A DNA stretch of 63,541 bases, counting the filler, from Folioceros fuciformis (Eukaryota): NCBI GenBank assembly GCA_049999805.1. It is 8 parts of 8 records of this genome, joined end to end, with 100 filler letters (N's around TTAATTAATTAA, not from the genome) between each part and the next. Parts side by side here need not be neighbours in the genome. Positions count along the whole stretch, not along the records: positions 29,428 to 42,559 come from JBNGIO010003882.1; 7 more parts are not named here. One strand, 5' to 3'. Below, piece by piece: positions 1 through 63,541 of this stretch. The position numbers and the translations under genes are program-made. The notes beneath the pieces are model-generated. The model was not told the origin of the DNA, ran no database searches, and saw nothing but the letters and a program-made list of their open reading frames with translations. Position 1 is the stretch's first letter, and each line of letters begins with the position of its first letter.

Positions 1-5
1 TAATT

Positions 6-1896
6 ATGTATGAGGCGTATACCTACCACAGGGAGAAGTTGCTTAAGCCGAATAGTAAGGAGGGGGGGAGTGCACGTCCTTGCTACCTCTCGACTTACTT
101 GGTGCACCTATGGAAGACAGAAGGGTTGTTAACACAAGAGGAGTTGGAGGAGGCGGAACAACCTTTTGTAGTTGTCCCGTTGCAGGGGGAGGCTTTTCTT
201 TCCGGTGGAGTGTCGACCCCTCTTACGGATGAGGAGTCCCCACTTGATTCCGAATCAGCCATGGCAGCCTATGATGAGTCTGATGAAGATGACACCCCGT
301 TGATACGAAGACCTAGGGAGCAGCAAAGAGACCGAAGGCTACCATCAGTCACCACCCCCACAGCCCTAAATTCCGCCCCAACTGAGATGGAGACAGTGAG
401 GGATCCTGGACCAAGCCAGCCAATAGTTGAGGTAGGGTACCAGGTAGGGGATATGGCGATGACACCAGTAGTGCAAGCACATAGTGGAGCACCAGATTTG
501 GGGAGAAGGAGCCCAGTGAATTGGGAAGCAGCCCGAGGAGCACACGCCACAAGCCAAGGTAACGATACTTCGTTGGGAGTGTGGAGCAACATCATTTAGT
601 GTCGCCAACAGCTACAACACATCAATTGGGGAGAGGCCCGTGCAATGATTGCAACCCTACTACAGGAGGACATAAGTCGGGATGCAAACCAAGCACGACT
701 AGAATCCAAAGTGCAGGAATTGGAAAAGGAGTGAGAACAGTATCTCCTCAAGGATGGTGAGCAAAGGCAAGGACTGGAGAAGTTGACCCAGCAGGTGACC
801 ACGTTGCACACTTCCCAACAAGGTTTATCACATGAGATCATTGCATGTCGAAGGGACCTCGCCCAGTCTGAGGAAACTAGGAAGGTGGTGGAGGAACAAC
901 TACAGGAACAAGTCTACGTTGCAAAGGATTTACAAGGCAAGCTAGATGAGTTGGAGGCACAGAATGCTAAAGCGAACCAGGAACTCCAGCAACGCCTTGA
1001 AGCTGGGCAACGAGAGCGAGTGGAGAGGGAACAATTGACCATCCAATTAAAAGACCTTTGGCAGGAGAAAGCACAACAAGAAGCTGAGCACCAGACCAAG
1101 ATTCACAGGATGCTGGTGGTTCGAGCTCGTAGGTTTTGTGCTGACTATGCCTACTTGACGGGGTGCATGATCAAGCTTCATGCAACTCATTAAGAAAACC
1201 TTGACCTACAGTTGAAGGTAGGGGCGATGGAGGCTACAAGAGTCGCAACCCTAAACACCCTCGAATCTACAAGAGTAGATGCGAGGGTGGAGATTGGGTT
1301 GTTAACATGGATACCATAGATCTAGCTCAACAAAATCGCAACCTCCACCTACACCAACGTCTACTCGCTCATCACAAGGAACTAGCAACATTGGCAAGGC
1401 GAAGGTATCTTGGGCCACATGATGACGACCGTGAGGCCCTGGAGACAGTGCCCCTACCAACAGACTTTCAAGGGGACAGCAGTATGGACCTGGAGAGCTC
1501 GCAATGGGAACCTGAGGAGCTGCTATGGGCTAGGAAGAGCACGCAACAAGGGGTATCTACTCCCATAGGGAACCTACCTACGAGAGGAGGGGTAGGGAAC
1601 CTACCTACAAGGGGAGGGGAAGGAATGGTAGGGACCCTACCTACGGAGGAAGCATCAGATACCCTACCTACGGAGGGAACATTCCCACCCTATGTAGGGA
1701 AGGAGCCTCAAGTTGAGGAACAAGGGGAACCCTCCCCTACCAAACTTGTAGGTGGTGGTGAAGGGATAGCCCAAGAGATCCACACAGAGGAAGGTACGGT
1801 GGAAGCTCGTGGATCCAAAAGAAGACGAATCCCAATAATGGAGGGGGGCCCAATGGCTCAACCTTCAGACTCTGCCTCCCTTCAAGAGCCATCCTA
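6..1896 (+). mobile_element. Decayed, probably retrotransposon-derived accessory ORF (acidic low-complexity and coiled-coil segments), broken by stops
   Basis: Consecutive intronless ORF pieces 6-599, 783-1193 and 1307-1896 separated by premature stops. Heptad-rich Q/E/L coiled coil and internal GNLPTRGG/TLPTE repeats. No core RT/IN motif is visible, so the TE origin is an inference. Confidence 0.35.
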
Positions 1897-2556
1897 NNNN
1901 NNNNNNNNNNNNNNNNNNNNNNNNNNNNNNNNNNNNNNNNNNNNNNNNNNNNNNNNNNNNNNNNNNNNNNNNNNNNNNNNNNNNNNNNNNNNNNNNTGTG
2001 CGTAGTTAAAGCTGGCCGCGGCTAGTGGTAGGTAGGAAGCCGTCTCCATCCTATATAAGTAGAATGAAGAACTTGAGCCAGAGGCCCCCGTTCTTTGATT
2101 GTAAGTGTTTCGTGACGAATAGAGAACCAATTTTTGTAAGCCTGCGTGGACATCCTAGCGGAAGGGGGAGCTATGAGTGCCCTTTCTGTTGCCGATCGCA
2201 AAGGTTCTTGTGATGTCTGGTTGAGAGTCTTGAACGTAGGGAAACGTGGAGTTGGATCGTGTAGAAGGTGTTGTGAGGAGACTTGTGGGGAAAGGTGCTG
2301 GGTGTAGGTAGTTGGAAGTTGGTAGGAGAGGTACTGGGGCCCTTCCAAGTGAAGGAATGGTTCCTTCCTACTAACTGGACGTGTTGAAGGTACGTGCTGG
2401 GAAAGGTTGAATGTCATAGGCGAACGATAAATAGAGTTGGAGGGAGCGGAGTAGGCTCAGAGGAAACTCGTTGGTTGCTGGGTGTAGGGAGACGAGCAGC
2501 TAGATTGTGGGTAGAGGAAGGTGTCGTAGGGAGCCTTGTGAGGAAAAGGTATCGAT

Positions 2557-2736
2557 GGACAACCATGGAGTGGTCCAAGTGAAGAAGCATGGAGTGAGGG
2601 AGAACCATGGAGTGGTGCAAGTGAAGAACCATGGAGGGAGGGACAACCATGGAGTGGTTCAAGTGAAGAAGCATGGAGTGAGGGGCAACCAAGGACTAAT
2701 GAAGAAAAATGGACTGATGCAAGTGAACAACCATGG
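2557..2736 (+). repeat. 180-bp ectopic copy of 3869-4048 (Trp-rich repeat of the UBX gene)
   Basis: Direct comparison shows the two segments identical except for about 2 substitutions. Confidence 0.9.
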
Positions 2737-3601
2737 TAGAAATCAGTAGGGGAGGTACTGGGGCCCTTCCAAGTGAAGGAATGGTGCCTACCTATTAATG
2801 GGACGTGTGGCCAGATTGGTAGGTACGTGCTTGGGAGAGTTGACTAGTGTAGGGGAGCGATAGACGTAGCTGACCAGGCTCAGAGGGGAGCGATTCCGGG
2901 GAAACCTACAACGACCGTGGGATTGATGTGGCCACGATACATGTGAGCGGGTGCCTGGTAGGGATACCATGCCCGCTTGCCCACAATGCGCAGCTATGGC
3001 AAGCATGCATTGATGTAGAGCGTGCTGAGAAAAGGCTGTGGCAGGCATGCATGGATCCAACTATGACACCAATCATTCAAGATCAGGAGAGCCCAATATC
3101 TTTGAGTGTACAAGCGAGCACAAGGGGGTTCTTGTGCAGCCTATGTACAATGCCTCTTTTAGTCTTGTAGGGTTGTATGATCACTTTGTTGTACACTTAT
3201 AACAGTGCTTCTATTTGGTACTCTATTAGATGTCCTAGCCTACATAACGAGCCTAGATAAAATGAAGAATGCACCTTTTTAAGCAAGACTTGTATACATA
3301 TATCGAGAATATAAATGAAGTACATACTATATATATGTGCTGCACATGATATTCTTTATCAAAGCAACTAGACATTCACGTTACTTTCCAAGCTCATAAC
3401 TAAGTATATGATCTTGTTGTCTTTTTAAGATTATACACAAATAGATGGTCAACTTAGCCAACTCTACACTTAGATTGCAAGAAACGTATAGAGCAACATC
3501 TTTGGAGAGGATATTGCTTAGATTCTCTTCACAATCTTCTAATCGGTATTTGCAATTGCGCTTCTGGATTCAAAATGGAGCACATCATTTGAGAAGAAAA
3601 A

Positions 3602-4984
3602 TTGGTAAGTGAAATCCATAACCAAGCTAATGAAGTGAAGTTGAGTGAGGCTTGCAAAGATGCCAGCCATGAAGAACCTTGCAACACAATCCAGGAAGGC
3701 GCCAATATGTGTTACCAACCATTGAGGAGTGAAGTCGACGAACAACAATGGAGCACAACTTATGAAGAATCTATTCTACTAGATAGATCACCACGGCCTT
3801 TGCAACCTTATAAACAAATGAGAGACAATCAACCATGGAGTGGTGCAAGTGAAGAAGCATGGAGTGAGGGACAACCATGGAGTGGTCCAAGTGAAGAAGC
3901 ATGGAGTGAGGGAGAACCATGGAGTGGTGGAAGTGAAGAACCATGGAGGGAGGGACAACCATGGAGTGGTTCAAGTGAAGAAGCATGGAGTGAGGGGCAA
4001 CCAAGGACTAATGGAGAAAAATGGACTGATGCAAGTGAACAACCATGGCCCGTTGAAATTGATGAAGAACCTAGTACAAATGGACAACCATGGTTTCAAA
4101 GCTATGAAGAAACCAGGGATGAGCAAGGCTATTCCAAGTTTATGTCTATGCAATTTTTTTGGGGAAATTTGCATGATGCAAAGTTGGAGGCATTAAGGAT
4201 GAACAAGTGGCTCCTAGCATACATCCATGGGGACATGATCATGGGATTCCCACATTTTGGAAAGTGGGAAAATTGTAGTAACAAGACTTTGAAGGATCTT
4301 ATTATACAATCGTTCCTTAAATGGGATGTCTTAAGCGACACCATAGAGATCTTAAAAGTGAAGACCTTTTACAATATAGGCGAAAGGACTTTTTGCACAC
4401 TTTTGATTGACCCACTTACTAGGCAAAAAATGAAACAATGGGATGCGAGTGACATAAGCTTAGACACATTGATAGAGCAATGGGCACCATTCACTTACAA
4501 AAGACCTTTCACAAGAGACATCATGGACCAAGAACTACCATTGGGGACCTTGTTTGAAGAGGGCAGCAAAGTGGGACCTTGGGATCTTCCAGCCAACCTT
4601 GTCGTTAAAGATGCACATTACAATGCTAGCTATCCTTGGTTTAAAACAACAAATCTTCCAGAGGAGCCACAAGAATCATGCGTTGCGTCAAGGACGGTTT
4701 GTCAAGTTGCATTACGAGAGTTGAATGGTCAACAAGTTCGGCGTCGTTTTTTGTTGTCTGATCCTTCCTCGTACTTGTGGTTGTTTTGTTTGAAGCAAGT
4801 GCAAGCGACTTGTTTGTTTCACAAGTTAGATGAGGAGTTTTATTTTACTACACGCAATAAACATGGTGTTGCAACTAACTATGCTTTTGATGCAATATCC
4901 TCAAAAACCATAGTAGAGGTTGGTGTAGCAAATTGTGTGCTCACCATGCAATACAAACACAGTAAAGTAATTAGCACAAAATAA
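3602..4984 (+). CDS. Intronless, diverged plant UBX-domain protein (UAS/thioredoxin-like + UBX; PUX7-like) with an N-terminal 14-aa Trp/Glu repeat; first in-frame ATG at 3707
   Basis: FFWGNLHDAKLEALRMNKWLLAYIH resembles the start of the UAS domain. LPEEP...CQVALRELNGQQVRRRFLLSDPSSYLWLFC resembles the PUX7 UBX domain (LPEEP..CRVGVRLPDGRRVQRNFL..DP..LLWSFC). Confidence 0.7.
   Translation: MVSEIHNQANEVKLSEACKDASHEEPCNTIQEGANMCYQPLRSEVDEQQWSTTYEESILLDRSPRPLQPYKQMRDNQPWSGASEEAWSEGQPWSGPSEEAWSEGEPWSGGSEEPWREGQPWSGSSEEAWSEGQPRTNGEKWTDASEQPWPVEIDEEPSTNGQPWFQSYEETRDEQGYSKFMSMQFFWGNLHDAKLEALRMNKWLLAYIHGDMIMGFPHFGKWENCSNKTLKDLIIQSFLKWDVLSDTIEILKVKTFYNIGERTFCTLLIDPLTRQKMKQWDASDISLDTLIEQWAPFTYKRPFTRDIMDQELPLGTLFEEGSKVGPWDLPANLVVKDAHYNASYPWFKTTNLPEEPQESCVASRTVCQVALRELNGQQVRRRFLLSDPSSYLWLFCLKQVQATCLFHKLDEEFYFTTRNKHGVATNYAFDAISSKTIVEVGVANCVLTMQYKHSKVISTK
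3829..4000 (+). repeat. 42-bp in-frame tandem repeat, about 4 units, encoding QPWSGxSEEAWSEG
   Basis: Units of caaccatggagtggtNNaagtgaagaagcatggagtgaggga are seen directly. Confidence 0.95.
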
Positions 4985-5243
4985 AAGTAACTAGAGGAAA
5001 ATGCTTCCATAAAGTGACCACAAAGTTGTAATTGAAAAGATGTTACATTTTTTTGTTATAATCTTTTGTTTTAACTATTAAAAATAGAAAGGAAAATCCC
5101 ATCTACCCTATAAATGAGGAGGATCGAGGATCTAAGAGGCAGGCCCTTGAAAGACCCTAGCCTCTGGAATATCTTCATGGTCTCATAATGTCGTGAGAAA
5201 TAACAAAAGAGTCATTAATATTATAATCTTAATTCTAAAGTAT

Positions 5244-5343
5244 NNNNNNNNNNNNNNNNNNNNNNNNNNNNNNNNNNNNNNNNNNNNTTAATTAATTAAN
5301 NNNNNNNNNNNNNNNNNNNNNNNNNNNNNNNNNNNNNNNNNNN
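5244..5343. other. Artificial scaffold linker (44N-TTAATTAATTAA-44N). Same linker cores at 18917, 26095, 29372, 42604, 51806 and 60449
   Basis: An identical 12-mer giving stops in all six frames sits in the centre of seven 100-bp N blocks. Confidence 0.97.
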
Positions 5344-5655
5344 ACCTCAGGGATCCTACCCTGTTGCGAATGGTGCAGGCCAAGTGAGCAGAGGAGCAGG
5401 ACCTCAGGGATCCTACCCTGTTGCGAATGGTGCAGGCCAAGTGAGCAGGGGAGCAGGACTTCAGGGATCCTACCCTGTTGCGAATGGTGCAGGCCAAGTG
5501 AGCAGGGGAGCAGGTGCCAAGAGAGGAGGGGAGCAGGCGCCAAGTGAGCAGGGGAGCAGGCGCCAAGTGAGCAGGGGAGCAGGCGCCAAGTGAGCAGGGG
5601 AGCAGGACCTCAGGGATCCTACCCTGTTGCGAATGGTGCAGGCCAAGTGAGCAAC
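5344..5655 (+). repeat. 57-bp minisatellite with 22-bp subrepeats
   Basis: acctcagggatcctaccctgttgcgaatggtgcaggccaagtgagcaggggagcagg recurs at 5344, 5401, 5458 and ~5607. Confidence 0.95.
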
Positions 5656-5825
5656 CCGAAAAAGGGAGAAGGCAGCGGCGGTGCGAAGGGGACTACGAAA
5701 CCCTAAAGCAAAAGATGGCAAAGACTGCAACGGGAGAGGCGGGGGACAACATGAAGCCTGTCATGGCAGGGGACAACAGGCGGGGGACCTGACCGTGGGA
5801 TAAAAAAAAACAGAAAAAAAATTGC

Positions 5826-6012
5826 TATACAATGTAGAGGTAGGGTTGGATGACGTAGCGAGGTAGAGTATACAATGTAGAGGTAGGGTTGGATGACGTG
5901 GCGANNNNNNNNNNCGAGGTAGAGTATACAATGTAGAGGTAGGGTTGGATGACGTGGCGAGATAGAGTATACAATGTAGAGGTAGGGTTGGATGACGTGG
6001 CGAGGTAGAGTA
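5826..6012 (+). repeat. 43-bp tandem repeat, at least 4 units
   Basis: tatacaatgtagaggtagggttggatgacgtRgcgaggtagag is repeated head to tail. Confidence 0.95.
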
Positions 6013-6431
6013 GAGTCCCCATCGGTATTCCGTAAGACTGTTGTCCAAATAAGTAGTCATATTTATTCCTACGAGTTAGAATATTTTTCTCATTGTAAGC
6101 CGTTAACAAAAAAAAATTATAGTAAAATATCTAACCCTAAAGCTCGACTGGAGACAACCCTAGCATGGAGTCTAATTGCAAACCCGGCCTAGAACAGCAT
6201 CCTGCACACTAATACAGTACACCGGAACATGAAGGGAGACCGAGTGAAATCTTTTCCTTTCGAGCCAGTGCACGACAAACTTTCGAAAGCAGGTTCCCAA
6301 TTCCACTCCGGATGCCGGAAGAGAGTTTTAGAGGGCGCTCCGTCTGTACAGAGAAACGTGTGTAGCAGGCGGTTGGCCGGCGATGAGACAAGATGGGTTT
6401 GTAGGGGTTTTAGGGATGTTGTTAGTTAGGG

Positions 6432-9400
6432 TTAGGTTTGGGCGCGGACGAGGCGGGCGTAAGTGCCATGAGTGGCCATCAAGTCACTGTGGGTGCCCGT
6501 CTGGTCTAGCACGCCCTGGCGGAGCACAGCTATGGCGTCGGCATTGCGTATGGTGGAGAGGCGGTGCGCCACCAGCACGGTGGTGTGCCTGCCGCTTCTC
6601 ATGAGCTGCCACAGGGCCTCCTGCACCAGCCTCTCCGACTCCACGTCCAGAGCGCTGGTGGCCTCGTCCAGCAGCAGGATCTTGGGAGCCTTGAGCACAG
6701 CCCTGGCGATGGCGATCCGCTGCTTCTGCCCGCCCGACAGCTGCACGCCGCGGGGGCCAACGGCTGTGTCGTAGCCCTCCGGCAGCGCCGAGATGAAGGC
6801 GTGCGCGTTTGCCATGGTGGCGGCCGCCACCACCTCCGCCTCCGCCTTTTTCTCCTCCCCGCTTCCGTACAGAATGTTGTCGCGGATGGACATTTGGAAC
6901 AGCACAGGCTCCTGCTGCACCAGCCCTATCTGCCGGCGCAGCCACCGCACGTCCAGTGTCGTCATGTCCCGTCCGTCCAGCGTCAGGTACCCAAACGTGG
7001 GCTCGTAGAAGCGCTCGATGAGTGCGATGACGGAGCTTTTCCCCGACCCGCTCTCGCCAACCAGGGCCGTCGTCTTGCCTGCCTGGATCTTCAGCGACAG
7101 CCCGCGCAGCACCAGTACGTCGGGCCGGCTCGGGTAGCTTAGCTGGACGTCCGTGAGCTGGATGTGTCCCTTCACCTCGGACACCTTCTTCTTGCCCGTC
7201 GGGCCGCCCGAGTCCTCCCCTTTCAGCTGCCGCTGACGCTGGCGGTCCACGATGGAGAAGATGGAGGCGAGTGCCTGCCTGGCCTGGACCAGAGCCGGCA
7301 CTAGGGTCATCACTTCCGCCAGGGAGTAGGCGGTTTGTGAAAGGCTCTGGAACGTCTGCAGCGCGTGCAAGAAGCTGTTGAGCCGCTTCTGGACCAGTAC
7401 TGAGCAGAACCACAGGCTCAGCGCGGAGCTGGCGTGCAGACTGAACTGGCTCACGCCGAAGATGGCTCCCACCTTGGCGGACCGTCGCAGCCCTTTCTTG
7501 CTTGGCCCTTCAAGCACCTTGTCGAACCTGCCCAATACCTCCTCCTCAGCCGAGAAGGAGATGACTGTGCGGAAGTTGTTCACAGCCTCGGCTGCCACTT
7601 TGTTGGCTTCCTCGTGTTGATTGCTCAGCCTCGCGGAAAAGCCTGCCATGGATTGGATCTGTAGGCACAACCATCATGACAATCACAAGCTACCTTACTT
7701 AATAAATCCACGGCAACGAACGGTTTCGGACGGCCTGCGCAAATCTACTTCAACCGAAGCATTGCCAAACGGAAATACGGAGAGCTAGTGGGGCTCCTGG
7801 AATTACCATGGTGATGCCTCCGGCAAGGTAGAAAGGCAGGCACCCGATGGCCAGAAGCACCATGCGCCACTCGGTGAACAGGCCAACGACAATGGCAACT
7901 GTGAAAGCAGCCACGTTCTGCACCACCTGAGCCGCCCGATCCGCCACTGCCGTTTTGATGGACATGGCATTCGAGGTGAACCGACTCAGGATAGCCCCGC
8001 TGTTGTTCTCCTCCTGGTCGAACCAGCCAACCTCGAAATCCAGCATGGCTGATGGCATCCGCGTGCACATGGATGGCATTGCACACAAGTTTGCAAGCAG
8101 TGTCACATGAGCTCCAGATCTCCTGGACCTCCAGGCAGCCAGCATCACTAGTCTTCTGTAAATGGAACGAGTACGCGTACTACGCTTGCAACAAATTCAC
8201 TCACCTGCAAACATGTCTTCTTGGACGCGCTTGCTCACCGCCTCGCCAACCCTGCCGAAGCAGTAATGCTCTAGCGCATTACCCAAGAGGGACCCAACTC
8301 CCAAGCCTGCGTACACGATGATCCACTTTTGGATCGTTCTTTTCATCCTGTCAGTGTCCGTGTCGAAGAAGGCAACCGTCACCTCAAACAAGTAGAAGAT
8401 GAAGAGAGGTGTCATGGCGCCCGCGATCACACTTCCAACGCTCCCCAGCACCGTGTAGGGCCAGCTCGGGAGAGTCAGCCTGAACAAACGCACCAGCAGC
8501 AGGGAGACTGATTTTCCCTCGTCTTCACCATCCACCTTCTTCAGTTCCGGATCATGCCCCAGCCCTGAGTACTTGTGGGCTGACCTTTCCTGCATCTCTG
8601 ACTCAGTCAAGCTCATGCGCCGCCTGTGCGACGGTGTCATGGAGCCCGGGGAAAAGGTGATGGAGAAATCAGCCACCGATGCCGGAGAGAAGGGCATAGC
8701 TGGTGCCGGCGACATCCTTGAAACGAAGGCGGAAGGAGAGTAGCCCGGCAATGGCGACGCTGCTGCAAAGGAGCGGCGTGGGCCGGGTGCCAGCGCTAGC
8801 CCAGAGCTGCCGGCAAATGACCGCCGCGCAGGCTGCCCATAAGTGTGCAAAGGGGAGCCTGCCAAGGAGCTGTGCTGGGAGAAGGAATGTCGAGCTGGAG
8901 ACTCGGCAACTCTGCAGTGCAGTGCGCACAGACGCGCGAGTCAAGACATGGTTCACGAAATGTGCAAAACCAACAGCCAATGGCATGCATTGCATCCATC
9001 CCCACTCAGACTGAATTTCAATTTGGCAAACCTGCGTGGTCCGCCAGCTGCGTTCTGCTGCGTCAACACCATAGCCTTGTACACGCCGTTCTCGTTCTCC
9101 ATGGGCTCCTTGTGCGATCCCTGCTCCACAAGCTGCCCCAGCTGCATGACGGCAATAATGTCCGCGTTGCGGATAGTGGCCAGTCTGTGCGCCACCACCA
9201 GCGTCGTCCGCCCCAGCATGAGGCTGTCCAACGCCTCCTGCACAACCCGTTCCGACTCCGTGTCCAGAGCGCTGGTGGCTTCGTCCAGCAGCAGAATGGT
9301 CGGATTCCGGAGTATGGCCCGAGCAATCGCCAGCCGCTGCTTCTGGCCTCCTGACAGCTGGAATCCTCTCTCTCCCACCTGAGACTGGTAGCCCATAGGA

Positions 9401-11606
9401 AGCTTGGCGATGAAGGAATGCGCATTTGCAGCCTTGGCTGCGCCTTCGATGGCATCATCCGTCGCCTCAGCGCTGCCGGCAGCTTTGCCATACGCGATGT
9501 TGTCTCTGATGCTGGTGGCGAACAAAGAGGGCTCCTGGCTCACCAGCCCGATCTGGTTTCTGAGCCATTTGAGCTGGAGCTGCTTGATGTCGACGCCGTC
9601 CAGCAAGATCTCCCCGGCTGTGGGATCGTAAAAGCGCTCGATGAGGGAGATGACGGTGCTCTTGCCCGAGCCGCTGCCGCCAACCAGAGCCACCACTCTG
9701 CCAGCCGGCACGTACAGGGACAGGCTGTTGAGAACCAAAGATTTGGGCCTGCTCGAGTACGCGAAGCTCACATTGTTGAACTCGATGCGGCCTTTCACCT
9801 TCTTCAACCGCTTCGCATTTTTGGCCTCTTCTACCACAGGCTTGCGATCCAGGAGAAGAAATATCTTGTAGGCTACAACCCTGGCCTGCGCAAAGGCTTG
9901 GAAATCCGGTGCCGCTATGCCTAAGGACCTGACCACACCCGACACTTGGCATCACAAAAACACAGCCTTCACAGATCTAGACAACATGCAGCACTCTGAC
10001 AGAAACACGTTGGTGGTGTCCACAAGGGCACCGTAGGCCACATACATTCCACCGAAGATGATGGAGAACACTGCAGTGATGACCCTGCCTCCAGTTGACT
10101 CCCCGTGGCCCACCAGCACTCCAGCGTACCAAAGCAGGAGAGACCAGGAACAGTTCACGGCTGCTGTTAAGGATCCAATTCCAAGACCCTTCGCTAACCC
10201 GGCTCGCGTGCCAATGCTGACGGTGGATTCCAGGGCCTTGGACAACGCCTTTATCGCGCTGGATTCTTCCACATAGGAATAGACTACCCGAATCTGGGTG
10301 ACGGCCTAATAGCACACACCACGCACCACATACATGTTCATAAAAGCACCAGCCCCAGCCATCGCGATGGCGATGGTGAAATAATTGGCGTGTTCATGCT
10401 CACCTGTTCCACCACGCTGGTGGCTTGGCCATAAGCCTCTTGTGATTGCGCACTCAGTGACACGGCCACCTTGTTGTATACTGCCCCGACAAGACCGATC
10501 GCAGGAACGGTAGCCACCGTCAACAGAGAGAGCTTCCAGGCGTAGAAGAATCCTACCGCCAATCCGGACACGAATGTACTCATGTGCTGCACCAGGTGGC
10601 CCATCTGCAGTACCTCAAACGCAGTCACATGCAGTCAAGCTTTTATTTGTTGGCGCAACATATGGCAGACACGACGCCGTGCTCATTGCTTTTGCGGTCA
10701 CCTACCTTGTCGCTGGTGCCATCCTGGATGATGGCAATGTCGGAAGAAATGTGGCCAACGATGGCAGCAGTTTGAGATTCCGAGTCGAAGTATCCAACAT
10801 CCTGCCTGAGCACAGCTCTGAGCACCTGGGACCGGAGCTTCACAGCCTGTCGCTCTCCCGTGTAGATCCAACACCCCACCTCTGCACATGAAATTCGCTT
10901 CAGACTCGACAGACTACTGGAAAGCCGCGGCCCAGCACGCAACTGTTCATAAATTCACCAAGAACGTCATGGAAGCGGTAGCTTACGAAGAGTAGAAGTG
11001 ACGATTGTGGTGCATGCAAACACGAAGGAGAAGATGGAGAGCTGCAGGCACAACGGTGTCACATCAGTCGCTTGCACCCCGGGCTCGCTGCCAGGGAAAC
11101 TCAGACAGTTAGTGCACAGCGGTTGCCTTTTGGAGAGGCGGATGAATTCATACATGTGCGATCCGTGCAGCCATTTTGGAATTTTCGTCTGGGTCGCCCT
11201 GGTATGCACCCAAGGCGTTCACCATGCCTCCGAACACGATCATCAAGCCAGGCAGGACGAGGCCATGGCCGAACGCCGCGATGCTCCCCACGGCCATCAG
11301 CAAGTAGTCGAAAGGCTCTGCCATGGAGAACATCTTGCCAGCAGGGGCCGCCAGCGCTGTCGCTTCCCCGGCCTTAGGGTTTTCCTCTACGCCGGGGCCA
11401 GTCTTCCCCTCCGCATCCGGAGGCCTGCTCACCCCACTCGCATCCGAGTGCATCTCCTCCGGGATCTTCGTGAGATCCCCAGAAGGATCGAACACGGCGC
11501 TGTGGCGGGGCGTGGTATCCGCCTCCGTGACAGCGTCCTGGCCGCGGCCCCTATCCCGGCGGGGTCCGGGACTCTGGCCATTCGGATTCCTACCCTCGGG
11601 AGGCAT
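6432..11606 (-). CDS. ABCB: Full-size ABC transporter subfamily B (MDR/P-glycoprotein; TMD-NBD-TMD-NBD), about 9 exons
   Basis: Two NBDs with Walker A ([16 protein letters not shown]), signature LSGGQKQR, Walker [13 protein letters not shown] and H-loop AHRL. TMD motifs [16 protein letters not shown] and [17 protein letters not shown] introns. ATG at 11606 with an in-frame stop upstream. Confidence 0.95.
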
Positions 11607-12004
11607 GGCAGGAATGCGGGGCACGGCGTTGCGGTCGCGGCGCGCTCGAGCTCATGAACGAGCCGGGCTGCTCAACAGACTGCACTGCCGTCGCGACTGC
11701 CCAGGGACTGGCCTGGCCACGTCCAAAGACTCTTAGTCCCTAAGGACAGCGCCACTCAAGGTTCCCATTCCTGAGCCACGGCCGGCAGCCGAAGATGCTG
11801 TCAAAAGCCGCCAACATCACTCCCGTTCAAACACCAACATGTATGTTAAAACGAATAGATTTCCCGGCGCCGGCGGGGTCACAGCCGGCCTCACAGCATC
11901 CAAGCTCCCACCACGCGGGCAAAAGAGGTAGATCATTGGCAGCAGAGCACGTCCTAAGCTTGCCAAGTGGCTCGCACATGGAGGGTGGCCCGATGGACCC
12001 GTGG

Positions 12005-15000
12005 CTAGGGTACCCACACTGCATCGGACGACAGGCTAGGCGAACTGTCGGTAAACGACAAATCCGGATACTGGTAGGTCGGCCTTGGAGTCGACAGAGC
12101 GGTTCTCTCAGGCGGACATTCCCTTTCTTCCAGCTCCCCTGATCCCATGGCGATTGCGTCCTTGAGCTCCCGGATAATGTCACACATGCTGGGCCTGTGA
12201 TGCCCGTGGGGCTCCACACTCAGCAGTGCTATCTCCGCCACCTTCCACGCGGCCTCCAGCCGGTAATCCTTTTCTAGACGAGGATCCAGAATGCCTTGAA
12301 CGTCACCGCGTTGAGCCAGGGTCCTTGCCTGAAATCATGCTGAATGACGTCAACATTCCTTCATCCTATCTATCGAACCATGGTTCGACATCCAAGCCAC
12401 GCACGTACCCAATACACGATGGTGTTTTCAGGTGGATGTTGTCCGGAAAATATGGGCTCCCTCCCTGACAAAATCTCCAGCAGCACTACTCCAAAGCTGT
12501 ACACATCACTCTTCTGCGTCAACCGTTGCAAAACGTAGTAACTGCACATAAGAACAAGGTCATATTGTGGTCAGCGGAATCAGAAATTTCGGATGCTAAC
12601 AGCCCTACAGCTCATGAGTTGCGGTGTGAATGTACTCTGGATCGAGGTAGCCCACCGTCCCCTGGATTGAGATGGTGTAGTCAGCCTTCCCCTGCTCGGG
12701 CATGAGCTTGGACAGCCCGAAATCGGCTACTTTGGCACTCAAATCCGAGTCTAGCAAAATATTGCTGCTCTTCACATCTCTGTGGATGATGGGAGGATTA
12801 CAACCCTCGTGAAGATATTGCAAGGCCGTTGCGGCATTCAGCGCAATGCGAAGTCTGGACATCCATGCCAAACTTCCCATCTTACTCTCTGGCCCTGACC
12901 GTTGCAACACAAGACCAAGCAACGTCGAATTAAAAACATGCTTTCACGTGTTCAGGCATCCAAGACTGGGTTGCGTCACAGCCAGTTATACCACTAAGAT
13001 GATCCTTCAAGGTGCCATTCGGCATGAATTCGTAAACAAGCATACTCTCTTTATCATCGCAACAGTAGCCCAGCAGAGAAACCAAGCACCTGTGGTGCAC
13101 CCTGGAAAGCAAGGCAACCTGAAACACATGTTGTTAACAAGACGTGTTATCAAATCAACATACAGTTCTTTGAAGCAGAATTTACACCAGCCACACGGAC
13201 CTCAGGTTGCTCTTGGTGCCCTTACCTCGTTGAAGAACTCCTTGGCTCCCTGCCGCGAGTCAGCAGCCAGAACTTTCACAGCAATTTCCTGTCCGTCCCT
13301 TAATCTGCCATAGTAGACGGGCCCAAAGCCGCCCTGCCCTATTTTTCTTCTGTACTGGTCCGTAGCCTCCGTTAGCTCTTGCCGTGTGAACTGACGTGCT
13401 TGCGCGCCATCCTCATCCTGACCAAACCGTTCCATCGACACGGCTGATGCTGAGGTTGTTGTTGCTGATGCTGATGCCAAGGTGGACGTTGATGTTGATG
13501 TATCATTTAGAGGATCTGTCGATGTACACAGGGAGCGTCATGCAAGAAGAAATACCATAGTGCTGAGATGCAAGCGAGGGAAAGACCAACGATACCCGTC
13601 AACACCCAGGTGAATGGATACCCTTGAGAGATTCTTCTACGTGTGCTTGCTTCGTTTTTCGTGATCGCATGTAGACAAAGTAGAATGCAATAGCTGCAAC
13701 CAGCACTACAAGACCGCCGGCAACTCCTCCTGCGATTGCTTTCACCAGAACTCCAGCCGATGACTTTGAGCACCCAGAGGCACACAATCTTGAATTACCA
13801 TCGTACCTTTAGAATTTCAACGACGATCATAAGACAAGTCATGAGCTCAGTCATCTGCAAAAGAGTTTTGAAAAGTGGAGTGAGAGACAGGAGGCCGACC
13901 GCACATCAGGCCAGAGGGTTTATCAGCTTAAAGGGAACTCACAGAAAGTTCAGGTTTTGTTTTGTCAGAAGACCGGGAGGGATGGTTCCCTGGAAATTGT
14001 TGTTCTGAATGAACCTGGACACACCACGTCGTTACATGAGACAAGCTTTTGCACAGCCTGAGGAGGAGCAACGAAGGTGTAGGTTTGAAGCAGTCTAGAT
14101 ATCCAACTTCAGCACCTGTAAAAGCTTACAATTCATTTAATCTACTCAAAGTCACAAGTGATTGTGGTAAGCTTCCACTGAAGCTGTTATTCTGGACATG
14201 TCTGCAACAACAGGGCAGGAGTGACAGTTACGTTCGACAAAAATCCAGCTTCGCAAGCATCGGTAACGGAATCGTCCAGGGAAAGCAAGCACCGAGTACC
14301 TACAGTGTTGTTAGACTGGTCAGCTGAGACAAGTCTGGCAAGGACCCTGTAAGATGATTGTTATCCAGCCACCTGCAACGACAGGTAATGCGTTCAGAGA
14401 CATTGAAATGAAGCCAAACTGGAAACGAACTACATGGGAGGTTTCAGTGGGCATACAGATTGACGAGGCTCGTCATTTGAGAGATGCCTGTGGGTATCTG
14501 GCCTGTCAGGTTCTTTCCTGAGAGGTAGCTGTGATATTGCAGGTCAACTTGTGAGGTTCCTGTTCAGGGCTGACAAGGTAAAAGTTTTTTGACAAGGGAC
14601 TCAAGGGGACGGGTGCTCTTACATATCTGTCACACGGGGGGGTGAAGTGGAGCTGCAAACGACCCAGTTCCATGGCATCGGCAAACAAGGGTCCCCTTCC
14701 CAGACCTCCCGTAGAAGTGACCTAAACTCTAAGAGTCCTGCCTCTGCCAAGTTCAAGCCTCGAGGTCAACAGCGGTCAAATACAATGTCATGCAGAAACT
14801 TAGGGAGCACACGTCTACAAAGCAGATGCTCACCGTCTACATCCAACGTGGGAGCAACAATGGGCAGGATTTTGAGAATCTCCAATGCATTCAAGATGGG
14901 CCCGACGTTGGAGGTGGGAGTGGATGTGAATTCGAACTGCAGCAGCTGAGGAAGACTGACATTGTCGAATCCCGGCTCCCAGGCCACATAACTTCCTTGA

Positions 15001-16285
15001 TTTTTCTGAAGATTGACGGAAAAATTGTTCAAAGAGGGGTCACCACCCAGCAAGGAGAAGGTGAATTCCCGTTTCGCGCCTGCTGGTAGGTCCACAATCT
15101 CTGCAAGGTAAGCAGAAGCATATGCGGAGGCTGGGAAACCCGGCAGATAGATGCCAAAGAAGAGCTTATTGTCTCCGCCAACAACAGCCGTTTGCATGAC
15201 CTTGGCAGGGGGCCTGTCCTGAGCTGCAATAGACGATACTCCCACGTCCACCGTCCTGTTTGTGCTCACAGCATAGGTTCCCGCAGCTTCGTTTTGTACA
15301 GTGCCTGGCACCATATCAGACATCCACAGGCGGTCGACAGGGTCATCAGGAAACCTGAGAAGCAAAGGGACGAGATTAGTCCGACTTGTTCAATGTCCAG
15401 GACTCCAATTGGGTCGGGTCCCGCTATCGTCATCACTGTGCTGCTGACCACCGAAGGCAGCGTCGGGGGAGTTACCGGACAGGATATGGTGACCGAGCTC
15501 CGAAGTTGATGCGAGTGGTGTACTTGAGGTGAGCGTAGGCCTCATAGTCCCGTGCATACATGGCCCCCAGCAGAGGGCGCAACTCCAAGGCAGATATGAA
15601 GGGGACTCCCACGGACCGCTGCATGAGGCAGACTGCGAAGGAAGCGGTCTTGGCAACGGCGATAATTTCCTCAAAGTAGGTGAGCGATGCATTCACAATC
15701 TGGATTGTGGCCCACGGGGTGGCATCCAGGGAGAGGTCGAAGACTGGGTACACATCTGCTCCGTCGTAGCGGCCGTGTAAGAAGGTGGCTCTGATGAGGT
15801 ACCTGGATGCCAAATTCACCTGCAGAATGGGGGCAAGTAAAGTGAGTTGCGTCACCAGCTGGCACTGGGCAACCAACCCTTGGAGCTGACAAAATTGCGG
15901 GGCGCGGACTGCATTGCATGGGCAGTGGCCTCACAGGTCCCAGAGTGTAGCAATTCTTGCTGTGGTTGGGTGAAGCAAAGTAGCGCAATGTGCTTGTGTA
16001 GGGGGCCGGGGAATCGACAGCCACCCGGGCTGTGGAGCCGGAGGAAACATAGCCCGTGTCAGGGAGCCATGAAATAGTAGTGGTCGGGTCCACGTAACTG
16101 TCGGTCGCCCCACAGTCCAGACTCACGAAGCCTGCAGACCGAGCCGAGGCTGTGTGAGAAGCTTGCGAGAAACCTGAACCTCAACAGATAATTCACAAGT
16201 TGCACTGACCAGGTTGGGCAGCGGAACGTCCTAGGAGTGGGAGGCAGACGAGGACCCGCAGCAGGAGCTCCTTCCGTCGATCCAT
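12005..16285 (-). CDS. Malectin-like domain LRR receptor-like kinase (LRR-I family), multi-exon
   Basis: Signal peptide [26 protein letters not shown]. Malectin-like motifs [42 protein letters not shown] and PILNALEI. Short LRR exons and a TM segment. Kinase motifs [31 protein letters not shown] and [10 protein letters not shown]. Confidence 0.93.
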
Positions 16286-17325
16286 GGTATGTCGTGACTG
16301 ACGCACCAGGCCAGCAGCTGTGTCATGAAGAAGATTGTTTTGGAGGGCACGGCTGCGAAGCAAGTAGCTCATCGGCATTCAAAGGTGGGCGGCGGACCTG
16401 AAGCGTTTTTGATGAGAGCGCCCTGGGCGGGGGCGGACGGTTTGTGGCAGGGACATTTCTGGCTTAGGCTCGTGCGAAGACGCAAGCAATTGGGGCAGCG
16501 GGCCCGGCTTGTGCTTCCCAGCAATGCGGCTGACTTTCCAGGCCCCCGTACCTGACCGCACGTTTCTACCATCGGGAATGGGGAGAAGGCTGAAGTAGCG
16601 TCAGGTAAGGCCTCGTCTCTAGCCAGTTTGGTCTTCCACCACCGACAACGAAGACCCTTCGCTGCACTGGCTTTGCTTCCGCCCGCTTTCTCATTCACAT
16701 TGCAGGCAGAGACTAAGGCCCTCCAGCAGTCTGGCATACGACGAGCTATTGGCTAGGAAAGAGACCAGAGCAGGCCAGCATCCCAGCATCCTGACAGTCC
16801 CTTCCTTACACGCATGTGAACTGCCATCTACTACTAATGCAAGTACTGTCCCGGACCGCGGCCACAGGCCTGTACAGTACACTGTCACAGTTGCTGCTGC
16901 CTGCCTGCGCATGTTTGCGCAGTATGTACTCATCAACCATGAGTGTGATAGCTCATCCCCGTCCGGACCTCCTGATGCTCAGTGCCTTTGTTCAAGGCAG
17001 CAGCACCGTCACCACCAACTGATTGTGCAGTAGATTGACAGACAGATATCATTGCTCAACAAACCCCCAGTCGCGCTCGATGGCAATGTGTACATACACA
17101 GCTGAAAACCACCAAGACGTATTGGGGGCAGGGACGCCAAACATTTTTTTTAAAAAGATATAAAGAAACCAGCCGAACCTCGAGGGACAGGCATGCGCTC
17201 GTACTTCACGCCTTTACTACGGCACTGCCGACCTCTCCCGCACTTTTGGGATGCTAGATCACTACCCTTTACGGACTTTAAATAACCCCAAGTACCAAAC
17301 CCCCAAGATGCCACACCATGTGATG

Positions 17326-18817
17326 CTACAGGATCTTCCCTCGAATAATAGCTTCCGCTTTCCGCACTTCCTTCGTGAGTCCTATGACGAAAATCTGCAT
17401 TCACAGTGGCCGCTCCATTTATTCCCATCCGACACCATGCATGTATTGAAGGTGTGCTGCACAAGCACAGCAGGAGAAAGTTACCTTATCTGGAGGACCC
17501 TTAGCTCCACCGATGAAAATGTCGGCTCTGCAAGTGAATATTCAACGACAAGAAAAGCACTCAGCATCCCGCTTAAGGGGGCAAACACACAAATCCATTA
17601 TTTCCAGCTGATGTGCATACCGGCAAGACTCCTTGATGGACAGAATGGATGCCCCTTTCTTTCCGATGATGCGACCCATTTTGCCATGTGGAACATCCAC
17701 AACTGCCAGAACTTCTTCTTGGGCGTTCTCGTCCAATTTGGGATGGTCTGCAAGGCATGGTATCAGGGGACAGGCCACAAATACAGGCAACGCAGCACAT
17801 CCTAGGGCAGCAATTGAAACCCTGGCGTACCTGGATAACTGGGTAGACGCGGCCACCCTGTAAAGCCCTCGTTGCCCGCACAGAAACAACGACAATACAG
17901 GGCTCCTCTGATGTACAGTTGGGACACGCTGTTTGACGCCAGCTGTTCAGCCATCTTATGGTAAATCCTAGGAAGAAACCGGACATCGTCGGAGGCCACA
18001 CGCTTCATCATTTCGGTCCAGGGTCTGTGAGTCCAGAACAGAGGATCCTGCCGATGAAACACAGCACTGTCATAACAAGTAGCAAGGAGTCGTTTACTCG
18101 CTTCTGGAATTGAAGACATGGACTTCCTCTCACTGCTCACCTTTCTTAGAAGCGTTCGAACTTCTTCCTTCTCACAATACTTGACTCCTGACCAACAACG
18201 AAGACCAAGAAAAAGAAGATTACGTATAAACCCTTGGGACCCTGTCAAGAAGGAGGATTCACAGAAAGGACGGGTCTTCCAACGGGACGCCGAAGGTGGC
18301 GGCACACACCACAGTATCTTTCATCTGCAAGAAGACCAACGAAAGAGATGTAGTCGTCCGGAATCCACTTTTTCCCATTTTGTTCTTCGATGAGAGTGTA
18401 CGCAATCTGCACAAATTGAGACAGTGTTACGGCAAGGGTCAAGCTGTTGCAGTCCACAACTTTGTTCAAAAGACAAGATCTCGACGTGCCTCAAACAGTC
18501 TACCTGCGTATCAAACACATTGTTCAAGCGGATGCCGTACTGGAAATAAAGAGCCTGCAGACAAGGAAGTAGCTAATGTGATTCCAAGTCCAGATAGAGT
18601 GTTGCGGCATCCACACTTCTATGTGCTCTTCACCCTAGAGTCGGCGCACAACAGATCCAATTCCAAAAGGCTCCGAAAACAAACCTCGCTATCACGTTTG
18701 CAATCATGCACAACTTTGGTAACATAGGGTGATTCCAACCCCGGCTTGCAAGCTTGCATCAGCGCGTCGCCGCCTTCCACGGCATCCACCAAGTAGACAC
18801 CATCCGAGAACGCCAGC
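17326..18817 (-). CDS. DEDDy 3'-5' exonuclease (EXD1/Egalitarian-like) with a C-terminal KH domain (At2g25910-like); 5' exon(s) lost at the scaffold end
   Basis: Exons encode LQLAFSDGVYLVDA, TKVVHDCKRDSEALYFQYGIRLNNVFDTQIAY, DPLFWTHRP...ASDDVRFL, the KH motif VPHGKMGRIIGKKG, and a last exon IFVIGLTKEVRKAEAIIRGKIL*. Confidence 0.92.
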
Positions 18818-19157
18818 TGCAGAGCCAATTATTCCACATGAGCTTTCCAGGCAGCGTCGGTCGGGCTTGCATNNNNNNNNNNNNNNNNNNNNNNNNNNNN
18901 NNNNNNNNNNNNNNNNTTAATTAATTAANNNNNNNNNNNNNNNNNNNNNNNNNNNNNNNNNNNNNNNNNNNNTAGGCGGGGTACGGGCAACCATTTGGTA
19001 ATGCATTGGTCCCAAACACAATGTTTGTGGAAAAGGTGAGTCGAAAACTGCCCACTCGAGATACTCCAGGGCCGCCTAACGTAGTTATCGCGTGACCAGA
19101 ATCACCGTGGGCAGCACCATGATCAAGAGCATGAAGAAGCTAAGGCGTTGGCGTAAG

Positions 19158-20069
19158 TGATTATTACATTGAGGTTTTAAAAACGCTTAAAACAGAGAGC
19201 TAGTTGTAACCGTTTTAACCTAACTTAAATACGAACCGTTATTGGCTTAGTGTCTGAATAGGTGATTGCCAATCCTACACGCCCCCTCAGGCCTAATGCC
19301 AATCTAATCACATCAGCAAAAACTTGAGGCGAAGCGCAAATTCTGGTCTCCACACAGCTAGTTTTGGTGAAGCGAACGCATTCCGAATTCGCGCCCCCTT
19401 GCTATGGCTTGTGCATGCTGGCTAATCGCTCTCCTCTGTCCCATGCTCACCGCAAGGTGATTGAGAGGTAGAGCAGTACCCGAGCATCAACCATGTGTGA
19501 AGATCCGCTGCAAGCTGGGCTGATAAAAGCTAAAATAGGCGCGTGCCTCTTCCCATCATAGTAACTCATGCCTGCAGCATTGGTATGGCAATAAAACTAA
19601 GAGGTTCGTGAGTCCTGATTCGTTTACCTTGATGCTTCATCCAGGACTGATTCATGTGTGTGTAGTTGATGCAAGATTGGCTCCAGTGACTAAGTTGTGC
19701 GTAACACACAGGGATGTGTTCTCTGCGGAAGCCAAAATGCTGCATCAGAATCTTAGGCTGCTGTTGCTGTGGCATGTTGCTTGTTTTCAAGATAAGTTGT
19801 TGTTCCCGTTAAGCCCAATGTGGTGCGATGTTGTGCATGTGTTGCCTTAGGAAGGCCCTTAATTAACAGGTCAGCAACATTCTCTGTTGTGTGCACATAT
19901 TGAAGCTGGACCATGCCTGTTTCAACTGCTTGACGAATAAAATGGAACTGTATCTCAATGTGTTTCGACCGAGCATGAAGAATAGGATTAGCTATGAGAG
20001 CAATAGCGGATTGATTGTCACATGCTAATATTGTGGCTACCGGTTGCTTCCAGTGAATGCTATTAATTT
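19158..20069 (-). mobile_element. 3' remnant of a Copia element: RNase H fragment, PPT and short 3' LTR (19158-19279)
   Basis: CDNQSAIALIANPILHARSKHIEIQFHFIR...ADLLIKGL. On the minus strand the PPT TGAGGGGGCG is immediately followed by TGTAGG...ATCA. Confidence 0.8.
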
Positions 20070-20244
20070 TGTAGACAGCGGGGAGCGAGAGCCGGAGGGC
20101 GAGAGGCATTAGTATACAAACTATCCAAATGATTAAGTGTTGATAAAGAACAAAAAAGGGTCTTTAAATATAGTTTCGAAGTACTATCCACAGAACCCTA
20201 ACCTAGCCGGTTAGTTGACCAGTGTAGGGTTATCCCTTTCAACA
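20070..20244 (-). repeat. 3' LTR (175 bp) of Copia element A, inserted into the older Copia remnant
   Basis: TG...CA termini, preceded on the minus strand by the PPT AAGAGGGAG. It truncates the neighbouring RNase H frame. Confidence 0.7.
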
Positions 20245-20363
20245 CTCCCTCTTAACCTAACGGCGTCAACGGATTACGGCATAGAGGGGAACGTCGATAC
20301 GTTCCGTTCTGTGGAGAAGCGGAAGCGCCATCGCCCAGCACTGTCGAGCTCCAGGCGCCCAAG

Positions 20364-20597
20364 ATGGGCAAATCCACGACGGAAACCCTCACTGTGGCGG
20401 CTCTCCTCGTTGCTCTAGCAGATGGAAGACAGGAGCATCAGAGCTGGACGCCATTGAGGGTGGAACAGCTGATCAAATTTGCTGGTTGGGAGGGCAAGTG
20501 GTCGATGGAGATCGCCATAGCCAGAGTTAGGCGTGCCGAAGAAGTCCTCAAGCGGCCTGAAGACACCAGCACGGAGCACGCCCGCGAACTGCTGTAG
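20364..20597 (+). CDS. Antisense ORF (77 aa) in the 3' region of Copia element A, unknown function
   Basis: Open ORF between RNase H and the 3' LTR. Its C-terminal part aligns without gaps to the equivalent antisense frame in element B. Confidence 0.45.
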   Translation: MGKSTTETLTVAALLVALADGRQEHQSWTPLRVEQLIKFAGWEGKWSMEIAIARVRRAEEVLKRPEDTSTEHARELL

Positions 20598-23500
20598 ATG
20601 GCTGCCAAGGTCCCCTTGCCCATGGAATTTGTGCCGGCCACCAGAGGGATGGAAGGGAGTACTGTAGAAGCTGGAGCAGAGTGATTAGATCAGGTATATG
20701 AAGCTTCATCCACCTGCAACAGCATGACAAAAAAAAAGGACACTGACGGACTGTAGATATGGACTGCAGGAGACGGTGCCTGGAGAGGAGCAGCAACAAG
20801 GGAACTTAGGTTCCCNNNNNNNNNNNNNNNNNNNNNNNNNNNNNNNNNNNNNNNNNNNNNNNNNNNNNNNNNNNNNNNNNNNNNNNNNNNNNNNNNNNNN
20901 NNNNNNNNNNNNNNNGTTCAGATCCAGCTGCGGTAGCTAGAGTCATGACACTGAGTCGAAGTAGGCAGAGTAATCCTGCAGGCCGAGTCCCGTCATGTGT
21001 GTATAGTGCTTGAGCTTAGGGAGCGGCTTGGTGAAGATGTCGGCAGTGTTCAGCTCGGTATCGACATAACCAACCCTCACCACGCCACGTGCAGATACAT
21101 CTCGGATATAATGGTGTTGTATTTCGATATGCTTCGTGCGAGCATGATACCGGGGATTGGCAACAAGGTCAAGAGCACCAGTATTGTCGCAGAGGATAGG
21201 AGTGGGAGAAAGTTGAGGATGACCAAGATCAGCCAGAAACTGTCGAGCCTACTCTGCCTCCTTGGAGGCTTCTGTAAGAGATTTGTATTCAGCCTCCCTC
21301 GAGGACAGGGCTATTGTCGTTTGTTTCTTGCAGCTCCAACTCACAGATGCATTGGCCAGCAAGAAACAGTAGGTTGACAAACTGCGACGTCCATCACTGT
21401 CCGAACCCCAGTCTGCATCCGTGAAACCAGAGAGATGGAATGTGCCTATACCACTCCGTTTGTAGAATAACCCATAGGTGTGAGTGGCCTGCAGGTAACG
21501 GAAAATTCGCTTTACGGCGACCCAATGAGGGCGTCCAGGGTTTTCCATAATTTGGGAAGCGGTGCTCACTGCATACTGTATGTCGGGGCGAGTCCAGTTT
21601 GCCACAAACAAGAGACTGCCAACAGCATGCCTGTAAGGGACATTTGCCATATCCTGTTTTGCTTCAGTGGTGGTAGGACATTGAGAAAGCGTCAATTTGA
21701 TGCCCACAGCTGAAGGTGTAACAGCTGGGCGAGCTTGATCCATCTTAAACTTATGCAGGATCTCACGGATATATTTGTGCTGATGGATAATGAGTAGCCC
21801 TTCTTCACGAACGCGGAGGATCTGTATCCCTAAACAGAATTTTAGATCGCCTATGTCCTTCATTTCAAATCTGTCGCTAAGCATCTGCTTGACTTCTGCT
21901 AACAATGCTTTGCTGTTCGTGACCAGGATAACATCATCGACATATAAGGCAACGATGACGAAGGCAGTGCCCCTGGTCAATCTGTAAACATTTGTATCTG
22001 CAGCACTTTGGACAAACGACAGGCCTAGCAGGTAAACGTGAATGGTGAAATACCAAACCCGTCCAGACTGTTTAAGTCCGTAAATGCATTTCAGCAGTTT
22101 AAGGACCTTCTTAGGATGCTGTTTGCTAACATACCCTTCCGGTTGTTGCATGTACAGTTCTTCATCTAAAGAGCCATAGAGATATGCTGTGCAGACATCC
22201 ATCTGCCATAAGTCCAAGTCAAATTCTGCAGCCAGAGCCAGTAGCATGCGAATAGATTGAGACCGAACAACAGGAGAAAATGTCTCCTGATAGTCCAGAC
22301 CCTCCACCTGGGTAAAACCACGGGCCACAAGACGGGCCTTATACCTGGCAATCTTGCCCTCAGCATTCAATTTATGTTTGAAGACCCATTTGCATGAAAT
22401 GGGTTTGCGGCCAGGTGGCAAGTCCACAAGAGTCCAGGTTTTATTTTTAATCAATGACTGGTACTCGTCGTCAACAGCCGCATACCATTGCTTGCTATCA
22501 GGTCCGTTGTAAGCCTCAACCAAGGTGCGTGGCTCATCTGGTATGGCTGATGGAGCAGTGTGAGTAGTAGCTGGGGCTGCCCGGTGACGAAAGTCAATAG
22601 ACTGATAGCGTGGTTCGGCCCATTGATCGGGTGGTGGTCGGTGGCGTCCTGAGCGGCGAGGAGCAACTTCTTCAGGATCACGGGTAATCTCAACGGGAGG
22701 GACTATTGGTAGTTGGACGTCCTCAGGTATGTCTTCATCCGCGATGAAGTCGGAGTCGTGCTCATCGGCTACTACTCGGAAGTCCTCGTCAGCCTGAGCA
22801 GGGGAAGAAGGGGCATTTAGGGCTGCAGGATCCGGGGCCGCCTGAATTTCTAATGCAGCGAGTGGTTCCGTTGCAGGAGGGTCAGCAGGCAGTGCGTCAG
22901 TCTCCACAGCGGCATCCAAAAGTCTCACAGCCGGTTCGGTGTCTTGAGGATACATGTGATGGGTAACCTGGTCTTCAGGCACAGGGTACGTAGTAGCTCC
23001 CTCTGTCTCCTCAGGGACAGCCGTAACTCCCTCTGTCTGTGGAGCTTGAGCAAGCAATGGAGAGTGAGGTTCGATGAAGGTGACACTGCGTGCAAGGGAC
23101 ATCTTCCTTGTAGTTGGGTCATACAGCCGATATGCCTTGGCCTGCTCACTATACCCCACAAAAACTAGGGCTTGAGCTCGTGGGTCTAACTTCTGGCGTT
23201 TCTTTGCAGGAATGAAAGCATACGCACGAGAGCCAAAAACTCGTAAGTGCAGCAGGCTGGGTTTCTTCTTATGGAGGGCCTCATAAGGAGTCTGGTTCGG
23301 GACAGAGCTCGTAAGAATTCTGTTCAGAACATACGTCGCAGCAAAGATGGCCTCTGCCCAATACACTTGAGGTAGACCCGACCAGAGTAACATGCTCCGC
23401 GTCATAGAGAGCAAAGACTGGTTTTTCCTCTCCGAGACCCCGTTCTGCTGGGGTGTATAAGGAACAGTCAACTGTCGCTGGATCCCCTCCGCAGCAAGGT

Positions 23501-26500
23501 ATGCATCAAAAGCATCATTGACGAATTCACCCCCGTTATCAGTACGCAGGTACTTCAATAACAAACCTGTCTGACGTTGCACTGCAGGGAGCCATTCCTT
23601 GAAGATTTCAAGAACGTCACTCTTTCTCTGCATGGGAAACGTCCAGGTATATCGGCTGTAGTCGTCCGTCAAGGTGAGATAGTAATTGGAACCACCGATT
23701 GAGGGCACTTGTATCCGTCCGGAGATGTCCGCATGGACCAGACCTAGAACAGAGGTGGCTCTGTAAGCAGGCGCGGAAGGAAAAGGGTGCTCCTTTTGTT
23801 TGGCTATTATGCATGCCTCGCAGGATGGTAAGTCCTTAAAACAGCGGGGAAGTGGTTCCCTAAAACACTGTTTAACAGACATGTCCAACAATTTCTGTTT
23901 GTTGGGATGTCCCAGTCTCGCATGCCATAACATAGCCAACTGTTTGGTGTCCATATTAGCTAATCCAGTACTGTGGACTGTGGCAGTCTTAACGGGTAAG
24001 AGGTCAAGGCAATACAGATCATCTTCAAGGAAACCCTGGAAGATAGAAATGTCGGGCGCTGCCTTCCTGTAGAAGGTGCACGTATCACCGGTGGCTCTCA
24101 TTTCAATCGTCCGTAGCTTGAGAAGCTGGCTCATGGACAACAGATTTTTAGCCATGTCAGGTACGTACAAAACGCGTTCAAGAGTAAGATCTGAACCGTC
24201 CTTCAGTCTGAAAGTAACTTTGCCTTGTCCCTTAACTTGCAGGCTGCTGTCAAGTTGTTCATCTCCTAGAAACACCTTGTCGTTCTCACAACATAAGGTC
24301 AGTGAGATGAAATGAGTCTTGTTCCGACAGATATGAGCCGTGGCACCGGAATCAAGGTACCAGCTTTCCATGTCCAGACAAGAACTTGTCAAGCAAACTG
24401 TAAGTATCTTGACCACATTTTTAGTGTCGCTGGATTTCTCCTTAACGACACTAGCCGAATTCTTAGGAGTTCGCTGCGGCTCACCAGCCCTCTTTTTCTT
24501 GCACTCACGGGCCCAGTGCCCAGCAATCCCGCACCAGTTACAAGTCCCTGTCCGCTTAGGTGGGTTACCAGAACTGGAATCAGTCTTCTGGGTACCCTGA
24601 AACTTACCCTTGCCTCTGTTAGGTGTATGCCTTGCCGACAGAATTTTGTCTCCCTTGGAGCGTGAGCCCCCAGATGAGTGACTCCTGGCTTGTTCCTCCT
24701 GAAACAGTGCTCCGATGAGGGTGTCGACTGTATAGGTGGAGGTCCGGCCAGCTGAGGCAGTCAGGTAGGGAATATTCTGCGTAGTGATGAAGCCTTGGTA
24801 CGACGGTGGCAACGTTGTGAGGAGGTGAGCGGCTGCATCCAACTCATCCATTTTCGTACCCATGCTCAAGAGTTGAGATCGGAGTTGACGAAACTTGGTG
24901 ATGTGAGCAGCCATCTTCTCCCCCTCTCTCATCTTCAACGTGTAAAATTCCTGTCTTACAGCACAGAGGGACATCAAATTTTTGACTTGATATGTACTCG
25001 CGAGCTAATCCCAAACTTGATGTGCTCGTGTGTGGAATTCCACTGTAGGTACAAGGTCTTCATCAAGGCCATTTATCAAGAAAGCAAGAGCGATAGAGTT
25101 GAGGGACTGCCAACGCTCCACAGCAAGTGCGGATGGTGGAGGACTGCTGTTGGGGTCCGGCTCCGGAACTGACTGGTCCACAACCCCCCAAACTCCTCGA
25201 GCCTCGAGAGCAGATCGCATGAGCACCTTCCATACTGGGTATTTGGTGCCGTTAAAGCGGTCCTTCTCTTTCATGTCTGAGGTAAAGGTGGGGAGAGGTG
25301 CTGACCGATGCCAAACCGGGTTTGCAGGAAGGGGTGGTGGAGGAGGAGGTGGAGGAGGCGGTTGTGTGGGATTGGTACCCATCTGTGGTACTAACACTAG
25401 CGCGTGCAACTGGGCAGAGAGTTGATCCACCAAGGAATCTAGAAAACCAGGGTGAGGAGGGTCGCTGCCGACGTCAGAGGACGCAGAGCTGTCTGTCATA
25501 CGCAACGATTCCCTTCTGGAGGTGACGACCTACGGAAGGAAAGAGGGTATGTGTAACACTACACTATTGATTGTAGTGCGCTAACCAGTGGGATTGCAAG
25601 GGAGGGTGCTGTCCAGGCACACAGGGAGGACCAGACAACTAGCAGGAGTTGGCTGGCTCGTCGTGTGTGGCTGGACGGCTCCTTCCTCAGTAATCCCGCC
25701 TTCGAGTTAGGTACTGTTTGTTGGCTTAGGGGCAACGCCAACCGACAGCGACTCTGTACCCGGTGGTGCGCGGCCTTCAGATCTCGCTCTCACACCTTCG
25801 GCAACGTGGACGCGCCGTTCCGCCAGCCGTCCTCACAGGCCGAAGAGTCGCGGGAGCAAACGTGGCGCTTCGCACCTCCCGGCTCTCAGGCAGCGGAATG
25901 TGGATGATCGGGAAGCACTGATGCCTGCGGGATGCCGTCAGCAATCTCCAATCTCAGCAGGTAATCAGTGAATTCCTTGATCTTCGTCGTCAATTGCTCA
26001 GGTAAATGCTTCATTTCATTGACGAGAATTCTCGTATGGCTGTGGTCTGTNNNNNNNNNNNNNNNNNNNNNNNNNNNNNNNNNNNNNNNNNNNNTTAATT
26101 AATTAANNNNNNNNNNNNNNNNNNNNNNNNNNNNNNNNNNNNNNNNNNNNTAGCTACCCGCCGTAGGCCTCCCTCCTACTACCCTGCCTGGAACCATCTT
26201 GTGGTCACCCCGGCCTGTTGAATCTAGCCGAGGCTTGCAGCCACCGATCAACCGGCCTATTGGGAGCCCTACAGCAGCAGGTCGGCCCGCTTGCCGACCA
26301 GGATCTGGCTAAGCCTGGCCCTACTCCTGGCCTATCCAGCTGCCTGCTCTTAGGATCCTCAACCCCTCGGCGCACCTGGGCAAGGCCATGGCAAGTCTAA
26401 GCACGCCACCCCCATGCCTATGCCGAACCGCCTTCCGCACGCTCCCAGGCCCCAACTCACCCTCACACGCCCGACTTAAGGTTCCACACACGCCGGCATC

Positions 26501-28341
26501 CCTCTCCACGGGCACACCCTACCCCCTACTTCACATTTTCCACGGCCACGGGTTAGCTAGATGATTGTTGACTTTCTAAACTGCACCACCACTATCTCCT
26601 GATCATCCTATTTAATCTAGCCTTATCTAACATAGTTTCCTAATTACCTCTCCAAGGAATCTATCAAAACTCCAAAAAAAACCAAATACCACCCATTTTC
26701 TAAGAGGCCTATCTACCATGTGGTCTCCATGGGCTACGTTGTAGAAGACCATTTGCTCCACATTGGCCATAGATTGTCAACCCTTGAGCTTCAACCTAAA
26801 ACGTAGCTGCTTGCTTCAACCTAAAACATAGCTGCTTGTTGAGCATGAAACTTGCCGAGCTTTGTCAAAGTCCACAGCGACACTTGAGTTCAATCGCGAA
26901 CAACCCAAGGCCAGCCCGTTGTACTGAACCAGTGATGACCAGTTTCAGGCACTTGGCAACTGTCGGTCATGAGTTCCGGTATGGGATCGTTCACATGAAA
27001 ACGGGAAAAAAATCCCCAGAAAAAACGCTTAGGGTCCGGGCTACATGGGAACCTAGCATTACCTTTGGCCGTAGACCCCTCTCCTTCTCTAAGTCACTCC
27101 ACCTTCTCATCCTACTACTCTCACTAGGGGATCAACCAAATGACCTTTGGGAATTTTCAGCCACACCGGCACTTACTAGTTTTACTAACTTGCAGCCCAT
27201 ATGGGTTAGTTGCCTCTTTGCCATCACGGATGGGTTAGTTGCCTCTTNNNNNNNNNNAGTTGCCTCTTTGCCATCACGGATGGGTTAGTTGCCTCTTTGC
27301 CATCTCATTCTAGCAGGAGGTAGACCCATGACACTCCCCACTAATATTGATGCTGTATTTTCTTGGTTAGAAATTAACTTACCTCAAGTTGGTCCATCGA
27401 CTAATTGAGGGTCGATGTACTAAGGGTTGATGAACCTATTGACTGGTCAATAGGTGCTGGTTGTAATAGGTGTCAATAGGCCAAGGAAACAACCTCCAAA
27501 GGCGATGCCCACAAGATCTAGGAAGATCAAGTCAGTATTTACTACTTTAGAATAATTGAATCGTTTGAGGATCCTTGTTGTAGAAGGGTCAGTAGGTGGT
27601 ATGGCTGATTCTTTACTATAGAGGGGATCTCTTATAAGGGGGAGAGAATCTGGAAGGCTCACTTTTGCTATCTCACACCTTTCTCTTCTAGTATGTCCCT
27701 TCTTGCTCTAAGACAAGTGGTGATTTCAACTATGTATGTGCATAGTGCTTGGTGGGATCTAAAGTGTGGTGTGGTGGCCAAGGTTGAGGGGAGTGTCCTC
27801 AACTCTTGATTATGAAGGATATCATGACACCCTTTGCTTTCGTATATCTCCCTCACCTGTTATTTGTGTTGGCGACAAAGTACGAGGATGTATGGGATGG
27901 AGGAGGAGCAAATGGAGCTGGAAACGAGTTGTATGCCGGGCAACTAGAGGGTAGGAAATCCAATCATTGTAGAGTGCCCGGTAACCATGGATGGGGGGGG
28001 TGCGTACGTGCTTGCTTAGTGGTTGGGCTGGTGCATGGGGAAGTACAAGGGATATGAAACCCTAAACCCCGAGTAGAAAAAGGTAGAGTATGGGCGCCGA
28101 AAGATTTGCTTGGAAGGTGGTAGCATGTTTTCCATCGATGCACGCAAATGGCATTAAGGAGCCTGCAAACACGTATTTTCACATGCATGTGCACAAATGT
28201 ACAGTTTGGTCTTGGCCCAAACACTTGCGTACGTGCCAAAGGGGACGCATAAAGCTTGTGTTTGTAAAAAGACCTAAAGAGAGGGTACGTGTCCCCTTCT
28301 CAACTATCTTGAATGAAAAGATTGTTTTTGTCCTAGCTTTG

Positions 28342-29327
28342 TTACAGGTCTTTTTGGAAAGCAACTGTCAATTGTTTCTTGCTTTGCCAGCTGATCATAC
28401 TACTTCCCAGACTGAATGCATATCCACTGGTTGATCTTCTGTCATACGCACAACCAGCCCAATCAGCATCTGTATATCTTGTCAGTTCAAGATGCTTCCT
28501 ATGCTCATAGAGCAATCCAAACTCAGTAGTTCCTTTCACACATCTCATGATTCTTCTAACTGCATCTAAGTGCGGTTTCCTTGGGTTCTGCATGAATTGA
28601 CTTATCAGTCCTACTGCATAACTTAAGTCAGGACGTGTGATAGTCAAGTAGATCAAACTTCCGACCATCTGTCGATACATGGTCACATTCTCCAACTCAG
28701 TTCCTACATCCATTTGCAGCTTGACGTTCTACTCCAATGGTGTATCCATCGCTTTGCAATCTGCCATGCCATACTTCTGCAGCATATCCTTAGCATATTG
28801 TTTTTGCAATAGCCAGATTCCTTGAGGTGTAGACACAACCTCAATTCCTAAGAAGTATCTAAGTTCACCAAGATCCTTCACCTTGAACTCTTTTTGCAGA
28901 TTCGCCTTGACATCTGCAATACCATCTGCATCATCTCCTGTGATGATCAGGTCATCAACATAAATGACAACACACACTTGTCCTACCTTGTTCTGTTTTA
29001 CAAACAGACTGTGATCTGCGTCTCCAATCACAAACCCTCGCTCCTTCAAATAGCTTGTGATACGAGCATTCCATGCTCTAGGTGCCAGTTTGAGTCCATA
29101 CACTGCCTTCTTCAGTTTGCATACATACGTTGGAAACTTAGGATGAACATAGCCTTCAGGCTGTTCCATGTACACTTCCTCCTACAACTCACCATTCAAG
29201 AAAGCATTCTTGACATCCATTTGCCATAACTTCCATCCTTTAGCTACTGCTAATGCTATGACTGTCCTTACAGTTGTCATCTTGGCTACTGGACTAAAGG
29301 TTTCCTCATAATCAAGACCATATTGTT
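28342..29327 (-). mobile_element. Copia RT/RNase H fragment (different family), decayed
   Basis: [42 protein letters not shown] and YTDADWAG. Contains a stop and a frameshift. Confidence 0.92.
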
Positions 29328-29427
29328 NNNNNNNNNNNNNNNNNNNNNNNNNNNNNNNNNNNNNNNNNNNNTTAATTAATTAANNNNNNNNNNNNNNNNN
29401 NNNNNNNNNNNNNNNNNNNNNNNNNNN

Positions 29428-29900
29428 AGGTTGAGAATCAAATTGGGAAGCTGATGGTCAAGCTTTTGAAAGATCAGGATTTTGAGATTGGTGACGACAC
29501 AACTGGGGTTGTAGTCACAGCAGATACACTCTTGGAGCAGGCGGAAGAGCTACTAGATCGGGGCATCCGCCCCATTGGGATCGCTGAGGGGTATGAGATA
29601 GCGTCTAAGGTCGCCACTGAGCACTTGAATCACATCGCGCACAAGTCTGACTTCAGTGCAGATAATGCTGAGCCTCTCATTCAGACGTGCATGACGACGC
29701 TATCTTCCAAGATAGTGGGTAGGTGCAAACGGATGCTGGCGGAAATTGCAATGAAAGCTGTGCTTGCTGTGGCGGATTTGGAGAGACGTGATGTCAACCT
29801 TGACTTGATTAAGGTTGAAGGAAAAGTTGGTGGTAGGCTAGAGGATGCAAAGATTGCCATTCTGACCTGCCCATTCGAACCACCGAAGCATCCCCAATAG
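29428..29900 (+). pseudogene. CCT5: Processed pseudogene fragment of chaperonin CCT subunit epsilon
   Basis: Intronless [14 protein letters not shown]...[16 protein letters not shown]...[32 protein letters not shown]. The GDGTT ATP motif is mutated, there is an internal deletion, and the sequence is truncated. Confidence 0.88.
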
Positions 29901-32900
29901 AGTTGGGTAGTTAGGATAGACGTGGTAGGAGGGGTGGTTTAAGCGTTTAAAGACACTGTTTAATGCGCTTAAGCGCTGTAGCAGGTGAGGGACCATCAAT
30001 GGCTGCCTACCCGATCAACCACCCCAACCGACAGTAGCCAGGAATTCTATAAGAGTCATAGGGCTCAAGAGATAAAGTGGTTGGTCTTCGTTTCTTACCA
30101 AGCCTGAGCACACTTGTTCGTGTTCCAACAAGTGCGCTCCTGCCAGCTGCGTCGTCTGCAGCGTCTGGTAGCTTGGTGGGGATCGTGACGGCCCAGACGC
30201 CTGGGTGTGAGGTGCCGTGTTTCGCACGCACACTCGTGGGTGTCCTACTGGAGTGAGTCGCCGACAGCAGAGGCGTGTTTGGCAGACAGGAGGTGTATTC
30301 AGGTTCGCGAGGGTCGTGGTAGAAGAAAGATACGAATAGAGTCGCACACACACAACTAGGACAGGCCCTCCTTCGAGGGAACGAAACCTGCTAGACTACA
30401 CGACAGCGGGATAGGTGTGGCCGCTAGAGGGAAGCCCCTGGGTGTCCCCGGATTCTTTCCACCACAGAGTAGAGGGTGAAGACAGCCTCATCAAGCAGCT
30501 GGAGAAAGCTGCAACCTTGCTGGAGTTCCTAAAGAAGAGGCGGTCTGAAGAGTAGGGCTGCTATGAAGGAGGCAGCCAGGCGACTAGGTAGAATTTTTTG
30601 CTTCATCCACCTGCTGGTCCTTCTAGCTCTTGTGTATTCAGCCTGTATGACCTGATTACCTNNNNNNNNNNNNNNNNNNNNNNNNNNNNNNNNNNNNNNN
30701 NNNNNNNNNNNNNNNNNNNNNNNNNNNNNNNNNNNNNNNNNNNNNNNNNNNNNNNNNNNNNTACCTAGATTAGTGCACATCACTGGTCAAAATAGGCAGA
30801 AAAATTGTGTAGTCCTAGGCCTTTCATGTGTGTGAAATGCTTAGGTTTAGGCAGTCCCTTCGTCAAGATATCTGCTGTATTCTCATTTGTTGGGATGTAA
30901 TCAACCTTGACAATCCCACGTTCCACAACATCTCGTATGTAGTGTTGTTGGATTTCAATGTGCCTTGTTCGGGCATGATATTTGGGCTTGGACACTAATT
31001 CCAGTGCACCTGTATTGTCACAGAGGATAAGGGTAGGCTGGAGCTGCTTCTCGTCGAGGTCAGCGAGGAAGGCTCTCTCCCACTCAGCTTCCTTAAAGGC
31101 CTCAGTCAGCGATTTGTACTCCGATTCGATACTGCTGAGGGGTATGGAAGTTTGCTTCTTGCAGCTCCAGGTTACAGCAGCATTGGCCATCAGAAAACAA
31201 TAGGTTGAAAGATTGCAACGGGAGTCGGAATTTGTGGCCCAATCTGCATTTGTGAATCCTGTAAGGGTAAGCTTGGAATTTCCACTTCGTTTGTACATAA
31301 GCCCATAAACGATGTGTGCCCTTTAGGTTATGAAAGATGCGCTTGACAGCCACCCAATGTGGCCTGCCAGGATTCTTGAGAAACTGTGAGACAGTGCTCA
31401 CTGAATATTGGATGTCTGGCCTGGTCCAATTGGCCACGAAAATCAAGCTGCCGACAACATGTCGATAAGATCCATCAGCCATGTCTTTTCTTTCAGCTTT
31501 TGTTTTGAGGGCACTGTTCTCGCGTGAGCTTGACTCCTGTTGCATATGGTGTAGCTGTTGGGCATGCTTGGTCCAGATGAAACTTGCGCAAGATCTCATC
31601 AACATACTTGAATTGGTGGATGTACATGACGCCCTCGGAGAGGACTCGCAGCAACTGAATGCCAAGGCAAAACTTGAGCTCACCGATATCCTTCATGTCG
31701 AATTTGTTGGAGAGCTTGGCCTTAACATCTGACAACAACTTCTGATCATTTGTGGCAAAGATCACGTCATCCACATAAAGTGCGAGAAGGACAAGAGAAG
31801 AGCCACGGGTAAGCCTATAAACATTCGTATCTGCTACACTTTGCACAAAGTCGATGCTGATTAAGTAGAGATGCATGGTTAAATACCACACTCTCCCAGT
31901 CTGTTTCAAGCCATATATACACTTCAAGAGCTTGAGCACTTTGTCTGGGTGTGCAGGGTCTTCATAAGCTTTAGGGTGGAGCATGTAAAGCTCCTCATCT
32001 AAGGCTCCATACAAGAATGTTGTGCAGACGTCCATCTGGTGTAGGTCAAGGTCATGTTTTGTGGCATAAGCGAGGAGGATTCGAATGGATTGTGTTCTCA
32101 CGACAGGTGAGAACGTTTCTTGGTAGTCCAAACCCTCAACATGCGTGAACCCTCATGCAACCAATCTAGCTTTGAATCTAGCCACCTCACCCTTGGCATT
32201 TAACTTGAGTTTGAAAATCCACTTGTAGGAGATGGCCTTACGCCCTGGTGGAAGATTTGTCAGGATCCATGTCTTATTTTTCACAAGAGACTGGTACTCA
32301 TCCTCGACAGCTTTCCACTATTCAGATTCAGGCCCATTGAAGGCCTGCTGCAGGCTAGTAGGCTCCTCTGGCAGAGTGGTCTTAACGGCGAGGTTGGTCT
32401 TAAAGTCCACAGATTGGTATCTAGGCTTTGCCCATTCGGAAGGAGGTGGGCGATAGCAAGGTGATCGTCTAGGTTCAAAGGTAGGTGCAGGTGGTTCCTC
32501 TATTGGTTCATTTATAGACGAGGCCAGGTAATCCGCTAGGTCTGAAGCTTCAGCCCCCTCATGATCCTGGACAGGTAAGTCATCAACCAGAAAATCGTCC
32601 TCAGCTCCATCATCATGTTCTGCTGCAACTCTGTTGTTTTCGTCATCTTGTGCATCGTTCTCTAACTGCTGGTCGGCCTGTCGGTCCACTACAGGTTCCA
32701 GGTCAGTCTCTTGTGCTTCAACAGCTGCAAGGATGATGGGTGGAATATCAACCAGTTCCATGTCATCCAAGGGATATGCAGCAGGATCAGGTGATATGGT
32801 GTCATCGTCTTCTGCTCTCATGGGTAAGACATTTTGTGTTGTACTAGAAATTGGTGAATTAGGCTCCAAGAACGTCACACTTCGGGCAAGCAGCATACAG

Positions 32901-33882
32901 TCTTGTAGTGGGTTGTATAGCTTATAGGCTTTCACATGCTCACTATAACCGACAAAAATCAGTCCTTGAGCACGAGGTTCCAGCTTCCTTCGTTTTTCAA
33001 TGGGGATGTATGCAAATGCACGTGAGCCAAATACCCTTAGATGTAGCAAGCTAGGTCTCCTATTCCAGAACACCTCATATGGTGTCTTTTGTGGGATAGA
33101 ACTCGTGAGAACCCTGTTCAATATGTATGTGGCTGCTACAATTGCCTCAGCCCAATATCCTTCTGGTAAGCCTGCCCAAATGAGCATGCTTCTGGTCATG
33201 TTCGAGCAACGTCTGCTTTTCCTCTCAGATACACCGTTCTGTTGTGGTGTGTAGGGAACTGTTAGTTGGTGAAGGATGCCATGTTCCTGGAGCAGCTCAT
33301 CAAAATATGAGTTTACAAACTTAGATCCATTATCTGTCCTTAGTATTTTCAGAAGCATGCCAGATTGCCTTTGAGCTGTAAAGAGCCAATCTCTAAAAAT
33401 GCTGAAGGTATCACTTTTAAGCTGCATTGGGAACGTCCATGTGTATTTGCTAAAGTCGTCTGTTAGGGTGAAGAAATAATGAGATCCTCCTAAGGATGGC
33501 TCTTGTATCTTTCCAGATATATCAGCATGAACTAATTCCAGCACTTGTGTGGCTCTATGTGCAGGGGTAGCAGGAAATGGGGATTTCTTTTGCTTTGCCA
33601 AGATGCAAGACTCACAGACAAGTAAGTCTTTGAAGCACTTTGGCAAGGGTTCTCTATGGCATTCAGTAATAAACATGTCAATTAGCTTGGCTCTATTGAC
33701 GTGACCTAACCTAGCATGCCTTAGGACTGCCTCCTGCTTAGCACTAAGCATTTGTGTGGCAATGGAGTGTGCAGCATGCTTGGGAGTAGGTGGCTGGCGA
33801 CACACTATATTCAATCTGTAAAGGTCATGATCTAGTATGCCTTTGAAGACACATTTTTCAGGGTATGCCTTCCTATAGAATG

Positions 33883-34155
33883 TGTAGGGTTAATAAAGCC
33901 CAATGTGCTTAGACTAATGTGTTTAGTCTAAGATTAGTGTCTAGTTAAGTACCATTAGTTTAGATTAGCTTAAGCTAATCTATAGGAAGCTTCTTGCGCA
34001 GCTTCCTGTGCGCTTCTTGTGACGCTTCCTAGGGAGCTCTTCTAGAGGGTATAAATACCCCCTTGAGCTCCCTTGCTATTGAGACTCTATGTGAGAGTGT
34101 GACCTCTCTTTTTTCCTCTCCTCCTTCCCCATGTAGCTCCTGGAGTGATCCTTCA
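33883..34155 (+). mobile_element. Solo LTR of the element C family inserted in the pol of element B
   Basis: Reverse-complement match to the LTR at 37286-37577. TG...CA ends and a 5-bp TSD gaatg/aaatg. Removing it restores HYSFYRKAYP (element A has CTFYRKAAP). Confidence 0.9.
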
Positions 34156-35949
34156 AAATGAATAGTGGCTGAAGTCAGCACGCATACAAAAGGTACGTAA
34201 TTGCATCAGCCTACTCATGGACATGAGGTTCTTGGCCATGCTGGGTACATACAACACATCTTCTAACGTGAGATCTGTGTTGTCATGCAGTTTGAAGACA
34301 CAAGTGCCTTTGCCTTCTATGTGCAAGCTGGACTTACTTTGCTCATTACCTAGCAGCACCTTGTCATGGACATGCACAAGGTCTAGGGTGGAGAACAACT
34401 CCTTATCTTTACAGATGTGTGTTGTAGCTCCAGAGTCAAGATACCGGCAGCCATCATTGTGCAGAGAACTTGACAAGCAAACGGTAAGGATTTTTACTGG
34501 TGCCTTGTCAACATTCTGCTTCTCTTTTACAGCAACGTTTGCACGTGGCTGCTTCTGTGGCGCACCTGCCTTGCGTTTGCGGCACTCCCGTGCCTAGTGG
34601 CCAGGAATTCCACACCAATTGCAGGTGCCGGAACGTTTGGTGGAAGAACTGGTAGATTCAGATCGACCAGAAGAGCTTCCACCTTGGTTTCCCCCTCTAA
34701 ATTTAGACTTGCCTTTAGGAGGTCTAAAATTCACAACCAAGGCCTTCTCGAGTCGTGCTGCTTTAGGAATAGCAGAGCCATGAAGCAACCTTGCTTGCTC
34801 TTCCTGGTAGAGTGCTCCAATCACTTCCTCAACAGTGGGGGAGTTGGCAGCAGCTGCACCAGGTTTGATGGAGGCATTTTGGCTGGTAATGAAATTCTGG
34901 TACGAAGGAGGGAGGCTGATGAGCAGTTGGGACATAGCCTCGACTTCAGGCATCTTGTTGCCAGTCAACGACGTGCTCTGGGCTCTCAACTGTTGAAATT
35001 TGCTTGTGTGAGTTGCTATCTTCTCTCCTTCCTTCATTTTCATAGAGTAGAATTGCATCCTGACGGTTGATAGTGACATCATGTTTGTGGAGTGGTAGGT
35101 GGTCTCCAATTGATCCCAAATTTCCTTGGCCGATGTTAAGAATTCAACATCAGGGACAAGGTCTGCAGTTAAAGCATTGATGAGCAAAGCCATGGCCACA
35201 CTATTGTGGTACTCCCACTTAGCGTATTCATCCGGCTTTGTTTTAGGGTCAGGCTTCTGAAAGCTCCCATCAACACTTGTCCACACACCTCTAGCAATAA
35301 GAACAGCCTTCATTCGGACTCTCCAGACCTGGTAACCAGTCCCACTGAAGCGGTCCTTGCCTTTGACATCTGATGTGTAAGATGTAGAAGGGGCAGCAAT
35401 GATGGGTGGTTGGAGTAGTGGGTTTGCAGGTTGTAACGTGAGATTGTTAAAATTATCAATGAGGGCGTTCAGCTGGGCTTCAACGGACATGAAAACCTAG
35501 ACAATTAAGAAGAACTATGGTTTCTCCTAATACAGCTAAGTTTTCATTCATGCACCGCACTCAGATTTGCAGAAAACACTAACCAACAGATGCAGGAATG
35601 GAGAGCTAGGTTGCTCAGCTGGAAAAAGGGTGCTAGCCAAGATTGCTAGGATCAGCTCCTGCTAAGCTCCTTAGCATGTTGTTCGAGCATGCCTGTAGTG
35701 AAAGGTCGTGTCCATGCCTGCAAACCCTAACTTAGATAACGGTTCATGAAAAGCCTTTTAAGAATTAGGTTAAAAGCAAAAACTAACCGTCATGACTGTC
35801 TGTTGAAGTGATAGGTACAAGTGGACCAATATATGCTGAAGAATGCTGTCTAATCAAAATGTGTAGGGGAAGAATGCAGCGATTCATATCAAGATGCAGG
35901 AGGAGCACTCTTGCGCCTGCGTGACCCCCGCTCTGCAGCAGCGGAAGAT

Positions 35950-36658
35950 TCACAATGCTCGAACAATCGAGCTTGATCCTAAATGAGGACAGCCCTGTTC
36001 TTGCTCCTGAAGCCTCAAGTCAATCAATTTCAGAAAATCAGATACGTCATTGATGTCTCTTGAGATTTCTTGTGTGCTCTCAACGACTGTTTGCTCAATT
36101 TTAGGATGTCGTGTCTGAACTCTGTTCTTCAATAATTCCTGGTTTGTAATTACGTGTGATAGCAATTGTTGAACTCTGATTAGAAGAGATTCTGTCCTTA
36201 TGTCGAATCCTCTTCCAAATCCAGTGCAGGGGGCTAACGCTGTCTCTGGCCTGTGTTGTTGCAGGCTGTTGCGTTGTGGCTGATTTGTTGGGAGTAGGTA
36301 GCGAAGGGGGTGATGCATGAACAATAGGCGCTCTTAGAAAATCTTCTGGACTAGATGTTTATGATCTAGGAGAGAAGTGCAAATCAAGGTTTTGCCCTCT
36401 CCTGTAACAATGCTCTCTATAGAGGCAATCAACCTCTCGATTTTTGTTTAAATGAAAATCAGATGCTCCCCTTTTGCTACGTGATTCAGCAAGCCTCTGC
36501 ATCCAATGAGTGGGGTCGTTCTGTTTATAGATGTCTAGCACCGTATCAATATCGATTTGTGGCAGTGCCGTTTGTCTTGGTGGGTGTTTTGCTTGCCGAG
36601 AGTGTCTCGAGATCCCACCACGACTCGGGCATCTAGATGAAGCACCCACTCTCGGCAT
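35950..36658 (-). pseudogene. Extra sense ORF (frameshifted) in the 5' leader of Copia element B
   Basis: ORF pieces 36658-36359 and 36324-35950 lie between the PBS and gag. The C-terminal helix is similar to the frame at 26050-25886 in element A. Confidence 0.5.
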
Positions 36659-36690
36659 CTTCCAGGAATCCTATTAAGAAACAGAGCATG

Positions 36691-36702
36691 GCTCTTATAC
36701 CA
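36691..36702 (-). promoter_or_regulatory. Primer-binding site (tRNA-iMet) of Copia element B
   Basis: TGGTATAAGAGC versus the canonical TGGTATCAGAGC, adjacent to the CA end of the LTR. Confidence 0.85.
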
Positions 36703-36989
36703 TGTGCAAAACACGAGCGGAGGCGAGAGAATAGCAAAAGCATAAAACAGGATAATGAAAATGAGAGTACAAAATTGTTTAAATACTTTCTAAGTGACTG
36801 TTCATATAGCAGCCTTAGATAGCTTAACCTGTGTATTAGGTTTAACTAAATCATTTATTCTTAACAGGTCTTCCCTCCTTTCTCCACATTTATCATTGAT
36901 GGTTTTAGGGGTTTGTAGGCATCCCTCATGGAGAAGTAGCTCGGCCATGCTTTTTAGTCTGTCCCCCAGGACCCTTCCATCTCCAGGTC

Positions 36990-37285
36990 CACTAGAATGC
37001 GTCTCCACTCTTGTTCTAGGAAGGGCGCAGGTGCTTGGCTACTGGCTCGCCCATGCATATCGGGATTTCACATCGCACCAACCACCTTCACTACTGCGAT
37101 GTGATTCCGTCTGGCCTGCTCCAGCTTTTGGCCTCTTCGCTCCTTACCTACGAGTGCGGATCTGCACTCGATGACTCTGGTGTCCACCTTGCTCGTTGTC
37201 CCCACGGGGGTGATCGCATCGCCACTCATGATGCCATCCGTGATGTCATGTTTGCCATTGCTCGCGAAAGTGGCTACATGGCCTA
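36990..37285 (+). mobile_element. Fragment of a CRE/RLE-type non-LTR retrotransposon (post-RT zinc-finger region), interrupted by the LTR of element C
   Basis: LHSCSRKGAGAWLLARP...FTTAM*FRL, then ECGSALDDSGVHLARCPHGGDRIATHDAIRDV. This matches the GAWL...C-G--D--G-H---C--GG---(R)HD--RD pattern that precedes the restriction-like endonuclease. Confidence 0.7.
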
Positions 37286-40200
37286 TGAAAGGATCGATAG
37301 AGGAGCATGGTGAAGGAGAGGAGAGAAGAAGAGAGGAGGAGAGGAGAAAGAGAGGTCTCACAGTGTCTCTCACAGCTCTATTGCAAAGGGAGCTCAAGAG
37401 GGTATTTATACCCTCTAGAAAAGCTCCCAAGGAAGCTTCACAAGAAGCTCACAGGAAGCTATGCAGGAAGCTTCCTAAAGATTAGCTTAAGCTAATCTAA
37501 ACTAATGATACTTAATTAGACACTAATCTTAGACTAATCACATTAGTCTAAGCACATTGGGCTTTAATAACCCTACAACCTCCCATTTAAAGGCCAATTT
37601 ACCTTCAAAGGAGAGTGGTCTACCTTATGCCCATAAGTGTTCGAGCTTGTGCGAATTGCTCCGTAGAGAGCCCCTTGGTAAGAACATCTGCAGGTTTCTG
37701 ACTGGTGTGAACTTTGACAAGCTGTACCCTCTTGTCTTCTAACACCTCTCGAATGAAGTGATACTTCACTTCCACATGTTTGGTCTTCGCATGAAACACT
37801 GGATTCTTCGCCAATTGGATAGCACTCTGGCTATCACAATGCAACATTGGCAGCGCAACCTTGATCCCTAAATCTCCAACTAGACAAGCAAGCCACATGG
37901 CTTCCTTGCATGCCTCAGTCGCTACAATATACTCGGCCTCTATGGTAGATAGCGTTATGTATGATTGCAAACGAGATCGCCATGAGACTGCCCCTCCTGT
38001 GCACATGAAGACGTAACTTGATGTGGACCTCCTTTTGTCCATATCCCCTGCATAATCAGCATCCGTATATCCCACGACAGATGCATTTTCACTACCAAAA
38101 CATAAGCACAAAGCTTTCGTACCATTCAAGTACCTCATAACTCCTTTCATTGCCTCCCAATGCTTCCTACCAGGGTTTGACATAAACTTGCTAACCACTC
38201 CCATTGCAAAGGCAATGTCAGGACGTGTAGCAATCATTGCATACATCAAACTCCCTACAGCTGATGAGTATGGAACCTTCTCCATTTCAGCTTTGTCCTC
38301 CGCAGAGCTTGGGCAATCCTTGCTCGACAATTTCACATATGGAGGCAATGGAGTACTTAATACCTTCCCCTTCTCCATATTGAAACGTTGAAGCACCTTG
38401 TTAATTTATTCAGTCTGAGACAAGTACAACAAATGCTTCTGTATGTCTCAACGAATACGTATGCCAAGAATATGGCTTGCCTCTCCCAAGTCTGTTATGT
38501 CAAAGTGACCATTCAACTTTGACTTCAATGCTGAAATCTCATCACTGTTAGTCCCAGCAATTAGCATATCATCCACATAGAGGACCAGAATGAGCAAGCT
38601 TCCATCCTTAGCTTGCTTTGTATAGAGGCAATTATCCTCATCGCTACACTTGTAGCCTTGAGAAAGCATAAATGAGTGGAACTTGAAAGACCACTCCTTG
38701 GGTGCCTGCTTCAAACCATAAAGGCTCTTCTTTAACTTGCACACCAGATTCTCTTTGCCTTCTCAATGAAACCTTCTGGTTGCTGCATGTATACCTCTTC
38801 CTGGAGATCACCTTGCAAAAATGCCGACTTCACATCCATCTAGACAAGTTCCATGTCGAGCCTCGCAACCAGACCAAGAACACATCGCAAGGTGGTCATT
38901 TTGACAACCGGTGAGAAAATCTCATCAAAGTCAATACCTTGCTGTTGCTTAAAACCCTTCGCAACCAATCGTGCCTTGTACTTGGGTTTGCCATAATGGG
39001 GTATGTCCTTCATCTTATACACCCATTTGCATGGCAAGGCCTTCTTGCCCTTAGGCAATTGAACCAACTCCCAAGTTTGGTTCATGTGGAGCGAATCCAT
39101 CTGCGACTGCATCGCCTTCTCCCACTTGTCCTTGTCAGTCACTGACATGGCCTCTTGGTAACAAGAGGGCTCCCCACAATCCCTCAGCGCATGACATAAT
39201 CAAGAGATGCAACATACCTGTCAGGAGGACGTAAGATCCTTCCTGACCTACGAAGCACTGGCGCCTCGACCGGAGCTGGTTGCACTCTTTCCTCTTGTAC
39301 AAGTGGAGGAACTTGTTCCTGCACATCACGACGTTCAACCTGCGCAGGACGGTTAAGTCCATCTTCTTGGAAGACCACCCGTCACACCTCCACAGTTGGA
39401 GTAGGCTTCTTGTGCATCTTGGTCTCATTGAAGAACACGTCATTGCTGCGAACCATCCTCTTGGCCTCTGGATCCCAAAGACGGTATCCCATCTCACCAG
39501 ATTCACCATAGCCAAGAAAAATACATTTCTTGGACTTGGGTTCCAACTTGTCCTGAAACTTCTTAGGAACAGGGTAGTATGCCTCGCAGCCAAACACTCG
39601 TAGATGCTTGTATGACGGATTCTTTCCAGACCACATCTCCTCTGGAACCTGTTCATCCACAGCTCTATTAGGAGATCTTTTAATAAGATGCACCGCAGTA
39701 ACCACTACTTCTGCCCAAAATCCGTTAGGCAATCCAGAGTTTGACAATAAACTACGCATCCTTTCCAGGATGGTCCTGTTCATCCGTTCAGCCACACCAT
39801 TCTGGGGAGGAGTATACGGCGTAGTCAATTCTCTCTTGATTCCCTTGGAATCACAGAATGACTGAAAAGCCTTCGAGACATACTCTCCCCCATTGTCTGT
39901 CCTTAGACACTTTAGTTTGAGGCTAAACTGATTCTCCACAAGGGTGACGAATCTCTGAAACACTGTCAGAACATCATCCTTTTTCCTCAAAGGATAAACC
40001 CACACCTTGCGTGAGAAGTCATCAATGAAAGTGACAAAATAAGATGCACCGCCTAACGATATAGTGGGCATAGGTCCACAAACGTCACTGTGAACCAACT
40101 CAAGAGGTTTACTTTTGTGTTTACCTCTTGCTCCATGTGGTGACTTCGTCTGTTTCCCATACAAATAGTGCTCACACACGGAGAAATTGGAGAAGTCAAA

Positions 40201-40446
40201 AGCAGGGACGTAACCAAAACGAGATAAGATCTTCATTCCTTTTTTAGACATATGTCCTAACCGACTATGCCATAAGGAAACACTTACTTGAAGTGAGTAC
40301 AAAGTGCCACACTTCGATCCACGAGCTAACACAAAAGAACCTTTGAAGACCTTCCAAGAATTATCTCCAGACCAACAGTGGTAGCTAGCGTCATCCAACT
40401 GCTCTGCGCTAATCATGCGTTTTGTCAACTTCGGAACATGCCTAAC
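37286..40446 (-). mobile_element. Ty1/Copia element C (Tnt1/Tork-like): 3' LTR 37286-37577, PPT and decayed IN-RT-RH; 5' part replaced by another insertion
   Basis: [56 protein letters not shown] and CDSQSAI. PPT AAATGGGAGGT precedes TGTAGGG. Frameshifts are present. Confidence 0.93.
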
Positions 40447-42559
40447 TGTGGGGTTAAAATATGGTACCCGGGGTACCGCGAGGGTCTAAACAAGCCCTCT
40501 ATGTCGTTATAGCTCTGGGATTCGATCCCAAGGGAATGATTTGTGTTAAACTACACAGGTTAGCTTCTAAAGTCAATTAACACCTAAAGCTCGACTGACC
40601 CACACACACACGTCCAGTGCTCGGCCCTTACCAAGCCCCCTTACTTCTCCCACCAGACGACCCCTCAACCACCCAGTCGCCCCAGGGACTACCTTCCCCT
40701 GGACTACTCTTGGTTGCCCACCGGGCTACCCTCCGTTCCCCAATGGACTACTACCGTCGCCCCCTGGACTACCTCCGTCGCCTTTCGGGCGACGGTCACC
40801 TGACAGTCTACCGCTCGTGGGTCTCACTCTCTCTCTCTCTCTCTCTCAGTTCCCTCTCTCTAGGGTTTTCTCTCCAGGGGTTTCTCTCCCTAGGGTTTCC
40901 TCTCTCCCACCGGGTCGTTCCTACCCAACTGATTACCTCCTGCCCGCGCATCCCCTTTTGCGCTTCCCTTCCTTGGTTCACCACAAAACCGCCTCACTCA
41001 CCTCAGGAACAAGCACACGCACACATGGACAGCAGCAATCTGTTGGACGCCTTCCACCCGCATGATCTCACACCTTAGATACACCCCTTGCAGTCTCAAT
41101 TCAACTTCTTCACAGCCTCTCCAGTCTCATCGCGACCAGTCACACATACACACCATGTCTCGTTGCACCCTACACACATTACTCACCTCGCCTCCAAGGT
41201 TTCCCCGGCTTTCTTCTCTCTTACCCCACTCACCAGTTCTCTGTATGCATTCTGCCCGTCTTAACAGTCGTCGAATCACTTCCACTCCGCTTCACTTCCT
41301 GCTTCCACTCCTTCTAGCTTCCTTTTCGCATTCGCTCTTACCCACTACTCGGCCAATCGCTCCTCCTCCTCCTCACACACGCGCACTCTCGCGCTCTCTT
41401 TTCTCCGATTCTTCAGTCTTCTTTCTCAGCGATGCCCCTCCTGGGCTCCTATTAACGTTGAGGAATGGTGAGGTACCGGGGCTAAGGGAAGAGGAGTCCC
41501 TTCCACTCCGAACTCGCGGATTCGGCTCCGGCACCCGCACCCGCACCACCCCACGTGACCACCTCGAGGATAGCTGGGGAGCTTCTCTTCCACTTGGTGA
41601 GGCTCCTCCTCCTAATTCGTCCCCGGACGTGATCATGGAGCGCCCACCACCTACACCCGCACCCCGGGTTGCTACGTGCGCTCGCTTGCCTGGACCTCTT
41701 GTCCAACAACGGCCATCGCTAGGTCCCTGCAAGATCAACTGTTCGGCTGGTTCTTGCTGATTTCTTAGGCCTTCAAACCGGCCTCTTGTACGCGGTGATG
41801 GCGGTTTTTTCCGCCATAAAGTCTGTCAGGCAGGGGAGCTGCGCTCTTAAATTTTGAGCGACTTAGGTCCAAATAAAGCACGCTAAAAAAATCCTATTCT
41901 AGCCTGCATTTACTATCGCCCTTTCCCACGCCGCTGGCGGCTTCCTCCTGGCCTTCGCGCGTCACCCCTTGCTGCTCCTCCTCTCGCTCTTCTGCCCCTC
42001 CGTTGGTCCGGCAGATCCTCCCAGAGGATCTCCACATCACTGCTACTACTGCTGAACCTGGCTGGTGGCGCAGGTGGGTCCCGCCGTTGTGGTCCACCAC
42101 TCCTCCTCCTTCTCTGGTTGCTGAGGATAGCCACAGGCCCCCGTTCTACCCAGCGCTGGGCCTCCTCTTCCGTCAATTCCTCCAGAACTGCCTCCGCATA
42201 GCTGTGGGGCAGTCCTGTCACCCACCAGCTGTAGTGGTAGAGTCCCAAGCGCGTCCTCAACTGCAGGCCGTAGCCCCGCGGCCCTCCCCATCCTCCCTTG
42301 GGCTACCTCGGGTTGCCTGCTCCCCCTCCTGCTGGGGTACCTGAAGGTTCTCTGCCTGCCCAGCTGTTGCCTCCTCCTGCTCTATCCTCCTGGTACGGGT
42401 CACCCTCATGGAGCGCCTAGGGGCAGGCGCCCCTACTGCTTCCTCCTTCGTTTCCAGGGTTGGTTCTTCAGCTATCCTGAGCCTTGCTGGGCCACCGGTA
42501 GCCCCGTCGGCTACCCGACTACCGGTAGTCCCGTGGACTATCGGGCTATCGGTAGTCCC
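40447..42559. mobile_element. Probable long LTR/UTR of another (Gypsy-like) retroelement inserted into element C
   Basis: Begins with TG exactly where the element C frame stops. Pyrimidine-rich strand bias, a (CT)n tract and no Copia motifs. The class is inferred. Confidence 0.4.
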
Positions 42560-42779
42560 NNNNNNNNNNNNNNNNNNNNNNNNNNNNNNNNNNNNNNNNN
42601 NNNTTAATTAATTAANNNNNNNNNNNNNNNNNNNNNNNNNNNNNNNNNNNNNNNNNNNNCATCCACACCAGTGACATCATCTTCACCACCACCATCAATA
42701 CCCGTTAGGGTCCTCCTCGACCTACGACTTCTCAAGACAATCTCGGGTTCGTGAGTCGCCGCTTACTCAAGTAACAAAA

Positions 42780-43046
42780 TTGAAGGGTGCAATAGCAAAA
42801 AAGGTGTCCAAACAGACAAAGAGAGAGTTTTCAAGTAGTGGGCTAGACAAGATTGCAAAGAGCATTAACAATTTTACGGAAGTGTTTGCCAATATTGAGG
42901 CAAGTAAGTTGGAGAACCTCCAAACTATGGGAAAAGCCAGGTTAGAGCATAATATAAAGATGACAGAATTGCAGCAATTCACCCAAATTGATATGGCAAA
43001 GCTCTCAGTTCTAGTCAAGAAAAGATGTAGGGATGAAGATATGTAA
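42780..43046 (+). CDS. C-terminal coiled-coil fragment resembling SIP1/ASIL-clade trihelix (or Harbinger Myb-like) proteins; N-terminus missing at the scaffold end
   Basis: LDKIAKSINNFTEVFANIEASKLENLQTMGKARLEH...TQIDMAKL resembles the trihelix LARAI..F.E.YER.E..K...M.ELEK.RMEF motif. Confidence 0.45.
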   Translation: MKGAIAKKVSKQTKREFSSSGLDKIAKSINNFTEVFANIEASKLENLQTMGKARLEHNIKMTELQQFTQIDMAKLSVLVKKRCRDEDM

Positions 43047-43596
43047 GTTTAGATTTTTTTTTTTTTCACAATATTGTTATTTAGCCTCTTCTATCCATCA
43101 TTATAGACCCATTTTTACACCAGCGCATCAAGTTCTACAAGGTAATATATTTTGTTTCTCTAGCATATATCTAGGGAGCGCATCAAGCTCTACAAGATAA
43201 TATGTTTAGTTTCTCTAGCACATGTCTAGGTCTCATTGAATGAACAAGAAAGGTTTGGATCAGAGTACTGATTTTCAAAATTCTTGACCAACTTGCAAGG
43301 GCATTCAGTCATGTTTTACAAATTTAGTCTTTTTGTTCACTTCTTTACATAGTCTTGTAGACAAACATGTCTAGATAGTATGCTTACAGTATGAAATGAA
43401 ACACCAAAGTTTGGACCAACAGTTTGATTTCAGAAAAAAAAAGTAGGCAAACTTGCAAGGACTTTCATTACCATTCTGCGCATTGTTATGTTCACCTTTT
43501 ATATAATCTTGTAGAAATTGTTGAGTTGTACAAGAGGATATTCTCATCATATTGAGATAATTCTTTTATAGCATGGAATTAGATATCAAAGTTTAT

Positions 43597-44396
43597 GTAA
43601 GAAAGTTTAGTTTTGAAAAATTGTAAAGTTATTCAGACCCGTTTTCTGTATTATTATTATGCAAACTTCTTGACATCAACTTGTAGAGCAACGGTATCCT
43701 CATCATGTCTACTTTGATTGCACGCCAAGGGATACTAAAGTTAGCTACTTTGATTGCACGCCAAGGGATGCTAAAGTTAGCTACTTTGATTGCATGCAAA
43801 GGGATGCTAAAGTTAGCTACTTTGATTGCACGCCAAGGGATGCTAAAGTTAGGATTAGAAGGTGTTTCTAAATACTTAGCTTAACTTGTCTATGAGATTT
43901 CTTCTTCTGTATTGTCTTCATCTACGTCAATGTTGAAGGAGAGCATGGTGTTGAATGTTTGCTAAGGCATCTCCTCTACACCTATCAAAATGACTGGTTA
44001 TCGTTGTAAGAAAGTTTAGTTTTGAAAACTTGTAAAGTTATTCAGTCTTGTTTTTTGTATTATTATGCAAACTTCTTGACATCAACTTGTAGAGCAACAG
44101 TATCCTCATCATGTCTACTTTAATTGAACGCCAAGGGATGTTAAAGTTAGCTACTTTGATTGCATGCCAAGGGATGTTAAAGATAGGATTAGAAGGTGTT
44201 TCTAAATACTTAGCTTAACTTGTCTATGAGATTTCTTCTTNNNNNNNNNNAGGTGTTTCTAAATACTTAGCTTAACTTGTCTATGAGATTTCTTCTTATG
44301 TATTGTCTTCATCTACGTCAATGTTTAAGGAGAGCATGGTGTTGAATGTTTGCTAAGGCATCTCCTCTACACCTATCAAAATGACTGGTTGTCGTT
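43597..44396 (+). repeat. Tandem duplication (~410-bp unit) with a nested 36-bp minisatellite
   Basis: Units start at 43597 and 44006. ctactttgattgcacgccaagggatgctaaagttag occurs 4 times in unit 1 and 2 times in unit 2. Confidence 0.9.
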
Positions 44397-45006
44397 AGCT
44401 CCAATCGACTAGTATTCTTGTAATACTTCTGGCCTGCATTGTCTACATGGTCTCGATATTATGAAGTCCTTTGAAGCTTGCAAACACAGTCTCTCTACAA
44501 GCCTCTCCATGCTTGTGGAGGCAACACTACATAAGGTTAAGCCAATGGTGCTGGATGTGTTGGTCGCAGGGCCTTCTGCGTTTCAACATTGCTTCCGTTG
44601 CGTCGCCTGGTTGGCGGGTTCGCGCCAACCCAAAATGACCCGTTGGAGGGATATTCAGGGTCTGAGGCTGTGAAAGGCACGATCCAATTATTGGATATTC
44701 TGACGCTTGGCAGTGAGCTTGTGGTGGTCCATGATCAAAGCCACATAGGCAAGCAGGCACGGCGTATTCCCTGACAGAAGTATCGTAAAATACACGCGAT
44801 GGAGACGTGTGTTGCGTCTCAAGGCCCAGCGACTCGAGCGTGATTGCCATGACAGTCCAAGATATATTTGCATCGGCCACGCTACCTGCTGCGCAACTCA
44901 GGGGCCGTTATGAGATTTTGACTTCTTCCGTGGGGGACAGTCATTGTGCCTGTGGGAAGGAGTTTCAGCCGAGGATCGGGCGCAGTCTGCAGACGGAAGC
45001 GGGGAG

Positions 45007-46460
45007 ATGGGGACGGTGGAGGCTGCTGTTGCCAATGAAGCTATGCCTGAGTCCCATGTCTGGCCTGAAGGGATCAGGCCGAGCGTTAAGCACGACGTGT
45101 TCCAGGTCGATCTCCCAGTGGTCGATCTGGCTCCTGTCTTCCAGCTGGAGAAGCTCATTGGAGAGGGCGGAGGGGATGTGGAGGCGTTGCTCGCGCAGAA
45201 GCAGGCTATTCTGGCTAAGGTGAAGACGGGGTGCGAGGAGTATGGCTTCTTCCAGGTATTGAACACCGGATTCCCGATGGAGGTGGTGGACCAGCTCAGC
45301 AAGGCATGTCACGCCTTCTTCCAGCAGCCCAGTGAGGTGAGTGCGTGCTGACATATGCGGGCCAGCTCTTGCCGTGGCTCTCTGTAGTTTACAGCTCCGG
45401 TTTGGAATAGTTCCGAGCTCTGATCAACTTGGACCAGGAATGGTGGCTGACCAGGTGAAGGAGGTAGCGGCGTCGGAACCTAAATCTCCGTTTGGCTACA
45501 CCTCCATGACCAAGGTCATTTCGCACTATCCCGCGTTCAGGTGGCACGAGGGAGTGGGGCTGCCGTCGCACCACCAGGTCAGCACGCTGGATGCTTGGGC
45601 GGAGTCGCTATCCCGCGCGGGCTTCGGGGGCCTCACTAAGGAGCAGACCAGGTACTCTCTCACGGACTCACTCGCCTCCAATGCACTTTGGAATCGAACA
45701 GCATCTGTCGTTGAAATGGTACCGGTGTGACGCAAGTTCCTGACCGGCTTCTTGGTGCAATCCCATGAGCGCAGTGCTGTAATTACGGAATTCGGCAAGC
45801 ACGGAGAAGTGCTTGTGTACAAACTCATGGAGCTGGTGGCTGAGAGCCTGGGGTTGCACAAGGACTACTTCGCAGGGGAATTCACGAGCAGGTCGTCCTT
45901 GAGTGAATGGCCGAGATACTACACCCGGCTGAACTACTATCCCAAGTGCCCCCGCCCCGATCTAGCCTTGGGAGTGCCAGGCCACATCGACCCTGGCGTG
46001 CTCACCCTTCTCCACCAGGACTCCGTAGGGGGCCTGCAGATTCTGAGCAAAGATGGTCAGCAATGGCTGGGAGTACAGCCCATCCCCGGGGCTTTTGTCG
46101 TCAACGTAGGCGACATGCTGCAGGTGGGTCCCCTTCCCTCTAAACCGCTTCGTTAAGGGGGCCATCCAATGTGTATCACATTTATGTCTCATCGATTTAT
46201 GTCTCTGGCGGCAGGTATGGAGTAACAACAGGTACTTGAGTGCCGAACACCGGGTGGTGACTAATGACACCAGTGCGAGGCTGTCCATAGCCCAGTTTTT
46301 CAATCCGCACGACGACACTGACGTCGTTATACCTCCTGAACTGGTCGACACAGAGCATCCCCTGCGGTATCGAACATTCAAATCCCAAGAGTACTACAAG
46401 CTAATTGTCCCGTTGGGAATCAAAGGCCGCGGATATCTCACCCAACACTTCAAGCTATGA
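45007..46460 (+). CDS. 2-oxoglutarate/Fe(II)-dependent dioxygenase (DOXC class). Exons 45007-45336, 45455-45651, 45775-46123 and 46215-46460; 373 aa
   Basis: DIOX_N motifs (LPVVDL, GCEEYGFFQVLNTG), RLNYYPKCPRP, HID...H iron triad and RLS 2OG-binding motif. GT-AG junctions keep the frame (1122 nt). Confidence 0.93.
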
Positions 46461-46659
46461 AGAAGGCTGGCGGGTAGCCAACGTCCAGTTCCCCCAGAAG
46501 TTGCGAGTCCTGTGGGTATGTATCGAGTGGAAGTCCAGAAGTGTGTGCAATCGGTAAAGGCTAGACATGGCCAAGCGTGCAAATGGCTTAGACCTAATGG
46601 ACACGCGTATTGGTAAGAACGCCACGATTTACGCATCCTGCTCTTCGCCGAAGGGGAAG

Positions 46660-46812
46660 ATGCTCTTGGTGCCAGGCAAGTTGTTAGATGCGCTTGGTGC
46701 CAGGCAAGTTGTTAGACGCCCTTAGTGCGAGGCAAATCGTTGGATGCGCTGTGTGCGAGGCAAGTCGTTAGATGCCCTTGGTGCGAGGCAAGTTGTTAGA
46801 TGCCTTCGGTGC
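46660..46812 (+). repeat. ~28-bp degenerate tandem repeat, about 5 units
   Basis: ttggtgcSaggcaagttgttagatgc-like units. Confidence 0.85.
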
Positions 46813-47849
46813 TTTGTGCAAGTAGCTAGGTCTCACGTCCCATGATGTAAATAAGCTTATCAGGTTATAAGGAAGCTGGTGTTAAGTATCTTATTCCACC
46901 GTCCCGCTTCCTTGGTCTCCTTCTACTACCACCTTCCTTCCTCATAAGTGAGCTATCGAAGTATGCAGCAATCTCTCGAACTATCCAACAACTAGAACAT
47001 GTACACTTCTTGCAATGGTGATAAGTCGACAGGTAGTGGTCCGTCCTTATCACATATGACAAAGTTGAAGGAGGCATCAACCTAAAGCCTTGGCCTTCTA
47101 TCTAGGTCTACCTCATCACGGCTGTGTGGGCCTGATTGTGTGGACCAGTACGTATCATAGACGAACTGAACTTTAGGTAGGTGGTGCGTTTGAAGCCAGG
47201 ATTCTCGAGATCCGGCGCGCTTTCCAACACTCGGGGGCAGATGTTCTCTACCGAGGACGGGTAACGTAAGGGTTCTCTCTCAAGGACTGGTAGCGTGAAT
47301 GTTTCTCGTCCACTTTACAGCACCAGTGATTGAGAGAGGACCTTTACGCCACCCGTCCTTCAGAGAACTGTCGAACCGGAACCACAGGAAAACCAAGTAC
47401 GAAGGCGCAAATGGAAGGAGACAACCCTTGGCACTCGTTGGGTTGATAATTAAGCCATACAAAAACTACATCCATTGTCACGAGGTGCACGACAAATGTG
47501 AAAGTTCGAAACTTTTGAACTGTAACGAAACATGTAAAAATGCTACTCAACTTCTCGGCAAGGGCTGCAGATGCAGCACAGCAGATGATCGACTTGGCAG
47601 AATCTCCAAGACAGTGGTCAATGGAACTGTTCTGCATCTGCAGCCCGGGGCAGAATTTGCCCGGGAGCCCCACATAACCAGCCCTTCTAACAGTATAGAA
47701 CACCACTTGCGCTGCGCTACATGATCGTGTTTTACCTGGATGTTAAAGATGTGGTCCATTTCCAGCCAAGCCCTTTCTGACAGACACACAGACTGAGCGA
47801 GACTGGACAAGCTTAGACCTCACAATATGTACAGGAATAGCAGCCTTGA

Positions 47850-50609
47850 TTATCTCGGTGTGCTGCTTGGGCTAGGCCTAATTGATTCCAGAATCTGCAC
47901 CACTTCCACCATAGTCCGTCTCCTGGTAGCCAGCTTCGAGGTACATGATATGCCCAACTTCAGAACTTGTAACAGCTCAGTCTCTGTATATTCACCCAAA
48001 AGAACGGGATCTACACAACTTGGGGCTCTTCCTTGCTCCAGTAGATGCCTGACGTGATCACACAGAATGACCGCGTGCTCCTCTTCCTCAGTGACAGCTC
48101 GCTGGCCTGTTACCAGCTCCAAGAGCACAACACCAAAGCTGTAAACATCACACTTCTCAGTCACTCGTATACTCTGGCATGCTAACTCAGGAGCCATGTA
48201 ACCTAGGGCTGTTTGAAACCTCCGACTAGAAACATAAACGTCCATCAAGGGCAGCATCTTGGTCAGTCCATAGTCCGAAAGGAATGGCTCAAAGTCCTCG
48301 TTGAGCAGAATATTGGTGCCCTTGACATCAAAATGGAGAACAGGAGGCTTGCAATCGTGATGCAGAAAGGCAAGAGCTCTAGCAGTACCCAGAGCGATGT
48401 TGAACCTCGTGGGCCAAGTGAGGTCACCTTTTTCGTGCAGGTGATAATCAAGACTTCCATTAGGAATGTAGTCTGACAGAAGAAGCTGCATAGCAGGTGA
48501 CCAGTAAAAACCTTGCAAAGACACCAGATTAGGATGACTCAGACTGCCCAGCCTGCCCACTTCTTGCTCGAACTCTTTCTGGTCCCTAATGCGCCCTACG
48601 GTTGACAGTTTCTTTACAGCAATGGACTTGCCTGTATCAAAGCTGGCTTTGTAAACTGTTCCTATAGAACCATGCCCGATAAGGCGATCCCTGTCAATTA
48701 GTGTTTTCGTCCCCCTTTCCCACTCTTCATAGTGGTCAGGAAGACGTTTGCCGAAGAGAACCAACTTGCCCACAATTAAGCTGGAGTCCGCAGGTGAAGC
48801 TGGTGACGACTCATACACTAGAACCTCGGTTTTGTCCTCCTGCTTTGCAGAGAAGACACAGCATAAGTTCAATACTATGACCAGGATCACACATACCGCC
48901 ACACAGGCTGCAATAGATATCGCGATAATGGCCGAAACGCTAAACCCACGCGTCCTGGAGACCGCTGGAATCGGTGAGCTGGTCGGGCTTGGAATGCATG
49001 ACACGTTGACTGGGGGGCCACATAAGCCCGAATTCCCAATAAATGAGGAGTATCCAAATGCGCTGAGTGCTCCTTGCCTCGGCACTGGTCCTGAAAGCTG
49101 GTTGTAGGATACGTTCAAGGAGATCAAGTCCACCAAGTTTGCCCATGCTTCCGGAATTCCTCCGGAAAAATTGTTGTATGATAGGTCCAGGGTACTCAGT
49201 TTATCCCAGTTCGAGATGTCGTCTGGCAGCAAGCCCCCGAGGTTGTTGGCCTCTAGTCGCAATATACGGAGTGAAGAAAATACGCTCCAAGCTTGGAGGT
49301 CCCCATACAGGGAATTGGATGAAAAATCACTGCACACACAACATTTGTCATAAAAAGAGGGGTTCCCGAAAAAACAGAAGTGCAAAGAAGGAACTGCCCA
49401 AGCGTCCTTGTTCAGCGCACCAACCACGACCGCTTACATTTGCTGTACAGGAGGGCTAAGGATACTTGACGGAACTGGTTCTTGAGTACATAGGCCAAAG
49501 TACGCAGGAATCGGACCGAGGAAGAAGTTGTTCGAGAGATCGTAGACTGAAACACCTGAGCAATTACCGTAGGGAAAAGAAGGGATGTCTCCAGAGAACC
49601 TGTTGTGAGATAGGTTAAGATAGAGCAGGCTGCCCAGCTGAAAAATAACCTCCGATTGGACATTGCCCGACAAGGCATTCGCACTGGCATCCAACAGTGT
49701 CAGTTTCTTCAATCCGGTAATGGTTGAGGGAAGGCCTCCATCTAGCTGGTTGCGACTGACATTGAGGAGAAGTAGGTTATCGGAGAAGGCGATCTCAGCT
49801 GGAATAGCGCCTGTCAGGTTATTATCTCCCAGGTATAGATACTGCAGCGCCGGCAAATGGCCGATGCTGGTTGGAATCTTATCCTGGAGGAAGTTGGAGG
49901 CCAAGTCGATGCCCTCCAGCATCACACAACTCCCTACATTGCTAGGTATAGACCCCGACAGCCTGTTATTGGATAGGGAGATGTACCTTAACTTACTACA
50001 ATTCGCACCAAGGACTCCAGCAGGTAACAGCCCAGTAAGCTCGTTGTCCGACAGGTCGAACATCCGCAGCCGGTAGAGATTGTCGAGTTCAGTGGGAATT
50101 TCTCCCGTCAGAACATTGCTGCTGAGATTCAACTTGTAGAGCGAGGTAAGGTCTCCTAGCTCCCAAGGAATCTGACCTGTAATGTTGTTGTCGGCCAAAC
50201 TCAGGGTCCGTAAGTGAACCAATGTGCTTAGCTTGCCGGAGATTTGTCCTTCCAACCCCACGCCATTGAGCACAACCTTGACGACATTCGAGGACTGGTC
50301 ACAGAAGACCCCTGACCACAGGCAGGGAGTAGCATCATTTATGTTCCAGTTACCAAGCACCCCAAAAGGATCACCCACGATCCCGTCCCTGAACGAGAGG
50401 AGCGCCATGCCTTCGTCATTAACCAGTCCGGCGACATAAACCACTTGCCGGCCCGCTGTCGCGAGGAGGAGCCAGGAAAACGCACAGGCAAGCAACGAGG
50501 ACACCAGATAGCGAGACCTGCCCCTCGAACTCACCCCAGGCGCAAGAAGCCCGCAATGCAAGCCTGCGGACCTGCGCTGGCAACACGGCTGAAACAATGC
50601 CGGGTCCAT
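47850..50609 (-). CDS. LRR receptor-like kinase, LRR-VII type (At1g12460/IRK/PXC2-like). Exons 50609-49438 and 49329-47850; 883 aa
   Basis: LRRNT (DPFGVLGNW...PCLWSGVFC), plant LxxLxLxxNxLxGxIP repeats, GNSGLCG cap, TM, VGKLVLF juxtamembrane motif, kinase IGHGSIGTVYKA, AVKK, HFDVKGTNILL, DYG and GYMAPE. The intron keeps the frame (2652 nt). Confidence 0.94.
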
Positions 50610-52514
50610 GCTGCAGATCACGGGTCATCCGACACCACAGGTTTAAGATCTAACATTTCCCGTGGAGGCTCCAGGATGACTACGTGAAATTGTGAAGCAG
50701 GCACCCGCCTCCAGGCTCCTCCACACCTGCTACCGCAACATCCGTCAGACAGATGCAGACAAAAACCCGCTGCAGCAAGAGGAGGAGGACAGAATCCATG
50801 CGAAATGACTCTGAAATTGGAAGGATGGGCAGATCATGCAACCACTTTCCTACCTCGAAAGGATGCCACTGTCAGATCTTATGCAGCACCACATAACTGA
50901 GCCACTACTGAACCTCGCACTTCAAATTCATAGCACACTCCGAAGCGCAGGAACACGACAACAGAAGATTGCGACACAGCGAAATGTGCGAGCAGAGACC
51001 GATTGCGAGAAAATTGCAAGGGATTCCTGCGCAGCCCCCTTTCTCGCAACCGCGAGGACTGTATGAGACGCGCAACGAGAGAGAATGGTCAGTAGTCCCG
51101 TGGTCGTGTGCGGACAGACCGGCTACTCTTCCGGTGGTGGGTCCAACGGCCACGCTCTTCATCATGCTCACCAGATTCCACAAAATACACACATACATAA
51201 ATCTGTCCATGTAATACGCATTCTCTCTAAATACGTACAGTCAGTACATGCAGAGCATAGAAAGACGAGCTCTTCAAATCATCGTGTAATATATACGTGT
51301 AAAATTGATGTCACGCGTCAACCGTTCCCGCTTCGGTACTCGAGACCTCTTAACTTCTTACCTGTAAAGTATGAGGTGATCGTTACATCTGTATGTACCA
51401 TCAAAAAGTATAGTATGCTTTCCAGTCTCCAGAAACAGCTCCAAAATTTATATTATTATTATTATTATGCAAAAAAATACGTAAATACTGATTTCATGTT
51501 TTTCTGTTTTCAAATATCTATCCATCCCATAGCTCATAAGGCAAGAGACCCATCAAACCCAATGGGAAGGGATAACCATCCATCAAAAGGGTTTAAAGCA
51601 AGGAAGAATCAACCATTGTCATCATGTGTTTCAAAACTATCAAACATTTGCATTAAGAATCTAGTTCCCACACAAAGAAGGTGGTGGAACTAGTTATCTC
51701 GAGAAGTCTGTGACAAAATACTTTCTAATGTTCCAAACTCCCAAACCATGCCCATAACAAANNNNNNNNNNNNNNNNNNNNNNNNNNNNNNNNNNNNNNN
51801 NNNNNTTAATTAATTAANNNNNNNNNNNNNNNNNNNNNNNNNNNNNNNNNNNNNNNNNNNNAGTTCCCCCCTATCCTTCAAACTCCGCACAATAATAGGT
51901 CAATTTCGTGTTAGCTCCCACCACCTTCGGATTGAGACCAACTGTTGGCTCAAGCCTCCCCCTCCCCAAGACGATAGGATCTGCAAGCTTTGCTCCTTGG
52001 ATCCTGAATGTAAATCACACTTCCTCTTTTATTGTCCTGCCTATGCCGATATTCGGTCTCTTCACTCTCTTCTTTTTTAGTGTGCCGGATTCTCGCCGCG
52101 CAGATTTTTTTCTTTCCACATTCCTAGGCTCTATGGACTATGTCTCTTTGAGCTTCTGGATCTACGGTAGTCCTTGTTGGACTCCTCGTAGTCTTCGCCT
52201 TCGTTTTTGTTTCCCTCGTACAGGTACTGCTCCTCTAGTTCAGATGTACGTAAGTGTACTCGGTTTTCAAACCTCTCTTACGCTGTACTATCTTTGTCCC
52301 ATGATGGTTCTTCCATCCTTAGTGGACATAAATAAAGTTGTTATTGTTGTTGTTATACTTGTGATAACATCCGTGATATTCTTGGTTTGGCAATGTTGAT
52401 ATTCTTGGTTTACCTATGTCCTCTTTGGTGGGGTGGGCCTCAAAAGAGGGGCACCAAAGTCGCTTGTTTGGTGCCCGTCAAAGAGGTTCACACCATACAC
52501 TCTTTCTCCTACTC

Positions 52515-52740
52515 TGTGTTTTCTTTGTCCTGGTGTGTGTTTTTTTTGTCCTAGTGTGTGTTTCCTTTGTCCTGGTGTGTGTGTTTTTTTGTCCTAGTGT
52601 GTGTTTCCTTTGTCCTCGTGTGTGTGTTTTTTTGTCCTGGTCTGTGTTTTCTTTGTCCTGGTGTGTGTTTTCTTTGTCCTGGTGTGTGTTTTTTTTGTCC
52701 TAGTGTGTGTTTTCTTTGTCCTGGTGTGTGTTTTCTTTGC
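52515..52740 (+). repeat. ~22-bp T/G-rich minisatellite
   Basis: tgtgtgttttctttgtcctgg-like units, about 10 copies. Confidence 0.93.
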
Positions 52741-53125
52741 TGCGCTCCAATTGTGCATGAGTCACAATCTTATCGCCTTATCAAGGTGCATCATTAGCCC
52801 TAATGCGCTCCAATTGTGCATGAGTCACAATCTTATCGCCTTATCAAGGTGCATCATTAGCCCTAATGCGCTCCAATTGTGCATGAGTCACAATCTTATC
52901 GCCTTATCAAGGTGCATCATTAGCCCTAATGCGCTCCAATTGTGCATGAGTCATAATCTTGTCGTCTTATCAAGGCGCATCATTAGCCCTAATGCGCTCC
53001 AGTTCGAATGAGTCACAATCTTTTCGCCTTATCAAGGCGCATCATTAGCCCTAATGTGCTCCAGTTGCGCATGCATGAGTCACAATCTTGTCGCGTTATA
53101 AGGTGCATCATGAGCCCTAATGCCG
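52741..53125 (+). repeat. 63-bp tandem repeat, about 6 units, degenerating toward the 3' end
   Basis: tgcgctccaattgtgcatgagtcacaatcttatcgccttatcaaggtgcatcattagccctaa starts at 52741, 52804, 52867 and onward. Confidence 0.96.
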
Positions 53126-53809
53126 TTTGATATAGGCATACCACTTATTTATTTATGGACCGATATGTACATAAGGTTTTTGACACGATTTCTTGCTCTC
53201 TGATGGCACACCCATTGTTGCAGGTTATGTGGAAGCATGGCCACCCTGGACTTCGTGCTATCATTGATCAGACCGGGTGCTCACACCCAGTCCAATCGTG
53301 ATGTATTCCACATTATTATTGCCCACCCCCCACCACAACTCGTTCTGCATGTTGGTCTTATCCTACAAACGAGTGTGGAGATTATGTGGACCATAGCAAA
53401 CTGCCCTCACCATGGAGGAATCGACTCGGCTATCAACGACCTATTTGTGGGTGGCGAGCCTGTGGGTCCTGAAGCTGCACCAGCTGCCTTGGATCCCGAA
53501 TATGCGAAAGATTCACGCACCTGCTATTCGAAAGGATGGCGCAGGCGAAACTGCACTGAAAATCTGAGTGGAGGGATTCCGACGAGCGTACTTCGGAGGA
53601 CGTGCAACAGGGGCCGGCAAATGCAGCGGTAACGGGTGGATGGAACGACGAAAGGTGTGAAAGCACAGTCTGATAGGGCTGCCATGAATCGGCACATCCT
53701 CGGTTCCCATCAGCTACGGTTCAAGGCTTCATGGGGCAAGAAAGCGGGATTCATGTTCTGCTGGTCAAGACCCATAAGACTGCGAGAAGACTCGGAATCG
53801 GGGAAGGCA

Positions 53810-54532
53810 TCAAGAAGAAAGGAGAACAAATGTGAGGCAGAATGTGATGAACCAGGGTGGCATGATCGTCGTGTCGGCACGACCCATCACGTAGATGCCG
53901 GCGATGTTGTGAATGAGGTCCTTGACGTTGCTCAAGCTGCAGTTGTTGTAGGGGAATGAGGCAGCGTTATCAGTTACTTGCCCGATGCAGACTGTAAGTT
54001 GGCGGGTGCACTGAACTGCGAGCAGGTGCTCTGACAACCCACCATGGATGCATGACAGTGTCAGCAAGAAATAGAAGAAGAGGTGTGTGCCATTGGGTAC
54101 AGATTCCACTTACCGTAGTGAGGACCCACACAGATGTCGTGTTGCTGGCAGCACGCATCCACTGCATTGCATGCCGCTTCCCCAGTGCATCCGGTGTGCC
54201 CTGGTCCGCAGTATTTCCCATACCGGAGGTCAAATGGGTCTGTCACAGGTAACACGCTTTGTGAAGTAGTTTCCTTTTGACATTCAAGGACTTGGGTGAA
54301 CACCATGCACTTGTGACACCCTTACCGTGACAGTGAGCTGACTCGCAGAATGACGTGCAGGACTGCAAGCAATCAAAAACAGCGGGGAGCATTAGATTCA
54401 ATGGTCATTCCACTTAGTGGGCCTCTGATTGCAGCTCTGCCAGCTTACTGAAGGATGGTTGTCGGTCAGCAGAGCCATTGAGTTTGGCAGCATAATTGCA
54501 AGCAGGAGGGAACGCAAGGCAAGAGCACCCAT
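53810..54532 (-). CDS. Secretory phospholipase A2 (plant group XI). Exons 54532-54449, 54362-54326, 54239-54114 and 54030-53810; 155 aa
   Basis: Signal peptide MGALALRSLLLAIMLPNSMA, CTSFCESAHC, Ca2+ loop LRYGKYCGPGHTGC, catalytic DACCQQHDIC and 12 core Cys. Canonical junctions give 468 nt. Confidence 0.9.
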
Positions 54533-55451
54533 ACTATCCTCACTGACGAGATTTGATGTGCTGACTGTCGAGAACAGAAGAAACTCAACCTATCGCTCGT
54601 ACCTGTTCAGACCAAGAATTGGCTTGTCTTCTCTGCAGAAATGGTCTCTAAGCTCACGAGGCAAGCATCAGGGACCCAAGCAATCAACAAGTGGCAGTGA
54701 AGCTGGACGTGGCATATCCAGTTGTCATGTTGTCATCCCTGTTACTTGCACACGAGGTCCAGAGTTTGCATCCTCGGTTAGGAAGTGGGTAAATGCGTGT
54801 CTCTACAGTCCACACCTGCGCAATCCTTCAAACGGAAGTTTGTACAGCAAAGATTTTCTGGCTCTACTCAAAATGGAAACATTGAAGGCTAAACATCCTC
54901 AGGCGATCAAACCCTGGACGATTTTGGCAGGAAAGGCAGTGGTATTTCTCGTCAGCGCGTACAACTGACACATTCCGAACATTTCCTCTCAAGGTGTCTA
55001 AGAAGTCAAATTTCGCTCTTGCCCGGAAAGCTGTGATTCCTTGCCTGATTCCAGGCACTTGTGAAGAGGTCAATTGGAACGTGTGTTTTGTGGACAAAAT
55101 AAATGTTGGATTCAAGTATTTGGATGAGAACCAAAGGGCCTAATCTTCGGACAAGATGAGTATCGAGAGACAGAGCATAGGGTTAAAATCAGAAGGGGTT
55201 CGATAAGCTTCTAATTCTAAAATTAGGTGGGGTTATAAGCTTCTAGATTGTATATGGAGAGGAGCTTAGCCTTCCAAAAACAAGGACAGGGCGAAATCAC
55301 AGTGGGCTTCACCCATCGAGCTGCTTGTGTCTACTGCTATTCCTTGTATGATCCACTGCAAGTCCAGTCCAACATCTCCAACTGCCCCTAGAGCTGTCTC
55401 TGTCCTTAACAGCTGTAGGTGACAGCTCTATCCTTCACAGCAGTGGGTGTT

Positions 55452-55705
55452 CTCGAGTTCAGTCCAGAAGTGGTCTCGAGTTCAGTCCCGAAGTGGTCTC
55501 GAGTTCAGTCCCGAAGTGGTCTCGAGTTCAGTTCAGTCCAGAAGTGGTCTCGAGTTCAGTCCAGAAGTGGTCTCGAGTTCAGTCCAAAAGTGGTCTCGAC
55601 CAGAAGTATCTTGATGATACTTTGTGAGAAGTGAAGTATCTTGATGATANNNNNNNNNNATGATACTTTGTGAGAAGTGAAGTATCTTGATGATACTTTG
55701 TGAGA
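55452..55705 (+). repeat. 23-bp minisatellite followed by a ~30-bp repeat
   Basis: ctcgagttcagtccagaagtggt about 6 times, then gaagtatcttgatgatactttgtgagaagt units. Confidence 0.92.
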
Positions 55706-55779
55706 ATTGGAGACTTATTACAGACTCTTCTGATGTTTGTGTTAAGATGGACGCTTTTGAGTCGTCTTAGGAAAAGGTG

Positions 55780-56737
55780 AGAGTTAATATCACTTACAAA
55801 GAGGCAGGTTATGCCTTGGTTGTGTTCTCTCATCGTGTGGATGTCTTGGAAGGAGGCTCGGGGGTCTAGAACCTTCACCATCTTGTCTCCAACCGCCACA
55901 ACAAGCAGATCCATCTGCTTCGTACAAAGAAGCTAAGAATCCTACCCAGGAGCTGTCGAATACCTTGTTCTTGCCACACCATACCTCACAGGGTTGGCAG
56001 GTTGCCATTCCTTAGGGAAGGGAAGCATCGCGGTTGAAGTGAGGAAACTCACCTTGATTTGTCAACACATGCAGGGTTTGCTCGGAAATCCCAACACTTG
56101 AGAAACCCGTCTTGGCCCCAGTAAGCAAAGAGATCCCCTGTGCCTGCCTCTCCTCCGTCCAGGTCTGGTCCTCCCACAATACATTCGAGGGCCGTGATCT
56201 GCCCGGCATGAGCATTTTTACTGTGCATTAACATCCTGCCTTCTTCCACGTCCCACGTTATGAGCTCTCCAACCCTAGACCCACTAACAATCCACTCCTG
56301 CTTGGCGCTCAAGATGATGGACAAGACAACCCAACATGACCCATCAGGGTCCCAAGGCAAGAAGCAGTCCTACTCCCACGACGGAGATCCCGCACTTTCA
56401 GTGTCTTCTCGTAGCTGGAACTGATTCCGAGAGTGTTATCCGCATTGGTTGTACAGGCGGACACGGACTTGCTGTGCCCAACCAGGTTGCTGCAGCGCAC
56501 CACGTTCTTCTCCCACAGGCAGCGCTTGCTGCCCATTCCCCCACTGAGAACGCCGTCATCCATGAACTTCACACGGGTGACCCCCTCTGTATCCCCCCGT
56601 TGATTCCCATACAAGGCCCTCACAAATTTTCTGTTCTCCACGTCAATGATGTACACCTCACGATCTGATGACTCCACTGCTATCTCTGCCCCAAGAGCAC
56701 TGATGCACGTGGACGGGCGGTCTGACAGCCTCACCAA
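55780..56737 (-). pseudogene. Intronless, frameshifted WD40-repeat pseudogene
   Basis: Blades with GH/AH...WD-like motifs (LVGHSKSVS..EKTLKVRD, AHAGQITAL..DGFLKCWD, VSGSRVGELITWD) are spread over several frames. Confidence 0.75.
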
Positions 56738-57289
56738 AGTCCCTGCAGGATCAGGCGATCCCCTCCTAAGGGCCTAGCACGATATGTGGCCGTCATGGCC
56801 CAGAAGTGTACAGGGTCCGAACGAGAGGCCGTTGTGATATTGCATGACCTAAGCGAGATGGATGGCTGGGAGACCAGCCCTGCTGCCGTAGATGTTACAT
56901 CCGATTTGTTGCAAATGGAAATGGGTGGCGGACTTCCAAGAATTCTAGTGTATAGATTCTGAAAGTGCAGGGAACATGTGGTGAGTGAGAGCGATGCCAT
57001 TCAACACCGTCCCGGTGGTGGCACGACAAAAAGGTTTGCAGGCAACAAAGGCGGAGACAAACACTTAAAAATGATCTGAATCACTCCGTGTGCTCCTTAA
57101 TCTTTGTGGAGCCCAAAGCATGGATGACTTCAGGTCAATTCAACTTGGACCCGTTCGTTCTGGTTGGTCAATGATATGGACTGAGTGTAACGTCATTCCT
57201 GGCATGCACAGTGCTGTGATCTGCAGTGTCGGAGGGAGCGGTGGAAGGCAAGCGTTTCTGCGGTAGATCTCAAGGTGCAATTCATGCAG

Positions 57290-58150
57290 TTTCCTTGGCG
57301 GACGACCTGGGAGTTAACTTTCTCACCTCTCCCTGGCGGATGGGTTTCAGATGGTTTGAGAGCGGAATCCCAGTGCTTCAGCCACCTGTTCAAGACGAAT
57401 AGGATGTCAATTTCATGCAGAGACGGAGACTAGTCGTGTAGGATACACTCGGTGCCAATGTTACCTGCTTTCCTGTTTTAGGAGATTCTCTACTGAAACC
57501 GTAATGCATCTGGACAACCTGCAACAGAATCTCGCCGTCAAAGCTTGTTGCTCACCTCCTTTACATTTGATGGCTAAAAGACCACCTACCAGCTTCTCTC
57601 TACCTTGCAGGTTCTCCAAAGCCCTAGCAATTTCCAGCTTCATGATGTTCTGCAAAACCACTCGGAGGGGTTACCTAGATTTCGGGCACTTTACACCCGA
57701 AGCGTATAGGAAGTTAGAGAACCTCAGTTGTAGAACTGACAAACAAGGAACCATCACAACAAGATGGATGGCAGACGTTCCCAACCCAGGATTCCTAGTT
57801 TGCAGGAAACGCATTAATGGACTTGACAGATTTGATTACATATTATGACTATCTCCTGGATCTACCCATTCCCAACACAAGTGCAAGTCATAAAAATCTT
57901 GAAGCAAAATCTGTAGAGCACACTAAATTCACAAAAGGTAGGAGGGCTCACCCGTCGCGTCTGAACTTCTAGACAATTCTGAGAGCTCTGCAAGGGTAGG
58001 ATGTTTGCGATGGTTGTTGAGAAATTTCTGCAATGAAAAAGGTACTCAGAATGACGGGATATGCAGGACTGGTCAAACAAACCACACCTACTTCATTATC
58101 CCTGCTGGACACACTTCTCTCAGTAGACACAAGGATCCTTCAGAACACCT
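57290..58150 (-). pseudogene. Decayed intron-containing sigma70-like (plastid sigma factor-like) gene, regions 3-4
   Basis: Manually spliced exons give KFLNNHRKHPTLAELSELS (region 3), then VLQNIMKLEIARALENLQGREKL|VVQMHYGFSRESPKTGKQ|VAEALGFRSQTI (region 4), with GT-AG borders. Stops and frameshifts are present. Confidence 0.55.
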
Positions 58151-58494
58151 ACATCTTGCCGCAATAGGAGGACCGAAGCAGTGTAGCAACGGCTGATTTT
58201 AACTTCACAAGTGTGAACACTTGACACCAGTTCCGATCATTTCTCCAGTCTTCTCTAGAGGATGGCTAGCTTACCAGCTTCATATTGATCTATCCCACAT
58301 CCCCTAGTCAGCCGGGGAGTGCTGAGTTAAGCTAAACCCTCTAAAGTTTTTCTTTAATGTCTTTCCCCCACAAACTTCAACTCTGACATCTAAACAAGTT
58401 GACTCTAATAACCTAGATATTCAAAAATTCCTGGGATTAACTATATCCCTTATATTTACTCTAGCTTCTTTCTCTTCAAGCTTTTGAATGGAGA

Positions 58495-58650
58495 CAAACT
58501 TCATATTAATAAAAGATATTATACTTAGTATAACTCAAGGTGGGAGACAAACCCCATGTTAATAAAAGATATTATACTTGGTATAATCAAGGTGGGAGAC
58601 TAACCCCATATTAATAAAAGATATTATACTTGGTATAACCCAAGGTAGCT
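58495..58650 (+). repeat. ~53-bp AT-rich tandem repeat, about 3 units
   Basis: atattaataaaagatattatacttggtataa...aaggtgggagac recurs. Confidence 0.88.
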
Positions 58651-58723
58651 AGTATTTTGTGATATTATCATAAAGCTACACCTTTCGGTAAACTATATAC
58701 CAACAATCTCCAACCTCAGCCTG

Positions 58724-59769
58724 TCATGTGTCCAAGAGTCTTGTAATGGTAGACGGCAATGATGCCATGGGAAACTCCATCTTTCTTCCACCTTCAGGAT
58801 GATACATGATATTCAAATCCCAATATCCCATATCGCGCATTTCTTCTCGAGGCACTTCATTGCGGATGCCAACGTCTTGTTGTTGCATTTCTCTTACATC
58901 TGTAAGATGATACTTGATATTTAAATCCCAATCTCGTGGCACTTCATTGCGGATGCCAACGTCATCTCTTCTCACGCCTTGTCGTTGCATTTCTCTTACA
59001 TCTGTAGGACAATACTCGATATTTAAATCCCAATCTCTCAAATCTTCTTTTTGAATTACCTCGTGCCATCTTTCTTCGTGAAACATTGTACGAGCTTCAT
59101 CTGTTGTCACTTGGTCTTGGTGCACATCCCCATCACTCATATTGTGCATTCCTTCTTGAGGCACTTCATTGGGGACATAAATGCCATCTCGCATTTCTTC
59201 TCTAGGCGTTTCACTAGGAATACAAATACCATCTGCTTTCTCCTCTTGCTCGTGTAACTCATGGGCAAATGGGACTTGAATTCCTTCTAAATGCAACTGT
59301 TGTAACTTCTCCACTTCCAACTCCACAATTTGATTTCCTTGGGTGTGTGTCTGTTGATCATCATCTGCAAGACAACCAAGCAATGTCACAAACTTGTACC
59401 ATGATGGAAGTATGGAATCTCTTTGTACTTCAACTATGATATTAGTTCTTAGTTGTTGGCACCTATAAATCAAATCAAATGCTTACCTTCACCATTCTTG
59501 CTAGGAAAGCTTTCAAGCGCCACTGACAAGAGGCTCATAAATCTACTCCATTGTGGATCATGTTCAATCTGGTTGTACAAAAGCCCAGATTGTCCATGAT
59601 TCTTAGCAGCTGGATCTTTTGCAATTGCTTCTCGAGGTGGTATATCTTGTTGTATGTGATCCGCAACACTTGATCCTCTCTTCACTTTTTCCTGAGAATC
59701 ACCAAATCCATCATCTTGCTGACCTTGAGTCGTTTTCGATCTTTTCCGGGTCCTCTTAGGTTTCGTCAT
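58724..59769 (-). CDS. Orphan 2-exon protein (59769-59487 and 59364-58724; 307 aa) with a basic N-terminus and three WDLNI repeats
   Basis: Donor G|GTAAGC and acceptor TTGCAG|AT join two ORFs in frame (924 nt). N-terminal KPKRTRKRSK is NLS-like. Confidence 0.55.
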
Positions 59770-60504
59770 AGCCTCCTCTTCTTGTGCTGTTGCACTTTAC
59801 AACCAAGTTAATACACATTTCTTCATATTCTAATAATATACTTATAAATGATCATCTTTCTACATTTCTTATCTTCTATTCCTATTGTCGCAAATAATCG
59901 TAGCTCTAAGGAAAAGTATTCAAAACTTATACCTCTATACATGTTAGAATCCAAAGTTCTACTATATGATTGTAGAGACATCTGTAAAACACATGCCTTT
60001 TTTTGGCGCATGTAAACAAAGGATTATCAACTCACATAATCATTCAAGCAAATCCTACACTAACTTGTACCTGAAAATCCAATTGTCTTCAAACTTGGCT
60101 TGGTACAGCTATCATGAAGATAATCTAAGCACCAACAATACAAAAGGTCAATTAGAAGTCTTAAACCATGAGTTAGTAAAAAATTACAATATATTTCAAA
60201 ATAACTACTAAAACTTGTAACAAACTAACTACTCAAACTAATTAATTAACATTATAAGTAAATAACAACAAAAAAATAAGTAATATGCAAGAAAAAGGAC
60301 TTTCATATAAAAGCAAGAAAAATCGATAACTACCTACACAAGATAATCACTAGAATCGATGCTACTTGCCAATGAGATTTCCTTTCAACACCGCTACATA
60401 TATANNNNNNNNNNNNNNNNNNNNNNNNNNNNNNNNNNNNNNNNNNNNTTAATTAATTAANNNNNNNNNNNNNNNNNNNNNNNNNNNNNNNNNNNNNNNN
60501 NNNN

Positions 60505-61062
60505 AAGATCAGTCACACTAGAGATCATCGAGGCGGACTAAATCCACTCACAACTTCAACTTTGATAAGAGGTAGCGAAGCACTTCGTATTCACCATAGT
60601 TGAATATGCGGTTGCCTGTATGTTTGGGACGCCCTCGCCGTCCTGCAATGCAAGGGTAAACTCAGCTGCTACAGTGAACGGGATGGTGAACGGACGAAAA
60701 AACAATCTCAGCATTCTGCACCAATCCTTGCAAGGCAGTGCACACTAACCATCATGGAAGTAACAATCATTAGCACAATCGAATGAAGGGAGGCCAACCA
60801 TCTCGTCTGCAGCCGCCGCATGTGAGTGGACTATGTCCATGATGACAAACAGGCCCATTCCTGTTTCATCATGAACTCAAAACATGAGAAACGAAACGCT
60901 GAATTGATGTAAACTGGGCTTCAGTAGCAGGCTTGCAAGGAATGCCTAACGAACCATGTCAACCAGATGTTTGAAATCTTCTAGGGTTCCAAAGCGACTA
61001 CTTACAGCGAACATATTCGTAACCTGCTCAGTTGGCAAAATTCTGGACATTAAATGGGTGCG
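60505..61062 (-). pseudogene. Inverted, frameshifted partial copy of a BE1-type starch branching enzyme segment, introns included
   Basis: Reverse complement of 62945-63505, with a 7-nt deletion after KHLVD and a 3-nt insertion. Confidence 0.85.
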
Positions 61063-61249
61063 GGGTGAGAGGTAGTGGGAGAATCGGAAAGCCTTTGCCG
61101 GTTGAGGTTTGCGGGCGTCTCTATCTATGGCGGCTTTGCTGGTGCCGATTAGCGGCTCTGCTTCTGGATCACTCATGGGCTTGAGTATGCCAAGAAGAGA
61201 TTATGCTCGGGATAGGCATGTCAAGGCTTTCAGTGTTAGAGCTTCCTAG

Positions 61250-62123
61250 ATGGACCCTTTGTTGACCCTGTTGAGAACAGAGAAGGACCCCGAGAGGCAA
61301 CAGATACTCATTGATTCAGTCAAGATGCCGCATGAAGAAACCATCCAGGTCTCGAGGGCTAGGGAGCAAGACTTGCAGCAGGTCTCGAGGGCTAGGGAGC
61401 AAGTCTTACAGCAGGCCACAGAAGCTTCGAGGGCTAGGGAGCAAGCCGTGCAGCAGGCCATAGAAGCTTCGAGGGCTAGGGAGCAAGCCGTGCAGCAGGC
61501 CATAGAAGCTTCGAGGGCTNNNNNNNNNNNNNNNNNNNNNNNNNNNNNNNNNNNNNNNNNNNNNNNNNNNNNNNNNNNNNNNNNNNNNNNNNNNNNNNNN
61601 NNNNNNNNNNNNNNNNNNNCAGCAGGCCATAGAAGCTTCGAGGGCTGAGGAGCTGGCTATTTCTGTCTGTGAACGAAGAATTCGGGATCTCGAATTCGAT
61701 CTCTTAACGGCAAAAAGCACCAACAACTTGAGAGGCATTTTCGAGCTCTTTGAAGAACACTTGAAGGGGAAGTATGGAGACACCACGGATAGAGGAACCA
61801 GAACTGGAGACACCAAGGATAGAAGAACCAGAGCTGATTGGTGGCGGTATTTTCTATCCTCAGATGTGAAGTTGTTTCAGTGTATCAAGATCTCTGGAGG
61901 TTGGCAATCCATTGATGATCAAGTTAGAGCCATCGTGGATATGTACAAAATTCTTTCTGCCCATGTTCACGACGATAAATTTCGTGCCCTTTCGCAACTT
62001 GAAAGGCAGAATGGAGCATGGAAGATATCCAGGTTTCCACTAACATTTGCTCAAGCTTCGGCAATAGTTTGCATAGCTGACTCTCTAGGCTATCACTTAG
62101 TGATAGATTCGGATGACTCATAA
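61250..62123 (+). CDS. Intronless hypothetical protein: 14-aa (42-bp) coiled-coil repeats plus an unknown C-terminal domain; spans an N gap
   Basis: EASRAREQAVQQAI repeats lie on both sides of the gap, followed by an open frame NNLRGIFE...MYKILSAHVHDD...DSDDS*. Confidence 0.55.
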
Positions 62124-62517
62124 ATTTCAATGCAACCTTTTTTACTATTAGGATGTGAACTGTGAACTATGGACAAAGAGAAAGTCTGCTGTATTTGTTC
62201 TCCTATATTTGTTTCCAACTTCGGCAAGCGGTGCATACTCGTTTTGGCCATGGTAGCCTTCTCGACAGCTTTCTCGACGTTGAGCGAATGCGCTGCAACC
62301 ACGTGAGCATATCAACCACACCCTGTACTCTGTGACTGATGGTTTCTTCTAATGTTGATGGCATTGGTGTGTGCTGTAAGGAAAATTCTTCTAATGCCTG
62401 TAGCAGCAGATGTAATGACCTGTATATCCGGCAGGTTGAACCTGCTGAGACAAAGGATGTGAATGTGTTCTGCAGGATGGACGATGATGCTAAGTTGATC
62501 CTAACCAATCTATTCAG

Positions 62518-63470
62518 GTGTTGGGAGTAATACATTTAGCGCCTGTATGTGGAATCCACCTCAACAGCGGCACCAATGGCAGCACAAGAGTCCCAAGAGA
62601 CCACAGCCATTACGGATTTATGAATGTCATGTCGGAATAAGTGGAGAAGAACTTGGTGTAACAACGTTCCAACAGTTTACTGCGAAGGCAAGTATGGATT
62701 GAGTCTGGTGGTTCGTTGCCTTTGTTTTGTGCCCTGCTCAGAATGTCTGTAGTATGTAGTTTGCAGTCTGAGAAACCATGTTTTATGACAAATAGGGCTC
62801 TTCCTCATGTCAAGAAGTCTAGGTACAACGCTGTCCAGCTCATGGGTATTCAGGAGCATGTAGACTATGCAAGTGCTGGCTATAAGGTACAACCCTGTTG
62901 TGCTCTTCATGTGCCTCATGTTTGAAGGTTCGTTGAGATTATTCTGCGCCCATTTAATGTGCAGAATTTGCCAACTGGGCAGGTTACGAATATGTTCGTG
63001 GTAAGTAGTCGCTTTGGAACCCCAGAAGATTTCAAACATCTGGTTGACAGTGCCGATGGTTCGTTAGGCATTCCTTGCAAGCCTGCTACTGAAGCCCAGT
63101 TTACATCAAGTCAGCGTTTCGTTTCTCATGTTTTGAGTTCATGATGAAACAGGAATGGGCCTGTTTTTCATCATGGACATAGTCCACTCACATGCGGCTG
63201 CAGACGAGATGGTTGGCCTTTCTTCATTTGATAGTGCTAATGAGTGTTACTTCCATGATGGTTAGTGTGCACTGCCTTGCAAGGATTGGTGAAGAATGCT
63301 GAGGTTGTTTTGTCGTCCGTTCACCATCCCGTTCACTGTAGCAGCTGAGTTCACCCTTGCATTGCAGGACGGCGAGGGCGTCACAAACATACAGGCACCC
63401 GCATATTCAACTATGGTGAATACGAAGTGCTTCGCTACCTCTTATCAAAGTTGAAGTGGTTATTGGATTT
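62518..63470 (+). CDS. Partial 1,4-alpha-glucan branching enzyme (GH13; BE1/SBE3-type), multi-exon; may be a pseudogene; may continue beyond the window
   Basis: Exons PLRIYECHVGISG, YNAVQLMGIQEHVDYASAGYK, VTNMFVVSSRFGTPEDFKHLVD, MDIVHSHAAADEMVGL and GRRGRHKHTGTRIFNYGEYEVLRYLLS. Some conserved residues are altered (AHG>ADG, W>T). Confidence 0.8.
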
Positions 63471-63541
63471 AGTCCGCCTCGATGATCTCTAGTGTGACTG
63501 ATCTTTCTGAATGCTGTGTTTGAATTTGCTCTCAGGCAGTT

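Follow-up and report, generated by a model that had tools for sequence, protein, structure and literature searches.

We are highly confident that elements A and B, two retrotransposon copies in the window (the whole stretch of Folioceros fuciformis DNA analyzed here, 63,541 nt with filler), belong to one Ty1/copia clade that carries a separate gene, ORF0, between PBS and gag, with its own start and stop and under purifying selection. Our results confirmed that ORF0 is an accessory gene, about 200 codons long, that precedes the normal Copia genes. An upstream accessory gene is a layout previously described mainly for the gypsy class, and it was found here in a Copia clade. Moreover, the clade contains at least two unrelated-looking types of ORF0, the A-type and the B/C-type.

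Elements A and B in the Window

The features of both elements are listed in Table 1. The copy of element B in the window is a decayed insertion. The initial annotation had placed about 1.2 kb of leader between the PBS and the gag ATG of element B, and the coordinates were re-read as described. Its second claim, a frameshifted ORF in this leader, held for the presence of a sense ORF but not for its end, which lies 22 codons beyond the ...LKLIDL given there. The ORF0 ATG of element B at 36658 is 44 nt past the PBS start and the stop is at 35952–35950. Two lesions break this ORF0: codon 100 is an in-frame stop (36361–36359), and the frame shifts once, near codon 142 (about 36235). The PBS of element B is presumably of the tRNA-Met type. 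The spacer between ORF0 and gag contains TTCCGCT at 35946, a telo-box-like site at 35729 and GTTAG at 35787 and 35583, and a TAG ends 6 nt upstream of the gag ATG (35490). The 3' LTR and TSD of element B are inside the gap 30662–30761, and the pol ends of elements B and A are about 20–30 nt short of the gap at the 3' LTR. The LTR-like piece in pol of element B is an inverted insertion, whose match is the LTR-like end (37334–37577) of a neighboring Copia at 37620–40485.

An open frame had also been noted at the matching leader position of element A and was confirmed (26050–25889 plus stop). Because the contig ends at 26050, with a gap from 26051, only 54 C-terminal ORF0 codons are visible. The entire ORF0, of 188 codons, is held by L161, a locus 99.1% identical to element A over 5050 nt. 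The 3' LTR of element A also falls in a gap.

Table 1. Features of elements A and B, in positions of the window.
Feature	Position	Strand	Remarks
Element A, gag-pol	21249..25499	-	gag, zinc knuckle, protease, integrase, RT; interrupted once, by an in-frame stop at about 25005
Element A, spacer	25500..25885	-	386 nt; pyrimidine tract and TAG|GT at about 25530
Element A, A-type ORF0	25886..26050	-	last 54 codons and stop; 5' part lost at contig end
Element B, pol in pieces	30780..34593	-	Copia order, integrase before RT
LTR-like insertion within pol of element B	33883..34125	+	88.7% identical to 37334–37577
Element B, gag	34594..35490	-	Retrotran_gag_2, E 1e-33; premature stop at end
Element B, spacer, non-coding	35491..35949	-	459 nt; motifs common to several subfamilies
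Element B, ORF0	35950..36658	-	about 235 codons, broken; pieces 50–73% identical to open ORF0 of L118
Element B, PBS	36691..36702	-	1 mismatch to family form
Element B, 5' LTR	36703..36866	-	164 bp, TG...CA; LTR matches elsewhere in own genome

ORF0 Across the Genome

Searches of the same genome returned at least 69 matches to the C-terminal ORF0 piece of element B at E ≤ 10 (at least 37 at E ≤ 0.001), at least 126 to a second B-type ORF0 and at least 19 to an A-type ORF0. The tallies below were drawn from 120 loci of this genome, namely 100 of 128 candidate ORF regions and 20 regions from 151 RT matches; the RT-selected set left out more distant loci (about 60–70% identity). ORF0 was open in 29 of the 120 loci, with polypeptides of 164–236 amino acid residues that mostly start with M-P-R, an ATG 38–49 nt after the PBS and their own stop. 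Thus, the ORF is conserved among other copies, which the initial annotation had made a test of its claim, and its start offset is fixed. An ORF0 profile matched in 99 of the 100 fetched candidate regions, and in 75 of these 99 gag followed within 1.1 kb downstream. The remaining loci either end at a contig or region edge (14) or have room yet no gag called nearby (10); in the latter, gag is slightly further off, or gag/pol remnants, deletions or nested insertions are present. Of 80 testable loci, 77 had a PBS no more than 110 nt upstream of ORF0.

The copy L081 has paired LTRs of 225 bp at 96.9% identity and a purine tract, and its 5-bp TSD flanks a stretch of 5718 bp in which ORF0 is contained. 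Since the LTR pair and the TSD enclose ORF0, it is part of the transposing unit, and a separate nested insertion in the leader, raised earlier as an alternative, was ruled out. Among 11 informative RT-selected loci, all 5 with a PBS have ORF0 or a remnant of it and 6 show neither upstream of gag. Given that PBS and ORF0 are both missing in these 6 loci, universality of ORF0 in the clade is not established.

In three loci, ORF0 is open and gag is deleted wholly or partly: ORF0 of L162 runs into pol at residue 238, that of L129 runs into an integrase remnant, and L165 lacks 297 nt. They are possible non-autonomous derivatives that retain ORF0. L190 and L193, whose RT is sister to that of family A, have in common a GC-rich leader with long open stretches (about 1100–1950), in which no recognizable PBS or ORF0 was found; this leader is possibly another ORF type or an insertion. 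A tRNA-like sequence, identified by eye, is present in L189 at about 650–720, some 600 nt upstream of the PBS.

Selection on ORF0

Pairwise codon models gave dN/dS of 0.19–0.46 in 14 of 17 ORF0 pairs (P ≤ 1e-3), and the pooled value for 7 disjoint pairs was 0.38 (P 2e-33). In the three closest pairs it was 0.66–1.09, where change after insertion probably dominates. The pooled values also differed along the protein, being 0.22 for the helix pair, 0.37 for the coil, 0.47 for the linker and 0.83 for the basic tail, which taken alone is near neutral. For gag, dN/dS was 0.02–0.11 in the best-estimated pairs. Indel lengths were divisible by 3 in 14 of 22 ORF0 cases vs. 6 of 34 in the spacer.

Constraint was weak in the subfamily of element B itself. 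The dN/dS of ORF0 between element B and L118, its nearest open relative, was 0.91, and the substitutions common to 4 B-subfamily copies had a pN/pS of 0.67 in ORF0 vs. 0.15 in gag. All 4 copies keep the ATG and every break in their ORF0 is private, which fits decay after insertion. A dN/dS of about 1 had been named beforehand as an outcome that would speak against a retained protein; the values were well below 1 between subfamilies but near 1 in the three very close pairs and between element B and L118.

Across the 29 open ORF0s, the other five frames contained on average 5.3–11.8 stops and the three antisense frames 7.2–9.2. Since these frames are on average closed, an antisense coding shadow was rejected. 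The broader possibility that the open frame is a by-product is largely refuted and hardly credible, whether it is read as the shadow cast by an antisense gene, as a passenger that was captured or as a nested insertion of its own. Although the spacer has antisense splice-like motifs and the high dN/dS values just described would agree with it, the stops in the antisense frames, the fixed start offset with the PBS upstream, the private breaks in the B subfamily and the TSD around the whole element all speak against it.

RT Clade and Lineage Membership

In the RT tree, 51 RTs of this genome were on one side of a branch and 11 outside RTs on the other (support 100/97); L174, whose RT comes from another, nested element, was left out of this tree. 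A tree built by a faster method, which included about 120 outside RTs, gave the same result (0.97) and placed L174 outside. Outside matches to RT-RH reached 60% identity at best, the named ones 35–50%; all were outside the clade and had no lineage labels. The order of domains was that of Ty1/copia, with Pfam gag, zf-CCHC, Pol_BBD, rve and RVT_2 in element A and the same order in the pieces of element B, and an RNase H-like segment after RT was read from the translation. Similarly, the ends of L081 were those of Ty1/copia, with TG...CA LTRs, PBS, PPT and 5-bp TSD. The PBS of intact copies in the clade is of the full-length TGGTATCAGAGC type, which we take to correspond to the tRNA-Met 3' end.

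Several known lineages were compared with the clade. Integrase precedes RT, vs. the gypsy order RT-RH-INT, and membership in Ogre/Tat or Tekay was rejected. SIRE/Sirevirus was also rejected: L081 is 5718 bp long, has ORF0 upstream of gag and leaves no room for a 3' ORF, and SIRE elements in REXdb are 5.6–16 kb (mean 9.9 kb; PMC6317226). Bryco, Osser, Bianca and TAR use a half-tRNA PBS or self-priming according to PMC6317226, different from the full-length type found here. Lyco elements are described there as 4687–4860 bp without an extra ORF, and the 5718 bp of L081 with a leader of 1.1–1.3 kb do not agree with this, size being a weak criterion. Thus, placement of the clade in Bryco, Osser, Bianca, TAR, Lyco or SIRE is disfavored by its PBS type and size. 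An env-like ORF was rejected as well, given that ORF0 is 5' of gag rather than 3' of pol and contains no transmembrane helix. Of the proposal of a retained accessory protein in a possibly undescribed Copia lineage, a retained and selected ORF upstream of gag stood, and no close outside relative was present among the retrieved proteins.

A-Type and B-Type ORF0

The initial annotation had aligned 19 residues of elements A and B without gaps and taken this as a sign of homology. The alignment contains 3 identities and is not significant, so this part of the claim fell. A profile of 19 B/C-type ORFs scored 4 A-type ORFs at −1.1 to 1.5 bits, and these scores were at the level of local shuffles, of which 48–158 of 250 were as high. 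In hhalign, the A- and B-types matched with 12–22% probability, in the N-terminal MPRxG only. A link at E 1e-3 in an all-against-all search of 29 sequences fell away against shuffles. The two types are nevertheless alike in where they lie, in size and in charge; they also have in common a TTCCGCT motif at the stop (19 of 21 subfamilies) and the RT clade, and a common origin is plausible.

A-type ORF0s were observed on two RT backbones, those of L166/L167 and of L160–L165. A tree that held the RTs of A-type elements together was rejected (AU p 0.001, for a group named after the first tree was seen). The presence of A-type ORF0 on two RT branches suggests that ORF0 leaders may have been exchanged between RT backbones by recombination.

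Predicted Features of the ORF0 Protein

All 29 open ORF0s encode basic proteins, with pI of 8.5–10.6 and a net charge of +8 to +13 in residues 1–100. The highest 19-residue hydropathy among them was 1.09, and hence no membrane helix is expected. For a natural B-type copy modeled with 19 aligned ORFs, AlphaFold predicted helices at residues 36–59, 66–85 and 131–201 and a disordered tail and linker (pLDDT 72); the helix pair alone reached pLDDT 78 and pTM 0.62. The long helix has a heptad pattern and an invariant buried Gln. A three-copy model scored 0.56 vs. 0.00 for the best control; its interface is at residues 136–201, contacts agreed to at least 35% and the partner pLDDT was 50–54. When this oligomer score was calibrated on microbial dimers, 21 of 30 solved homo-pairs scored high enough to reach the mark, as did 0 of 23 single chains. 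Likeness to solved structures may by itself carry a coiled-coil trimer past the mark, and the trimer is the stoichiometry that was modeled. B-type ORF0 is thus predicted to combine a basic tail rich in Arg and Gly with a conserved pair of helices and a coiled coil of 70 residues, through which it would form a homo-oligomer.

Judged by sequence, ORF0 represents a putative protein family that is unrecognized in the databases searched. Profile A1 found one outside homolog among 1.84 billion representatives, an unnamed Logan singleton of 134 amino acid residues (P0001), and profile A2 found none among 6618 candidates. Single-protein scans found no homolog among 166 stretches of metagenome contigs or 2 stretches of viral contigs, and the ESM Atlas gave no usable ORF0 match. 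No Pfam family reached the cut-off for the three ORF0 pieces of the window or for 19 members (best E 0.018), and the best E in a PDB sequence search was 0.57. Fold searches returned nothing at E ≤ 0.001, matching only generic long helices (Z ≤ 7.4; Z ≤ 4.2 for the helix pair alone), a blank or generic outcome that does not amount to a new fold.

Spacer Signals and Expression of gag-pol

In many copies, a TATA-like TATTTAAA was seen by eye about 80 nt before the LTR end. With this placement, ORF0 would begin about 100 nt from the cap and no other long frame would precede it. All intact copies listed have an out-of-frame AUG 12–31 nt past the PBS start, ahead of the ORF0 AUG (at 36690 in the window). 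This conserved short out-of-frame AUG may dampen ORF0 translation.

Motifs in the spacer were counted in 21 subfamilies (the 29 open loci minus 5 near-duplicates and 3 without gag), which are related sequences and not independent. Most spacers contain 3–11 AUGs, and gag-pol would therefore probably be translated from a second mRNA. A-type spacers have 0–2 ATGs in 4 of 5 tested; that of L166 has 7. Telo-box-like sites numbered 31 in the spacers vs. 7.3 in shuffles (maximum 16) and 11 vs. 2.9 in the LTRs, and they were not enriched in ORF0 or gag. They were missing from 6 of 21 spacers, all A-type ones included. Three of the spacers without such sites hold 0–2 AUGs, suggesting re-initiation there. 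Moreover, 12 of 21 subfamilies (1.6 expected) have a TAG whose end is 5–8 nt ahead of the gag ATG, and any acceptor-like AG was found at this distance in 15 of 21 (shuffle mean 5.6, maximum 13). GTYAG was located 75–130 nt upstream in 13 of 21 subfamilies vs. 2.9 expected. Taken as motifs, the spacer signals read as a putative internal promoter followed by a short leader intron.

The same AG could also be the acceptor that joins ORF0, as a 5' exon, to gag and thereby yields an extended Gag. Apart from the frequency of this AG we consider such an exon very improbable, because ORF0 has its own stop, the coiled coil ahead of that stop is conserved and gag retains its own ATG; in addition, the acceptor is anywhere between 5 and 8 nt from the ATG, and a constant phase is thus not maintained.

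Read in antisense, the same spacer bases resemble a branch point with its acceptor in 12 of 21 subfamilies vs. 1.0. In the subfamily spacers, motifs near the gag start (35491–35600 in the window) can be read on that strand as a start codon, a donor complementary to U1, a branch point and an acceptor. On these motifs, an antisense transcript of the spacer that undergoes splicing is conceivable. None of 7 deletions matched the candidate introns as an exact intron loss. The z-scores of spacer RNA folding ranged from −0.3 to −6.6 and were below −2.5 in 11 of 21 spacers (12 shuffles each), which is suggestive. The single RNA run compared gave 3 short pieces at less than 90% identity, all in pol and none in the leader, and is no evidence either way.

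Possible Function of ORF0

LINE-1 ORF1p and lentiviral Rev are basic RNA-binding oligomers that act on the RNA of their own element. ORF1p trimerizes as a coiled coil, and its gene precedes the enzyme ORF. ORF0 may act in a similar way without kinship to either. Since no long ORF precedes it on the full-length RNA driven by the LTR, ORF0 would be translated from that RNA, and gag-pol would come from a second mRNA, most simply one from an internal telo-box promoter with a short leader intron, for which the AG 5–8 nt before the gag AUG would be the splice acceptor. The ORF0 oligomer would then bind the full-length RNA of its own element, mostly in cis, and mark it for export or for packaging by Gag made from the other mRNA. 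Such binding in cis would explain both the retention of ORF0 across many subfamilies and its fast, subfamily-specific change. We propose this arrangement of a cis-binding ORF0 and a second mRNA tentatively, at a chance slightly below even; as an overall explanation, a selected accessory gene with an RNA-binding mechanism of this kind stands at about even.

The likeness to ORF1p and Rev is a functional analogy, as no RRM was predicted and no sequence or fold match was found. ORF1p has a coiled coil followed by RRM and CTD, whereas the coil of ORF0 is C-terminal and no beta strand is predicted, its trimer model passing all the same. Different from the LINE-1 ORF1p layout, ORF0 elements also retain a full gag with a zinc knuckle. 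An extended version, which we regard as unlikely, is an inverted retroviral layout: the full-length RNA would encode only a small Rev/ORF1p-like trimeric RNA-binder that marks this RNA in cis, an internally promoted and spliced mRNA would give Gag-Pol, and the ORF0 module, exchangeable between RT backbones, would set which RNA is packaged.

Somewhat unlikely, by our estimate, is a role in counter-defence, in which ORF0 would bind small RNA, dsRNA or chromatin factors in trans and weaken silencing of the element. ORF0 is basic, helical and fast-evolving relative to gag (dN/dS 0.38 vs. 0.02–0.11), its types seem mobile between RT backbones, as the A-type on two branches indicates, and such a role has been put forward for the 5' ORFs of Tekay and demonstrated for accessory proteins of Vandal (PMC11728184). 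A purely trans-acting gene, however, should decay in many subfamilies, and open ORF0s are spread over the RT tree; the fold searches, themselves inconclusive, showed no likeness to a known suppressor. Less probable still is a role in the nucleus or on the particle, in which ORF0 would assist integrase or Gag in import or in the targeting of integration. The Arg-rich N-terminus and long coiled coil would suit such a partner, and Gypsy accessory proteins have reported or predicted nuclear localization (PMC7264820; PMC11728184), but no chromatin-binding domain reached the Pfam cut-off in 19 members. Compared with both, binding of the element's own RNA in cis is the reading that we prefer.

Comparison with Extra ORFs of Other Elements

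Extra ORFs upstream of gag had been called typical of Gypsy Ogre/Tat elements and not of Copia. The Copia part of this statement agrees with the REXdb survey, in which 14 of 16 plant Copia lineages have no 5' forward extra ORF, but the Gypsy part is incomplete, as Tekay is the most frequent carrier (33%), ahead of TatII (23%) and Ogre (21%; PMC6317226). Small extra-ORF values are given for Bianca (5, 2) and Ikeros (4, 6), for which the assignment to columns is ambiguous, and among Copia lineages only SIRE has an extra ORF for its hallmark, located 3' of pol (PMC6317226). The survey counted extra ORFs of at least 250 codons (PMC6317226). ORF0 is below this threshold, and similar genes may therefore be missed elsewhere. 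As far as their available parts go, the review PMC7264820 treats mainly 3' ORFs and calls the roles of accessory ORFs in plant retrotransposons an open question, PMC3485330 and PMC11728184 describe Gypsy 5' ORFs, and PMC2533021, PMC2774666 and PMC6431247 contain no Copia case. No description of a Copia lineage with a conserved 5' ORF was found in the literature searched, which covered few subscription papers.

The Tekay 5' ORFs and ORF0 of rice Retrosat2/RIRE3/RIRE8 are also sense ORFs between PBS and gag, and they too evolve faster than pol, are specific to host lineages and have no known function (PMC11728184; PMC3485330). For instance, the 5' ORF of sunflower Tekay group 2 is conserved within its family (500 of 523), and its protein is predicted to be helical plus disordered with a nuclear signal (PMC11728184). 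Likened here by description, this Gypsy protein is about 400 amino acid residues long vs. 164–236 for ORF0 of the Copia clade. The LTRs of Retrosat2 are over 3 kb (PMC3485330) vs. 164–225 bp in the ORF0 clade. Ogre/TatII elements also have an extra forward ORF upstream of gag (PMC6317226), and one Medicago Ogre family has an intron as well (PMC2533021). They differ, however, in Gypsy order, tRNA-Arg/Asp primers, an extra RNase H and a size of 8–24 kb (PMC6317226; PMC2533021), vs. Copia order, a Met-type PBS and about 5.7 kb in the ORF0 clade. Similar to the ORF0 clade, SIRE is Ty1/copia with a fast-evolving accessory ORF throughout the lineage (74% of elements) and a tRNA-Met PBS (PMC6317226), but its ORF is 3' of pol, whereas ORF0 is 5' of gag and has no membrane helix.

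The clade thus adds a short, selected 5' gene to plant Copia, in which the only prior lineage-wide extra ORF is the 3' one of SIRE. The layout poses the question of how gag-pol is translated 1.1–1.3 kb downstream of another gene. With its small size, many natural variants and defined anatomy of basic tail, helices and coil, ORF0 is amenable to tests of localization, oligomer formation and RNA binding.

Other Features of the Window

Inverted repeats of about 540 nt (95–98%) surround about 1.9 kb at 60505–63505, and an open frame with a short repeated unit (61250–62123) lies between them; this region is possibly a DNA transposon. The host gene at 47850–50624 encodes an LRR receptor kinase of the At1g12460 group, which is 57–62% identical to liverwort, clubmoss, fern, conifer and angiosperm orthologs alike. 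This even identity marks the host as a land plant with no close relative among these orthologs, and probably as a seed-free one. Two further host genes were named from their translations, 6432–11651 being presumably an ABC-B-type transporter and 29376–29900 presumably a chaperonin-like fragment.
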